DNA from: Squalus acanthias | Lineage: Eukaryota | DNA length: 64,000 nucleotides | NCBI GenBank assembly: GCA_030390025.1 | Contig: CM059431.1 | Location: 94,676,001-94,740,000 of the forward strand | Reading direction: 5' to 3' | In this document: piece by piece, positions 1-64,000 of the stretch | Position numbering within the stretch: the stretch's first letter is position 1 | How the letters are laid out: each line of letters starts with the position of its first letter | Notes under the pieces: generated by a model | What the model saw: only the letters and a program-made list of their open reading frames with translations | Told to the model about the DNA's origin: nothing | Database searches by the model: none | Made by a program: the position numbers and the translations under genes

Positions 1-284
1 TTAATGGAGGCGGGACGGGAGGCCAGGCAACCAACCCGATCCCAGGGAGCAGGTCGCTCATTTAAATATTATAATGAGGCTGCATGCCTCAGATTTTATC
101 TCTCTTCCAGCTACAGTATAATGCTGACTGAAAGGAAGATGTAAGTGCCTTTCCAGCACTGCTTGTGGGCCAGGAGAAGCAGGAGTGCTTCTACCCCGGC
201 CTTGCAAGCAAACCTGTTTCCCACTCCATGTGATTACCCCACCCCCAGCGATTGGACTTATCCCATGACTGGACCCCCTCGCTG

Positions 285-1380
285 ATCACCAACCCACCCC
301 GCACAATCACCGACCCACCCCGTGATCACCAACCCTCCCCCACTGTGATCACCGACCCCCCCCCCCCCCCGTGATCACCAACACCCCCCGTGATCACCGA
401 CACCCCCCGCAATCACCGACCCCCCCGTGATCACCGACCCTCCCCCAATGTGATCACCGACCCCCCCGTGATCACCGACCCTCCCCCCCCGTGATCACCG
501 ACCCCCCCCCGCAATCACCGACCCACCCCGTGATCACTGACCCTCCCCCCCGTGATCACCGACACCCCCGTGATCACCAACTGCCCCTGCAATCCCCGAC
601 TCTCCCCGTGATCACCGACCCTCCCCCCGTGATCACCGACCCTCCCCCCCGTGATCACCGACACCCCCCGCAATCACCGACCCCCCCGTGATCACCGACC
701 CCGCCCCGTGATCACCGAACCCCCCCGTGATCACCGACCCTGCCCCGTGATCACCGACTCTCCCCGTGATCACCGACACTCCCCGTGATCACCAACCCCC
801 CCCCGTGATCACCGACCCCCCCGTGATCAACAACCCTCCCCCCGTGATCACCGAGCCCCCCGTGACTACCGACCCCGCCCCGTGATCACCAACTCTCCCC
901 GTGATCACCGACACTCCCCGTGATCACCAACCCCCCCCGTGATCACCAACCACACCCGTGATCACCGACCCCCCCATGATCAACAACCCTCCCCCCCATT
1001 ATCACCGACCCCCCCCGTGATCACCGACCACCCCCGTGATCACCGACCCCCCCCGTGATCACCGACTCTCCCCGTGATCACCGACACTCCCCGTGATCAC
1101 CAACCCCCCCCCGTGATCACCGACCCCCCAGTGATCAACAACCCTCCCCCCATGATCACCGACCCCCCCGTGATCACCGACCCCGCCCCGTGATCACCGA
1201 CTCTCCCCGTGATCACCGACACTCCCCGTGATCACCAACCCCCCCCATGATCACCAACCCCCCCCCGTGATCACCGACCCCCCCCATTATCACCGACCCC
1301 CCCCGTGATCACCGACCCCCCCCCGTGATCACCGACCCCCCCCGTGATCACCGACCCCCCACATTATCACCGACCCCCCC
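285..1380. repeat. Minisatellite, ~18-22 bp unit gtgatcaccgac(c)n; resumes at 6350-6395
   Basis: Dozens of visible tandem copies with palindromic core gtgatcac and a variable C run. The array continues after the 3' LTR. Confidence 0.95.
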
Positions 1381-1608
1381 TGTCAGAAATCGCAACTTCT
1401 ACAAGAAGTAACTCAGGAAGTACTACTGGGCGGCCAGCTGGGGCGCTGTCCGGGGAGTATAAATACTCGGGCGTGGGCCCACCTTGAACAGAGACAACCT
1501 GGAAACAGGAAGTTAGTGACGGCTAACTAGACCGCCATGCTTTGTTACAAGTCGATTAAAGCCTTGATTTATGTTCAACCAAGTGCGTAGTGAGTCTTTA
1601 TTACGTCA
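1381..1608 (+). repeat. 5' LTR
   Basis: tgtcaga...ttacgtca; TATA-like tataaat at ~1458 and attaaa at 1555-1560. Confidence 0.95.
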
Positions 1609-1708
1609 ATTTAATCGACTTGGCATCGTCTCCACGCTTTGGGTGATTCGGAACAACCAGCTGCAACTCGAACCACAGAAGGGAACTAGGGCAAGAAACT
1701 GATCCACC

Positions 1709-4700
1709 ATGGAGAAACTCATAGACCCGCTCGTCTCGACCTGGACCCGAATGCACCTGCGGCAGCGAAGGTATGGAAGCATTGGTTTTGTACCTTTAGC
1801 AACTTTCTTGAAGAATGTGGGGCGGATGCCCCTAATAAGTTACGAATGCTTATTAACTACGTGTCCCCTCATGTGTATGACTATATTGAGGACTGTATAG
1901 ACTACGACACTGCTGTCCAAATTTTACAGCAGCTATATGTCAAGTCCCCGAATGAAATCTTTGCTCGACACCTACTGGCCACAACTCGGCAGCAGCCTGG
2001 GGAATCACTCGATGAATTCCTCCAGAATCTTCGCAGGCTCAGCAAGGATTGTAACCTTAAAGTGGTTACAGCTGAACAGTATCAAGAGGAACTAATCCGC
2101 GATTCCTTTATCAATGGGATTGCGTCCCCTTTTATACGTCCGCGCCTGCTGGAAAATAAAACCCTCAATTTACGGGCTGCTTATGACCAGGTGTGTTCCC
2201 TGGACTTGGCCAAGAAGAATGCAGACACTTATCTCCCACCACGTGCACAGGCGGCGGCTATCACCTTTAATCAGTCTTTCGGTAAGTCTCGGGCGGATGC
2301 CCCCGCTGATGTTGACTCTACTCTAACGGACGACGACCCTACCCTAGAGGCCTTCGCTGATGGCGACCCCGCCCTAGCAGCATCCTGGCAATCAGGAAGA
2401 AAGTGTTTCTTTTGTGGAGGGGCGTGCCATTACAGAAAACTTTGCCCAGCTCGTAATGTGACCTGCAATCATTGCAGCAAGAAAGGACACCTTTCCAAGG
2501 TATGCCAGTCACGGGCCTCTGCTAACAAGAAAGGCCGCTCCTCTAAAGTATACCGGTCAAGAGCTCCTGTTAGCTTCACAGCTGCTATCTATGGAGCTGC
2601 TCCTCCCCCAAGAACCACTGTTAAGGCTACAGCTGCCGAAGGGAAAATTGCCCCTCCTCCCATCACAGCTGTTTTTCCCCAAAGTTTGTCCCATGCAGCC
2701 ACGAGGGTTTCACTAAATGGGCACACTCTAAGCGCGCTAATCAACTCCTGCAGCTCTGACAGCTTCATTAGTAAGCGGGCTGTCAGCAGGTTGAAACTGC
2801 GCATTTATCCCTCGGACAGGGAGATTGCAATGGCTCTGACGACTCTGACCACCAATTCTTCTGTCTTGTCAACCTCATCCTCAATGGCCGCACTTATCTC
2901 TCCACCTGGCTCGGAGTACTCAAACTTATGCAGCGATGTGCTTCTGGGACAGGACTTCCAGAAGCAGCACAAGAGGCTCACTTTTGAGTTTGGAGGGTCA
3001 AGGCCGGAGCTTACCATTTCTAAGGTGCTGTTTTGTGCGCACTCGGTGGCCTTACTCGGTGAACCCTCCCTGTTTGCCAATCTTTCCCCCCGCTGTAAAC
3101 CCATAGCCATCAAATCGCGGTGCTTTAGCCAAGACGATCGAGCATTTATCGAGGCAGAAATCTCTCGCCTTTTAGTCGACGGTATTATCGAGCCGTGTTC
3201 ATCTCCCTGGCGGGCTCAAGTCGTCATTGTGAAAAATCCCTTAAAACATCAAACGTCTGTGTATCGATTATTCGCAGACTATTAATCAATATACTGATCT
3301 GGATGCCTACCCGCTACCCCGCATAGATGACATGGTCAACAACCTTGCCAAATACAAGGTATTTTCGACCTTCGATTTGAAAAGCGCGTACCATCAGGTG
3401 CCGCTGCAAGACTCCGACAAGAAGTATACGGCCTTTGAGGCCAATGGTCGGCTTTTTCAGTTTCGCCGCCTTCCATTCGGGGTCACCAATGGGGTGGCCG
3501 TCTTCCAACGGGCCATGGATGGCCTAGTCCGGCAAGAGAACTTGACAGATACCTTTCCGTATTTAGACAATATCACTATTGCCGGCCATGATCAAAAGGA
3601 GCATGACGCCAATCTTCAGAGATTTTTTGACGTACTCTGTCGTCGCCACTTAACGTTAAACGAATTCAAATCAGTGAAATCGGTGCCATCAGTGAACATT
3701 CCTGGCTACTGGGTGGGCAACGGTGTTATTAAACCGGACCCAGAGCGACTTCATCCACTTCAGGAGCTCCCTCCCCCTACGAACCTCGGCTCTCTTCGTC
3801 GGGCACTTGGCATGTTTGCTTATTACGCAAAGTGGATACCACACTTCTCCAATAAAATACAGCCCCTGCTCCATGCGAAGTCTTTTCCATTGAAAGCTAC
3901 GGCTATTTCTGCCTTCAACTTCCTCAAACGACAGCTGGAGAAAGCCACGCTTCGCCCCATTGACGAAAACCTTCCTTTTGTGGTCGAATGCGATGCATTG
4001 GAGGTGGCGATCTCGGCGACCTTGAATCAAGGTGGCCGACCCGTGGCATTCCTATCCAGAACCTTGCAGGGTAGCGAGCTCCATTACCCCCCCCGTCGAG
4101 AAGGAGGCTACGGCCATCATCGAGGCTGTACGCCAATGGGGTCATTTTCTTGCTCGGCGTCATTTTACGCTTATAACTGACCAGCGCTCCGTGGCCTTCA
4201 TGTTGGATAACCGGAGGCGCACGAAAATCAAAAACAATAAAATTCAACTCTGGAGGATGGAGCTGGCCGCCTTTGGATATACTATCCGTTACCGACCCGG
4301 CAAACAGAATGTGGCCCCAGATACCTTCACACGGGCATTTTGCTCCTCAATGTCAACATCGACTCTGGCGGATTTGCATATGGACTTATGCCATCCTGGC
4401 GTGACCCGTATGTTGCACTTTGTGCGCTCCAAAAATCTACCATTCTCAACAGAGGACGTAAAGAAAACATGCTCCTCCTGTAGGATTTGTGCAGAATTGA
4501 AACCACAATTCTTCCGCCCATCAGATGGCTTACTCAGACATGCAATGCAGCCTATGCAGAGGCTCAGCATAGACTTTAAAGGGCCATTGCCTTCGTCGAC
4601 ACGGAACACCTACCTACTTACGATGGTAGACGAGTATTCACGCTTTCCCTTCGCCTTCCCCTGTCCTAATATGCTTACCTCTACGGTAATTAAATGCCTC

Positions 4701-5372
4701 AATCAGGTCTTTTCCCTTTGCGGGACGGCCAATTTTATCCACACGGATCGGGGTCCCTCCTTTATGTCGAGTGAACTTAAAGGTTATCTCTCCCAATGGG
4801 GAATCTCCTCAAGTAAGACAACACCATATCACCCAATCGGCAACGGACAGGTTGAACGATACAATGCCATCATCTGGAATGCTGTCCATCTGGCACTGAG
4901 GTCACGCAACCTACCAGACCAGCAGTGGGAAACGGTGCTCCCTGACGTGTTACACTCTATCAGGTCTCTTCTTTCCACATCTACTAATGTCACGCCTCAT
5001 GAGCGATTCTTCAAATTCCGGCGTCGCTCTACACATGGGACGTCTCTACCGTCATGGTTGGTGGCTCCAGGCCCTGTGCTACTCCGGAGGTTCGTCCGGT
5101 CTGCCAAAAACGACCCTCTCGTTGACGAGGTGGAGTTAACGGAGGTAAACCCCACGTATGCGCACGTACAGTACCCTGATGGCAGGGAGGCCACCGTCTC
5201 GCTCAGAGATCTGGATCCCTGCCCAACCGGTCACATGGGCCCGAATGATGAAGGATCCCACGACGATGATGCCAACACTCTGCACCCCTATGAAAATGAC
5301 GCCCCACTTGGGACATCGAGGGATCGGCTGGCAGCGCCACCGGATCAACTCGGAGCCGGACGCTCCCCGTAG
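1709..5372 (+). pseudogene. Gypsy gag-pol polyprotein, frameshifted (ORF pieces 1709-, 1846-3285, 3332-4180, 4032-5372)
   Basis: Zinc knuckles CFFC..H....C and CNHCSKKGHLSKVC, protease ALINSCS, and RT motifs FDLKSAYHQV, LPFGVTNG and YLDN. RNase H ECDA..EKEA..TDQ; integrase HHCC (H..H..CSSCRIC) and DDE core (IDFKGP, TDRG, GQVER). Confidence 0.93.
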
Positions 5373-5527
5373 GATGGCCGCCAGAAGCCAGGATGCCGGA
5401 CAATCTCCAGCCACGACCCGGGATGAGGCCAGCTCTGCGCCTGTGGGGACCTGTACCTGGAGTCATGATATTCCCAGTCCTCCACAGGACGATCAAGACG
5501 ACGCGGACTCTACTGACTTACCGGTAC

Positions 5528-5982
5528 GGGCCAACACGGTGGCATAGTGGTTAGCACTGGTGCCTCACAGCGCCAGGGACCCGGGTTCGAATCTGGCCTC
5601 GGGTGACTGTCTGTGTGGAGTTTGCACATTCTCCCCGTGTCTGCGTGGGTTTCCTCCGGGTGCTCCGGTTTCCTCCCACAGTCCAAAAATGTGCGGGTTA
5701 GGTTGATTTGGCTATGATAAATTGACCCTTAGTGTTAGGGGGGGATTAAATATGTGGGGTTACGGGGATAGGAAGGGATATGTTAGGGGGAATTAAATAC
5801 GTGGGGTTACGGGGATAGGGTGGGATATGTGTCGGTGCAGGCTCGATGGGGATTCTGTGTGAGAGAGCAGGGACAGGGTACTGGATTTGGATGATCAGCC
5901 ATGATCGTATTGAATGGTGGAGCAGGCTCGATGGGCCGAATGGCCTACTCCTGCTCCTAGTTTCTATGTTTCTATGTTTCTA
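5528..5982 (+). mobile_element. tRNA-derived V-SINE (HE1-like) inserted in the Gypsy 3' region
   Basis: A box tggcatagtgg, B box gggttcgaatc, V-domain-type core tgtgtggagtttgcacattctccccgtgtctgcgtgggtttcctccggg. CR1/HER1-type tail gggccgaatggcctactcctgctcct followed by (tttctatg)n. Confidence 0.88.
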
Positions 5983-6121
5983 AGCAACCCAGGGACCAGG
6001 ACATGGTCCAGGGAGACGTGACTTCCGGTCCCAAGCAGAGAGCTAAACGACTACAGCTATTTTTGGTCTGCCTAGTCCGTTAAAGGAAGACTGGACTTCC
6101 AAACCTTTTAGGGAGGAAGAA

Positions 6122-6349
6122 TGTCATAAATCGCAACTTCTACAAGAAGTAACTCAGGAAGTACTACTGAGCGGCCAGCTGGGGCATTGTCCGGGGAGTA
6201 TAAATACTCGGGCGTGGGCCCACCCTGGGCAGAGACAATCTGGAAACAGGAAGTTAGTGACTGCTAACTAGACCTCCATGCTTTGTTACAAGTCGATTAA
6301 AGCCTTGATTTATGTTCAACCAAGTGCGTAGTGAGTCTTTATTACATCA
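6122..6349 (+). repeat. 3' LTR
   Basis: tgtcata...ttacatca, about 95% identical to 1381-1608. Confidence 0.95.
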
Positions 6350-6906
6350 CCCCCGTGATCACCACCCACACTCCCCCCCCGCAATCACCAACACCCACAT
6401 CTGTGCCCCGATCTCTCTCTGAACCCCTTCAATTACCCACCAAATCACGCTGTATCCAACCCAATCGCCGCCCTCACAATCTCTATCCAACAGTAGGAAC
6501 GTACCTGCTCCTGGGCTGCAACCTCCCTTGCAGCGTTCCCCACCCGACGGAGCAAAGTCTATCAATCAGGCTGGCGTCCAGGCAGTGAACCTGTTAAAAA
6601 AACACACTGCACGGAGTTCGGCCCGACCAGAACTCTTGACCCCCCTTGCAAATCCCGCCCCAGTAAATATCAGGACCGATGATTCTTAGATGGTTTTAAA
6701 ATGAAGATTGAGGAGTTTTATTGAACAGTTAACTTGAATGACACAGAGAGCAGCAATAATATGCAAAGTTAAGCTGGGGAGCAGAGACGTCTCAGCTAAA
6801 TGATTTCCATATAGAGCAGCTGAAACATATCACCAGGTCTCTCCTCACACACAAAGATGGGAATGGATGAGGGGAAGCAGGCAGGGTGTTGTGCTCTTTA
6901 CTTTAA

Positions 6907-7091
6907 CCAAGACCTCTAATCATTCGCTTTACCAGATAAAACTTAACCCAGCATTCGGTTCATCCCGCAGCGCCAGTTCTGCTTACCAAAAGTGGCCCAC
7001 TAGGCACTCTCATTCCACGCCCGGCTCCAAGCCAGCGAGTCGAGCTTCTTACCCATTTAAAGTTTGAGAATAGTTTGAGATCGTTGTGGCC
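6907..7091 (-). pseudogene. 28S rRNA fragment (185 nt), circularly permuted
   Basis: The reverse complement matches conserved eukaryotic LSU sequence (agttttatc.ggtaaagcgaatgattagaggtcttgg; gatctcaa.ctattctcaaactttaaatgggtaagaagc; gggccacttttggtaagcagaactggcgctgcgggatgaaccgaa). The two blocks are in swapped order. Confidence 0.9.
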
Positions 7092-7098
7092 TCACTAT

Positions 7099-10000
7099 GG
7101 TAGCATAGTGGTAATGTCACTGGGTTAGTAATCCAGAAGCCTGGACTAATGATCCAGAGACGTGAGTTCAAATCACCACCACGGCAGCTGGGGAATTTAA
7201 ATTCAGTTAATTAAATAAATCTGGAATAAAAAGCTAGTATCAGTAATGGTAACCATGAAACTATCGGATTGTCGTAAAAACCCATCTGGTTCACTAATGT
7301 CCTTTAGGGAAGGAAATCTACCGACCTTACCTGGTCTGGCCTATATGTGACTCCAGACCCACAGCAATGTGGTTGACTGTTAACTGCCCTCTGAAATGGC
7401 CTAGCAAGCTACTCAGTTGTAACAAATCGCTACGTAACAAAATAATAAGAATGAAACTGGATGGACCACCCGGCATCGACCTTAGCACCGGCTACAAACA
7501 TGGCAACAACACACCCAGCCAAATCAACCCTGCAAAGTCCTCCTCACCAACATCTGGGGACTTGTGCCAAAATTGGGAGAGCTGTCCCACAGACTGGTCA
7601 AGCAACAGCCTAACATAGTCATACTCACAGAATCATACCTTTCAGCTAATGTCCCTTACTCCTCCATCACCATCCCTGGGTATGTCCTGTCCCACCGGCA
7701 GGACAGACCCACCAGGGGTGGTGGCCCAGTGGTATACAGTCGGGAAGGAGTGGCCTTGGGAGTCCTCAACATTGATTCCGGACCCCATGAAGTCTCATGG
7801 CTTCAGGTCAAGCATGGACAAGGAAACCTCCTGCTGATTACCACCTAGCGCCCTCCCTCAGCTGATGAATCAGTACTCCTCCATGTTAAACACCACTTGG
7901 AAGAATCACTGAGAGTAGCAAGGGCACAGAATGTACTCTGGGTGGGGGACTTCAATGTTCATCACCAAGAGTGGCTCGGTAGCACCACTACTGGCCGAGT
8001 CCTGAAGGACATAACTGCTAGTCTGGGCCTGCGACAGGTGGTGCGTGAACTAACAAGAGGGAAAAACCTACTTGACCTCGTCCTCACCAATCTACCTGTC
8101 GCAGATACATCTGTCCATGACAGCATTGGTAGCAGTGACCACCACACAGTCATTGTGGAGACGAAGTCCCGTCTTCACACTGAGAACACCCTCCATCGTG
8201 TTGTGTGGCACTACCAACGTGCTAAATGGGATAGATTCAGAACAGATCTAGCAGCTCAAAACTGGGCATCCCATGAGGTGCTGTGGGACATCAGCAGCAG
8301 CAGAATTGTATTCCTCCACAATCTGTAACCTCATGGCCCAGCATATCCCTCACTCTACCATTACCACCAACCCTGGTTCAACAACGAGTGTAGAAAAGCA
8401 TGCCAGGAACAGCACCAGGCGTACCTAAAAATTAGGTGCCAACCTGGGGAAGTTGCAACACAGGACTACATGCATGCTAAAAAGCGGAAGCAGCATGCTA
8501 TAGACAGGGCTAAGAGATCCCACAATCAACGGATCAGATCAAAGCTCTGCAGTCCTGCCACATCCAGTTGTGAATGGTGGTGAACCATTAAACAACTAAC
8601 GAGAGGAGGAGGCTCCAAGAATATCCCCATCCTCAATGATGGTGGAGCCCAGCACGTGAGTGCAAAAGACAAGGCTGAAGCGTTTGCAGCCAGAAGTGCC
8701 GAGTGGATGATCCATATTGGCCTACTCCCAAGGTTTCAGCCAATTCGATTCACTCCACATGATATCAAGAAAGGGCTGAGCGCACTGGATACAGTAAAGG
8801 CTATGGGCCCCGACAACATCCCGGCTATCGTGCTGAAGACTTGTGCTCCAGAACTAGCCGTGCCTCTAGCCAAGCTGTTCCAGTACAGCTACAACACTGG
8901 CATCGATCCGACAATGTGGAAAACTGCCCAGGTATGTCCTGTCCACAAAAAGCAGGACAAATCCAACCCGGCCAATTACCGCCCCATCAGTCTACTCTCA
9001 ATCATCAGCAAAGTGATGGAAGGCGTCATCGACAGTGCTATCAAGCGGCACCTGCTCACTGATGCCCAGTTTGGGTTCCGCCAGGACCACTCAGCTCCCG
9101 ACCTCATTACAGCCTTGGTCCAAACATGGATAAAGGAGCTGAATTCCAGAGGTGAGGTGAGAGTGACTGCCCTTGACATCAAGGCAGCATTTGACCGAGT
9201 CTGGCATCAAGGAGCCCTAGTAAAACTGAAGTCAATGGGAATCAGGGTGAAAACGCTCCACTGGCTTGAGTCATACCTAGCACAAAGGAAGATGGTTGTG
9301 GTATTTGGAGGTCAATCATCACAGCCCCAGGCCATCACTGCAGGAGTTCCTCAGGGCAGTGTCCTAGGCCCAACCATCTTCAGCTGCTTCATTAATGACC
9401 TTCCCTCCAACATAAGGTCAGAAATGGGGATGTTCGCTGATGACTGCACAGTGTTCAGCGCCATTCGCAACTCCTCAGATAATGAAGCAGTCCATGCCCG
9501 CATGCAACAAGACCTGGACGACGTTCAGGTTTGGGCTGATAAATGGCAGGTAACATTTGCGCCACAGAAGTGCCAGGCAATGACTATCTCCAACAAACGA
9601 GAGTCTAACCACCTCCCCTTGACATTCAATGGCATTACCATCGCCGAATCCCCCACTATCAACATCCTGGGGGTCACCATTAACCAGAAACTTAACTGGA
9701 CCAGCCACATAAATACTGTGGCAACAAGAGCAGGTCAGAGGCTAGGTATTCTGCGGCGAGTGTCTCACCTCCTGACTCCCCAAAGCCTTTCCATCTACAA
9801 GGCACAAGTAAGGAGTGTGATGGAATACTCTCCACTTGCCTGGATGAGTGCAGCTCCAACAACACTCAAGAAGCTCAACACCATCCAGGACAAAGTAGCC
9901 CGCTTGATTGGCACCCCATCCACTACCTTGAACATTCACTCCCTCCATCACCGGCATACCGTGGCTGCAGTGTGTACCATCTACAAGATGCACTGCAGCA

Positions 10001-10334
10001 ACTCGCCAAGGCTTCTTCGGCAGCACCTCCCAAACCTGCGACTTCTTCCACCTAGAAGGACAAAGGCAGCAGGCGTATGAGAACACCACCACCTCCAAGT
10101 TGCCCTCCAAGTCACACACCATCCTGACTTGGAAATATATCGCCGATCCTTTATCATCGCTGGGTCAAAATCCTGGAACTCCCTCCCTAACAGCACTGTG
10201 GGAGTACCATCACCACACGGACTGCAGCGGTTTAAGAAGGCGGCTCACCACCACCTTCTCAAGGGCAACTAGGGATGGGCAATAAATGCTGGCATTGCCA
10301 GCGACGCCCTGATCCCATAAACGAATAAAAAAAA
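7099..10334 (+). mobile_element. Single-ORF LINE (APE endonuclease + RT; CR1/L2/Jockey group, clade not assigned) with tRNA/SINE-like 5' head
   Basis: A box tagcatagtgg (7101) and B box gagttcaaatc (7164). EN motifs TNIWGL, ILTESY, GDFNVH, LDLVLT, SDH; RT motifs [33 protein letters not shown]. 3' tail aagggcaactagggatgggcaataaa...aataaaaaaaa. Contains stops and frameshifts. Confidence 0.9.
8656..10080 (+). pseudogene. LINE reverse transcriptase, longest open segment
   Basis: 474-aa ORF with RT motifs [32 protein letters not shown]. Confidence 0.9.
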
Positions 10335-10909
10335 ACAATAATAAACCCCATTTTGTCATTTACTAGAAGCTGCTACTAGCGTCTCCTCGAGAGGTTTGGG
10401 GGGGATGATAGTTTCCTTCTTATAAGGGATTGAGGAATGTTCCTCCCAGGTACTGTCCCCTTCCTCTTTTCCTCACTTTTTAGGAGGATCTCAATTGATG
10501 CAGCAGAGTGGGAGTTAATAATCTGAGGATTCAACTCACATTTTGCACCTCCTGGGCGCACTGCCAGCCTGTTTGAGACCCATCCTGGGATCACCTCCAC
10601 TCCTTCCAGCCCTGTACTGCTCTGGCTCACCTGAGGAGACAGACCCACTCCGACCAGCGAGCTGCAGCAAGATGACCGTTTGGCACTTGCCATTTGCCGG
10701 CGGCATTTAAATGAGACCCAAAACTGAATTTGACTTGGACTGGCATGCGGAGCTCCTGCATCGCCAACTTTGCACCCATTTTGGGTGGAAATCGAATTCC
10801 TTCCCCTCTGTATTTCACATGGGGTTTCCACCCCTCCTGTTTTGTGCCAAATGGAGTGGGCCATTCTGAAACTTTCAAAATGTAAACCACATGCAAAGGC
10901 CACATGGAT

Positions 10910-12046
10910 GGGGGGCAAGTAAAGTAATGGGTGTCAATTATCCCACTTCCTTCCTGCCGTGTCCCCATATTAACCTGCTTTTTTGAGCAGGCGAGCAGGA
11001 CACCCACAGGAAGGAAGCGGGATCCTGTTTTAATTATGCAGATTGCCTCCAATGATGTCATCAGAACCTGATCTGCAATATTAACCTGAGGCCGTGGGAA
11101 GGGGCAATGTCGTCTTCACGGTCAGGCAAAATCCGCCGGGAGCCAGATCCTGGGTCAGAAGAAGCCCGGCAGTTAAGTTTAAAATTTATTTTTCAGGTTT
11201 TCTTGTTGGGCAGGAGGCGCAGGAGTGCTCCTCTAGGCCTCACAAGGAGGCCTTGGGCGTCCCCTGGATCGCGGCAAGATCCACCCTCCCCAGCCCTGAT
11301 TGCTGACAGACCCCTCCCCGCCCTGTCCCCCCCTCCCCACTCCGCCCCCCCCCACTCCCCACTCCGCCCTGCCCCCCCCTCCCCACTCCGCCCTGCCCCC
11401 CCTCCCCACTCCGCCCCTCCCCACTCCGCCCTGCCCCCCCCTCCCCACTCCGCCCCCCCCACTCCCCACTCCGCCCTGCCCCCCCTCCCCACTCCGCCCC
11501 CCCACACCTCACTCCGCCCTGCCCCCCCCACTCCGCCCCCCCCACTCCCCACTCCGCCCTGCCCCCCCCCACTCCGCCCCCCCCCCACTCCCCACTCCGC
11601 CCCTCCCCACTCCGCCCTGCCCCCCCACTCCCCACTCCGCCCTGCACCTCCCCACTCCGCCCCCACCCCCCCCCCCACTCCGCACCCCCCCCCCCACTCC
11701 GCACCCCCCCCCCCCCCCGCCCACTCCCCACTCCGATTATGGAAAGACTTCCCACCCCCGGCCCTGATTGAAGCCTGTTCACAGCCAGCCCTCCCCTCCC
11801 CTCCCGATTGCGGCTTCGAGTCCCGAATTGCCGAGGACTGCTGCGGCCTCCTGCCGCTTGCTTGCGCTCCCGCCTGCCAGTTGGCTGTCAATCTGGCCGA
11901 CTGTCGGGCGGGAGACTGTATCATGTTAATTAAATGAGGACCTGCCGTTGAGATCAGCAGGGCTTCCTCGTCCCTGTCCTTGCCGGGTTCTTTGGCCAAT
12001 TACAGCCTCCCCCACGCACTCCCACCTCCTCGCAAATATCGGGGCC
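10910..12046 (+). mobile_element. MITE-like non-autonomous element with internal C-rich minisatellite
   Basis: Hairpin core at 11201-11246 shared with 161-209 and 59750-59801; right end aaatatcggggcc. Left boundary approximate. Confidence 0.45.
11310..11735. repeat. C-rich minisatellite (ccccactccgccc variants)
   Basis: Visible tandem copies; the minus strand is G-run rich. Confidence 0.9.
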
Positions 12047-13384
12047 AAAAAGTCTGCTTTTTAGAATATATTTCTACAGACATCAGTGTCTCAGAACTGG
12101 AGAAATTAGTTGTTATGCTGTCAGTGTATTATCATCATTAAATCAAACATCAGAACTCAAGCCATGATCTCAACTCCTGCCTCTCCATTAGCTCATCTCT
12201 GATTCCAAACTGAGCAAAATCACTCAACCTTAACTTTGAGGAAGTTTAGGCTTATTTGTAAAAAGCTGTTTTGTTTTGGTTAGTGTTTGTTCTTGATCCA
12301 GTCATTTTAATCTCTGGAAACCATTTAGCTCATAATGATCTCCACACAATGACCACATTATGTGAAGCGCGGAGTCATAAAATTTACCCTGTTCTCTTCC
12401 ACCGTTGTTCGATTAATATCTTTCTTAAAATGTTCTTTACATTTTCAAATAAAAAGTAGCTATTAACTGGCCAAGTGAAGGTTTACTTTGAGTTCTCTTG
12501 ACGCGCTGTTATCCTGACTGGCATGTCACAGGGTCGGATTCCCAATCAGGTGCTCCCAGCAAAGCACTGGGCAGGAAATTAAGGGCTGACAGCCCCTGAT
12601 TTTCACTTTATTTAAGTTAGTGGATGGAAAATGTCTCAACCAGCGTTGAGTATGAGAATGAGGTGCAGGTCCTCACCAACATGACTTCTCTTTCATGCCG
12701 GCACGGGCACGATGGACCGAATGGCTTCCTTCAGTTCTCTATGATTCGAAGTGGCCGATTGGCAAATTGTATTAAGTTTTAAAGTTTTTTTTCAATAGGT
12801 TCCATAAAGTTTCAACTTTATAAAAAGTGCAATGATCCCTGACAACAACTTTTCCTTTGTGTTTAGTTAGCAACAGACTTGGTCATTTTCAGTTATTAAC
12901 TGCAGTCTAACATACAAAGGGTTAAGGAACTAAAACTGAAATTTTCATTCTTTTGTAAGACACGGTTTAGAATTAGAGCTCAATAAGATTCTGTTCTCCT
13001 TGTTTATGAATAGTTTTAGATCTAAATATTAATGTACATTTATTTACTGTTTAATTGTTTTTAATAATGCAATGAATATATTAAAAGTCTAGGGCCTTAG
13101 AAATTGGATAAGGCCCAAAAATGGGCGCGGGCAGCGCAAAGCGCAATGTGCCTGTGCCCATTCAAAGTGGTGCAAGCAGCAAGCCAAATTCGTGCTGCCT
13201 GCTCATTATAATGATTGCAGCACTGATTTCAGTGCTAAATGTGCTGCTGGATAGCTCAGCGCTGAACAGGTGGCCAATATCAGGTGCAGTCTACTGGCCA
13301 ATAAAGTTTGGCCTAGACTCGCTGCACTACTTAAAGGGGAGGTGCTTGTTGCAGAAACTCCTCATTGTCAGTGTGGAGAAAGCC

Positions 13385-15100
13385 ATGGCCCAACAGCCAA
13401 GAGAGAGGGCGAGGAGATTTTTGGATGCAGTACTGGCGGCCTTGGTCCTGGGGTTCAAAAATGCCATCAGGTCCTCTACACATAGCGGGGCAGGAGGCCT
13501 TCCAGGCAGAACAGCAGAAGGCTGTGGGAGGCGATAGCTGAAGCTGTCAGTGCGATGAGTGTTGTCCCCAGGACCTGGTTCCAGTGCTGCAAGAAGTTTA
13601 ATGACCTCACACGAGTGGCCAAGATGAGTGAATGCACCACCAACTGCACCACTAGCCTCAGACACGGCTCAATGCACCATACCCACATCACTCACCTACC
13701 AACAGTCTCCAGAAATCACCACTCATACCTCACAAACATGGCTTCACCTCACCCTCACACACTTAACACTGCTGCAAGATTCACACCCACATCTCACACC
13801 TTACGCACACTGCAATCAACTCAACCATGGCAGGCACATCACCCTAACACATTGTACCACACTCACTGACACACTTCCCTTTCTCTTGCAGGCAAAAGTG
13901 GCTCATAATCGCCAGGAGCAGCAGCAGACGGGTGGAGGAGAAGCCCATCTGCAGAATTTAACTGAGCTGGAGGAAGCAATGCTGGAGTTCATTGGCAGGG
14001 CAGTGGCTGAGTCCGTGGTGAGCAGCAAAGTTGGAAACTTTGCTGATGATGATGATGGTATGCTCATACCTAATCCTTCTTCTTACATCCCACTTCCCCC
14101 TTATCCCATAATCTCTTCTCACTTACAAGCTGCTGATGGTGTAGGCATGGATATCTTGCTTTCCCCACCTCCCCTCACCACAACCCAACCCTTGTGCCTT
14201 TCTCCTTTCAGATACCCAAGAAGTCCCACCAGCACGGCCTGTCCCTGATGTTCTGGAGGAGGAGAATGAACGAGAAGCAGAGGCACCGTCACTGCATCTG
14301 ACACTCGCAGGCACCAGCTCATAAAATGGCACTGTGTGGACTTTAGAGGGAAGTATAGAGGCAGGATCTGCATGTGGTGAGTCATCGGGCACAAGTGGGC
14401 TGCAAGGAAAGGGTAGCTCGGTTGCCAGCTCCCCAGAGGGAGAGTTCATGCATGAGTTCTGCTGCACAGGACTCAGATGATGACCTCGATGTGGCGGCCT
14501 ACAGAAGAAGGGTGATGGGCATGCACACAGAAACGCTTGGTGCAATGGCAAGGGTGCCCGAGAGCCTCTTGTCAGTGTCAAGGAGCATGCAGGAGTCCAT
14601 CTCCAACATTGTATGGGGCTTTGCGCGAAGCTTGGAGCCATGGTTTCCAGAATGGAAATGATGGGCAACTCCATGAGAGACCTTGTGGATCCAACCATGA
14701 TGCTGGGTGTGATGGGCGATGTCGCAGCTCTGGCGGAAGTGACTCAACATCTCAGTGCTGCAGTGGAATCTCCAACTGCTGCCATCGAAGCTGGGTTTAC
14801 GAGTGTGGAAAGGAGTTTGCAGGGTCCAACAGCACTCCAGCAATCTGTCCTCTAACAGATGGCTAGGAATGTTGAGAAGCCGCCTCAGGGCAGTGGCAGT
14901 GGCTCTGTGGAGCAAGAACCTGGTGTCATCTCTCAAGAGGACGCATTCCTACTCCCATTATTGCCACTCCGCAAGTGTCCTTGCTGCTGCCTGTCATCCA
15001 GCCAGCCCAGACAGCTGCCGCACCTGCTGAGGTGGTGCAGTCTACAGCTGGGCCTTCTAGGTCCAGAGCTGCTCGAGGTCGTCCTGCAAGGTCATCTTCA
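13385..15100 (+). pseudogene. Harbinger Myb/SANT-like DNA-binding protein, 3 exons (~13385-13623, 13892-14057, 14212-~15100)
   Basis: MAQQPRERARRF..., WEAIAEAVSAMSVVPRTWFQCCKKFNDL, then AKVAHNRQEQQQTGGG after a pyrimidine-rich ttgcag acceptor. Donor gtatg at 14058 and acceptor tttcag at 14211. The first donor has decayed to atgagt. Confidence 0.78.
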
Positions 15101-15129
15101 GTGACCCCCACAGAAACTCAGCAGCCTTC

Positions 15130-15486
15130 CACCGGAGTCTGATGTGGCGCTCAAGGACAGCCCGTCCGTAATGGGGATCTGCTGCCTGCCTCCTCTCTTC
15201 CTCCTCCTCCTGAGGTAGTCCCAGAACCTGTGCCCTTATGATGGCCAATTTGTAGAGCATGCAGCAGACCACCATGAAATGGGACACCCACTCCGGTGTG
15301 TACTGGCGGTCTCCTCCCGAGTGGTCAAGGTGGCAAAACCATTGCTTGAGCACCCCGATGGTCTGCTCAATGAGGTTCCTCGTAGCAGCATGGCTGTCAT
15401 TATACGAGTGCTGGCCACAAGTAGTGGGGTTGGGGAGGGGAGTCATCAGCCAGGTGTAGAACGGATAGACATTGTCTCCAAGTAGC
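15130..15486 (-). pseudogene. Harbinger (HARBI1-like) transposase C-terminal part
   Basis: LLGDNVYPFYTWLMTP...YNDSHAATRNLIEQTIGVLKQWFCHLDHSGG...VVCCMLYKLAI. Confidence 0.88.
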
Positions 15487-17043
15487 CTCTCCCTGTTCCT
15501 CCTGCCAAAATGCATCACCTCACACTTCTCTGTTTTAAATTCCATCTGCCACTTGTCTGCCCATTCTGCTAGCCTTTCTATGTCCTGTTGCAGTCAATTG
15601 GTATCATCCTCACTGTTTGCAACACCCCCAAGTTTGGTGCCATCAGCAAATTTAGAAATTCTACTCTGTATTCCAATATCCAGGTCATTTATATAAAAAA
15701 GCAGTGGCCCCAGCACTGACCCTTGGGGAACACCACTGTCTACCATCCTCCAGTCTGATAAACAGCCATTTACCACAACTCGCTGATTTCTGTCCTTAAG
15801 CCAATTCCTTATCCAAGCTGCCACTGACCCACCTATTCCATGAGCCTCAATTTTGTTAACCAGCCTTCTATGTGGTACTTTGTCAAATGCCTTCCTAAAA
15901 TCCATGTAGACAACATTCATTGCATTCCCATCATCAATCCTCCCTGTTACTTCATCAAAAAATTCAATTAGATTAGTCAAACACGATCTGCCTTTTACAA
16001 ATCCATGTTGGCTCTCCTTAATTAGCTTAAATCTCTCCAAGTGCCCATTAATTTTTTCCTTGATTATTGATTCTAAAACTTTACCCATCACTGATGTTAA
16101 ACTGATCGGCCAGTAGTTACCAGGATTGTCCTTACACCCTTTCTTGAACAATGGTGTCACATTTGCCAGTTTCCAATGTTCAGGCACCTTCCCCGTATCT
16201 AGGGAAGATTGGAAAATTATGGCAAGTCCTTCCGCTATCTCCTCCCCCAATTCCCTTAGCAACCTAGGATGCAAGCCATCTGGACCAGGCGACTTATCCA
16301 CTCTAAGCAAACCCAGCCTTTCTCATACATCCTGTCTATCAATTTTCACCCCTTCTATTGCTTCTACCTTTTCCACTTCTACCAGCATCCACCTCCTTAG
16401 TAAACATTGATACAAAGTACTCATTGAGTATAACAGCAGAAAACGCTGGAAAAACTCAGCAGGCCAGGCAGCATCCGTGGAGAGAGCAACAGATCAGGTC
16501 GAAGACCTTCCGTCAGAACTGGAAAAAAGCAGGAAATGGAATAGATATTCACTTTAAAATGTCACTTTAATTCACCGCTTCAGTCCCACTCAGACCTCAC
16601 CGTCCTCGGCCTCTTGCATTGTTCCACGGAAGCTCAGCGTAAGCTCGAGGAACAGCACCACATCTTTCGATTAGGTACTCTATAGCCCTCTGGACTCAAC
16701 ATAGAGTTCAACAATTTCAGAACAAAACCTCGGCCCCTATCACTGATATATATATATTTTTTTCCACACTTTTTGTTTGGCCTTTTTTTTCTTCCCTCCC
16801 ACATGGCAGCTGTCCTTCATTCTGCCAGCACAATTCACACTTCATCTGAGCCATCCTTTGTTCCTTAACCTGTCACATTACCACCTCCTCTTGCCTTGAA
16901 TATGTCTTAATGTCCCTCAATGTCTCTTCATCTCTCCTGCTTTCTATCCTATCACTGACATTCCCTTTTGTTCTTTCATCCCCTCCCCCATTTCCCAGCC
17001 CCTAAACCTGCGTTAAAATCTATTCCATTTCCTGCTTTTGTCC

Positions 17044-17080
17044 AGTTCTGAAGAAAGGTCTTCGACCTGAAACGTTAACT
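17044..17080 (+). ncRNA. Minimal hammerhead ribozyme core in Penelope terminal repeat
   Basis: CUGAAGA - stem II aggtc/ttc/gacct - GAAAC - gtt, matching the minimal type I hammerhead pattern known from Penelope-like elements. Confidence 0.75.
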
Positions 17081-20000
17081 CTGTTTCGCTCTCCACAGAT
17101 GCTGCCTGGCCTGCTGAGTTTTTCCAGCGTTTTCTGTTGTTATTTTGGATTTCCAGCATCCGCAGTATTTTGCTATTGTATTAGTGTTTGGTTCACTGCC
17201 ACCTCTCTTCTAGGAATGCCCACCTTGAAGTTCTGCTCTTCTCTTCGACGGGATTTCCATTTGTCTCTTCAACCTTGTTCATCTTCACTGCTTTCAGTTT
17301 CCCTTCTCGTGTTTGATCAGGTATCTGCCAAGACTCGGTTTCACAGCCACATCTCTTTCCTCAGCAACTGTCTCCGGTTCCGACTTACTCCACGTGGATT
17401 CCAACTAAACTTCCACCCTTCGTGTTTCTGATCCACCCAGGATTAAAAATATCTCCACGCTCAACGCCATGCGGCGCCACATGAACACTCTCGACCTCTC
17501 TCTTCAGCAGCACTGACGCACTCTATCTCAAAGCTGTCCGGGTCCACAATTCCATTTCATCCTTCGACTCATCCGACGCTTCAACAAAAAACTTTTTTTC
17601 TTCCTTTCTGATGTCAAGGATCGCAAGCTTCATCAACTCTTGAACACCAACGCCCCTCCGGAACCTTCTTCCCCTTCACTTTCCTCTGACCCCCCTTCTC
17701 CCAATCTCACCCCCTGCCGCGTTTTCACTATCCCTTCTGACCTTCCCCTCTCTGACCTTGAACGATCAGTCCTCAGCAAAGGCCTGAGCTTCATCCCCTT
17801 ACGCCCCCACCTCAATGAATTTCGAGCTCGGCACGATGCTGAGCTCTTTTTCCGCTGCCTTCCTCTCCGTGCCCACTTCTTTGGCCAGGAGTCTTCCCCC
17901 CGCACGGCTGACCCTTTCTCCTGTTTTCAGAATTCTCGTTCCACCTGGACCCCTCCCTCTGGCCTCTTACCCTCTCTAGATCTTTTCATTGCTAACTGCC
18001 GCCGTGACATCGGCCGTCTCAATTTCTCTGCTCCCCTCACTCACTCCAACCTACCTCCCTCTGAACTTGCAGCACTCCATTCTCTCAGATCCAACCCCGA
18101 CATTGTTATTAAACCTGCTGACAAGGGTGGTGCTGTTGTTGTTTGGTGAACCAACCTCTACCTAGTGGAAGCTGTACGCCAACTCTCCGACACCTCCTCC
18201 TACCTCCACCTGGACCATGACCCCACTACCGAATATCAAGCCACCGTTTCCAAGACTGTCACTGACCTCATCTCCTCTGGAGATCTTCCCCCCACGGCCA
18301 CCAACCTCATAGTTCCCCAACCCCGCACAGCCTGCTTCTACCTCCTTCCCAAGATCCACAAACAGGACTGCCCTGGTAGACCCATCGTTTCAGCCTGTTC
18401 TTGCCCCACGGAACTTATCTCTTCCTATCTCGACTATTTTTTCTACCCTTGTTCAGTCTCTTCCCACCAACATCCGCGACTCTTCCGACGCCCTCCACCA
18501 CTTTAACAGTTTCCAGTTTCCCGGCACCAACCGCTTCCTTTTCACTATGGACGTCCAATCCCTCTACACCTCCATCCCCCACCAGTGTGGCCTGAGGGCG
18601 CTCCGCTTCTTCCTTGAATAGAGGCCCAACCAGTCCCCATCCACCACCACCCTCCTCCGCCTGGCTGAACTTGTTCTCACATTGAACAACTTCTCCTTTG
18701 AATCCACTCATTTCCTCCAAATCAAAGGTGTTGCTATGGGTACCTGCATGGGTCCTAGCTATGCCTGCCTTTTCGTGGGATATGTGGAACACTCTTTGTT
18801 CCAGTCCTACTCGGGTCCCCTCCCTCACCTCTTTTTCCGGTACATTGATGACTGTATCGGTGCCGTCTCCTGCTCTTGCCCTGAACTAGAAAATTTCATT
18901 CACTTTGCTTCCAATTTCCACCATTCCCTCACCTTCACATGGTCCATCTCCGACTCTTCCCTTCCCTTCCTCGACTTCTCCGTCTCCATCTCTGGGGATA
19001 GGTTATTGACAAACATTCACTACAAGCCCATAGACTCCCACAGCTATCTGGACTACACTTCCTCCCACCCCGCCTCCTGTAAGGACTCTATTCCATTCTC
19101 CCAGTTTCTCCGTCTCCGCCGCATCTGCTCTGACGATGCCACCTTCCATACCAGTGCTTCCGACATATCTTCCTTTTTCCTCAACCGAGGATTCCCCTCT
19201 ACGGTGGTTGACACGGCCCTTAACCATGTCGGTTCTATCTCCCACACTTCTGCCCTCACCCCTGCCTCCCTCCCGGAACCACGATAGGGTTCCCCTTGTC
19301 CTCACCTTTCACCCCACCAGCCTCCACATTCAACGGTTCATCCTCTGCCATTTCCACCACCTCCAGCGTGATCCCACCACCAAACGCATCTTCCCCTCAC
19401 CTCCCTTTCAGCATTCCGCAGGGACCGCTCCCTCCGCGACACCCTAGTCCACTCCTCTATCACCCCCAGCACCCCTTCCCCTTCACCCGGCACCTTCCCA
19501 TGCAAGTATAGGAGATGCAACACATGCCCTTATACCTCCCCCCTTTCCACTGTCCAGGGCCCCAAACACCCCTTCCAGGTGAAACAGCGATTTACTTGTA
19601 CTTCTTGCAATTTAGTATACTGTATTCGCTGCTCACGATGTGGTCTCCTCTACATTGGGGAGACCAAACGCAGATTGGGTGACCACTTTGCGGAACACCT
19701 CCGTTCAGTCCGTAAGGGGAACCCTGAGCTCCCGGTGGCCTGTCACTTTAATTCACTGCTCCACTCCTACTCAGACCTCACCGTCCTCGGCCTCTTGCAT
19801 TGTTCCACGGAAGCTCAGCGTAAGCTCGAGGAACAGCACCTCATCTTTCGATTAGGCACTCTATAGCCCTCTGGACTCAACATGAGTTCAACAATTTCAG
19901 ATCATAACCTCGGCCCCTATCACATATATGTATATATTTTCTACAGTTTTTGTTTGGCCTTTTTTTCTTCCCTCCCACATGGCAGCTGTCCTTCATTCTG

Positions 20001-20236
20001 CCAGCCCAATTCACACTTCATCTGAGCCATCCTTTGTTTCTTAACCTGTCACATTACCACCTCCTCTTGCCTTGAATATGTCTTAATGTCCCTCAATGTC
20101 TCTTCATCTCTCCTGCTCTATATCCTATCACTGACATTCCCTTTTGTTCTTTCATCCCCTCCCCCATTTCCCAGCCCCTAAACCTGCGTTAAAATCTATT
20201 CCATTTCCTGCTTTTTTCTAGTTCTGAAGAAAGGTC

Positions 20237-22346
20237 TGTAAGGGTTTCTGAACCTGTGAGATTCGTGTGGCTCTGTGCTTAGCCTGGATGCTAGTGCGAG
20301 TTTAGGCCTTGTTGCCTGTTCTGGTCTCCAGCCAGTCTGGGAGCACTAGACACCTGTGAGTGGTTCGACCCACTCGCCCTTACGGTTCTGACACTGGACT
20401 TAGATGCGAGAGCAGTAATGGAGAGAAAACTCAGGTAGACCCGGTTGAATGGTACGAAATGGAAAATCTTTATTGCATATTATTCAAGATTATGAAATAC
20501 ATGTCATAAGCACAGATTAATGACAGTACAATCTTACACGCAGTTATGTGACTAATTTCAGGGAAACGAGGAACGCACGGCACATTGTAAAAAGGGGAAC
20601 ACATTATATTTATCCTTAATAAAACCACCCTCCCCTATTAATACCTACACTAATCTAGATTTGTAGGATCGAGAAAGCATGCTCACCACTCGTGATACTT
20701 CGGAGAATTTTAAAGTAAGGCACTCGGCTCGTTTCGCTGCAGTTCTTTCTTGTATTTTCGGGCGCGGTCGGGGTTTACTGACCGTGGCGGTACGTGGATT
20801 CTTCTCCTCTTCTTCTCGTCTCGTCTCGTAGTCAACAGAGTCCAGAGAAAAACAGAAGGCTGCTCGTCCAGCAGAGCGATACCCGAGGATCAGAATAGGA
20901 GAATAAAAGTTCAGCAGTCATCAGCGAGATCAATCAGTCAAGAGTCCAGCCCGAGTCAAGAGTCAGCAGAGATATAAGTCGAATCCAGAGAATAAGCCCT
21001 TGATGGACATTTGTTCACTATAGTTATAGTGCTGTGTTCCCTTATCTCCCGCTCAAATCTTAATGTTTGTCCTTTGTGAAATGCTGGTGCACAAAACTCC
21101 CAGCATGGGGCGATTCTTTCCTTTAATGGGTTTCGGTAGCACCTTAAACTGGCCAAGTAGCCGTTAATGTTTTCCCCATTGTCGAGCCGGCTAGGAGTCT
21201 CCCTGACTGGGTTTTTGGGGCCTCCTCGAATACTGATATGTGTATTGCTGTGTCTGGATGGGCCTTCGATTGCCCAGTACAATGGTCCTTACTTGTGCAT
21301 GGAAAACGATTCCAGCACTTATATCTTTGTTATTGTGTCGAATGCAGACAGGTTGCATCCTGTCTTTATCAGTGTTTGCTGCGTATTAACCAATCTTATA
21401 CTGAAATGTTTATTCGAACGCCATCTTGTCTGCTTGTCGAAAAGTCTAGAATGTTCTGCCACGAGGCGTGGCGGCCATTTTACAGGCTGCTTGTGTCCAC
21501 TTTGAAAACCTGACAGCATTCTGCTGAAATAAAGCTGTTTGAACGAAACTAATGGGCCGAAAATTGATCCCGGGACGCGAGAGTACGCACTGCATACTCT
21601 CGCGTATTACCACTCCAATTGCCGGTTTTCTGCATGCCCTGCGCATGCGCTGAAAACCGGCAATTGCTCTTCCGAAAAGGGGGCGGGGCCTGGCTGCATC
21701 GCGTGCGCGCTACAGGCTGCGCGCACGCTGTGCACTTCATGCTTTGGACGCGCAGGTAAGTAGGGAAGATTTTGGAAATGTAAAAAGGAGGAGTAAGACC
21801 CGCTTTTAAGAAGGTAAGTAGTGAATTAAGTATTTTTTTGAATTTTTTTTTACAGGTATATCTTTTTTATAGACTTAAAAGACAGGTAAGTTTATTTTTA
21901 TAACTTTTTAAAAGATTTTAAATTTTTTCAAAAATTTAATTTTTTATTTAAAATGGTTAATTTAATTAACTATACTTATTTTATTAATGTGATGGTTTTT
22001 TTTTAAATTTAATTGAGGTTTAGCTGTTATTTTGGGGGGGTGTAAGATTCATAAGTCTCACAGCCATGCTGTGAGACTTATGAATGGAAGATGGTGTGCT
22101 GCCATTGGCTCTAACTGAGTCACGTGATCCCACAGCTCGCACGAATTAACTACGCCGCTGGGATACGCAAGCCCAGCACAGCTGATGTCTGGAACATCAA
22201 TTTCGTGCGAGCTGGATCAGAAAAAGCATAAGCGAGGTGAGACATCGCGGGGAAGGCTTACCCCCGCGGGAACAGAGCGAGATCAATTTCTGGGCCATTG
22301 TGTTTTCTCCTTATTTATAAAATCGCGATATATTGCGAATTCTACA
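20237..22346 (-). mobile_element. Solo LTR (~1.36 kb excluding the nested MITE)
   Basis: TGTA...TACA ends and exact 4-bp TSD ggtc (20233-20236 / 22347-22350). Removing it restores the Penelope repeat aaggtc|ttcgacctgaaac. AATAAA on the minus strand at ~20469. Confidence 0.82.
21554..22296. mobile_element. MITE (Harbinger-like ends) with AT-rich core
   Basis: TIRs gggccgaaaattgatc / gatcaatttctgggcc with 3-bp flanks aat/att. Related to 50879-54783 (shared gcatgcgctgaaaaccgg and ggtaagttt(t)attttt). Confidence 0.8.
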
Positions 22347-24920
22347 GGTCTTCGACCTGAAACGTTAACTCTGTTTCTCTCTCCACGGATGCTGCCTGGC
22401 CTGCTGAGTTTTTCCAGCGTTTTCTGTTGTTATTTCGGATTTCCAGCATCCGCAGTATTTTGCTATTGTACTCATTGTGTATTCTAGCCTTGCCCTGCGC
22501 CTCTAAGCATATATCACCTGCTTTGTCCCTAATAGGCCCCATCCCGCCTCTTACTACCTGCTTACTGTTTACATGCCGGTAGAAAATTTTTGGGTTCCCT
22601 TTTATATTAACCACCATTCTACTCTCATATTCTCTCTTTGCCAATCTTATTTTCATCTTCACTTCCCCTCTCAACTTATTGTATTTGGTCTGGTTCTCCC
22701 TTGAAGAATTCACCTGATATTCATCATACACCCTCTTTTTTTGTTTCATCATCTTCTCGATCTCCCTCGTCATCAAGGAGCCCTTGCTTTGGTTAGAGTT
22801 CCCTTACCCTTCCCTCTTGTTGGAATGTACTTAGCCTGTACTTGGAACATCTCCTCCTTAAAGATCACCCATTGTTCCATTACAGTTTTTCCTGTCAGTC
22901 TTTGGTTCCATTTTACCCATTGAAGTTAGCCCTATTCCAGTTTAAAAGTTCCACTCTAGGTTGTTCCTTGCTCCTCTCCGTTGCTAATCTAAATCTTATG
23001 ATACGATGATCACTCGTACCCAAGTGTTCTCCCACAGACACTTGGTCGACCTGGCCCACCTCATTCCCCAGCACCAGATCCAGCAATGCCTCCTTCCTAG
23101 TTGGGCCAAGAACATACTGGTCAAGGAAATTCTCCTGAACACATTTCAGAAATTCCTCCCCCTCCTTTCCCTTTACCCTAGCATTATCCCAATCGATATT
23201 TGGGTAATTAAAGTCCCCCAATATCACCACTCTATAGCTCTTGCATATCTCTGCGGTGTCCCTGCAGATTTGCTCCTCTACCTCCCTCTCACTATTTGGA
23301 GGCCTGTAGAATACCCCCAATAGCGTGATCATACCCTTTATGCTCCTCAACTCTAACCAAATGGATTCTGTCCTTCTCCCCTCAAGAACATCCTTCCTTT
23401 CCAACACTACAATGTCTTCCTTAATCAGCACTGCCACCCCACCCCCCTTTTTTCGTCCCTATCTTTTCTGAACATCTTGTACCCTTGAATATTAAGTGCC
23501 CAGTCCTCACAGTTTTTAAGCCATGTTTCCGAAATTGCCACAACATCATATTGCCACACGGCTAATTATGCTTGTAGCTCACCAATCTTATTCACCACAC
23601 TTTGTGCGTTTATGTACATGCATTCTAAACCTATTTTTGAATTTTTCGTAGTCTTTTTAGTCTGCTCCCATCTAATATGGTACTACTTCCGCCTCTAGTA
23701 CTACTATCTACTCTAGTACTATCCAACAAACTCACTCTTTTATGCACGTTATTCCTCTTTTCTACTCCTATATGCTGGTGCCCATCCCCCTGCCGAGCTA
23801 GTTTAAACCCTCCCCAACAGCACTAACAAACCTCCCCGCGAGAATATTGGTCCCAGCTCTGTTGAGGTGTAACCCGTCCGGCTTGTACAGGTCCCACCTT
23901 CCCCAGAAATGGTCCCAATGCCTCAGGAATCTAAAGCCCTCCCTCCTGCACCATCTCTCCAGCCATGCATTCATCTGTTCTATCCTTCTATTCCTGTACT
24001 CACTAGTACGTGGCACCGGGAGTAATCCGGAGATTACTACGTTTGAGGTCCTGCTTTTTAATCTCATTCCTATCTCCCTATATTCTGCCTGCAGGAATTC
24101 ATCCCTCTTTCTGCCTATGTCGTTGGTACCAATATGGACAACGACCTCTGGCTGTTCACCCTCCCCCCTCAGTGTCCTGCAGCCGCTCAATTACATCCTT
24201 GACCCTGGCACCAGGGAGGTAACATACCATCCTGGAGTCACGTCTGCGTCCACAGAAAAGCCTAACTGTTCCCCTAACCAATGAATCCCCTATCACTATT
24301 GCTCATCCACTCTTCTTCCTCCCCCACTGTACAGCTGAGCCACCCATGGTGCCGTGGCCTTGGCTCTGGCTGCTCTCCCCAGAGAAGCCATCACCCCCAC
24401 CAGTTTCCAGAACTGTGAACCGGTTAGCAACCGAAATGCACTCTGGGGATTCCTGCCCTACCTGCCTGGTCCTCCACCTCCGTCTGGTGGTCACCCATTC
24501 CCTCTCTGCCTGCACATTCTGAGGCTGCGTGGTGACCACTTCTAGAAATGTGCTTTCCAAGTATTTCTCAGCCTCGCGGATGCACTGTAGTGACTCCAGC
24601 TGCCGCTCAAGCTCCAAAACCCGGCGCTCGAGTTTCTGCAGTTGGCGACACTTCCTGCACACATGGTCGTCCAGGCCGCAAGAAACATCCAGGATATTCC
24701 ACATTGCGCAGGTTGTGCAAATCATGTGACTGAGCTGCCCTGCCATGCCTCTATTTACCAGACTATGGAGGTAATTTAGCTGAAATAAACTTAAAACTTA
24801 AGAAACACTCAACAGCTACCCACTAATCAGCACTTCCTTTTATTAGATAGGCTATGAACTACTTAGCAGAAATATACTCAAAACAGAACAAAAAAAAACT
24901 TACCACAAATACTCACCCTA

Positions 24921-27900
24921 TTCTTCTTGGGCAGTCCCTCGGAACCGAGGATGACTTGCTTCCACATTAAAAATGAGTTCTCAGGTGACTGATGAGTCCA
25001 ATGTGGGACCTACAGTCTCTGTCACAGGTGTGGCAGACAGACGGTGGTTGAAGGGGTGGGTGGGTGGGGTTCTTGCGTTGACGTGCGCTCCTTCCGCTGT
25101 TTACGCTTGGCTTCCGCTTGCTCCCAGCGTAGAGACTCGAGGTGTTCGGCACCTTCCTGGATGCTTCTCCTCCACTTTGTGCAGTCTTGGGCCAGGGATT
25201 CCCAGGTGTCGGTGGGGATGTTACACTTTTTCATGGAGGCTTTGAGGGTGTCCTTGAAGCGTTTCCTCTGCCCACATGGGACTCTCTTACCATGTTGGAG
25301 TTCCGAGTAGAGCACTTGTTTTGGGAGTCTCGTATCGGGCATGCGGACGATGTGACCCGTCCATCGGAGCTGATCGAGCGTGGTCAAAGCTTTGATGCTG
25401 GGGATGTTGGCCTGAGCGAGAACACCGACATTGGTGCACCTATCCTGCCAATGGATTTGCAGGATCTTGCGGAGGCAGCGTTGGTGGTACCTCGCCAGTG
25501 CTTTGAGGTGCCTGCTGTACATGGTCCATGTCTCTGAAGCATACAGCAGGGCGGGTATCACTACTGCTCTGTAGACCATGAGCTTGGTGCAGGGTTTGAG
25601 GCCCTGGTCTTCAAACACACTCTTCCTCTGGCGACCGAAAGCTGCACTGGCACACTGAAGGTGGTGTTGGACTTCATCATCGATGTCTGCCCTTGTTGAC
25701 AGTAGGCTCCCGAGGTATGGAAAGTGGTCCACGTTGTCCAAGGCCTCGTCATGGATCTTGATAATCGGGGAGCAGTACTGTGTGGTGGGGGCAGGTTGGT
25801 AGAGGACCTTTGTCTTACAGATGTTTAGCGTAAGGCCCATGCTCTCATACGCTTTGGTGAAGGTGTTGACGATGGTTTGGAGTTCGACCTCCGAGTGTGC
25901 ACAGACGCAAGCGTCGTCTGTATACTGTAATTCGATGACTGAGGTGATGGAGGTTGAACAGTTTCCCGTTAGCGCCACTCCAGCGGGGAGCTTACTGAGG
26001 GTGAGATGGAGCATTGCAGCAAGGAAGATCGAGAAGAGCGTTGGTGCGATGACACAGCCTTGCTTGACCCCGGTCCGTATGTGAATTGGGTCTGTGGTGG
26101 ATCTGTTGGTCAGGTTCACGGCTTGCATGTCATCGTGAAGCAGGCGGAGAATGGTAACAAACTTTTGAGGACAGTCGAATTTGAGGATGACACTCCATAA
26201 TCCCTCACGGTTGACAGTGTCGAAGGCCTTTATGAGGTCAAAGAAGGCCATGTACAGCGGTTGGTGCTGTTCCCTGCATTTCTCTTGTAATTGACGCGCG
26301 GTGAAGATCATGTCCATTGTGCCCCTTAGTGGGCGGAATCCGCATTGCAACTCTGAGAGGAGCTCTTCAGCCACTGGGAGAAGGCGATTGAGGAGGATTC
26401 TTGCGATGACTTTCCCTGTGGCAGACAGCAGGGAGACTCCTCTGTAATTACCGCAATCGGACTTGTCACCTTTCTTGAAGATGGTCACGATTACGGCATC
26501 TCTGAGATCCCCTGGCATACTCTCCTCCTTCCACAGAAGAGAAAAAAGTTCATGTATTTGTGCCAATAGTGCTTCTCCGCCATGCTTTAGTGCCTCGGTG
26601 GGGATTCCATCTGCTCCTGAGGCCTTGTTGTTCTTCAGTTGTCGGATGGCCTTTTCAACCTCATGCTGGGCGGGCGTTGTGCTGAGGTGGTGGCTGGTAG
26701 CATGCTGCGGGATAGAGTTGAGGACACTCGTGCCGAAGACAGAGTCTCGTTTAAGGAGATCTTCGAAGTGCTCCTTCTAGCGGGCACAGACTGCCTCTCT
26801 GTCCTTGATGAGTACCTCTCCGTTCTTGGCCCGCAGTGGGGTAGGACCTTGGGTGCTTGGGCCATGTGTGGTCTTGACTGTGCTAAAGAATGCACGCACG
26901 TCATGGTTGTCGGCTAGCTGCTAGATCTCCTGCGCTTTCTCCGACCACCATCTGTTCTTTAGTTCGCGAGGTTTTTGTTGGACCTCGGCCTTCAGGCGTC
27001 TGTAGAGCTGCTTTCTTGCTCTCGAGTTGTGTTGCTGTTTCCAGATCAGGAATGCCTTGCGTTTGCGGCTTATTAGCTCCTGGATCTCCTGGTCATTTTC
27101 GTCGACCAGTCTTGGTGTTTCCTGGTCGAGTGACCGAGTGTCTCTTCACAGGTGCACAGGGTTTGAGTGCAGACCAGGCGCTGTGGGCACTCTGTGTCTC
27201 AGAATCACTGGGAATCGCCAGGTTGGTCGTGAGGCTCAGGCTGAATAGGGCTTTCTTAGCGGGGTTTTTGAGTGCTCCAGCGTTGATTTTCCTGCGGCAT
27301 TGCTTCTGTTGCCGCCGTTGTTTTGGGGCTACGTTGATGGAGATGACAGAGCGGATTAGGCGGTAGTCTGTCCAGCAGTCATCAGCTCCTGTCATGGCAC
27401 GGGTGATGCGGACATCCTTGCAGTCCCTCACTCAGACAATGACTTAGTCCAGCAGATGCCAGTGCTTGGAGCGAGGGTGCTGCCATGAAGCCTTGTACTT
27501 GTCTCTCTGATGGAACAAGGTGTTGGTTATGACAAGGCCATGTTCTGAGCATTTCAACAGGAGAAGGGTACCGTTGGAGTTGGCTTTCCTTACCCCCTCT
27601 CTGCCGATCACACCTCCCCACAGGTCTGTGTCCTTTCCAACTCTGGCGTTAAAGTCGCCAAGGAGGATCAGCTTGTTGCCCGTTGGGACTCGGGACAGGA
27701 ATTGTTCGAGGCTGGAGTAGAATTCCTCTTTGGTCTCGTCTGTGGCTTCCAGTGTTGGGGCGTATGCACTGATGACCGTAGCGCACTGGTTCCAGGCTAG
27801 GGTGAGCCATAGAGTCAAGAGGCGTTTGTTTATTCCACAAGGGGAGTCTCTGAGACGTTCAACTAGCTCATTTTTTTATGGCAAAGCCTACCCTATGGAG

Positions 27901-28267
27901 GCGGCGTTCTTCTTCAGGTTTGCCTTTCCAGAAGAAGGTATAACCACCACCTTGCTCCTTGAGTTGGCCTTGCCCTGCCCGCAGGGTCTCGCTTAGGGCA
28001 GCGATGCCTATGTCGAAACGTTTGCGCTCCCGGGCAACGATAGCAGTACAGCGTTCCGGTCTGTCACTGTTGGGGTTGTCCATGAGGGTCCTGACGTTCC
28101 AGGTCCCGAATTTCATTTTAAAGGGTGGACGATGCCTGTGCGTGAATTCTTTTAACGTGGGGTGGCCGTTGCACACCAGCTACCACATGGGCCTGACAGC
28201 GTAAGGTCTTGGTCCAATGGCAAGGGGATCCGAGACGATTGGAGACCAGGCTCTGCTACATCGGCCT

Positions 28268-28301
<34 letters not shown>

Positions 28302-28700
28302 CCTCCTCCCTCCTTCCCGCAGGTCCTCTCTTCCTGGGTTTCATAGGCTGCAGTGTGGTCCTCCCAACCTCCCTGTTGGCCCATGCTGCACCTTCCTTGG
28401 GCCCCGACCCCGCTGCTGGTCCATGCTGTGCCACTCCTGGGCCTCGACCTCGCCGCTGGGCTCATCTTCACCCCTGGGTCCAGTCCTCGCCCCTGGGTCC
28501 CGACCTCGTTGCTCCTCCCGTTCCTGGGCCTCGAACTCGCTCCTGGGCCTCAAACACCCGATGTAGACCTGAAGCCCCGAATAAGAGCCCACAGGCCCTG
28601 TGTTTGCCCCGGTTACAGGCCCGGTTAGTGACCGCTCGGGTGAGTGGGGTCACTGGCCGCCATCTTGGGAAGCCTTGATAACCTGTGTATTACTCCAGGT
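24921..28700 (-). mobile_element. RTE-clade LINE, near full length, disrupted
   Basis: MKFGTWNVRTLMD, SAYAPT, GDFNARVG, NYRGVSLLS, QCGFRPLRGT, GVKQGCVIAPTLF, YTDD, LLYASETW, and C-terminal CHTCDRDCRSHIGLISHLRTH. 3' end (aag)n at 24921; 5' boundary approximate. Confidence 0.9.
28270..28299. repeat. (CA)n microsatellite
   Basis: Visible dinucleotide run. Confidence 0.95.
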
Positions 28701-29029
28701 CTTCACTCCCTGACTCCATCCTCCCGCTCTCTCTCCCCGGCTCCCGCTCTCTCTCCCTGGCTCCCGCTCTCTATACTCACCTCTCAGCTCCCTTGTGCCA
28801 GCAACACCTTTTGAATTCTGACGTCACTCCTTCGTTGTGTCGCTTGCCGACTGTCTCCGCCGCAGGTAGTCCGCTTGCTCAGACACCCAGGCCTCTGCTC
28901 CGCGTTGCCTTTATCCCCGGTCTCCAACTCCATTCCTCCCGCAGGTCCGCTCACTCAGACTGTACTGCTGCCTTGTGACGACACACCTTATTTTTTTGGA
29001 AATCGTGGAAGGTTCCGCCGCCGCCGCTG

Positions 29030-29184
29030 GAGACGTGCTCTTGGAAGACCCTAGGTGGGTAACTCCTCCTGCTGGGAGCCCTCCTCCTCCTCCCTCTGCG
29101 AGCATCTTGTCCTTTTCTTCACTGCCTCCACGCCATCTCCCTGTCCTCCTCGAGCGTGAGGGGGATTGGAAAAAGAGGCCCCAT
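29030..29184 (-). pseudogene. Harbinger transposase N-terminal part
   Basis: Hand translation from ATG 29184 gives MGPLFPIPLTLEEDREMAWRQ*...RRRRAPSRRSYPPRVFQEHVS. This resembles the basic RR.YP.RV(F/Y) N-terminal motif of HARBI1-like transposases. Confidence 0.62.
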
Positions 29185-30224
29185 GACTTGGAGCAAGTGG
29201 TGTGAACAGAACCCTTTAAATGAGAAGCAAGGCGTTCTTCACTTGCAGCAACACTCCCCGTCACCGCACCAACTTTAATTAACTGTAGAAAGCTCCAAAT
29301 AGTTGCACAAACTTACACAGAGCCAGTACAAATCAAAAAGCAAGTCAGCTGCAAGTTGTTGATGATCCTTTAAATAGCGCTGGTGTCGGGGTCCTTTCTT
29401 TTGCTGAATGCATTTTCAGCTGGTTGTGATTTGCAGAGGGCAATAAAAGGAGCGACATCATCGAAAATGGTAGGTCGTGCGTCAAATCAGTGTTGCATGC
29501 TGATTGACGTCATGAGCTGCCTCATTTCCGTATCTACAATGAGCGCAGGCAAGAGCAGCGGTGCCAACCTGCCCAAAATGGAAGCCACATGGGACCCGCC
29601 TGAGTGGTGGAAGCGAGGTGGCTGCCATTTTTTCATCCAAACCGGCCTTATTGGCCGGCGCAAATGGGCCCAATTTCACAGCCTTAATCTCTAACCTTAG
29701 CTCTATCGATGAATTGTAACTCAGCATCAAAGACTTACGATTGCTTGAACGCAGATGTGGTGTGGAATAAATCATTCACACAGGTGAATATCTGACTGAA
29801 CCTAGCTGACTGAATGATTCCACAGCAAAATTCATTTTTAAGGATTACATAATTCAGTTCAATTACATGACATGGCCCGCCTGTGTCAATACATTGTACA
29901 GTTAGAAAAAAAAACAGAGGGCCTAAATTGTGAGGCTCCACTCCCAGTGTGCAGCTTGGCCACACGTGAGTGTAGGTCAGTGAAAAAGCTTTAGCATACA
30001 GCGCCTATTCTCTGACTCACACCCAGTGCTAACAAGACCTTCTGTAAAGGGGGCTTAATGCGGGTATAGGGTAAAAAGAGTATATGATGTGCCTAGTGTC
30101 TAAGTAAGTTAAAGCTGGTGCGTTAATGTACTGAGTGCACAACCTAATTGACTGCTGCTTATTCTGCTGAAATGCAAGATGTACTAAATTGTGACTGCTT
30201 GCTGGACCTTGTTACCACAATGTG

Positions 30225-31228
30225 AAATGAGAAGTCGCACAACACCAGGTTATAGTCCAACAGATTTATTTAATTTTACAAGCTTTCGGAGCTGTCGCTC
30301 CTTCCTCAGGTAAGTTAGCAGTGAGAGAATCTCCCAGAATTCACAATTTAAACACAGACAAAATCTATTCAAATATTTCCCTACATCAAAGACACACTAA
30401 GAGCACAGCCAAGACAATGAGATGTGTCCCAGGGGGTCCAACATGTCAAACCACCTGCTGGCTGCATATCCTGTCAATTTGTGTTAGTCTTTTTAAAAAA
30501 AAACACCTGGGAAGACCGGCCATGATGTCAAGTCACGTTCTGTATCGTGACATGAACCCGATATCGCGATTGAGGCCATCCTCATGAGTGCTGAACTTGG
30601 CTATCAGTTTCTGCTCTATGATTTTGCGCTGTCGTGTATCCCGAAGGCCGCCCTGGAGAACGCTTACCCGCAGGTCCGAGGCTGAATGCCCCTGGCTGCT
30701 GAAGTGTTCCAGTGCTGAAGTGAAGCAGCCAGGGGCATTCAGCCTCGGATCTGCGGGTAAGCGTTCTCCAGGGCGGCCTTCGGGATACACGACAGCGCAA
30801 AATCATAGAGCAGAAACTGATAGCCAAGTTCCGCACTCATGAGGATGGCCTCAATCGCGATATCGGGTTCATGTCACGATACAGAACGTGACTTGACATC
30901 ATGGCCGGTCTTCCCAGGTGTTTTTTTTTAAAAAGACTAACACAAATTGACAGGATATGCAGCCAGCAGGTGGTTTGACATGTTGGACCCCCTGGGACAC
31001 ATCTCATTGTCTTGGCTGTGCTCTTAGTGTGTCTTTGATGTAGGGAAATATTTGAATAGATTTTGTCTGTGTTTAAATTGTGAATTCTGGGAGATTCTCT
31101 CACTGCTAACTTACCTGAGGAAGGAGCGACAGCTCCGAAAGCTTGTAAAATTAAATAAATCTGTTGGACTATAACCTGGTGTTGTGCGACTTCTCATTTT
31201 TGTCCACCCCAGTCCAACGCCGGCATCT
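30225..31228. mobile_element. Inverted duplication of the 3' end of a second Penelope family
   Basis: Arms 30225-30700 and 30724-31199 are reverse complements and encode a GIY-YIG C-terminus (EHFSSQGHSASDLRVSVLQGGL...EQKLIAKF.THEDGLNRD). Flanked by direct repeat ccacaatgtgaaatgaga. Confidence 0.9.
31113..31146 (+). ncRNA. Minimal hammerhead core (mirror copy on - strand at ~30278-30312)
   Basis: CUGAGGA - stem ggagc/gaca/gctcc - GAAAG - ctt. Confidence 0.68.
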
Positions 31229-31694
31229 CCACAATGTGAAATGAGACAGCCTTTTAATGAAACAATGGGCTTAAGATAGTGATAGGAGTGGAACAATGGC
31301 GAGACAGTTATATGATTAACGCTAAACAAGCTGGACAGCTGCATTTCTGTGAAGAACTCTCTCATTTCTGGGGGTCTTGTGAACACTAGCTCCAATTATG
31401 TTATAATAAATCAATCAGGGTTGTTTACTGAAACCAAAACAGTGTATAAAGGAGGGACACTGCAGTAACAAGTGGTAGAGTGACCAGGCAGCGATCTATG
31501 AAGACTGCCTCCACTACATGCTTCTACCCAGAGGAGGCATGGGGTAATATTGTTTTGCTACTCTCTAAATTACTGCTTAAATATTGAAATGTACTGGAAC
31601 TCTCGTGTAAAATTAAAAAAATAGTTGCAACAATTTTGTTGTCACTTCTAAATTTTTACACCTCATTCTACAGCAGTCAACCATCCAACATACA

Positions 31695-34600
31695 AAAAGA
31701 AAATACTGCAGATGCTGGAAATCTGAAATAAAAACAGAAAATGCTGGAGAAACTCAGCAGGTCAGGCAGCATCTGTGAAGAGAGAAACAGAGTTCACGTT
31801 TCAGGTCAATGACCTTTCGTCAGAACTGGAAAAAAGCAGGAAATGGAACAGATTTTTAAGCAAGTGTAGAGGCTGGGAAAGGGGGGAGGGGATGAAAGAA
31901 AAAAAATGGAAGGTCAGTGATAGGATAGAAGGCGGAAGAGGTTAAGAGACATTGAGAGATATTCAAGGCAAAAGGAGATGGTAATGGGACAGGTTCAGAA
32001 ACAAAGGATGGCCCCAGATGAAGTGTAAATTGCGCTGGCAGAATGAAGGACAGCTGCCATGTGGGGGAGAAGAAAAAAAAAGACAGAGTGTGGATAAAAA
32101 TATATATATGATAGGGGCTGAGGTTATGATCTGAAATTGTTGAACTCTATGTTGAGTCCAGAGGGCTGTAAAGTGCCTAATCGAAAGATGAGGTGCTGTT
32201 CCTCGAGCTTACACTGAGCTTCCGTGGAACAATGCAAGAGGCCGAGGACGGAGAGGTCTGAGTGGGAGTGAAGCAATGAATTAAAGTGACAGGCCACCGG
32301 GAGCTCGGGGTCCCCCTTATGGACTGAACGGAGGTGTTCCGTAAAGCGGTCACCCAATCTGTGTTTGGTCTCCCCAGTGTAGAGGAGACCACATCGTGAG
32401 CAGCGAATACAGTATACTAAATTGCAAGGAGTACAAGTAAATCGCTGTTTCACCTGGAAGGGGTGTTTGGAGCCCTGGACAGAGGGATGGGGGGAGGTAT
32501 AAGGGCATGTGTTGCATCTCCTGCGCTTGCACGGGAAGCTGCCGGGCGAAGGGGAAGGGGTGTTGAGGGTGATAGAGGAGTGGACTAGGGTGTTGCGGAG
32601 GGAGCGGTCCCTACGGAATGCTGAAAGGGGAGGTGAGGGGAAGATGCGTTTGGTGGTGGGATCACGCTGGAAATGGCGGAGGATGATCCGTTGAATGTGG
32701 AGGATGGTGGGGTGAAAGGTGAGGACAAGAGGAACTCTGTCGTGGTTCCGGGTGGGAGGGGCAGGGGTGAGGGCAGAAGTGCGAGAGATAGAATGGACAC
32801 GGTCAAGGGCCGTGTCAACCACTGTAGAGGGGAATCCTCGGTTGAGGAAAAAGGAAGACATGTCAGATGCACTAGTATGGAAGGTGGCATCGTCAGAGCA
32901 GATGCGGCGGAGACGGAGAAACTGTGAGAATGGAATAGAGTCCTTACAGGAGGCGGGGTGGGAGGAAGTGTAGTCCAGATAGCTGTGGGAGTCTATGGGC
33001 TTGTAGTGAATGTTTGTCAATAACCTATCCCCAGAGATGGAGACGGAGAAGTCGAGGAAGGGAAGGGAAGAGTCGGAGATGGACCATGTGAAGGTGAAGG
33101 AAAGGTGGAAATTGGAAGCAAAGTGAATGAAATTATCTAGTTCAGGGTGAGAGCAGGAAACGGCACCGATACAGTCATCAAAGTACCAGAAAAAGAGGTG
33201 AGGGAGGGGACCTGAGTAGGACTGGAACAAAGAGTGTTCCACATATCCCACGAAAAGGCAGGCATAGCTAGGACCCATGCGGGTACCCATAGCAACACCT
33301 TTGATTTGGAGGATGTGAGTGGAGTCAAAGGAAAAGTTGTTCAATGTGAGAACAAGTTCAGCCAGGCGGAGGAGGGTGGTGGTGGATGGGGACTGGTTGG
33401 GCCTCTGTTCAAGGAAGAAGCGGAGCGTCCTCAGACCATCCTGGTGGGGGATGGAGGTGTAGAGGGATTGTATGTCCATAGTGAAAAGGAGGCGGTAGGG
33501 GCCAGGAAACTGGAAACTGTTAAAGTGGCGGAGGGCGTCGGAAGAGTCGTGGATGTAGGTGGGAAGAGACTGGACAAGGGGAGAAAAAATAGAGTCGAGA
33601 TAGGAAGAGATAAGTTCCGTGGGGCAAGAACAGGCTGAAACGATGGGTCTACCAGGGCAGTCCTGTTTGTGGATCTTGGGAAGGAGGTAAAAGCGGCTGT
33701 GTGCCATTGGGGAACTATGAGGTTGGCGGCCGTGGGTGGAAGATCTCCAGAGGAGATGAGGTCAGTGACAGTCTTGGAAATGGTGGCTTGATATTCGGTG
33801 GTGGGGTCATGGTCCAGGCGGAGGTAGGAGGAGGTGTCGGAGAGTTGGCGTTCAACTTCCACTAGGTAGAGGTTGGTTCGCCAAACAACAACAGCACCAC
33901 CCTTGTCAGCAGGTTTAATTACAATGTCGGGGTTGGATCTGAGAGAATGGAGTGCTGCAAGTTCAGAGAGAGGTAGGTTGGAGTGAGTGAGGGGAGCAGA
34001 GAAATGGAGACGGCCGATGTCACGCCGGCAGTTTGCAATGAAAAGATCTAGAGAGGGTAAGAGGCCAGGAGGGAGGGGTCCAGGTGGAACGAGAATTCTG
34101 AAAGCGGGAGAAAGGTTCAGCCGTGCGGGGGGGAAGACTCCTGGCCAAAGAAGTGGGCACGGAGATGAAGGCAGCGGAAAAAGAGCTCAGCATCGTGCCG
34201 ACCTCGAAATTTATTGAGGTGGGGGCGTAAGGGGATGAAGCTCAGACCTATGCTGAGGACTGATCGTTTGGGGTCAGAGAGGGGAAGGTCAGAGGGGATA
34301 GTGAAAACGCAGCAGGGGTGAGGTTGGGAGAAGGGATGGGGTCAGAGGAAAGTGAGGGGGAGGAAGGGTCCGGAGGGGCGTTGGTGTCCAAGAGTTGTTG
34401 AAGCTTGCGATCCTTGACACCTGAAAGGAAGAAAAAAGGTTTTTGTTAAAGCGCCGGATGAGGCGAAGGATGAAATGGAACTGTGGAGCAGGACAGCTTT
34501 GAGATAGAATGAGTCGGTGCTGCTGAAGAGAGAGGTCGAGAGTGTTCATGTGGCATCACATGGCATTCAGCGTGGATCTCAGGATACGGCGAGAGCAGTG

Positions 34601-34703
34601 GTTCGAGGAACGCTGAATATCTTGGAGATATCTGTAGTCCTGGGTGGATCCAAAGCACGAAGGGTGGAATTTCATTTGGAATCCACGTGGAGTAAGTCGG
34701 ACC
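31695..34703 (-). mobile_element. Penelope-like element, same family as 16432-22467, 5'-truncated
   Basis: 527-aa open segment 32124-33707 with RT and GIY-YIG domains. Terminal repeat has hammerhead core ctgacga-aggtca/tgacct-gaaacg at ~31795-31823. Confidence 0.93.
32124..33707 (-). pseudogene. Penelope RT-GIY-YIG ORF segment
   Basis: LLPKIHK, GVAMGTRMGPSYA, YFDD, CKRRRCNTC, VYCIRCSRCGLLYTGETK, GLNIEF; frameshifted upstream. Confidence 0.9.
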
Positions 34704-35510
34704 ATCCAACATAACCAGGCTGTCTTTAAGCACCACATGACTGCAGCACTCTCTCCTCTGATGATTCCTAAAACTGTCTGACTGGTATCCATTCAGGTGT
34801 GCTTGTACATAGATCCACAAACTCAGCTTTAACCTTCCACAAGATCTTTTCCCAACTTGGATACACCCATCAGGGTGCACCTCTCTGCACCATACAGAAA
34901 TGTCAACCAGTTGCTAGCCTTGTGTGATCGCTTTATGTTCCAGACCTTCAGCTGCATGACCAAGTGGTACGTGACTCCCAATACCATCCGAGCATCACCC
35001 AGGCTACCATGTTGCCATCCACTTAGTCATTGCAGTGGGTGTCAAAGCTGGAACCCCAGAGCTGGGGGATGGAATGACAATTGGAATATTGAGTAGCGGA
35101 CAGAGGAGCATGTTAGAATGTGAGGATGTTAAAGGCAGCTATGCTGATACAATGTGAGCATCTGTGGATTCAGTGAGGTAACACTGACAAAGAATTTATG
35201 GCAGATTACAGCTTCTGTTTCAAGGCAACAGGATGACGTCCATTGTTGGGGATTGCCATGGAGAGTCACTTGCCTGGGGAAGTGATCTTGTATACATACA
35301 TGGCAATCATCAGTATTTCACATTGATAGCCAGCATTTTAGAAGCCCAATCAGCACATCCTGTCCACTTCCGTACTTATTTTAACCTTTCCTAAATGTGC
35401 ACTGCTTTTACTCCAGTAAACAACTTAACAACAAGAACAGAGGAAGGAACATACGAACAGGAATAGGCCATTCAGCTCCTCGAGCTTGTTCCACCATTCA
35501 ATTAGATCAT

Positions 35511-35831
35511 AAATGAGAAGTCGCACAACACCAGGTTATAGTCCAACAGATTTATTTAAAATTACAAGCTTTCGGAGCTGTCGCCCCTTCGTCAGGTACA
35601 ATGAGTGAATCTACATTACACAGTACATAAACACAGAAACTGCAGAGATACAATCTTTCAGGGAAGGTGTCCTTACATCAAAGACACACCAGAGCACAGC
35701 AAAGACAATGAGATGTGTCACAGGGGGTCCAACGTGTCAAATCCTGCTGTCTGCAGTTGAGCTTTCTTTTTTTTTTGGGCTCATTGTCTTGGCTGTGCTC
35801 TGGTGTGTCTTTGATGTAAGGACACCTTCCC
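35511..35831 (-). mobile_element. Penelope (second family) 3' fragment with local fold-back
   Basis: Homologous to 30225-30480. Inverted repeat 35661-35712 / 35780-35831. Confidence 0.8.
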
Positions 35832-38800
35832 CCTTCCCTCCCTCCCCCTTCACTCACTCCGTCCCTCCCCCCCCCCTTCCTTCCTCCCCTCCCTCCTCCC
35901 TCCCCCCCTCTCTCTCTCCGCCCCCTCTCCCTCCCCTCTCTCCCCCCTCTCTCTCCCCCCCGTCTCTCTTCCCCGTCTCTCTTCCCCCCCGTCTCTCTTC
36001 CCCCCCCCCCGTCTCTCTTCCCCCCCCCCGTCTCTCTGCCCCCCCCCGTCTCTCTTGCCCCCCCCCGTCTCTCTTCCCCCCCCCCCCCGTCTCTCTTCCC
36101 CCCCCCCCCCCCCGCTCTCTCTTCCCCCCCCCCGCTCTCTTCACTCCCCCCGTCTCTCTTCCCCCCCCCCCCGTCTCTCTTCCCCCCCCCCCCCGTCTCT
36201 CTTCCCCCCCCCCCGTCTCTCTTCCCCCCCCCCCGTCTCTCTTCCCCCCCCCGTCTCTCTTCCCCCCCCCCCCCCGTCTCTCTTCCCCGCCCCCCCGTCT
36301 CTCTTCCCCGCCCCCCCGTCTCTCTTCCCCCCCCCGTCTCTCTTCCCCCCCCCCGTCTCTCTTCCCCCCCCCCGTCTCTCTTTCCCCCCCCCCCCGTCTC
36401 TCTTCCCCCCCCCCCGTCTCTCTTCCCCCCCCCCCGTCTCTCTTCCCCCCCCCCCCGTCTCTCTTCCCCCCCCCTCTCTCTCTTCCCCCCCCCGTCTCTC
36501 TTCTTCCCCCCCCCTCTCTCTCTTCCCCCCCCCCTCTCTCTCCCCCCCCCCTCTCTCTTCTTCCCCCCCCCTCTCTCTTCCCCCCCCCCGTCTCTCTTCC
36601 TCCCCCCCTCTCTCTCTCTTCCCCCCCCTCCTCCCCCCCCCTCCTCCTCCCCCCCCCCTCCTCCCCCCCCCTCCTCCCCCATCTCCCCCCCCTCCCCCCC
36701 ACCCATCTCCCCCCCCTCCTCCCCCATCTCCCCCCCCTCCCCCCCACCCATCTCCCCCCCCTCCCTCTCTTCCCCCCCCCTCCCCCCCCACCACCCCCTC
36801 TTCTCCCCCCCCATCTCCCCCCCCTCCTCCCCCCCACCCCCCCTCCCCTCCACCCCCCCCTCCCCTCCACCCCCCCACCCCCTCCACCCCCCCCTCCACT
36901 TCCCCCCCCCCTCTCTCTTCCCCCCCCCTCTCTTCCCCCCCCCTCTCTTCCCCCCCTCTCTCTCTCCCCCCTCTCTCTCTCCCCCCTCTGTCTCTCTCTC
37001 TGTCCTCTCTCCCCCCTCTCTCTCTCTCTCCCCTCTCTCTCTCCCCCCTCTGTCTCTCTCTCTGTCCTCTCTCCCCCCTCTCTCTCTCTCTCCCCTCTCT
37101 CTCTCTCTCTCTCCCCCCCTCTCTCTCTCCTCCCCCCCCCCTCTCTCTCTCTCTCTCTCCCCCCCCCCTCTCTCTCTCCCCCCCCCTCTCTCTCCCCCCC
37201 CCTCTCTCTCCCCCCCCCTCTCTCTCCCCCCCCCCTCTCTCTCTCCCCCCCCTCTCTCTCTCCCCCCCCCCCTCTCTCTCCCCCCCCCCCCTCTCTCTCC
37301 CCCCCCCCCCTCTCTCTCCCCCCCCCCCTCTCTCTCCCCCCCCCCTCTCTCTCTCCCCCCCCCTCTCTCTCTCCCCCCCCCCCCTCTCTCTCTCCCCCCC
37401 CCCTCTCTCTCTCCCCCCCCCTCTCTCTCTCCCCCCCCCCCTCTCTCTCTCCCCCCCCCCTCTCTCTCTCCTCCCCCCCCCCCTCTCTCTCTCCCCCCCC
37501 CCCCCTCTCTCTCTCCCCCCCCCCCCCCTCTCTCTCTCTCCCCCCCCCCCTCTCTCTCTCCTCCCCCCCCCCTCTCTCTCTCCCCCCCCCCCCTCTCTCT
37601 CTCTCCCCCCCCCTCTCTCTCTCTCCCCCCCCTCTCTCTCTCTCTCCCCCCCCCCCCTCTCTCTCTCTCCCCCCCCCCCTCTCTCTCTCTCCCCCCCCCC
37701 CCTCTCTCTCTCTCCCCCCCCCCTCTCTCTCTCTCCCCCCCCCTCTCTCTCTCTCCCCCCCCCCCTCTCTCTCTCTCCCCCCCCCCCTCTCTCTCTCTCC
37801 CCCCCCCCCTCTCTCTCTCTCCTCCCCCCCTCTCTCTCTCTCCCCCCCCCCCTCTCTCTCCCCCCCCCCTCTCTCTCTCCCCCCCCCCTCTCTCTCTCCC
37901 CCCCCCTCTCTCTCTCTCCCCCCCCTCTCTCTCTCTCTCTCCCCCCTCTCTCTCTCTCCCCCCCCCCCCCTCTCTCTCTCTCCCCCCCCCCCTCTCTCTC
38001 TCCCCCCCTCTCTCTCTCTCTCTCCCCCCCTCTCTCTCTCTCTCTCTCTCCCCCCCTCTCTCTCTCTCCCCCCCTCTCTCTCTCTCCCCCCTCTCTCTCT
38101 CTCCCCCCTCTCTCTCTCTCTCTCTCCCCCCTCTCTCTCCCCCCCTCTCTCTCTCTCTCTCTCTCCCCCCTCTCTCTCTCTCTCTCTCTCCCCCCTCTCT
38201 CTCTCTCTCTCTCTCTCCCCCCTCTCTCTCTCTCTCTCTCTCCCCCCTCTCTCTCCCCCCTCTCTCTCTCTCTCCCCCCTCTCTCTCTCTCCCCCCCCCT
38301 CTCTCTCTCTCCCCCCCCCTCTCTCTCTCTCCCCCCCCTCTCTCTCTCTCTCTCTCCCCCCCTCTCTCTCTCTCTCCCCCCTCTCTCTCTCTCTCTCCCC
38401 CCCTCTCTCTCTCTCTCCCCCTCTCTCTCTCTCCCCCCCTCTCTCTCTCCCCCCCCTCTCTCTCTCTCCCCCCTCTCTCTCTCTCTCTCTCCCCCCTCTC
38501 TCTCTCTCTCCCCCCCCCTCTCTCTCTCGCCCCCCCCTCTCTCTCTCTCTCTCTCCCCCCTCTCTCTCTCTCTCTCCCCCCTCTCTCTCTCTCTCTCCCC
38601 CCCTCTCTCTCTCTCTCTCCCCCCCCTCTCTCTCTCTCTCCCCCCCCTCTCTCTCTCTCTCTCTCTCCCCCCCTCTCTCTCTCTCCCCCCCTCTCTCTCT
38701 CTCCCCCCTCTCTCTCTCTCCCCCTCCCCCCCTCTCTCTCTCTCTCCCCCCCTCTCTCTCTCTCTCCCCCCCCCTCTCCCTCTCTCTCTCTCCCCCCCTC

Positions 38801-39610
38801 TCCCTCTCTCTCTCTCCCCCCCTCTCCTCTCTCTCCCCCCCTCTCTCTCTCTCTCTCTCCCCCCTCTCTCTCTCTCCCCCCCCCCTCTCTCTCTCTCCCC
38901 CCCTCTCTCTCTCTCCCCCCCTCTCTCTCTCTCTCCCCCCCTCTCTCTCTCTCTCTCCCCCCCTCTCTCTCTCTCCCCCCCCTCTCTCTCTCTCCCCCCC
39001 TCTCCCTCTCTCCCCCCTCTCTCTCTCTCCCCCCCCTCTCCCTCTCTCCCCCCCTCTCTCTCTCTCTCCCCCCCTCTCTCTCTCTCTCTCCCCCCCTCTC
39101 TCTCGCCCCCCCCTCTCTCTCTCTCCCCCCCTCTCTCTCTCCCCCCCCTCTCTCTCGCCCCCCCCTCTCTCTCTCTCCCCCCTCTCTCTCTCTCCCCCCC
39201 TCTCTCTCTCTCTCCCCTCTCTCTCTCTCTCTCTCCCCCCCCTCTCTCTCTCTCTCTCCTCTCTCTCTCTCCCCCCTCTCTCTCTCTCTCCCCCTCTCTC
39301 TCTCTCTCCCCCTCTCTCTCTCTCCCCCCTCTCTCTCTCTCTCCCCCCCTCTCTCTCTCTCTCCCCCTCTCTCTCTCTCCCTCTCTCTCTGTCCTCTCTC
39401 CCCCCTCTCTCTCTCCCCCCCTCTCTCTCTCTCTCTCCCCCTCTCTCTCTCTCTCTCTCCCCCCCTCTCTCTCTCTCTCTCTGTCCCCTCTCTCTCTCTC
39501 TCTCTGTCCCCTCTCTCTCTCTCTCTCTGTCCTCTCTCTCCCCCCCTCTCTGTCCTCTCTCTCCCCCCCTCTCTGTCCTCTCTCTCCCCCCCTCTCTCTC
39601 TCTCTCTCTG
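35832..39610. repeat. ~3.8-kb polypyrimidine/polypurine tract
   Basis: Almost only C/T on the + strand. The unit shifts from (c)n-gtctctctt to (c)n-t to (ct)n(c)n. Confidence 0.97.
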
Positions 39611-39699
39611 ACTATTTTGATCAAACCAATAACGTATCTGTAACTAAAACAAAACTTCACAAATCATCTCTCTCTCTGTCCCCTCTCCCCCCTGAAAGA

Positions 39700-39990
39700 G
39701 AATGGAAAAGCCCACCAGCAGGAGGTGGAGCAGCCACGCCTCCTCGGAGATGGCGCTGCGCATGCGCGGAGTCGGAAACATCTCGCCCAGTCGTTAACTC
39801 TTTCTCTCTCTCCACGGATGTTGTCTGGCCTGATGAGTTTTTCCAGCGTTTTCTGTTGTTATTTCGCCCAGTCTTGAGTTAGTTGTATCTCCGTCTCCAT
39901 AACATTCGACCACTGAATAGAATAAGCGCACCGGTGCTGATTGAAACCTTGTTTCCAGGTGCTGACTTCAACGTATATCGCCGTTGATTG
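39700..39990 (+). promoter_or_regulatory. Putative CpG-rich promoter/5' UTR of the Ig-superfamily gene
   Basis: Locally CpG-rich. YY1-like agatggcg (39748-39755), NRF1-like tgcgcatgcgc (39757-39767) and ETS-like cggaaa (39773-39778) lie ~220 bp upstream of the ATG. Confidence 0.55.
39793..39863 (+). mobile_element. 71-bp Penelope terminal-repeat fragment
   Basis: Matches 17074-17146; exact 10-bp TSD tcgcccagtc (39783-39792 / 39864-39873). Confidence 0.8.
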
Positions 39991-40120
39991 ATGGTCGCTT
40001 GCAGCAGCGAGCAGCCTCTGACGATGCGGTCCATGATATCGCGGCTGTGGCGCAGTTTGAGGACTCGAGCCGCTCCTGGCCTGGTGCTGCTGATATTGGT
40101 CAGTCTGGGCTCATCAGCAG
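39991..40120 (+). CDS. Coding exon 1 (signal peptide) of a nectin/PVR-like Ig-superfamily receptor
   Basis: MVACSSEQPLTMRSMISRLWRSLRTRAAPGLVLLILVSLGSSA: basic n-region, hydrophobic core and small-residue cleavage site. Ends CAG|gtaggc in phase 1, compatible with the V exon. Alternative in-frame ATGs at 40024 and 40033. Confidence 0.72.
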
Positions 40121-40333
40121 GTAGGCTGGAGCTGGGGACAGTGGGCGGGGGAGAAAGCAACCTTCGCTGTTATTGTTGACAAACGGCCGAATGAGTGGCC
40201 CCTGTGTAAAAGCAAGAGGGGAGAAACCAAGTAAACAAGGGGAAGGTCGGGCTTAAAAACAGGAGTGAATTTAAATAAACTCTTTCTGAAATAAATTTTA
40301 GAACAGGGATAAACCAAACAAACGAGAATAATT

Positions 40334-40585
40334 CAATAGCAAAATACTGCTGATGCTGGAAATCTGAAATAACAGAAAATGCTGGAAACACTCAGCAGGT
40401 CAGGCAGCATCGTGGAGAGAGAAACAGTTAACGTTTCGGGTCCATAACCCTTCGTCAGAACTGGAAAAGGCGAGAGAAGTAACAGATTTTTAAGCAAGTC
40501 AGGGACATGGCGACGGGGAGGAAAGAACAAAGGGAAGGTCTGTGATAGGCTGGAAGGCAGGAGAGGGGCTGACTTTTTATGTTAT
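40334..40585 (-). mobile_element. Penelope terminal-repeat fragment with hammerhead core
   Basis: TSD aaacgagaataatt (40320-40333 / 40586-40599). The minus strand reads ctgacga-agggt/tatgg/accc-gaaacgtt. Confidence 0.82.
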
Positions 40586-41452
40586 AAACGAGAATAATTG
40601 TGGACTAAACATTTGTTGACTAAAGTAATTGTGTAAATAGTTCCAACTCAAAGCAACATCTGTCATTTGCCATATGGATAAGTGTTTATCTGGGATAAAC
40701 TTATACTCTGCAGGTGTTTGAGGACTGAGCTATAATGGCAGACATGTACTGTTTCCTATTGTTTTGAGTTGTAACTACACTATAGCCTGAAGATTGAGGA
40801 TTTTGACAGAACTGGTTCTGTAATAACTGATCACTCCCTTGTAATAAGTACCTTGCTGCCACATCTACCTATTTATACTAGAGGATGTACTGGGCAACAA
40901 AGGAAACAATAACCGTTCCCTGTATTTTGTTTCAGATTTCCAGCATTTTCAATTATTTTGCCTTTTTTTTTTAAATTCGGCAACAACAGTTTTGCTACAA
41001 GGTCGCGATCCAGACTTCAAAGCAACTGTGCATTTGCAACTTTGCCAGTCTGAGAGTCAGCAGTGCTCAAATCACAGTACTAATTTGTATGGGCTTACCA
41101 GAGATCAGCCTACTTATGCCCAGACTCCCAAATGGCAGGCACCTTCTGTCTGGAGGCCAGCATCTTGCTTGAGGTAGCTAGATATTTATCCAGTGGTCTC
41201 CTGTTTTCCACCATTTGAAATACTGCAATCAGAAGCAAAGGATGTCCCAAGTTATTCACAACTACATGATTGATTATTGTATTGCTCTGGAGCCTGATGC
41301 TACATAACTGGTGAAACTCAGTAAAGAAACAGATATCACTGCAGCCGGAAGTATTTGCGCCACCTTTGAAGCTCCAGACCTGATGTATTCCAGTCACCCG
41401 TGAGATACAATGGACAGTCAGGGAGCCATTTTGTAAGGCCATGCAAGAGTGT

Positions 41453-42000
41453 TTTTTTTCATTCATGGGATGTGAGCGTTGCTGGCAAGGCCAGCATTTT
41501 ATTGCCCATACTTAATTGCCCTCGAGAAGGTGGAGGTGAGCCACCTTCTTGAACCGCTGCAGTCTGTGTGGTGAAGGTACTCTCACTGTGCTGTTCGGGA
41601 TGGAGTTCCAGGATGTTGACCCAGCGACGATGAAGGAATGTAATATATTTCCAAGTCAGGATGATGTGTGACTTGGATGGGAACTTGCAGGTGGTGGTGT
41701 TCCCATGCACCTGCTGCCCTTGTCCGCAGGTTTGGGAGGTGCTGTCGAAGTAGTCTTGGCGAGTTGCTGCATTGCATCCTGTAGATGGGTACATGCTGCA
41801 GATATGGTGCGCCGGTGGTGGATGGGGTGCCAATCAAGCGGGCTACTTTGTCCTGGATGGTGTTGAGCTTCTTGAGTTGTTGGAGCTACACTCATCCAGG
41901 CAGGTGGACAATATTCCATCACGCTCCTGTGACGTGCCTTGTAGATGGTGGAAAGACTTGGAGGAATCGAGATGAGTCACTCACCGCAGAATACCCAGCC
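41453..42000 (-). mobile_element. 3' fragment of the same LINE family as 7099-10334
   Basis: MEYCPPAWMSVAPTT...; tail reverse-complementary to 10260-10330. Confidence 0.85.
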
Positions 42001-42481
42001 TCTTGTATGAATAAAATATACTTGTACTTGAAGAAGAAATAGCTCTGTAGTTGCCTTAAGATTTTTGGAAGATAAAGGAATGAGTATTAGAGACATAGGA
42101 ACTGGGTTAGGCTAGTCAGTCCTCGAGCCTGTTACGCCATTCAGCTAGATCATGGCTGATCTGTATCTTAATTCCATTTACCCACCTTGATTCCATAACC
42201 ATGTAACTTTCTATGATTCTATCCCTTAATACATTTACCGAACAAAAATCTATCAATCTTAGTTTAGTAGAGACATTTCTAAAACTACTTCAGAAAAGAC
42301 TTTCCAAAATTACTTTAAAAGAAAGAAAGGACTTGCATTCATATGGCGCATTTCACGATCCCAGGTCGTCCCAAAGCGATTTACAGCCAATGCAGTACTT
42401 TTGAAGTGAAGTCACTTTTGTGATATAAAAATAGCTGTTGGAAGAAAATACTTGCTGTGTTACCCTGTGGAAAGTACCTGG

Positions 42482-45100
42482 AATCATAGAATCATAGAAT
42501 AGTACAGCACAGAAGGAGGACATTTGGCTCATCGAGCCTGCGTCGGCTCTTTCAAAGAGCAATCCAGTTAGTCCCACTCCCCTGCTCTTTCCCCATATCC
42601 CTGCATTTTTTCTCCTTCAAGTATTTATCCAATTCCTTTATGAATGCTACTATTGACTCTGTATCCACTATCCTTCAGGCAGTGCATTTCAAATCCTAAC
42701 CACTCGTTGCGTAAAAAAGGTTTTCCTCATGTCATCTCTGATTCTTTTGCCAATCACCTTAAATCTGCCCTCTCATTACCGACCCTTCAGCCACTGGAAA
42801 CAGTTTCTCTTTATTTACTCTATCTAAACCCTTCATGATTTTGAACACCTCTATCAAATTTCCTTTTAGCCTTCTCTGCTCCAAAGAGAGCAACCCCAGC
42901 TTCTCCAGTCTATCCACGTAACTGTATTCCCTCATCCCTGGAACCATTCTAGTAAATCTCTTCTGTACCCTCTCCAAAGCCTTCATGTCCTTCCTAAAGT
43001 GTGGTACTCAGAATTGGACACAATACTCCAGCTGGGGCCGAACTAGTCTTTATATAGGTTTAGCATAACTTCCTGCCCTTTGTACTCTCTGCCTCATGTA
43101 TATTAAGCCCAGGATCTGAGATGCTTTATTAACTGTTAACCTGTTCTGCCACCTTCAAAGATTTATGCAAAAGCACCCCCAGGTCTCTCTGTTCTTGCAC
43201 CCCTTTTAAAATTGTACCATTTAGTGTGTATGGTCTCTCCTCATTCTTCCGACCAAAATGTATCACCTCACACTTCTCTGCATTGAATTTCATCTGCCAT
43301 GTGTTCGCCCATTCCACCAGCCTGTCTAAATCATCTTGAAATCTATTACTTCCAAGTTTCGTGTTCTCTGCAAATTTTGAAATTGTGCCCTGTACCCCCA
43401 AGTCCAAGTCATTAACGTATATCAAAAACAGCAGTGGACCTAGTACTGAACCTTGTGGAACGCCACTGTGTACCTCCCTCCAGTCTGAAAAACAGCCATT
43501 CACCACAACTGTTTTCTATCCCTTAGCCAATTTTCTATCCATGCTGCTACAGCCCCTGTTATTCTGACAAGCCTAGTACTTTATCAAATGCCTTTTGAAA
43601 GTCCATATACACAACATCAGTTGTAACAGAGCGGGTGGATGAGGGCAGTGCATCATCCCAGTAATTTCTTTTCAAATATGCTCATCTATCTCCTTCCCAC
43701 TATTTTGTGGTCTATAAAATACACAAAGTAGCGTAATAGCTCCTTTCTTGTTTCTCAACTCCAACCAAATAGATTCTGTCTTTGATCCCTCAAGGACATT
43801 CTCTCTAGCTCTGTAATATTTTCCTTAATCAAAACTGCTACCCTTCCTTTTTTCCTTCCCTATCTTTTCTGAATACCTTGTACCCAGGAATATTAAGCAT
43901 CCAATCCTGCCCTTTTTTGAGACAGGTCTCTGTTATCGTCACAACATCATATTCCCACGTGGCTGTTTGTGCCTGCAGTTCACCAACTTTATTAACCACA
44001 CTTCGTGCATTTACACACATGCACTCCAAACCTAACTTAGAAATATTTGTATTTTCGATGATCCCACCTAATTCTGTATTATTACCAACTCTAACTGTCT
44101 CTCCCTCTGCACCTTGTTTCTGCTTTTTAATACTACATCCTGGTGCCCAGCCCCCTGGCGAATTAGTTGAAACCTATCCCCACAGCACTAGTTAACCTGC
44201 CTGCAACGATATTGGTCCCAGCTCTGTTCAGGTGCAACTCATCCATCTTGAACTGGTCTCTCCTGCCACAGAACTGGTCCCAATATCCCAGGAATCTGAA
44301 GCCCTCCCTCCTGCACCATGTCTCTAGCCCTGCATTAACCTGCCATATCTTCCTATTTCTACTCTCTCTAGCGTGTGGCACTGGGAGTAATCCAGAGATT
44401 ACTACCTTTGAGGTCCTGCTTTTTAACTTCCTCCATAGCTCCTGAAAGTCTGACTGCAGGATCTCGACCCTCTTCCTTCCTCCCTATGTTGTTGGTTCCA
44501 ACATGGACCACGACTTCTGGCTCTTCCCCTCCCCCCCCCCTCCCGCCCCCGCAGAATGTTCTGCACCTCTCCATGATGTCCCTTACGCTGGCACCAGGGA
44601 GGCAACATACCATATGGGTCTTACGTTGACCGTAGCAAAACTGCCTGTCTGTCCCCCTGACTATCGAATCCCCAATTACTACTGCATTCCTACTGCACTC
44701 CTTTGAGGTGTCGTCACCCTCACCGGTATTCAGTGCTGACTATTGGTTTGAGAGTGCCACACTCCCGGAGGATTCCTGCACTGCCTGCCTCTTCCTACCC
44801 TTCCGGATGGCCACCCACTTGCTATTCTGAACTCCATCTGGCTGTGGGCTGACCACCTCCTGGAATTTGCGATCCAAGACACACTCAGCCACTCATATGT
44901 CCTGCAGTGACTCCAGCTGCCCCTCAATCTCAGAAACCCTCAGCGTGAGTTTGAGCAGCTGGAAGCACTTTCTGCAAACATGGGCCTTCGGGAAACACAC
45001 AGCGTCCTGAAGTTCCCACATGGCGCTGGAATTGCAGGCTACGGGTTGTAGCTGTCCCTCCATTCTAATTAGAAACTTAAAATAAACTACTTGGATACAC
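42482..45100 (-). mobile_element. CR1 LINE with large internal deletion
   Basis: 3' tail (attctatg)n at 42482-42500, RT C-terminal part 42759-43620, EN start 43838-44029 (NARSVVNK, TET), and ORF1 esterase/zinc finger 44163-45063. Confidence 0.88.
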
Positions 45101-45829
45101 AGTAATTTATATAATTGCTGCTAACTAGATCTAAGCTACATTGCAAGTTTTCTATTTGCTCCTCAAAGCAAACTAGCCAAAGACTAAATTATTTACTCAA
45201 GCTCTGAGTAAGAACCTCTGAGATACTAAATACAAAGAACCTAAATATTAGATACTTAACTTGGAATCCTTGGGTTCTGTGGCTCCACTCCTTGTTTTGA
45301 GTTGGGCGTGAGAAACTGCCTTCCTCCTCTCCACCAAATTCCTACTACAGGTTGAGCGTCCTGAATCCGGCAACCTCGGGACCGAGGCCGAGCCGGTTTT
45401 CGTGTTTTTCCGGACTTCGGAACGTGTTTCTGATGTCCGAAGTCTGGAAATATCGCAACCTGCGCTCTGGCGTTTCCGGACATCAGAAACACGTTCCGAG
45501 TCCGGAAATGCCTGGGCCCAGGTTGCGATATTTCCGGTTTTTGGACGTCACCTTGTAGTTCTCCTCGCAGGCCTTGTAGTCCTCGCTTCTTCGCAACGCA
45601 TGGTAAGCCTCCCTCTCTTGTTTTTGCAACGCTGTACTCTGTAACTGTACTTAATGTGAGCGTCCCGGCCTGGATCTTTTACTCCCATCTTCAAATTTGA
45701 AAAGGAATGTACAGTACTCAAAGCATGAAATATAATAAAGGTTTTTATTTGTAAAACAGTTAAGTTATGAAATATAAAACAGTAAATGAAGGCTTTTATT
45801 TGTGAAACAGTAAAAATAAACAGGTACAG

Positions 45830-48300
45830 TTACAATTGGCTGGAGGTTGTGCTTGAGGTAGAGGGCTCAGCTATGATGCCTGGGGCTGATGATGGGCCAG
45901 CAATAGGATTATCAAATGTGGAAATTACTGGTGTAGTTGCACGCTGTAGGTCTTGGGCCTTCTGTTGTGACATCTTTTGAAAGATATTTAATATTGTTGT
46001 TTGTTTAAATAATTTGGGCTTTTCTTTCACTAATCTTTCCCGAATTCTATAGACCTGCAGTATTTCTTCTTCACTTATGAAGCTTCGTTGCTCTAAGGCG
46101 TGAATTAATTCTTGACAAAGATTGATTGCTTTGTCAATCGGCACTTTTTCGACTTGATCACAGGCATCATCATCCTCCTCACTGCTTTCATCCTTTTCTT
46201 CTGGATGCAAAACCCTCTATGATTTCTTCATCTGTCACTGCATGCACAATGGGAGCATCGTTGTCTATGTCCATGACTTCTGCGACATCGTCCTCATTCA
46301 ATTCCTGCGCAGCTTTGCAAGTCAGCCCTCTTGTATAATCTAAAAGTTGAGCAATCATTGCTTTCTCCCTGGACACACGAAAGCCTTAAGTCCTGAGGAG
46401 CATCATCGTCAGCAAACAGAGTTGATGGCCAGATGTTATGCCAAGCATTGACCAAGGTGTCTGCAGTTACCAAGTTCCATGCATCCGCAGCTGTCCATAT
46501 GGCGTCCTTGATAGAGAAACATAGAAGATAGGAGCAGGAGTAGGCCATTCGGCCCCTCGAGCCTGCTCCGCCATTTAATGAGATCATGGCTGATCATCCA
46601 AATTCAGTACCCTATCCCTGCTTTCTCCCCATATCCCTTGATCCCTTTAGCCTTAAGAAATATATCTAACTCCTTCTTGAATATATTTAATGAGTTGGCC
46701 TCAACTGCCTTCTGTGGTAGAGAATTCCACAGGTTCATCATTCTCTGGGTGAAGAAATTCCTCCTCATCTCAGTCCTAAATGGCTTACCCCTTATCCTTA
46801 GACTGTGACCTCTGGTTCTGGACTCCCCTGCCATCGGGAACATCCTTCCTGCATCTAGTCTGTCTAGTCCTGTTAGAATTTTATAAGTTTCAATGAGATC
46901 CCCTCCCATTCTTCTAAACTCTAGCGAATACAAGCCCAATCGTCCCAATCTCTCTTCATACGTCATTCCTGCCATCCCAGGTATCAGTCTGGTAAATCTT
47001 CGCTGCACTCCCTCCATGGCAAGAACATCCTTCCTCAGATAAGGCGACCAAAACTGCACACACTACTCCAGGTGTGGTCTCACCAAGGCCCTGTACAACT
47101 GCAGCAAGACATCCTTGCTCCTGTACTCGAATCCTCTCGCTATGAAGGCCAACATACCATTTGCCGCCTTAACCGCCTGCTGCACCTGCATGCTTACCTT
47201 CAACGACTGGGAATAAAAGCTTTTGAGAATGCTTTTATTCCCATGCCTGTGTTCACAGCATTAAGTAAACACCTTGTTTTTGTACAGGCACTTCATCGAT
47301 CTCAAAATTCCTTGGTCCATTGGCTGTATCAGTGATGTAACATTTGGAGGCAAGTAGATTCCATGGACATTATCCTTTACCAAAAGCTCAGCATCGGGAT
47401 GTGCTGAGCAATTGTCTAGCAGCAAGTATATTTTGCAGTTTTCCTCAAGGCCAGCTTCTGTGCGATGAGCACGCGCCTGAGGGACAAAATTCTTCTCAAA
47501 CCAGTTCAGAAAGGTTACCCTGGTTACCCATGCTTTCCTATTGGCATAATAATGCACTGGCAATACTCTCAAATCCTTGAAACATCTTGGACGCTGGCTT
47601 CTCCCAATGACCATAAGCTTACACTTATGTGTCCCAGCCGCATTTGCAGCAGCAAGCACAGTCCTTGGCGTCTTTAATACCTGTTGGCTGCGTTTCTTCT
47701 GCTGCTGCTAATGTCTTTCGCGGTACGTAGCGCCAAAACAGTGCTGTCTCGTCAGCATTGTACATTTGCTCAGCTGAAAGGTTTTCATCAGCAATTAGTT
47801 TGATGAACTCATCAATATAATTTTCAGCTGCCTCATGATCTGCTCAGGCTTTCTCACCACATACTTTCAGTTGCCTGATGCCATGACGCCTTTTAAATTT
47901 GGCTAGCCAACCATGGAGTTTCAATCCCCAGTTGTGCATGGAATATTTTAGCTTGTTGCACCACCATTGGGCCAGACAAAGGAACCTTTTCACTTCGCCT
48001 CTGTCGCCACCATTCCATCACTGCTCGATCCAAATTATCACGTTTTGGCTTATGCATACTTTTTCTCTTACTCATTTCCTTATGAACATCACTTTCCGCA
48101 TAAAACGTCATGAGTTCTTTCTGTTTTCTAATATCATAGATGGTGGAGAGTCCAACACCATGCTCCTCACTCAATCTTCTCACTGAAGCACCTCTATCTA
48201 ATCTCTGAAGTAACTCCACCTTCTTGGCAATTGAAAGTGAACTATGCTTCCTCTTTCCTTTATATGAACCCATTGGGGTATCTGTTGGCCTTTTTGACAT
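45830..48300 (-). pseudogene. Tigger transposase (disrupted by frameshifts and a CR1 insertion)
   Basis: ORF pieces 47893-48300, 47261-47659, 46294-46510, 46188-46376 and 45830-46210. Confidence 0.88.
46511..47210 (-). mobile_element. CR1 (HER1-like) 3' fragment inside Tigger
   Basis: QFWSPYLRKDVLAMEGVQRRFTRLIPG...RTRGH...; nearly identical to 61840-62650. Confidence 0.9.
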
Positions 48301-48430
48301 GTTTGCAATGACAACACAAATTCACAATCTTTACCTGTGCAGATCGTTAAATCGGGAAAAACACCACAGCAATGGAGTCAGGTTGGGTGGGGTCTGATCA
48401 TGGGGTGTAGGTGGGTCACCTGGGGTTCAG

Positions 48431-48613
48431 TCTGGCCAAAGGGACTTGTGTGCTGTGCAGAGTTGATTCTGGCCAAAGGGACTTGTGTGCTGTGCAGAGT
48501 TGATTCTGGCCAAAGGGACTTGTGTGCTGTGCAGAGTTGATTCTGGCCAAAGGGACTTGTGTGCTGTGCAGAGTTGATTCTGGCCAAAGGGACTTGTGTG
48601 CTGTGCAGAGTTG
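48431..48613. repeat. 37-bp tandem repeat x~5 within the Tigger upstream region
   Basis: Unit tctggccaaagggacttgtgtgctgtgcagagttgat, essentially identical copies. Confidence 0.92.
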
Positions 48614-49559
48614 CTGTGGACCCAGGAGCAGCGGTACGGTGACTGTGAAGACCTGGCCTGGAACACGTAGGATTGGCGTTTTTATTCTTGCAATTTTTGT
48701 CACTGTACAGTAGTCGGATTTCATTTTTTGACTTTTCACTGGGCCTGGCTGGCGACGGAAACGGTTGGACAGGGTGTCCGGATTCCGGAACATTTTACGG
48801 ATTCCGGATGACCCTGCCACCAATCGTCCTGGATTCCGGAATATTCCGGATTACGGAACTCCGGATTTTGGACGCTCAACCTGTATCGCCAAATTCCCAG
48901 CTCTGGTTGCGATTCACTCTAATTGTGATTTACCCAGCTTTGTCTCCAAGCTGTGCTCAAGCTCAATAATACCTAAATAGTACTGGTACATTAAAACACT
49001 GTCCTGAAGATTAAATGACGAGGCTTATCATGAAAGAGTAATTGGGGGATGGTAAATGTGATTTTTAACAGCCTAAATTGGGAAATTAGAAGAAGGAAGA
49101 CTGAGGGGCTGAAATTCTGCACCTGGTGCAACAGCGTCAGTGCATTTTTCACTGTTGGTACATAGGGACTTCCCCATGTTTATTTCTGCCCCCTCATCTA
49201 ATTGCAGCTGGTGTGCACCTGAACTATTTGCATCACGCACTGGGAGCGCAGAGGTCAGGGTTCTCTGGGCAGGAGCAGAAATGTGCTGGAGCAGCTCCTT
49301 CAAGTGGCTTCTGCACTTTCTGTTGGCGGCAAGTTTGAAAGTGGTCACTTTCTGGGGTGTTTTGCTCTGAGATGAGGCAGGGGATTGTTGGGCGGCAAAT
49401 TTCCTCTGGGGGTTCTCTCGCTCATCCGTCATAACTTTTGGTGGAAGTGCCGTGGAAACCCTGGAAAAAGAGAGTAACTTTGTTTACTGCACAGGGACAG
49501 ATGGCATCTGAAGATTGAAAGCAGCAGTTGCATGAGGGGAAAGAGTTGCAGAGTCCTCA

Positions 49560-50200
49560 AAGACCATCCTAGATGGCTGATTTATTACCCTAAACAAAAG
49601 GACATTAGTTCACAAAGTGTGATTCATTGGAGGGTGTCTTCCACGAGTCAGATAGGAGACAGTGGTCACTGCTGAGGAGACAATACAGTGTAAAAATTAA
49701 GATTTGGAGGTGAAGGAAAGGTCTAGGAGATGAGTTGAATTACCAGGCATGTCAGGTATATGGTTAGGTGGATAGATCCAAGGTAGCAAAGGATTTTGAA
49801 TTATTACTGACCTGATTGGTACAAGAGATGAAGTGGGCATAGCAAACGGTGAACAGTGAAGTTGCCGAGAATGGAGTTGGAGACAAGATTCAGGTTTTAC
49901 TTGCCAAAAAGCTGATTTATTCAGAGTTATCAAAGTTTGGAGAGTGATACATTTAGAGAGATGATAAAGGGATATTTTAATCCATGGGAGTTTGGTCAGG
50001 TGATTCAAGGGGAACGAAGGAAAGCGAACGTAACAACAACTTGGATCAGAAGTTAAAGTAGCAAGTGTAAGGGAAATTGGAAGAAGTAAGCATCAGGAAG
50101 AGGTGAACCTTCAGTTAGAAGCAGTAGATAAGGTTAGCATGGCTCTAATGGAAACAGAGAATTGAGATTTGATGAATTTTGCAAGAGGAGGAAGCTTTAG
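49560..50200 (-). mobile_element. Old LINE endonuclease-region remnant
   Basis: Degenerate HIPDMPGNSTHLLDLSFTS, similar to the APE PT...LDL motif; heavily decayed. Confidence 0.35.
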
Positions 50201-50878
50201 ATGAAGCTTTTTTGATGAGGTAACAGAGGGTTGATGAGGGCAATCCAGTTGATGTGGTGTACATGGACTTCCAAAAGGCATTTGATAAAGTGGCACATAA
50301 TAGGGTTGCCAGCAAAGTTGAAGCCCATGGAATAAAAGGGACAGTGGCAGCATGGATACAAAACTGGCTAAGTGACAGGAAACAGAGAGTAGTGGTGAAC
50401 GGTTGTTTTTCGGACTGGAGGAAGGTATACAGTGGTATTCCCCAGGGGTCGGTACTAGGACTACTGCTTTTCTTGATATATATTAATGACTTGAATGTGG
50501 GTGTACAGGGCACAATTTCAAAATTTGCAGATGACACAAAACTTGGAAGTATAGTGAACAGTGAGGAGAATAGGGATAGACTTCAAGAGGATATAGGCTG
50601 ATGGAATGGGCGGACATGTGGCAGATGAAGTTTAACGCAGAAAAGTGCGAAGTGATACATTTTGGTAGGAAGAATGAGGAGAGGCAATGTAAACTAAAGG
50701 GTACAATTCTAAAGGGGGTGCAGGAACAGAGCGACCTGTGGGTATGTGTGCACAAATCGTTGAAGGTGGCAGGACAGGTTGAGAAAGCGGTTAAAAAAGC
50801 ATACGGGATACTGAGCTTTTCAAATAGAGGCATAGAGTACAAAAGCAAGGCGGTTATGATGAACCTTTATGAAACATT

Positions 50879-53800
50879 GGCCCGCATTTTCCAATGCCTA
50901 CGGGTGTCTACGAGCAAAGTGCATGCGCTGAAAACCGGTATTTCTGATCTGTCAAGAAACCTCTTGCCGATTGGACGCCTGCCCTGGAGAAGGGCCTTTG
51001 AGGGCGGAGAGTTCCGCTTTTTGCAGAACCTCCGCCTGCTGAAATCACTTCAAAATCACTACAGAAATAGGAAGATAGAGCAGATGAATGCGTGGCTGGA
51101 GAGATGGTGTAGGAGGGAGGGCTTTAGCTTCCTGAGGAATTGGAACCGTTTCTGGGGGAGGTGGGACCTCTACAAGCCAGACGGGTTGCACCTCAACGGG
51201 AACAGGACCAATATCCTGTCGGGAGGGTTTGCTAGTGCTGTTGGGGAGGGTTTAAACTAGCTTGGCAGGGGGGATGGGAACGTAAGTATAGCGTCAATAG
51301 GGAGGGAAGAAAAACTAGAATTGGAAAACAAAAACGTAGAAAGTAAATTGGAAGGACAGAGGAATCGAGGGCTAGATAGTAGTCAACGAGGTTTGCCTGT
51401 ACTAAATGGTATATACTTCAATGCAAGGAGTATAGCGAACAAGGCAGATGAGCTGGGGGCACAGATAGATACTTGGGACTATGATATTATAGCTATTACA
51501 GAGACGTGGCTGAAAGAGGGGCAGGTATGGCAGCTCAACATTCCTGGTTACAGGATTTTCAGACGGGATAGAGAGGGAGGTAAAAAGGGAGGGGGGGGGT
51601 CGTGGTATTGATTAAAGAAACTATTACAGCTGTGAGGAGGGATGATATGTCAGAGGGATCATCAAACAAGGCCATATGGGTCGAATTGGGGAAAAAAAAG
51701 GGGCGATCACACTGCTGGGAGTGTCCTACAGACCCCAAACAGTGAGGGAAATAGAAGAACAAATACGTCGACAAATTTCTGAGGTGCAAAAACTATAGGG
51801 CAGTAATAGTAAGGGATTCCAACTACCCCAATATTAACTGGGATAAAATTAGTGTGAAGGGTATAGAGGGTGTGGAATTCCTAAAATGCATCCAGGAGAA
51901 CCTTTTTAGCTAGTATGTAATAAGCCCAACAAGGGAGGGGGTGGTTCTGGACTTAGTTTTAGGGAATGAAGCTGGGCAGGTAGAAGGCGTATCAGTGGGG
52001 GAGCATTTTGGTGCTAGTGACCATAATTCTGTTAGATTTAAGGTAAATATGGAAAAGGACAAGTATAGACCAGGAATAAAAATTCTAAATTGGGGGAAAG
52101 CAATTTTTGCTAAGCTCACAGGGGATTTAGCCATAGTGGACTGGAAACAGCTACTTGAAGGTAAATCAGTGTCAGAGCATTGAATGAGGAGATATGGAGG
52201 GTTCAGACCAAATATGTACCCTTAAAGAAAAAAGGTGGGAGTAACAAATCTAGATCCCCTGGATGTCTAGGGACATACAGGGTAGGATAAAGGAAGAAAA
52301 GGGAGGCGTATGACAGATACCGAGGGCTAAATACTCCACAATCTTTAGAGGAGTACAGAAAGTGCAGGGGTGCAATTAAAAAGGATATTAGAAAAGCTAA
52401 GAGAGAGCATGAAAAATTCTTGGCAAGTAAAATCAAGGAAAACCCAAAGATGTTTTTTAAATATATTAAGAGTAAGAGGATAACTAAAGAAAGGGTAGGT
52501 CCTATTAGAGATCATGAGGGTAATCTGTGTGTTGAGGTGGGAGACGTCGGTAGGGTTCTTAATGAATACTTTGCGTCTGTTTTCACAAAGGAGAGGGGCG
52601 AAGCAGACATTGCTATCAGGGGGAGGAGTGTGAAATATTAGATGGAATAAACATAGTGAGAGAGGAAGTATTAAGGGGTTTAGCAGCTTTAAAAGTGGAT
52701 AAATCCCCAGGCCCGGATGAAATGTATCCCAGACTGTTAAGCGAAGCAAAAGAGGAAATAGCAGAGGCCCTGACCATCATTTTTCAATCCTCTCTGGCTT
52801 CAGGTGTGGTGCCGGAGGACTGGAGGACTGCTAATGTGGTACCCTTGTTTAAAAAGGGAGAAAAGGATAGACCAAGTAATTACAGGCCAGTCAGCCGAAC
52901 CTCGGTGGTGGGAAAATTATTGGAAAGAATTCTGAAGGACAGGATACATCATCATTTAGAAAGACACGGATTAATCAAGGATAGTCAGCACGGATTTGTT
53001 AAGGGAAGGTCATGTCTGACAAACTTGATTGAATTTTTTGAGGAGGTAACGAGGGTAGATGAGGGTAGTGCGTTTGATGTAGTGTATATGGACTTTAGCA
53101 AGGCTTTTGATAAGGTTCCACATGGCAGACTGGTCACGAAGTACAAAGCCCATGGGATCCAGGGCAAAGTGTCAAGTTGGATTCAAAACTGGCTCGGAGA
53201 CATGAAGCAGAGGGTAATGGTTGATGGGTGTTTTTGTGACTGGAAGGCTGTTTCCAGTGGGGTTCCACAGGGCTCAGTACAAGTTCCCTTGCTTTTTGTG
53301 GTATATATCAATGATCTAGACTCGTATATAGGGGGCATGATTAAGAAGTTTGCAGATGATACTAAAATCGGCTGTGTGGTTGATACTGAAGAAAGAAGCT
53401 GTAGACTGCAGGAATATATCAATAAATTGGTCAGGTGGGCAGAACGGTGGCAAATGGAATTCAATCAGGAGAAGTGTGAGGTAATGCAAATGGGGAGGGC
53501 TAACAAGGAAAGGGACTACACATTAAATGGTAGGACACTGAGTAGTGTAGAGGAACAAAGGGACCTTGGAGTGCATGTCCACAGATCCCTGAAGGTAGCA
53601 GGCCAGGTAGATAAGGTCGTTAAGAAGGCATACGGAATGCTTGCCTTTATAGCCATGGCATAGAATACAAGAGCTGGGGGGTTATGCTTCAACTGTATAA
53701 AACACTAGTTAAGCCTCCGCTAGAGTACTGCGTGCAGTTCTGGTCACCACATTACAGGAAAGATGTGATTGCATTAGAGAGGGTACAGAGGAGATTTACA

Positions 53801-54783
53801 AGGATGTTGCCGGGAGTAGAGAATCTTAGCTATGAGGAAAGACTGGATAGGCTGGGTTTGTTTTCCTTGGAACAGAGGAGGCTGAGGGGAGACCTTATTG
53901 AGGTGTATAAAATTATGAGGGGCCTAGATAAAGTGGATAGAAAGGACCTATTTCCCTTCGCAGAGGGGTCAAAAACCAGGGGGCACTGATTTAAAATAAT
54001 TGGTGGAAGGTTTAGAGGAGATTTGAGGGGAAATTTCTTCACCCAGAGGGTTGTGGGGGTCTGGAACTCACTGCCTGAAAGGGTGGTAGAGGCAGGAACC
54101 CCAACCACATTTAAAAAGTACTGGATGTGCACTTGGGATGCTGTAACCTGCAGGGCTACGGACCAAGAGCTGGGAAGTGGGATTAGGCTGGATAGCTCTT
54201 TGTTGGTTGGTGCGGACACGATGGGCCGAAATCGCCTCCTTCCGTGCTGTAACTTTCTATGATTGTATGATTCTATAAAATCTTACGCCTGGTAAAAGCA
54301 GGCGTAAGGCTTACTTTTCCAATTTTCACTCATTTATAATTTAAAAATACTTTTAAAAAAGGTAAGTTTATTTTTAGCCCCGTAAAAAACTTAAATAATT
54401 TTTTTCAAAAAATTACATTTTTGTTTAAAATATCTAATTTTATGTAATTTTAACTCATTTTAAAAACGTGATGGTTTTTAAAAAATTTATTTAATGTTTA
54501 AGTGTCTTTTTTCAGTGATCCCCATTCATACTTTTGACAGGTCTATCTGTCAAAAGTATGAAGGGGGATTCCCTTCTTTCATTGGCTCGCCTGGCCCACG
54601 TGATTCCAGGGATGCTTGCGAACTGCATGTGCCCCTGGGATACGTGAGCCCTGCGCCTTTCGACTGTGGAGAGGCCCAGGATCGGAAGTGTCCGGACCTC
54701 GCGAGCCCTCAGGTGAGGGCGTAGATTTTCTCCCAATAGGAGGCATCCGCACGCAGGAAGCCTCCTATCGGAAATTATGGGCC
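50879..54783. mobile_element. MITE (family of 21554-22296), split by CR1 51060-54275
   Basis: TIRs ggcccgcattttcc / ggaaattatgggcc; shared internal motifs and AT-rich core at 54320-54500. Confidence 0.75.
51060..54275 (+). mobile_element. CR1 LINE, 5'-truncated within ORF1
   Basis: Esterase end (MNAWLERWCRREGF, DGLHLN), EN (NARSIANK, TETW, SDH), RT 52656-53663 ([19 protein letters not shown]), and tail ttctatgatt. Confidence 0.92.
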
Positions 54784-55639
54784 AATGGTTCGGCCACAAC
54801 TGAAGTATTGTGTCCAATTCTGGGCACTGCACTTTAGGAAGGATGTGAAGGCTTCAGAGAGGGTGCAGAAAAGATTTACAAGAATGGTTCCAGGGATGAG
54901 GGACTTCATTTACGTGGATAGACTGGAGAAGCTGGGATTGTTCTCCTTAGAGCAGAGAAGATTGAGAGGAGATTTGATAGAGGTGTTGAAAGTCATGAGG
55001 GGTCTGGACAGAGTAGATAGAGAGAAACTGTTCCCATTGGCAGAATGGTCGAGAACCAGAGGACACAGATTTAAGGTGATTGGCAGAAGATCCGAAGGCG
55101 ACATGAGGAAAAATTTTATTACGCAGCAAGTGGTCTGCCTGAAAGGGTGGAGGAGGTAGATTCAGTCGTGGCTTTCAAAAGGGAATTAGATAAGTACCTG
55201 AAGGAAATTTTTTTATGGGGCTACGAAGAAACGGTGGGGGAGTGGGACTAGCTGAAGTGCTCTTGCAGAGAGCCGGCACAGGCTCGACGGGCCGAATGGC
55301 TTCCTACTGTGCTGTAATGATTCTAAGCTAGTACAGTTTTGGGTATCTGAGGTAATTTGTTTGCACTCAACCCCAGTTCCTCCCACAGTTGAATACGCTG
55401 CTAGTACTTCATGCGCTCATGTATGAGGAATAGACAAGGAACTGCACCCCAGTAGAAGTCGGTGCTTTCCAGATAAGAGTAAATAGAGACAAAATGAACC
55501 AAATGACTAATGTGAATGAGCCAATTTATAATGCAATGTAATATTCTATAAATACCAGAGACACCTAATCCCGTCACTGACTGAGATGAATTTTGACTGT
55601 TTTCGCAACTGCTAACTGATACTGATGTGGCCTTTACAC

Positions 55640-55850
55640 AGTCTTTCTGCCAATATTCCTCCCTCAACACCACCAAAACAGATTAATTGGTCATTCAATC
55701 ATTTGTTGTTTGCTGAGACCTTGCTGTACACAAATCTGCTGCTGTATTTCTCTACATTACAACGGTGACTACAGTTCATTCATTGCCTGTAAAGTTCTTT
55801 GGAATTTCCTGAGATGTGAAAGGTGCTATATAAATGCAAATCCTTTCTTT
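55640..55850 (+). mobile_element. DeuSINE 3' fragment
   Basis: Similar to the 3' halves of 58126-58515 and 60546-60996. Confidence 0.6.
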
Positions 55851-56029
55851 AGGCATTCACTTCCATGACATGGTTTGACAATATTTGGTTGCACTGAAGG
55901 AGCGATGGAGTGAGTGGAAATTTTTGAGAGCATGAGACATTTGTCTGCTCCCTGAAGCACTTTAAGGTGAGGGCATATTTGTCCAGAGTATGGGAAGATG
56001 CAGACAGAACTGTTAACTTGGAAATGTGG

Positions 56030-56950
56030 CCATTGCATTAAGAGAAATTACCCTGTACGAGATTACAGAATCTGTCGCAGCTGGAATCGGGTTATGTTCT
56101 TCAGCCTCTTTGAGCTCATCCTGCTCCTCTTGGTGGTACTGCTGCTGTGCTTTTGGGGCGGGACGGTCTTCCATCTCCAGCGCCTCCACGCTAATACAGT
56201 TTTGCTGATGAAATTGTGCCACATGCCACAGACTACCACAATTCTTGAAACCTTAGCCAGTCTGTGTTGCAAGACATCCCATATTTATCCAGGTATCTGA
56301 AATGCTGCTTCAACAATCCTATGGGGTGCGCTCAATGATTACTCGGGTGGATCCTTGCACCTCATTATACCTGCATTCTGCTGGTGTCTGGAGATACATC
56401 AGACATGTTGTGAGCCATGGCCGCAAAAGAATAGACTTGCTTGTCCAAGACATGCCTTTGTAGGCCAAATATTCATGGGACACGATGGGCTGAAATGGCC
56501 TCCTTCCGTGCTGTAACTTTCAATGATTCTATGATTAACAGCTGGGTTCTTGTGTATTGGGAACAGTGACTGGTTTAACTTATAGTCTTGATTCATTGAA
56601 AATTCTCCTACAGTTAAACATTGCATGGCAATGGTTTCTCTTTGGCAGGTGGAATACAGGTGCTAATATTACAAAACCGAAAATTAGAGCTGAACCAATT
56701 CACTGCATTGTTGTGCTCACCATGTCCACGCTAAACAGCCCGGTCTAGTTTGTTGGTACTATGGCAGCTTTCACAAGCTTAGGGAAGTTGGCCTTTGAGA
56801 AGTTCATTTTAAGGGTAATCACTGAACTGCTTTCCATGGTTGTTTTTAAAATTGGTAATATCGTTCTTTCAACATCACCGTATAGCTGAAAAAGTGAGGA
56901 GGGGCAACGTGATGACAGAACCTTCGCACCCTTTTAAATAAGATTGTAGC
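56030..56950 (-). pseudogene. Old Harbinger transposase remnant
   Basis: Hand translation gives YNEVQGSTRVIIER/IGLLKQHFRYLDK and KVSRIVVVCGMWHNF; interrupted by a CR1/SINE tail at ~56475-56535. Confidence 0.6.
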
Positions 56951-57804
56951 TTTGAGCAGGACACCAGCTGAAGCTCAGTATTTCTTTTCCCTTTTAGAGG
57001 GAGGTTCAGTTGTGAAACATTATTTTAGTTATATTAAGGAATACTTAGATTTGGCTTTTTCAAAATATGTTATATCTGGTCAGATGTGGAAGCCTCTTTA
57101 TAAAATAAAGATACTTTAAAATTATGCATCTAAAAAAACCAACCTTGTACTGAACGTTAAGGTGTCTTCAGTCCTCTAAAAATTGAATGAACTGCAGAAG
57201 CACTAAAGGGGAAACAGAAAAAATACAGAGATAGAAAGATGAAGGGCAAAAATACAAACAAAGAAGTAAGAGGATCCAAAGGGAAGGGGAGAAGCACGGC
57301 TGATAAAGCAGGCAGGAGAGAGAATGAAAAACCAACTGCGAAGGGTAAATTTTTGGAGAGTGCTGCAGTCAGTGTCTCATTCAATGGGAGCATCGAATGA
57401 GTAGGCCGGTGTGCCAGATTCACAGTGCTATGTTGGGAATACCATGAATTGGGTGCCCTGAATTCCATGGCCAGCTCTCCAAACCACGTTCCCATCAATC
57501 GGGACTCTGCGCTGGGAACAGCCCCCAAAAATGTACCCCCAAAGGATTGAGATGCCAAAATGTAAGGGAGATAAAAAATGTTTTTGACCTTACATAGAAT
57601 TTACAACACAGAAACAGGCCATTCGGCGCAACTGGTTTGTGAATGTGTACCCCCTAGATCACTTTGCTCCTCTACCCCATTTAGACTCTTATTTTGTGTT
57701 TATTATTTTGAAGGGTTTCTCCTGAAAGTTTTCACATGTTACTCGCTCACTTCAAAGAGTATTAGGCATCGAGCATTTAGTATGGGACTGGATTCATATG
57801 ACAA

Positions 57805-58100
57805 CAATAATAACTTGCATTTATATAGCACCTTAAATGTAGGAGAAGTGACAAAAGTGGTGGGGTATGAGGAGGATATTAAAGGAGGAGAGGTTTAGGA
57901 AAGGAATTCCAGAGCATGGGGTTGAGGCAGTTGAAGGCACAGCCGCCAATGGTGTGGTGAAGTGGGGGGGGGGGGGGGGGTAGAAATGAGCAAGAGGCTG
58001 GAGTCAGAGGAACAGAGAGTGGGGGGGGGGCGGGGGGAGGAACAGAGAGTGGGGGGGGGGGGGGGGAGGTTGTAGCACAAGAGTAGGTTACAGAGATAGG
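57805..58100 (-). mobile_element. L2-like LINE 3' fragment
   Basis: Minus strand LCLQLPQPHALEFL...; tail tatataaatgcaagtt shared with the DeuSINE tails. Confidence 0.45.
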
Positions 58101-58125
58101 GCGACGTGTTCCGTATCAAGCTGTC

Positions 58126-58515
58126 GGCCATGGCTCAGTGGGTAACACTCTCAGCTCTGAGTCAAAAGATTGTGGGTTCATGTCGCATTGCAGAGCCTTG
58201 AGCGCAAAATCTAGGCTGACACTCCAGTGCAGTACTGAGGAAGTGCTGCACTGTTGGAGATGCCGTCTTTCAGATGAGATGTTAAACTCTCAGACGGACA
58301 CTATTTCAAAGAAGAGCAGGGGAATTTATCTCTCAACCAACATCACTAAAACAAATTATCTGATCATTATCACATGTGAGACCTTGCTGTGTGCAAATTG
58401 GCTGCTGCGTTTCCTACATTACAACAGTGACTACACATCAAAAAGTACTTCATTGGCTATAAAGTGCTTTGGGACGTTTTGAGGCCATGAAGGCGCTATA
58501 TGAATGCAAGTCTTT
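58126..58515 (+). mobile_element. tRNA-derived DeuSINE (SacSINE1-like)
   Basis: A box tggctcagtgg, B box gggttca, Deu-type core gctgacactccagtgcagtactgagg..gtgctgcactgttggagatgccgtctttcagatgagatgttaaac, and tail atgaatgcaagtc. Confidence 0.8.
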
Positions 58516-59444
58516 GTTTCTATTGTTCAGTACAACATCACTTGTAAATTTTCCTAAATTAAATGGGTCCGGGTTCACTATTCTTTATTCAACTAGGGGA
58601 TCTCTTGTGGCATTGCCCATGGAGAGTTGGGATGGAGCGAATTGCCCTCAGTGTGCATTAGTGATGCTGTAGATATAGCTATGGCCATCTGTAGCTTTTG
58701 GAGTTCCATCTAGTGATGTGACTGTGCAACAGGTAACTGGAGGCATGACAGAATGGTGATGCACAAATAAGGATTGTGCAACCTAACAGCAAATTTAATA
58801 TATTATAGATGTGTTTAGCCTCAGGAGCAGTTTTTCAGCTTCTTCAAGGGACTACTTTCAGCAGTCATGAGGTTGATTTTGTGATGATGTGTCGTACAGT
58901 TGCATTCACTCCCAAGGGAGACCACTGGATTGCACATGTAGCACAAAAGGGGGTGAAGACCCTTTTCTCCTGTGCTTTTGTTTATTTCTTGGGCACAACG
59001 CACACTCCGCTATTTGACTAAATAGGGCCGATCTGAGCAGCATAAATTAGCAAATTAGCAGTGTCCCGGCCACGATTTTCCACCTACTATGGACAGGAAA
59101 CTGTCATTGGTGGGCGAGGCTCCCCTCTGGCAGCACAAACTCGGAAATTCACCCCTTATCATATTCCAGCAGGCGACTCACTGGTTGTCAAACTCTGTGC
59201 TCATTCCATCTTTTCTCTCTGTGGCTGCTTCCTCTCTGCCTTACTGTTACCTGAGGCTTCAGGCCGGTAACCTTTTTCTGCTCGGGTGTGAACCATAGCA
59301 ATGAAGCAGGAAAGATAAGAGTGGTGGAAAGAGGTTTGTAGCCTGAAGAGGCTCGGGCAATAGGCTGGGTAGGTGCCTTGGTGACTCCGAGAAGGCAGCC
59401 ATTCTATGCTCCCCTACCCCTAAATATTCCTTTAAAGAAGCAAA

Positions 59445-60120
59445 AAGGAGAATTTTAACTGAGAGCGGGGGCGCGGGCCGAACACCAAACGTTCCTGAGG
59501 TCGGCAGCGTGAGACCCGGGTTATTTTAACTGCCGAGTCTCATCTGCATGCCACAGATCAGCTGAGGCCAGAAACAGGAGGAAAGTGGCAGGTGACCAGT
59601 GGGTGGGAGTGGATGTTCAGCCGGCAGGAAGTCACCGGTTGGCACCAAGGGAAGGCTCGTCAGCAAGTAGCTAAGTTGCGGGCAGTGGGTTTCAGGAGGG
59701 CTTTGTGGGAGGGAAGGGTGAGATCCCCGAGGCAGGTGAGGCATAAACTTTCCTTGTGGTGCCCAGAGGCGCACTGTTGCTCCTCCTGGCCCCACAAGGA
59801 ATGGTAAGAAAAAAAGTAACCAGAAATGGCCTCTTCTGGACTTGGACCCTCTTCTCGCTGTCTTCACCTGGCTGGAAGTCACTGGCTTCCCCGTTCAGGC
59901 CAGAGTTAAAATTGCAGTAGGGTTCCGATGACCTCTTCAGACCCCAATCTGCATATTGGAAAAAGGACCTCAATGGCTTCAAGCAGGTGCCTTTGACAAG
60001 AGTAGGTTACAATCGGGCTCGGTGCCAAGTAGGTGGGAAATCGGTGGGTATATTACCCGGGATATTTTAACTGCCCACCCTCCTGGTTTCTACCAGGTGT
60101 GTTGGTTTAAAATCTGCCCC
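59445..60120 (-). mobile_element. MITE-like element with conserved hairpin core
   Basis: Ends ggagaattttaac / tttaaaatctgcccc; hairpin at 59750-59801. Confidence 0.5.
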
Positions 60121-60172
60121 CCCCCCTCCCCCATTTTTCTGCCACTAATCATCTGTTGTTCTGTATTTTTAG

Positions 60173-60511
60173 GTCCAATAAAAGTGAACGGTAATAAGAT
60201 TGTGAGATCTCTGGGTGACAATGCACTGCTGCCGTGTACAATTAACACCGAGCAATTTGTCTCGCAAATCATGTGGCAAGAAAAACGAGGTCAACAGCAA
60301 CGGAACTTTTTCACAGTTGTTTTCACCAATGGAAACAAACAGCAATTTTTTGATAATTTTGACGGCAGAATGAGCTACGTTGGGCAAGATAACAAAAATG
60401 CATCGATGTTTTTAGAAAATATTGCACTACGTGATGAGGGGACTTATACCTGCATTTTCACCTTATTCCCTGATGGGCCTGTCGAAGAAGAAATACAGCT
60501 AATCGTAAGAG
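60173..60511 (+). CDS. Ig V-set domain exon, nectin/PVR-family-like
   Basis: Branch point ctaat (~60145), acceptor tttag, donor G|gtatgg, phase 1-1. Sequence LGDNALLPC...VSQIMW...DGRMSY...ASMFLENIALRDEGTYTCIFTLFPDG carries canonical C-W-C and D.G.Y.C plus PVR-family (V)SQ and (T)(F/Y)P.G-like motifs. Confidence 0.9.
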
Positions 60512-60545
60512 GTATGGAATGTTCCTGTGCTAATGTCTGACTTTA

Positions 60546-60996
60546 GTGTCAATGTGGTTCACTCTCATCTCTGGGTCGGAAGGTTGTGGGTTCAAGTCCC
60601 ACTCCAGTGACTTGAGCATGAAATCTGTGTTGACAGTCAGTGCAACATTCCCTCAGTACTGCATTTATCAGGAGTGCTGTCTTTTCAGATAAGATGTTAA
60701 ACTGAGCCCGGTCTACCCCCTCAGGTGGATGTAAAAGATTCCATGGCACTATTTCAAAGAAGAACTTGGGAGTTCTCCCTGTTGTCCTGGCTAATATTTA
60801 TCCCTCAACCAAAATCACAAACAGATTATCTCGTCATTATCACGTTGCTCTTTGTGGGACCTTGCTGTGCACAAATTGGTTGCTGCATTTCCTACATTAC
60901 AACAGTGGCTACACTTCAAAAGTACTTAATTGGCTGGAAAGCGCTTTGGGGTGTCCTGAGGTCATTAAAGGTGCAATATAAATGCAAGTCTTTCTT
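60546..60996 (+). mobile_element. DeuSINE (SacSINE1-like)
   Basis: B box gggttcaagtccc and Deu core gtcttttcagataagatgttaaactgag...ggatgtaaaagattccatggcactatttc. Confidence 0.8.
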
Positions 60997-61184
60997 TAAC
61001 TTAGGAAAATGCTCCAGTGTTTATTACAAATGGGGACAATGCTCTGACTACACGCACAAGGAACTTCACTTATAGAGCATATCAGAAACTTGGGCATCTT
61101 GCTCGTTTAAGTGAATGGATGGCTCATGCCCGAATTTCTGATATGCGCTGCCAGCGGACTGGTAATATTACCATCTGTATAAAA

Positions 61185-62655
61185 CACAGAGCACTTGGCA
61201 AACAGTGACAGGATTGGACAAAGTCAACATGGATTTACAAAAGGTAAATCGTGTTTGACTAATCTACTGGAATTTTTTGAGGATGTAACTGATAGAATAG
61301 ATAAGGGAGAACCAGTGGATGTGGTGTATTTGGACTTTCAGAAGGCTTTCGATAAGGTCCCGCATAAGAGATTAGCATGTAAAGTTAAGACACATGGGAT
61401 TGGGGGCAAGGTACTGTCTTGGAGAGAGAACTGGTTGGCAGACAGGAAGCAAAGAGTTGGAATAAATGGATCTTTTTCCGAGTGGCAGGCAGTGACTAGT
61501 GGGGTTCCGCAGGGATTGGTGCTAGGACCCCAGCTATTCACTATATATATTAATGATCTAGACGAGGGAACTAGATGTAATATCTCCAAGTTTGCAGATG
61601 ACACAAAGCTGGGTGGGTGTGTGTGCTGCGAGGAGGATGCTGAGAAACTCCAGTATGATTTGGACAGGTTGGGTGATTGGGCAGAAGCATGGCAGATGCA
61701 GTATAATGTGGATAAATGTGAGGTTATCCACTTTGGTGGCAAAAACAGAAAAGCAGATTATTATCTGAACGGCAATAGATTGGGAGAAGGGGAAGTGCAA
61801 CGAGACCTGGGTGTCCTTGTGCACCAGTCGCTGAAGGTAAGCATGCAGGTACAGCAGGCGGTTAAGAAGGCAAATGGTATGTTGGCCTTCGTAGCGAGAG
61901 GGTTTGAGTACAGGAACAAGGATGTCTTGCTGCAGTTGTACAGGGCCTTGGTGAGACCACACCTTGAGTATTGTGTGCAGTTTTGGTCGCCTTATCTGAG
62001 GAAGGATGTTCTTGCCATGGAGGGAGTGCAGCGAAGATTCACCAGACTGATACCTGGGATGGCAGGAATGACGTACGAGGAGAGATTGGGTTGATTGGGC
62101 TTATACTCGCTGGAGTTTAGAAGAATGAGAGGAGATCTCATTGAAACTTATAAAATTCTAACAGGGCTAGACAGACTGGATGCAGGAAGGATGTTCCCGA
62201 TGGCGGGGAAGTCCAGAACAAGAGGTCACAGTCTAAAGATAAGGCGTAAGCCATTTAGGACAGAGATGAGGAGGAATTTCTTCACCCAGAGAGTGGCGAA
62301 CCTTTGGAATTCTCTACCACAGAAGGCAGTTGAGGCCAAGTCATTAAATATATTCAAGAAGGAGTTAGATATATTTCTTAAGGCTAAAGGTATCAAGGGA
62401 TAGCAAAATACTGCGGATGCTGGAAATCCGAAATAACAACAGAAAACGCTGGAAAAACTCAGCAGGTCAGGCAGCATCCGTGGAGAGAGAAAGAGAGTTA
62501 ACGTTTCAGGTCGATGACCTTTCATCAAGGGATATGGGGAGAAGGCAGGGACAGGGTACTGAGTTTGGATGATCAGCCATGATCTCATCGAATGGGGGAG
62601 CAGGCTCGAGGGGCCGAATGGCCTACTCCTGCTCCTATCTTCTATGTTTCTATGC
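61185..62655 (+). mobile_element. CR1 (HER1-like) 3' portion
   Basis: RT 61195-62094 (SQHGFTKGKSCLTNL, FADD, YCVQFWSP); tail gggccgaatggcctactcctgctcct(atgtttct)n. Confidence 0.92.
62403..62523 (-). mobile_element. Penelope terminal-repeat fragment inserted in CR1
   Basis: TSD atcaagggata (62392-62402 / 62524-62534); hammerhead-like tgatga-aggtc/atc/gacct-gaaacgtt at the junction. Confidence 0.82.
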
Positions 62656-63304
62656 TTTGCTTGGGGCTGATCAGTAAAAGTTGTTAGCTTGAACAAGCTT
62701 GCTTACAGTAGGGTTCACGAGCAAACTGCAGACCCCCATCAAAAACAAACTGGACTTGGTATCAATTTACTTAGATCCAAATTTCCTCTGAGCATAATTT
62801 ACTGAAAATCCCAATTTGTAAAACTGGAAACCTATATTAAAATTTACCAAGGAAATGAGTTCCAAGAACAAAAATGTTTGGGAAATATTTAATTGACTAT
62901 AGTTCCAGAAGGATAGAATCCCTGATCAGGCACGGAGCAGCACTCGTAGGGAGCGCTAGTTGGGAAATCGCAGGCCCACTGCCCCTTGATTTTCCTTTCA
63001 TTTATAGAAAGTCAGGAGCTGCAGGGCTGCTATTTCTTGACCAGCGCTTCGAGCGAGTGCCACTCCTCACTCGGAATGTCCAATTGAAGAATCAGCCTCT
63101 TTGAATGAACTGAAGACTAGATTTTTCTGTCCCTACCTTATGAATGGGAGGAAACTCCAGCCCTGTACTCAGTGAACAGCCAACTAGCTGCAGTAGTAAC
63201 AGACTTTTATAAAAATTGGTAAAATACGCATGTTATGGCTCTCCGCTTCCCTCTAACAGTATATTAGTCCCACCAGTTGGTAGTGCAGCCCACACACTCA
63301 CATA

Positions 63305-63385
63305 GGCCCTGAAGTTGGTGGTGCTCCCAATTTTCCGTTGTAACTTCGCGGAAGACAGGGAGAACTCCCAGTGAATTTCAGGGCC
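63305..63385. mobile_element. 81-bp mini-MITE
   Basis: TIRs ggccctgaagtt / aatttcagggcc with flanks ata/gta. Confidence 0.55.
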
Positions 63386-64000
63386 GTAGGACATTGCTCC
63401 AGGGAAATATCACATGACTGCAGTGAGTTCCTGAAGTTGAATCTCAGAACAAATCCAAAAAAGTGAACAAACATTCCAGTTCGGAGAACCTTTCGTCCAG
63501 CAGGTCTGAAGAGTTCGTGTCACATTTTGGGATTTTTGATTATTTGGCCTAAAAGGGATTTTTGGTTTAAGCTATAATGGTTTTGATGCAAAGTCAGATT
63601 CAGGATTCTAAGGATTCATTACTAAAAATCCAACTTTTTTAGAACTTGACAGATAAAGGATGGAACCACTGGGACAAAGATGAACCGGGCATTTTAATGA
63701 ACTCTGCTGAAAGGAAATAGACATCAGTTTTGATAGTAGGCCTATCAGTTTGAGACACTGGGGAGGTTTTTAACACAATCTATCACTTCCTAGTGATGTT
63801 CATATATGTAATGTCAGATTTGCTTCTTCTCACTTAGCTCAGCAGCAGCTCAGCTGAACAGGCCGTGCTGGTGATGTGGGTGGGAGAAGTTTCTGTTCCA
63901 AGATGGTAGGTTTGATTGGTAGCTCAACTGCATGAGCCTGGCAGAGCGGATTGCCCACCAATACTGGCATAAAAATCAAGCGGGTTCTATAACAGGCAAG

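What the first reader, a model, noticed from the sequence alone, without database searches (positions are those of the whole stretch)
1548..1622. Gypsy primer-binding position pairs with its own LTR: candidate self-priming and/or 5'-LTR poly(A)-masking switch
Seen: one base after the 5' LTR end (1608) there is no TGG-starting tRNA PBS. Instead tttaatcgacttg (1610-1622) is the exact 13-nt reverse complement of caagtcgattaaa (1548-1560) inside the LTR, which contains the ATTAAA poly(A)-like signal. That 13-mer is unchanged in both LTRs. Established: fission-yeast Tf1 primes minus-strand synthesis by pairing its own RNA 5' end to the PBS, and HIV-1 occludes its 5' poly(A) signal in a hairpin. Inference: the duplex can form only at the 5' LTR, so it could supply a tRNA-independent primer and also block premature polyadenylation. 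The partner lies ~90 nt downstream of the TATA-like box, so unlike Tf1 it may be internal to the transcript.
Basis: partly seen in the sequence, partly recalled or inferred. Interest (0 to 1): 0.8.

Follow-up and report, generated by a model that had tools for sequence, protein, structure and literature searches.

The report
Self-priming site of a gypsy retrotransposon
The 13 bases just after the left repeat of this dead gypsy-type retrotransposon pair perfectly with a stretch inside the repeat, and distant relatives keep that pairing with different letters, so the element most likely starts copying itself from its own RNA instead of a host tRNA, a trick already known from yeast Tf1.

Summary
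Window 1610-1622, one base after the 5' LTR (1381-1608), is the exact reverse complement of 1548-1560 inside the LTR; 0 of 300 shuffles reach 13 nt.

The element (1381-6349) is a decayed Ty3/gypsy copy.

The decisive evidence comes from relatives fetched from metagenome contigs. Of 26 loci that hold a gag start and its upstream DNA:
- 20 have an exact 11-18 nt pairing in the same layout: LTR end CA, usually one spacer base, then the PBS.
- 5 have an imperfect version at the same place.
- 1 has none.

The paired letters differ between families. On a 23-sequence alignment, 13 of 16 pairs change on both sides, and 91.6% of cells pair against 68% in shuffles and 29-48% when slid.

This fits Tf1-type self-primed reverse transcription, here in a lineage without a chromodomain whose named protein relatives are marine and freshwater invertebrates.

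The poly(A)-masking idea is not general: a canonical hexamer lies in the paired arm in only 11 of 23 sequences.

The transcription start was not mapped, so whether the primer is the RNA's 5' end is open.

Verdict: a new member of a known kind, of moderate interest.

The parts
1376..1380 (.). Possible 5-bp target-site duplication (ccccc); its partner is at 6350-6354
   Evidence: It lies in a C-rich satellite, so it is weak evidence.
1381..1608 (+). 5' LTR, 228 nt, TG...CA ends
   Evidence: Direct repeat D3, 95% identical to 6122-6349; alignment.
1458..1465 (+). TATA-like box TATAAATA, 90 nt upstream of the paired arm
   Evidence: Present in both LTRs. Its use as a promoter was not tested.
1548..1560 (+). 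Candidate self-primer: the LTR arm of the duplex. It ends in TTAAA and is followed by gcc.
   Evidence: Exact reverse complement of 1610-1622. The homologous arm is seen in relatives.
1554..1559 (+). ATTAAA poly(A)-like hexamer inside the arm
   Evidence: A canonical hexamer lies inside the arm in 11 of 23 aligned sequences.
1561..1586 (+). Weak hairpin that starts at the first base after the arm
   Evidence: Loop-only fold. A hairpin starts at loop base 1-2 in 17 of 23 sequences against 5.8 expected from shuffles.
1585..1606 (+). U5 hairpin (9 bp with G.U pairs in the fold) ending 3 nt before the PBS
   Evidence: Present in the MFE and centroid structures.
1609..1609 (+). Single spacer base (A) between the LTR end CA and the PBS
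   Evidence: In 18 of 66 inverted repeats found in the relatives, the 3' arm starts exactly 1 nt after a CA.
1610..1622 (+). Primer-binding site: the 3' arm of the duplex
   Evidence: Position 1617 is G here, but mostly A in contigs of four public runs.
1690..3285 (+). gag-protease reading frame. The ATG at 1709 is out of frame with it, so the frame is interrupted near the start of gag.
   Evidence: Asp_protease_2 at E 3e-4, below the Pfam cut-off. The gag N-terminus is homologous to relatives.
3245..4180 (+). Reverse transcriptase and the first part of RNase H, in a second frame
   Evidence: RVT_1 at E 3.9e-23, RT_RNaseH_2 at E 1.3e-11.
4026..5372 (+). Rest of RNase H plus integrase, in a third frame; no chromodomain
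   Evidence: rve at E 1.1e-17 and Integrase_H2C2. No Chromo family even at E <= 1.
5861..5979 (.). Unrelated short repeat inside the element, with copies elsewhere in the window
   Evidence: blastn matches at 62539-62657, 46515-46627, 35452-35510 and 42088-42161.
6110..6121 (+). Polypurine tract agggaggaagaa directly before the 3' LTR
   Evidence: Relatives have a similar purine run before their LTR start.
6122..6349 (+). 3' LTR; it carries the second copy of the 13-mer at 6289-6301

Best explanation
The duplex 1548-1560 / 1610-1622 is the primer-PBS helix of a self-primed Ty3/gypsy retrotransposon. It works like fission-yeast Tf1.

Proposed steps, all inferred:
1. In the genomic RNA, the LTR-derived arm (in or at the start of R) folds back onto the PBS. 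The PBS lies one spacer base after U5.
2. The element's own RNase H cuts at the inner end of the helix, after ...TTAAA and before gcc. A small hairpin abuts this point.
3. The freed 3'-OH primes minus-strand DNA across the spacer, U5 and the rest of R.
4. The strand then transfers to the 3' R.
5. During plus-strand synthesis the primer is copied back into DNA. This rewrites the PBS to match the primer in every cycle, which would explain why the two arms co-vary so cleanly.

Shown here: the exact pairing, its fixed position, its recurrence and covariation across a broad lineage, and the enriched abutting hairpin.

Inferred: that the helix forms in RNA, the cleavage, the priming, and the position of the transcription start.

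The window copy itself is dead. Its LTRs are 95% identical, its coding region lies in three frames, and it carries a foreign repeat insertion.
For: **In the window**
- Exact 13-nt complementarity starts 1 nt after the LTR; 0 of 300 shuffles reach it.

**Recurrence in relatives**
- 80 relatives were fetched with an integrase alignment.
- A scan of all 572,528 nt found 66 exact inverted repeats of 11 nt or more. In 18 of them the 3' arm starts exactly 1 nt after a CA, and in all 18 the 5' arm ends in AAA followed by gcc, acc or gct.
- 27 loci hold a gag N-terminus, and 26 of those have usable upstream DNA. Of the 26, 20 have an exact 11-18 nt pair, 5 have an imperfect pair at the same spot (one bulge, one G.U, or 1-2 mismatches), and 1 (L036) has none.

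**Covariation**
- The arms differ between families. Examples: CAAGTCGATTAAA here, TTTAGCTAGTTAAA in L005, TGAGTCGTTTAAA in L004, TTGATGATGATAAAA in L065, CTTTTGTTTGTTAAA in L069.
- On alignment A3 (23 sequences), 91.6% of cells pair, against 68.1 +/- 1.5% in shuffles (0 of 500 reach it) and 29-48% when slid by 1-3 columns.
- 13 of 16 pairs change on both sides. There are 76 double-change cells against 19.6 expected.
- Near-identical copies also differ by a matched pair: L018 against L030, and L003 against L005.

**Structure**
- A hairpin starts at the first or second loop base in 17 of 23 sequences against 5.8 expected. Among 18 distinct families it is 12 against 4.35, P about 1e-4.

**Spread in the tree**
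- The signature lies on both sides of the midpoint root of a quick integrase tree. That tree has 52 rows: the window plus the 51 of 80 loci with 280 aa or more aligned.

**Literature**
- Tf1 and Tj1 use a PBS complementary to the mRNA 5' end, and self-priming is implicated from fungi to vertebrates (passages of PMC4600332, and PMC6317226).
- About half of Tf1 cDNA keeps a full PBS copy reverse-transcribed at its 3' end (passage of PMC11042837). This fits the idea that the PBS is rewritten from the primer.
Against: - No RNA evidence. No listed run is on record as RNA. The laid runs are contigs, which cannot show starts or ends, and no pile-up of ends was reported.
- In the window, the only clear TATA box is 90 nt upstream of the arm. 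That predicts a start near 1488-1492, which would make the arm internal to the transcript, unlike Tf1.
- In contigs of four public runs, position 1617 is mostly A (for example 22,163 of 37,172 depth in X2). A matching C>T at 1553 is not among the 40 rows shown (25 rows were hidden). Many family copies may therefore carry a C.A mismatch. Both sites are CpGs, so this may simply be decay of dead copies.
- The host tRNA set could not be searched. The tRNA test used only one tRNA-like gene in the window (7 nt at best) and a published list of 189 12-mers.
- The 223-nt leader as a whole is not unusually stable (z = -0.54).
- One assessable relative (L036) shows nothing.
Confidence: 0.8

Rival explanations
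1. The duplex mainly exists to hide the ATTAAA poly(A) signal in the 5' copy of R, as with the HIV-1 poly(A) hairpin. Minus-strand priming would then be done by something else.
For: - ATTAAA (1554-1559) lies inside the arm and is followed by a GU-rich stretch.
- A canonical hexamer lies inside the arm in 11 of 23 aligned sequences.
- The PBS arm exists only near the 5' end.
Against: - In 12 of 23 sequences the arm holds no canonical hexamer. Three of these have one only in the loop (L004, L005, L076), and 9 have none. The pairing is kept in all of them.
- The 3' arm always sits exactly at the PBS position, next to the LTR end. Masking does not require that position.
- No other PBS candidate exists. 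In most relatives the gag ATG follows within 0-20 nt.
Confidence: 0.07
2. The helix is a structural RNA element of the leader, serving packaging, dimerisation, or control of gag translation from the AUG just downstream. The real primer is an unidentified host RNA.
For: - The helix ends 0-20 nt before the gag ATG in most relatives.
- There is a conserved abutting hairpin.
- No direct evidence of priming was obtained.
Against: - Its 3' arm occupies the canonical PBS slot with a fixed 1-nt spacer in 18 exact cases.
- PBS sequences differ widely between families, so no single conserved host primer fits.
- The same layout defines proven self-priming in Tf1.
Confidence: 0.1
3. The complementarity is a chance or inherited palindrome without function.
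For: The arms are AT-rich, and the window copy is a dead element.
Against: - 0 of 300 shuffles reach it.
- The pairing recurs in 25 of 26 assessable relatives.
- There are 76 double-change cells against 19.6 expected.
Confidence: 0.01

Closest known systems
Tf1 / Tf2 / Tj1 of fission yeasts (self-primed Ty3/gypsy elements)
   Same: - The PBS next to the 5' LTR is complementary to an LTR-derived stretch of the element's own RNA rather than to a tRNA.
- The helix length (11-19 bp here) is in the range reported for Tf1. The figure of 11 nt is recalled, not read here.
- Extra stem-loops lie near the helix. Titles of Lin & Levin 1997 and 1998, seen in the reference list, describe a complex structure and a U5-IR-like stem-loop.
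   Different: - No chromodomain.
- The named protein relatives are animals, not fungi.
- Whether the primer is the first bases of the transcript is unknown. In the window the TATA box is 90 nt upstream.
- The primer end TTAAA | gcc and the one-base spacer are features of this lineage. They were not compared with Tf1.
Vertebrate Tf1/sushi-group elements (Butler et al. 2001)
   Same: They are said to use self-primers, and they occur in vertebrates (statement in PMC6317226; the original paper was not seen).
   Different: Those are chromoviruses. This element and its relatives show no chromodomain. Phylogenetic placement relative to them was not tested.
Steamer and Steamer-like elements of bivalves (Mag lineage, C-clade)
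   Same: - Small size: about 4.8-5 kb for Steamer-like elements (PMC11046912), 4,969 bp here.
- Short LTRs: 153-219 bp (PMC8905726).
- A single gag-pol ORF: MchSLE1 and the relative L030, 1,234 aa.
- Aquatic animal hosts.
   Different: Steamer has a tRNA-Leu PBS, TGGTGTCAGAAG, directly after the LTR (PMC8905726 passage). That motif is absent from the window and from all loci held at the time.
HIV-1 poly(A) hairpin in R
   Same: In the window and in 10 other aligned sequences, a poly(A) hexamer sits in a helix.
   Different: - Here the helix partner is the PBS, which is outside R and present only at the 5' end.
- The hexamer is not a constant part of the helix across relatives.
- The HIV comparison is recalled, not read here.
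Predicted self-priming plant lineages (Tcn1 chromoviruses, TAR Ty1/copia)
   Same: Self-priming is inferred from LTR-PBS complementarity in whole lineages; it is predicted for 12% of the plant elements analysed (PMC6317226).
   Different: Different superfamily or clade and different hosts. No sequence comparison was made.

Membership tests
Ty3/gypsy (Metaviridae) LTR retrotransposon | LTRs with TG...CA ends, a polypurine tract before the 3' LTR, and domain order PR-RT-RNase H-IN | tested here: met
   The best solved-structure match of the intact relative L030 is the Ty3 Gag-Pol polyprotein, E 7.3e-66.
Self-primed LTR retrotransposons (Tf1 type, defined by mechanism) | The sequence at the PBS position next to the 5' LTR is complementary to a stretch of the element's own LTR | tested here: met
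   13 of 13 nt in the window. 25 of 26 assessable relatives show it. Covariation.
Self-primed LTR retrotransposons (Tf1 type, defined by mechanism) | No PBS complementary to a tRNA 3' end | tested here: inconclusive
   - No TGG abuts the LTR.
- The candidates at 1621 and 1640 have no match in a list of 189 metazoan tRNA 3' 12-mers.
- The one tRNA-like gene in the window pairs over 7 nt at most.
- The host tRNA set was not available.
Self-primed LTR retrotransposons (Tf1 type, defined by mechanism) | The primer is the first bases of the transcript (start of R) | not testable with these tools
   - No RNA holder is listed, and contigs cannot show starts.
- The window's TATA box is 90 nt upstream of the arm.
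- In L049, a TATATATA lies 28 nt upstream of the arm.
Self-primed LTR retrotransposons (Tf1 type, defined by mechanism) | RNase H cuts the RNA duplex to free the primer's 3'-OH | not testable with these tools
   Only indirect evidence: a conserved AAA | gcc/acc junction and an abutting hairpin.
Tf1/sushi group of chromoviruses | Chromodomain at the integrase C-terminus | tested here: not met
   No Chromo family at E <= 1 in the window integrase ORF or in the intact L030 polyprotein. No Chromo (PF00385) entry among the precomputed Pfam domains of the 120 listed homologues.
Tf1/sushi group of chromoviruses | Placement inside that clade in an RT/IN tree with reference elements | not tested
   No named reference sequences could be brought in. 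The tree holds only the window and metagenome loci.
Steamer-like elements (Mag lineage C-clade) | tRNA-Leu PBS TGGTGTCAGAAG directly after the LTR; LTR starting TGTAACA | tested here: not met
   The motif is absent from the window and the loci. The LTR starts TGTCAGA. The feature itself is taken from a PMC8905726 passage.
Poly(A)-occluding leader helix (HIV-1-like) | The poly(A) hexamer is a constant part of the helix across relatives | tested here: not met
   The hexamer lies in the arm in 11 of 23 sequences, only in the loop in 3, and nowhere in 9.

The most novel reading that the evidence does not exclude
In the window's family the self-primer is internal to the transcript. Transcription would start about 30 nt after the TATA box, near 1488-1492. 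The primer would then have to be cut out of the RNA at both ends of the helix, or be used with a roughly 58-nt 5' tail. The same helix would also hide ATTAAA only in the 5' copy of R. One 13-bp duplex would thus both start reverse transcription and prevent premature polyadenylation, an arrangement not described for Tf1.
Probability: 0.15. Interest if true: 0.7.

Novelty: new member of a known kind. Interest (0 to 1): 0.45.

Why it matters
Self-priming frees an LTR retrotransposon from needing a particular host tRNA.

Here the signature is not a quirk of one copy. It is a conserved, co-varying feature of a whole chromodomain-less gypsy lineage. Its named protein relatives come from cnidarians, molluscs, crustaceans, echinoderms, tunicates and a rotifer, at up to 77% identity to the window's integrase ORF.

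Practical consequence: annotation pipelines that look only for tRNA-type PBS will report 'no PBS' for these elements. A simple rule finds the site instead: LTR end CA, one base, then the reverse complement of an LTR stretch ending TTAAA.

It also gives a natural set of covarying helices, with a fixed cleavage junction and an abutting hairpin, for studying how a retroelement RNase H recognises an RNA-RNA duplex.

In four literature searches I found no description of self-priming for such a metazoan non-chromoviral lineage. Subscription papers, notably Butler et al. 2001, and Repbase could not be seen.

Tried and rejected
- **Own genome:** none is held for this window, so family copies in the host could not be compared.
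- **Public runs:** no RNA holder is listed. The four laid runs are contigs. No pile-up of starts or ends was reported, and loose ends at 1410, 1486 and 1491 look like diverging subfamilies. Neither the transcription start, the poly(A) site nor linkage of 1553 with 1617 could be read. One contig of X13 reads T at 1553; another seems to keep C.
- **Pattern scans for the arm plus gcc:** 5 loci in genome contigs and 38 in viral contigs. All look like chance hits in prokaryote or phage DNA; 0 of 43 have a PBS-like complement within 150 nt.
- **Earlier findings of this scan:** nothing.
- **Papers not held:** PMC1369541 and PMC230564.
- **First LTR-based test:** it gave 5 apparent negatives among 15 relatives. 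For L003, L004 and L009 the repeat-defined LTR end had been cut by the contig end, and the pair was found at the true end. L067 and L080 are imperfect.
- **LTR pairs by self-BLAST:** found in only 18 of the 53 loci of 4,000 nt or more (n is my count).
- **Loci without a detectable gag start:** of those checked, L039, L025 and L062/L063 among others have fragmented ORFs and were not assessable. L057, the closest integrase relative after L001, holds only the RT-to-IN part.
- **Tree:** the careful search did not finish, so only the quick tree was used.
- **Clade naming:** naming the lineage (Mag, Cigr-1 or other) from papers failed.

Full report
**1. What is in the window**

Bases 1381-6349 are an LTR retrotransposon of 4,969 bp.
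- The LTRs are 1381-1608 and 6122-6349: 228 nt, 95% identical, with TG...CA ends.
- A polypurine tract lies at 6110-6121.
- ccccc lies on both flanks. The element sits inside a C-rich satellite with a unit of about 19-20 nt, so this says little about a target duplication.
- Pfam finds protease, RVT_1, RT_RNaseH/RT_RNaseH_2, Integrase_H2C2 and rve in the order PR-RT-RH-IN, spread over three reading frames. The ATG at 1709 is out of frame with the gag frame.
- An unrelated short repeat sits at 5861-5979.

The copy is therefore decayed. The intact relative L030 has one gag-pol ORF of 1,234 aa, and its best solved-structure match is Ty3 Gag-Pol, E 7.3e-66. This is a Ty3/gypsy element.

**2. The observation**

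It is correct in every point.
- 1609 is a single A. 1610-1622 is the exact reverse complement of 1548-1560.
- The 13-mer is unchanged in the 3' LTR, at 6289. Its complement occurs nowhere else in the 64 kb.
- ATTAAA is at 1554-1559, and TATAAATA starts at 1458, 90 nt upstream.
- No shuffle of the 30 nt after the LTR reaches 13 nt of complementarity (0 of 300).
- The RNA 1548-1640 folds with this stem closing a loop. The loop holds a U5 hairpin (1585-1606) 3 nt before the PBS. Energy is -23.0 kcal/mol, z = -3.0.
- A longer 223-nt leader is not unusually stable as a whole (z = -0.54), although the stem is still in its best fold.

**3. Relatives**

The integrase ORF has 1,361 homologues at E <= 1e-3. 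The best named ones are invertebrate proteins:
- Gigantopelta aegis, 77% identity
- Nematostella vectensis, 73%
- Xenia sp., 72%
- also Paramuricea, Oratosquilla, Hyalella, Styela, Hydra, Biomphalaria, Mytilus, Anneissia, Argonauta and Seison

None of the 120 listed homologues carries a chromodomain entry. Neither the window ORF nor L030 hits one even at E <= 1.

An alignment of 22 sequences was used to fetch 80 loci from metagenome contigs.

**4. The decisive test**

*First pass.* Self-BLAST found LTR pairs in 18 of 53 loci of 4,000 nt or more. Among 15 of these relatives:
- 9 had an exact 11-17 nt complement between the bases just after the LTR and a stretch 20-55 nt before the LTR end (0 of 300 shuffles each).
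- L076 had 9 nt.
- 5 had none.

Three of the 5 (L003, L004, L009) were artefacts of contig-limited LTR ends.

*Unbiased scan.* A scan of all 572,528 nt found 66 exact inverted repeats of 11 nt or more. In 18 of them the 3' arm begins exactly one base after a CA, where about 4 are expected if that position were random. In all 18 the 5' arm ends in AAA followed by gcc, acc or gct.

*Assessable loci.* Using gag N-termini to define which loci can be assessed, 27 loci have a gag start and 26 of those have usable upstream DNA. One of the 26, L014, is counted through a permuted contig.
- 20 have an exact 11-18 nt pair.
- 5 have an imperfect one at the same place: L052 has a bulge, L067 and L068 one G.U, L076 one mismatch, L080 two.
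- L036 has none.
- L049 and L074 also have pairs but no detectable gag start.

Several of the remaining loci were checked and are fragments with broken ORFs.

**5. Covariation**

The arms differ between families while the layout stays fixed. Examples of the 5' arm:

| Source | 5' arm |
|---|---|
| window | CAAGTCGATTAAA |
| L001 | TAAGTTGAATAAA |
| L005 | TTTAGCTAGTTAAA |
| L004 | TGAGTCGTTTAAA |
| L065 | TTGATGATGATAAAA |
| L069 | CTTTTGTTTGTTAAA |
| L016 | ATTATGTTGCTGATTAAA |

On a MAFFT alignment of 23 sequences (A3), with 16 pairs drawn:
- 91.6% of cells form standard pairs, against 68.1 +/- 1.5% in shuffles (0 of 500) and 29-48% with the partner slid by 1-3 columns.
- 13 of 16 pairs change on both sides (1 of 500 shuffles).
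- There are 76 double-change cells against 19.6.

The structure was drawn from these sequences, which favours it somewhat. The size of the effect and the slid controls leave little doubt.

Nearly identical copies also differ by matched pairs (L018 against L030/L037; L003 against L005).

In a quick integrase tree of 52 rows, the window pairs with L001 (support 96). The signature lies on both sides of the midpoint root (the careful search did not finish).

**6. Further anatomy**

- A hairpin that starts at the first or second base after the 5' arm appears in 17 of 23 loop folds, against 5.8 expected from shuffles. Among 18 distinct families it is 12 against 4.35, P about 1e-4. It often reads gcct...aggc or acct...aggt.
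- The inner end of the primer helix is thus a junction between two helices, with a conserved ...AAA | g/a-cc step. This is a plausible recognition point for the cut that frees the primer.
- The spacer after CA is A in most sequences.
- The gag ATG follows the PBS arm within 0-20 nt in most relatives, but only after 86 nt in the window.

**7. Mechanism**

The best reading is self-primed minus-strand synthesis as in Tf1. I read the following in passages:
- Self-priming uses a 5' segment of the element's own mRNA as primer. It was first shown for Tf1, is proposed for Tj1, and has been implicated from fungi to vertebrates (PMC4600332).
- Self-primers are described for the Tf1/sushi group of yeast and vertebrates, and are predicted for the plant Tcn1 and TAR lineages (PMC6317226).
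- Titles in those reference lists state that RNase H cleaves an RNA duplex and that a complex structure and a U5-IR-like stem-loop are needed. I did not see those papers.
- About half of Tf1 cDNA keeps a full PBS copy reverse-transcribed at its 3' end (PMC11042837).

From that I infer that the PBS is rewritten from the primer in each cycle. This would produce exactly the clean covariation seen, and a sharp outer end of the helix equal to the primer's length. That in turn argues, indirectly, that the primer's 5' end is at or near the start of the arm.

**8. What speaks against, or stays open**

- The transcription start is not known. The window's TATA box predicts a start about 58 nt upstream of the arm. 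By contrast, in L049 a TATATATA lies 28 nt upstream of the arm in a U3 of only 44 nt.
- The sequencing-run route gave no RNA holder and only contigs.
- In those contigs, 1617 is mostly A in all four runs, while 1553 C>T is not among the 40 rows shown (25 rows were hidden). One X13 contig reads T at 1553 and another seems to keep C.
- Both sites are CpGs. The data fit either a T:A sister subfamily or CpG decay of dead copies, and I draw no covariation claim from them.
- 1623 and 1624, just past the helix, are mostly different in the family. The 'tggcatc' at 1621 is therefore not conserved.

**9. The poly(A) idea**

A canonical AATAAA or ATTAAA lies inside the arm in 11 of 23 sequences, only in the loop in 3, and nowhere in 9, yet the helix is kept in all. 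Masking of the 5' poly(A) signal may be a side effect in the window's family, but it is not what the lineage conserves. The constant part is TTAAA at the primer's 3' end.

**10. tRNA alternative**

- No TGG abuts the LTR.
- The two TGG-starting candidates, at 1621 and 1640, have no counterpart in a published list of 189 metazoan tRNA 3' 12-mers (supplement of PMC13524379).
- The one tRNA-like gene in the window pairs over 7 nt at most.
- The host's tRNAs were not available. The stronger argument is that PBS sequences differ widely between families and track their own LTRs.

**11. Comparison and novelty**

- It works like Tf1.
- It is not a member of the Tf1/sushi chromoviruses on the one defining feature I could test, the chromodomain, which is absent. 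Tree placement with named references was not possible.
- It is not Steamer-like in its PBS. Steamer elements carry a tRNA-Leu PBS (PMC8905726), and that motif is absent here.
- Four literature searches found no paper describing self-priming in a non-chromoviral metazoan gypsy lineage. Butler et al. 2001, Lin & Levin 1997 and Repbase could not be read, so prior description cannot be excluded.

I file it as a new member of a known kind, with moderate interest.

Noticed in passing
window 240-1380 and 6350-6400: The element is inserted in a long C-rich satellite with a unit of about 19-20 nt (gtgatcaccgaccccccc-like). There are 25 aligned copies of a 215-nt register at 19-20 nt spacing.
   Followed up: no
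window 4026-5372: The integrase ORF of this copy is 77% identical to a protein of the deep-sea snail Gigantopelta aegis and 72-73% identical to cnidarian proteins. Such high identity across phyla hints at horizontal spread of the lineage. The host of the window is not known to me.
   Followed up: partly
window 5861-5979; also 62539-62657, 46515-46627, 35452-35510, 42088-42161: A short interspersed repeat, 76-91% identical between copies. One copy lies inside the retrotransposon's 3' untranslated part.
   Followed up: no
window 7094-7186: ARAGORN calls a 93-nt tRNA-Thr(agt)-like sequence. It is possibly a tRNA-derived repeat rather than a gene.
   Followed up: no
window 11287-11765 and 16560-16702 / 19741-19883: A second tandem-repeat block, and a further pair of 143-nt direct repeats 3,181 nt apart at 96% identity. 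The pair is possibly another small LTR-like element.
   Followed up: no
L001, L009, L014, L016, L049 (metagenome loci): These contigs run integrase - one LTR - PBS - gag. That is either tandem elements sharing a single LTR or assemblies collapsed through the LTR. Tandem copies separated by one LTR are reported for Tf1/Tf2 insertions at PBS homology (PMC11042837).
   Followed up: no
L008, L014, L017, L018, L030 and others: In many relatives the gag start codon lies 0-5 nt after, or even overlaps, the PBS arm. The primer helix would then sit right at the start of translation. In the window the distance is 86 nt.
   Followed up: partly
window 1381-2000, public runs X1, X2, X13, X19: The family is held by runs of at least eight coded organisms at similar word shares (0.24-0.36). 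It reaches very high summed contig depth in one of them (about 1e5 in X2).
   Followed up: no

What the first reader, a model, noticed from the sequence alone, without database searches (positions are those of the whole stretch)
6907..7091. Exactly circularly permuted 28S rRNA fragment: footprint of an integrated circle
Seen, compared with the conserved LSU sequence from memory: the native antisense order is ttaaccc...gagatcgtttcggcc|ccaagacctctaatcattcgctttacc.gataaaact. Here the last block (ccaag...aaaact, 6907-6943) comes first and joins taaccc... (6944-7091) through a 2-nt ct microhomology. The outer ends ggcc and ccaag abut with no gap or overlap in native 28S. Inference: a ~185-nt circle (rDNA-derived microDNA/eccDNA, or cDNA of a circularised rRNA fragment) was opened at a new point and integrated. 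It sits 7 bp from the 5' end of a LINE but in the opposite orientation, so it may have been captured during repair of that insertion.
Basis: partly seen in the sequence, partly recalled or inferred. Interest (0 to 1): 0.72.

Follow-up and report, generated by a model that had tools for sequence, protein, structure and literature searches.

The report
Circularly permuted 28S piece beside LINE
A 185-base piece of large-subunit ribosomal RNA sequence, rearranged exactly as if copied once around a closed loop, sits 5 bases in front of a nearly complete LINE retrotransposon and was most likely picked up while that LINE was inserting.

Summary
Against the species' own rDNA, window 6907-6943 matches 28S 37 of 37 and 6944-7091 matches 142 of 148. 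The two blocks are in swapped order, share a 2-nt CT at the inner joint, and have outer ends that abut exactly in native 28S. The joint is unique in the 3.7-Gb assembly. Three of the six differences are at CpG sites, so this is an old genomic resident, not a chimeric read.

The piece is antisense to a LINE (endonuclease plus reverse transcriptase) that lacks only about 4 nt of the family's 5' end. Five filler bases (TCACT) separate the two. Their divergences are similar: 3.2% against 1.7-3.5%. No target-site duplication is detectable for either configuration.

Best reading (0.45): a 28S/LINE chimeric insertion of the twin-priming type, in which the reverse transcriptase made exactly one lap on a closed 28S fragment. 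The main rival (0.30) is capture of an rDNA microcircle by end joining.

Read-level checks were not possible. This is a new variant of known kinds, seen at a single locus, of moderate interest.

The parts
6907..6943 (-). 28S rRNA block B (native L002 1467-1503, Rfam LSU model about 997-1033); comes first on the + strand although it is the later block in native antisense order
   Evidence: 37/37 identity to the species' rDNA, E 9e-16; structure context
6942..6943 (.). CT shared by both blocks: 2-nt microhomology at the closing joint (sense AG)
   Evidence: The two HSPs overlap by query positions 63-64
6944..7091 (-). 28S rRNA block A (native L002 1504-1651, Rfam LSU model about 1034-1183)
   Evidence: 142/148 identity; 6 private substitutions, 3 of them at CpG; Rfam RF02543 hit
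7092..7096 (.). 5-nt filler TCACT between the rRNA piece and the LINE. It matches neither the LINE family 5' end nor, convincingly, 28S (TCA against CCA).
   Evidence: Alignment of 29 other LINE 5' ends
7097..10335 (+). Near-full-length, decayed LINE with a tRNA-like 5' leader, an APE-type endonuclease, a reverse transcriptase and an A-run tail. It lacks about 4 nt (GGGA) of the family's usual 5' end.
   Evidence: Family 5' ends map to window 7096-7113 and 3' ends to 10333-10345. 21 of 29 copies start GGAAYGGTAG. Pfam Exo_endo_phos_2 1.3e-11 and RVT_1 3.4e-39. ORFs are broken by stops.

Best explanation
This is a chimeric LINE insertion. While the LINE was integrating by target-primed reverse transcription, the free 3' end of the upstream (top-strand) target DNA primed a second reverse transcription on a bystander 28S rRNA fragment, as in twin priming. 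The enzyme started inside the fragment at native 1503 and ran to its 5' end at about 1467. It continued at about 1653 across a 2-nt match. That could be because the fragment was a covalent circle, or because the enzyme jumped from the 5' end to the dangling 3' end of the same linear molecule. It then stopped at 1504, where it met the start of its own cDNA:RNA duplex, giving exactly one lap. This cDNA was joined, with 5 filler bases, to the 3' end of the nearly full-length first-strand LINE cDNA. Shown here: the permutation, its exactness, the orientation, the adjacency and the similar age. Inferred: co-insertion, the RNA template and the order of steps.
For: (1) Exact AB->BA order with abutting outer ends and a 2-nt joint. 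(2) The piece lies 5 nt from a LINE 5' end that is complete to within about 4 nt. The joint is unique in 3.7 Gb and the flanks 6687-6906 and 10336-10700 are single-copy, so chance adjacency is unlikely. (3) The orientation fits. The + strand reads upstream flank, then the cDNA strand of 28S, then sense LINE. That is what top-strand priming on abundant sense rRNA predicts. A simple first-strand template switch would give sense rRNA. (4) The filler lies at the joint where two cDNA 3' ends would meet, and none lies at the flank/CCAAG joint where priming would start. (5) Ages agree: the piece is 6/185 = 3.2% diverged, and the LINE private branch is about 1.7-3.5%. The six differences are private to this copy and the source state is canonical rDNA. 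(6) Published precedent in mammals (passages read, PMC13174262): 18 28S rRNA/LINE-1 chimeras, and antisense 5S, tRNA and U5 chimeras ascribed to twin priming. (7) Dong et al. 2016 (whole text read, PMC4897178) describe non-colinear pseudogenes made from circular RNAs. They also name open-ended RNAs with close ends as an alternative source.
Against: No target-site duplication encloses the piece plus the LINE. The best shared word is 6 nt, reached by 592 of 2000 shuffles, so a single event is not proven. An exact one-lap stop requires that this reverse transcriptase did not displace its own product, which is untested. There is no microhomology between the upstream flank end (TTTAA) and the template at the start point. 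In humans 83% of 28S/LINE-1 chimeras are sense, so the antisense type is the minority. No circular or discrete 1467-1653 rRNA fragment has been shown to exist. In the native fold the two ends are not paired with each other. 40 other loci of this LINE family showed no RNA-gene hit at all. A 2-nt joint is also what a microhomology-joined DNA circle would show.
Confidence: 0.45

Rival explanations
1. A double-stranded rDNA microcircle (microDNA/eccDNA of 185 bp) was closed by 2-nt microhomology-mediated joining. It was then broken at one point and ligated by end joining between the upstream target end and the LINE 5' end, or into a break there.
For: Exact unit length with abutting ends follows directly from opening a circle. 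There is a 2-nt joint. AB->BA order is used as the eccDNA footprint in human polymorphic insertions, with 82 cases reported (bioRxiv 10.64898/2026.09.03.749254, passages read). 185 bp lies just under the ~200-400 bp quoted for microDNAs in a review (PMC8040306, passages read). rDNA is multicopy, GC-rich and heavily transcribed.
Against: The piece sits at a LINE 5' joint, where a reverse transcriptase and RNA templates are at hand. In the human set, 80 of 82 such insertions came from the same chromosome, 78 of 80 from within 10 Mb, and 79 of 80 kept the source's orientation. Here the canonical rDNA copies lie on other contigs (C1087, C38, C2671). The only 28S-like copies on C7 are more than 54 Mb away and only 83-88% identical. 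Capture with no loss of bases at either end needs luck. The model predicts neither the orientation nor which joint carries the filler.
Confidence: 0.3
2. No closed molecule was involved. Either two independent template switches on separate 28S molecules produced the order, or two separate insertions did, and the outer ends abut by coincidence. Alternatively the LINE simply landed next to an older rearranged rRNA pseudogene.
For: No TSD ties the parts together. LINE reverse transcriptases are known to jump between templates (recalled; template switching is also discussed in PMC13174262). 28S-derived fragments are scattered through this genome.
Against: Exact abutment by chance is about 1 in 185 per position, a few percent even allowing +/-2 nt (inference). 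Only this locus has the swapped order among the 53 matches and the 41. A 5-nt distance from a complete LINE 5' end is also unlikely by chance.
Confidence: 0.12
3. The first-strand LINE cDNA reached the RNA's 5' end, added a few bases and switched to an antisense-polarity template. That template could be an antisense rDNA transcript, a single-stranded DNA circle or a 28S cDNA. One lap was copied.
For: The LINE is complete to within about 4 nt, and 5 extra bases lie at that joint, which is the classical setting for an end-to-end template jump.
Against: It needs a rare antisense template instead of the very abundant sense rRNA. A circle offers no 3' end to jump to. It still needs the one-lap stop.
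Confidence: 0.08
4. Assembly or read chimera.
Against: The piece carries 6 private substitutions against the rDNA, half of them at CpG, with CpG count falling from 12 to 9. A fresh chimera would be identical to the rDNA. It lies inside a chromosome-scale contig between single-copy flanks. Five DNA runs from two studies hold 0.60 of the sampled words of 6700-7300. They may include the assembly's own sample, so this is weak support.
Confidence: 0.03

Closest known systems
[quoted passage not shown]
   Same: An rRNA-derived segment abuts the 5' end of a LINE. The segment size of 185 nt lies within their 50-482 nt range. Antisense orientation is the signature they assign to twin priming.
   Different: Their 28S segments are colinear and 83% are sense, the partner is mammalian L1, and many have TSDs. 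Here the segment is circularly permuted to exactly one unit, the LINE is a different single-ORF endonuclease/RT element in a non-mammalian 3.7-Gb genome, and no TSD is seen.
circRNA-derived pseudogenes (Dong et al. 2016, Cell Research, PMC4897178; whole text read)
   Same: A non-colinear joint in a retro-copy is read as the footprint of reverse transcription around a closed RNA. There is no poly(A) on the piece.
   Different: Those derive from back-spliced mRNA exons with a known circRNA joint, are of variable length, and are not tied to a LINE 5' end. Here the source is rRNA, the joint is not at any known processing site, and the copy is exactly one lap.
eccDNA-mediated AB->BA germline insertions (bioRxiv 10.64898/2026.09.03.749254; passages read) and the cattle colour-sidedness translocation via a circle (cited there as ref. 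11)
   Same: [quoted passage not shown]
   Different: Those are mostly intrachromosomal, lie within 10 Mb, keep the source's orientation, come from unique sources and range up to kilobases or ~500 kb. Here the source is multicopy rDNA on other contigs and the piece sits at a retrotransposon joint.
microDNA (as summarised in review PMC8040306; passages read)
   Same: A small circle size class, and an origin from GC-rich transcribed DNA.
   Different: In that review microDNAs are described as free circles, not in connection with reinsertion (passages read only). 185 bp is just below the quoted 200-400 bp.

Membership tests
RNA/LINE chimeric insertion (5' chimera) | A segment derived from a cellular RNA directly abuts the LINE 5' joint | tested here: met
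   The 28S piece ends at 7091 and the LINE begins at 7097
RNA/LINE chimeric insertion (5' chimera) | Single event: one TSD (and an endonuclease site) encloses both parts | tested here: inconclusive
   No TSD for LINE+piece or for the LINE alone. By my reading of the 13 family copies with both joints, TSDs range from none to about 17 nt, so absence does not decide.
RNA/LINE chimeric insertion (5' chimera) | Both parts are of the same age | tested here: met
   3.2% against 1.7-3.5%. This is consistent with one event but not a proof.
Twin-priming product | The upstream segment is antisense to the LINE, so that the top strand reads as cDNA of the second template | tested here: met
   The 28S match is on the minus strand and the LINE is on the plus strand
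Twin-priming product | The second reverse transcription is primed from the top-strand nick | not testable with these tools
   Needs an empty site or an in vitro reaction
circRNA-derived retro-copy | A non-colinear joint in the copy | tested here: met
circRNA-derived retro-copy | The same joint exists in a circular RNA of the organism | not testable with these tools
eccDNA/microDNA-mediated insertion | Cyclic shift of source order with about full coverage and no overlap | tested here: met
   185 of 185 nt covered, 0 (at most 3) nt overlap
eccDNA/microDNA-mediated insertion | The source is nearby on the same chromosome and in the same orientation (an empirical trait of the human set, not a definition) | tested here: not met
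   Canonical rDNA lies on other contigs. The C7 copies are more than 54 Mb away and 83-88% identical.
eccDNA/microDNA-mediated insertion | A matching DNA circle exists | not testable with these tools
   Needs Circle-seq

The most novel reading that the evidence does not exclude
A vertebrate germline held a covalently circular 185-nt fragment of 28S rRNA. A non-L1 LINE reverse transcriptase, primed from the upstream target end, copied it exactly once around and stopped at its own start. This would be the first genomic footprint of a circular rRNA fragment in a eukaryote, and it would show that LINE machinery can retro-copy small non-coding RNA circles with one-lap precision.
Probability: 0.18. 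Interest if true: 0.65.

Novelty: new variant of a known kind. Interest (0 to 1): 0.45.

Why it matters
RNA/LINE chimeras and cyclically shifted insertions are both used to infer how retrotransposition intermediates and circular nucleic acids reshape germline genomes. A piece that is exactly one lap long and sits at a LINE 5' joint links the two. It suggests that part of the AB->BA insertions now credited to eccDNA could instead be reverse-transcribed from closed or self-re-entered RNAs. It also gives a concrete, testable prediction about strand displacement by LINE reverse transcriptases. As a single decayed locus it has no evident function for the organism.

Tried and rejected
Neither long-read support nor circular RNA reads could be examined.

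(2) m1A idea. From memory I suspected that the paired GA->AC change at L002 1508-1509 marked the conserved m1A of 28S. The papers place that base in helix 25.1, with structural effects described on domain I and around ES7b/ES7c. The fragment is Rfam LSU model 997-1183. I could not obtain the sequence context of the m1A from the texts, and by my own estimate of rRNA numbering it lies some hundreds of nt upstream. The idea was dropped.

(3) TSD search. Nothing above chance.

(4) Paralogous empty site. The flanks are single-copy apart from an old repeat at 6560-6686, so none exists.

(5) Hot spot of 28S ends. Other 28S-derived loci end near L002 1458-1485 (L016, L019, L020, L028). L019 proved to be a plain insertion of a different LINE into a 28S pseudogene. 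L016 is a LINE inside a pre-existing rDNA-like unit. The cluster is post hoc and is not used as evidence.

(6) Fold of the native 187-nt fragment. The ends do not pair with each other.

(7) Rfam scan of 40 other loci of this LINE family. 0 hits.

(8) Earlier findings of this scan. Nothing by place, words or sequence.

(9) A satellite with a 185-bp unit. Excluded by the uniqueness of the joint.

Full report
WHAT IS THERE

The window is a stretch of a 3.7-Gb eukaryotic assembly (contig C7). Rfam finds one family above threshold in the whole 64 kb: eukaryotic LSU rRNA on the minus strand at 6956-7001. A more permissive scan extends this to model positions up to 1170.

I compared window 6880-7110 with the species' own rDNA, found in the same assembly (locus L002, + strand = 28S sense). 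There are two minus-strand HSPs:
- Window 6942-7094 matches L002 1653->1501 (146/153, E 1e-68).
- Window 6907-6943 matches L002 1503->1467 (37/37, E 9e-16).

On the + strand the native antisense order would be block A then block B. The window has B then A. The blocks share CT at 6942-6943. The outer ends, GGCC at 7091 and CCAAG at 6907, are neighbours in native 28S (1504 and 1503). The last three bases of the long HSP (TCA against native CCA) are a BLAST extension, so I count the unit as 185 nt and allow that an overlap of up to 3 nt cannot be excluded.

In every rDNA copy listed the two blocks lie in native adjoining order. Among the 53 matches and the 41, only the window has them swapped. 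The 21-nt word across the joint occurs once in the genome.

IT IS OLD GENOMIC DNA, NOT AN ARTEFACT

Block A differs from the rDNA at 6 of 148 positions and block B at 0 of 37. Three of the six changes hit CpG, and CpG count has fallen from 12 to 9. None of the 29 other 28S-like loci fetched carries this set of states, and the canonical copies all carry the ancestral ones. A chimeric read or misassembly built from rDNA would be identical to rDNA.

Direct read support could not be obtained. Five DNA runs of the same organism from two studies hold 0.60 of the sampled words of 6700-7300. That is weak support, because they may include the assembly's own sample.

THE NEIGHBOUR

From 7097 to about 10335 on the + strand lies a LINE. 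Pfam finds an endonuclease (Exo_endo_phos_2, 1.3e-11) and a reverse transcriptase (RVT_1, 3.4e-39). The frames are broken by stops.

The family is large. The first look gave 7323 candidates for the 5' part and 2538 for the 3' part, with 40 scored each. Other copies begin at window-equivalent 7096-7113 and end at 10333-10345. In 21 of the 29 other 5' ends examined the element starts GGAAYGGTAG, usually preceded by one or two more G. The window copy starts ATGGTAG at 7097, so it lacks only about four bases. The five bases TCACT (7092-7096) belong to neither partner. The rRNA piece is antisense to the LINE.

WERE THEY INSERTED TOGETHER?

For:
- The joint is unique in the genome.
- The flanks 6687-6906 and 10336-10700 are single-copy.
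- The piece is 5 nt from an almost complete LINE 5' end.
- The divergences agree: 3.2% for the piece, and a private branch of about 1.7% (3' part) to 3.5% (5' part) for the LINE, estimated from pairwise distances to 29 copies each.

Not decisive: no target-site duplication is detectable for the LINE alone or for the LINE plus the piece. The best shared word is TTTACT, reached by 592 of 2000 shuffles. My own reading by eye of the 13 family copies that have both joints in view suggests TSDs ranging from none (copies inside known repeats) to about 17 nt. Absence therefore says little. No paralogous empty site exists.

HOW IT MOST LIKELY AROSE

Exact abutment of the outer ends is the key fact. Two independent breaks or template switches would meet exactly only about once in 185 tries. 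A molecule or template that closes on itself gives it for free. Three closed forms are possible:
- (a) a covalent RNA circle;
- (b) a linear 28S fragment on which the reverse transcriptase, primed internally, runs off the 5' end, jumps to the dangling 3' end of the same molecule, and is stopped by its own cDNA:RNA duplex;
- (c) a double-stranded DNA microcircle that is opened and ligated in.

Forms (a) and (b) fit the setting. On the + strand one reads upstream flank, then the cDNA strand of 28S, then filler, then sense LINE. That is what priming from the top-strand target end on sense rRNA predicts. It is the scheme called twin priming, which a 2026 survey of human LINE-1 chimeras invokes for antisense 5S, tRNA and U5 partners. 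The same survey reports 18 28S rRNA/LINE-1 chimeras of 50-482 nt, 83% of them sense (PMC13174262, passages read). Under this scheme the filler lies where two cDNA 3' ends meet, and the filler-free joint is where priming began. Both are as observed. The 2-nt joint is typical of an end-to-end template jump and mildly favours (b) over ligation of an RNA circle.

Dong et al. 2016 (whole text read) established non-colinear pseudogenes from circular RNAs. They explicitly noted open-ended RNAs with close ends as an alternative.

Weak points of the RNA route:
- It assumes that the enzyme did not displace its own product.
- No microhomology is seen at the start point.
- No such rRNA fragment or circle has been demonstrated.
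- The two ends are not paired in the native fold.

Form (c) explains the exact lap and the 2-nt joint equally well. AB->BA order is now used as an eccDNA footprint in human polymorphic insertions, with 82 cases (bioRxiv 10.64898/2026.09.03.749254, passages read). Those cases are almost all intrachromosomal, within 10 Mb, and in the source's orientation. Here the canonical rDNA lies on other contigs. The DNA route also predicts nothing about orientation or filler placement, and it needs loss-free ends. At 185 bp the piece is just under the ~200-400 bp given for microDNAs in a review (PMC8040306).

My weights:
- RNA-templated one-lap route: 0.45
- DNA circle: 0.30
- Coincidence or successive events: 0.12
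- First-strand jump to an antisense template: 0.08
- Artefact: 0.03

COMPARISON AND NOVELTY

The parts are known kinds: rRNA/LINE chimeras, twin priming, and cyclically shifted insertions from circular RNA or DNA. In what I read of the four papers above (one in full, three as passages) I found no rRNA piece permuted to exactly one unit at a LINE 5' joint. This rests on searches and on partial reading, so it is not a claim of absence from the literature. I rate it a new variant of a known kind. It is a neat mechanistic clue, but a single decayed locus whose origin cannot be settled from sequence alone.

LEADS THAT DID NOT HOLD

- The m1A explanation for two adjacent substitutions was dropped.
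- An apparent cluster of 28S ends near native 1458-1485 dissolved on inspection into ordinary LINE insertions in rDNA-like sequence.
- Rfam scans of 40 other loci of the LINE family found nothing.
- The scan's earlier notes held nothing relevant.

Noticed in passing
window 7094-7186 and all full-length copies (L032-L060): The LINE family's 5' leader begins with a tRNA-like sequence. ARAGORN calls tRNA-Thr(agt) at 7094-7186, while Rfam tRNA scores only 17.2 bits, below threshold. The leader runs on into the endonuclease/RT frame in the other copies. So this is a LINE with a tRNA-derived head, not a SINE lying next to a LINE.
   Followed up: partly
L011-L017 (G000 C26, about 15.3-16.7 Mb): Repeated rDNA-like units in which 18S sequence (Rfam SSU) runs directly into the interior of 28S at about L002 1232, without ITS or 5.8S. 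They are 96-98% identical to the canonical 28S.
   Followed up: partly
L016 (C26:16326386-16326852 region) and L020 (C30:6160523-6160995 region): 5'-truncated copies of the same LINE family are joined to antisense 28S-like sequence at native positions about 1485 and 1477, through short shared words (my reading of the sequences). L016 lies inside a pre-existing rDNA-like unit.
   Followed up: partly
L019 (C15:3276101-3278549): A 28S pseudogene is interrupted at about native 1456-1458 by roughly 1.8 kb holding the RT of a different LINE, antisense to the 28S.
   Followed up: partly
L048 (C7:124809977-124810527): Two copies of the LINE family lie head to head about 10 nt apart, one from position 3 and the other from position 35. 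This could be two insertions or one inverted-priming event.
   Followed up: no
native 28S position L002 1585 (window 7010): The same C>A transversion at a CpG is present in three independent 28S-derived fragments (the window, L022, L027) out of 13 covering the site. It may be an rDNA variant, a recurrent change or chance.
   Followed up: no
window 11200-11900: A GC-rich stretch that is open in several frames on both strands and encodes proline- or glycine-rich repeats. It is probably a tandem or low-complexity repeat.
   Followed up: no
window 6560-6686: An old interspersed repeat, 72-88% identical to many loci, upstream of the single-copy flank.
   Followed up: no
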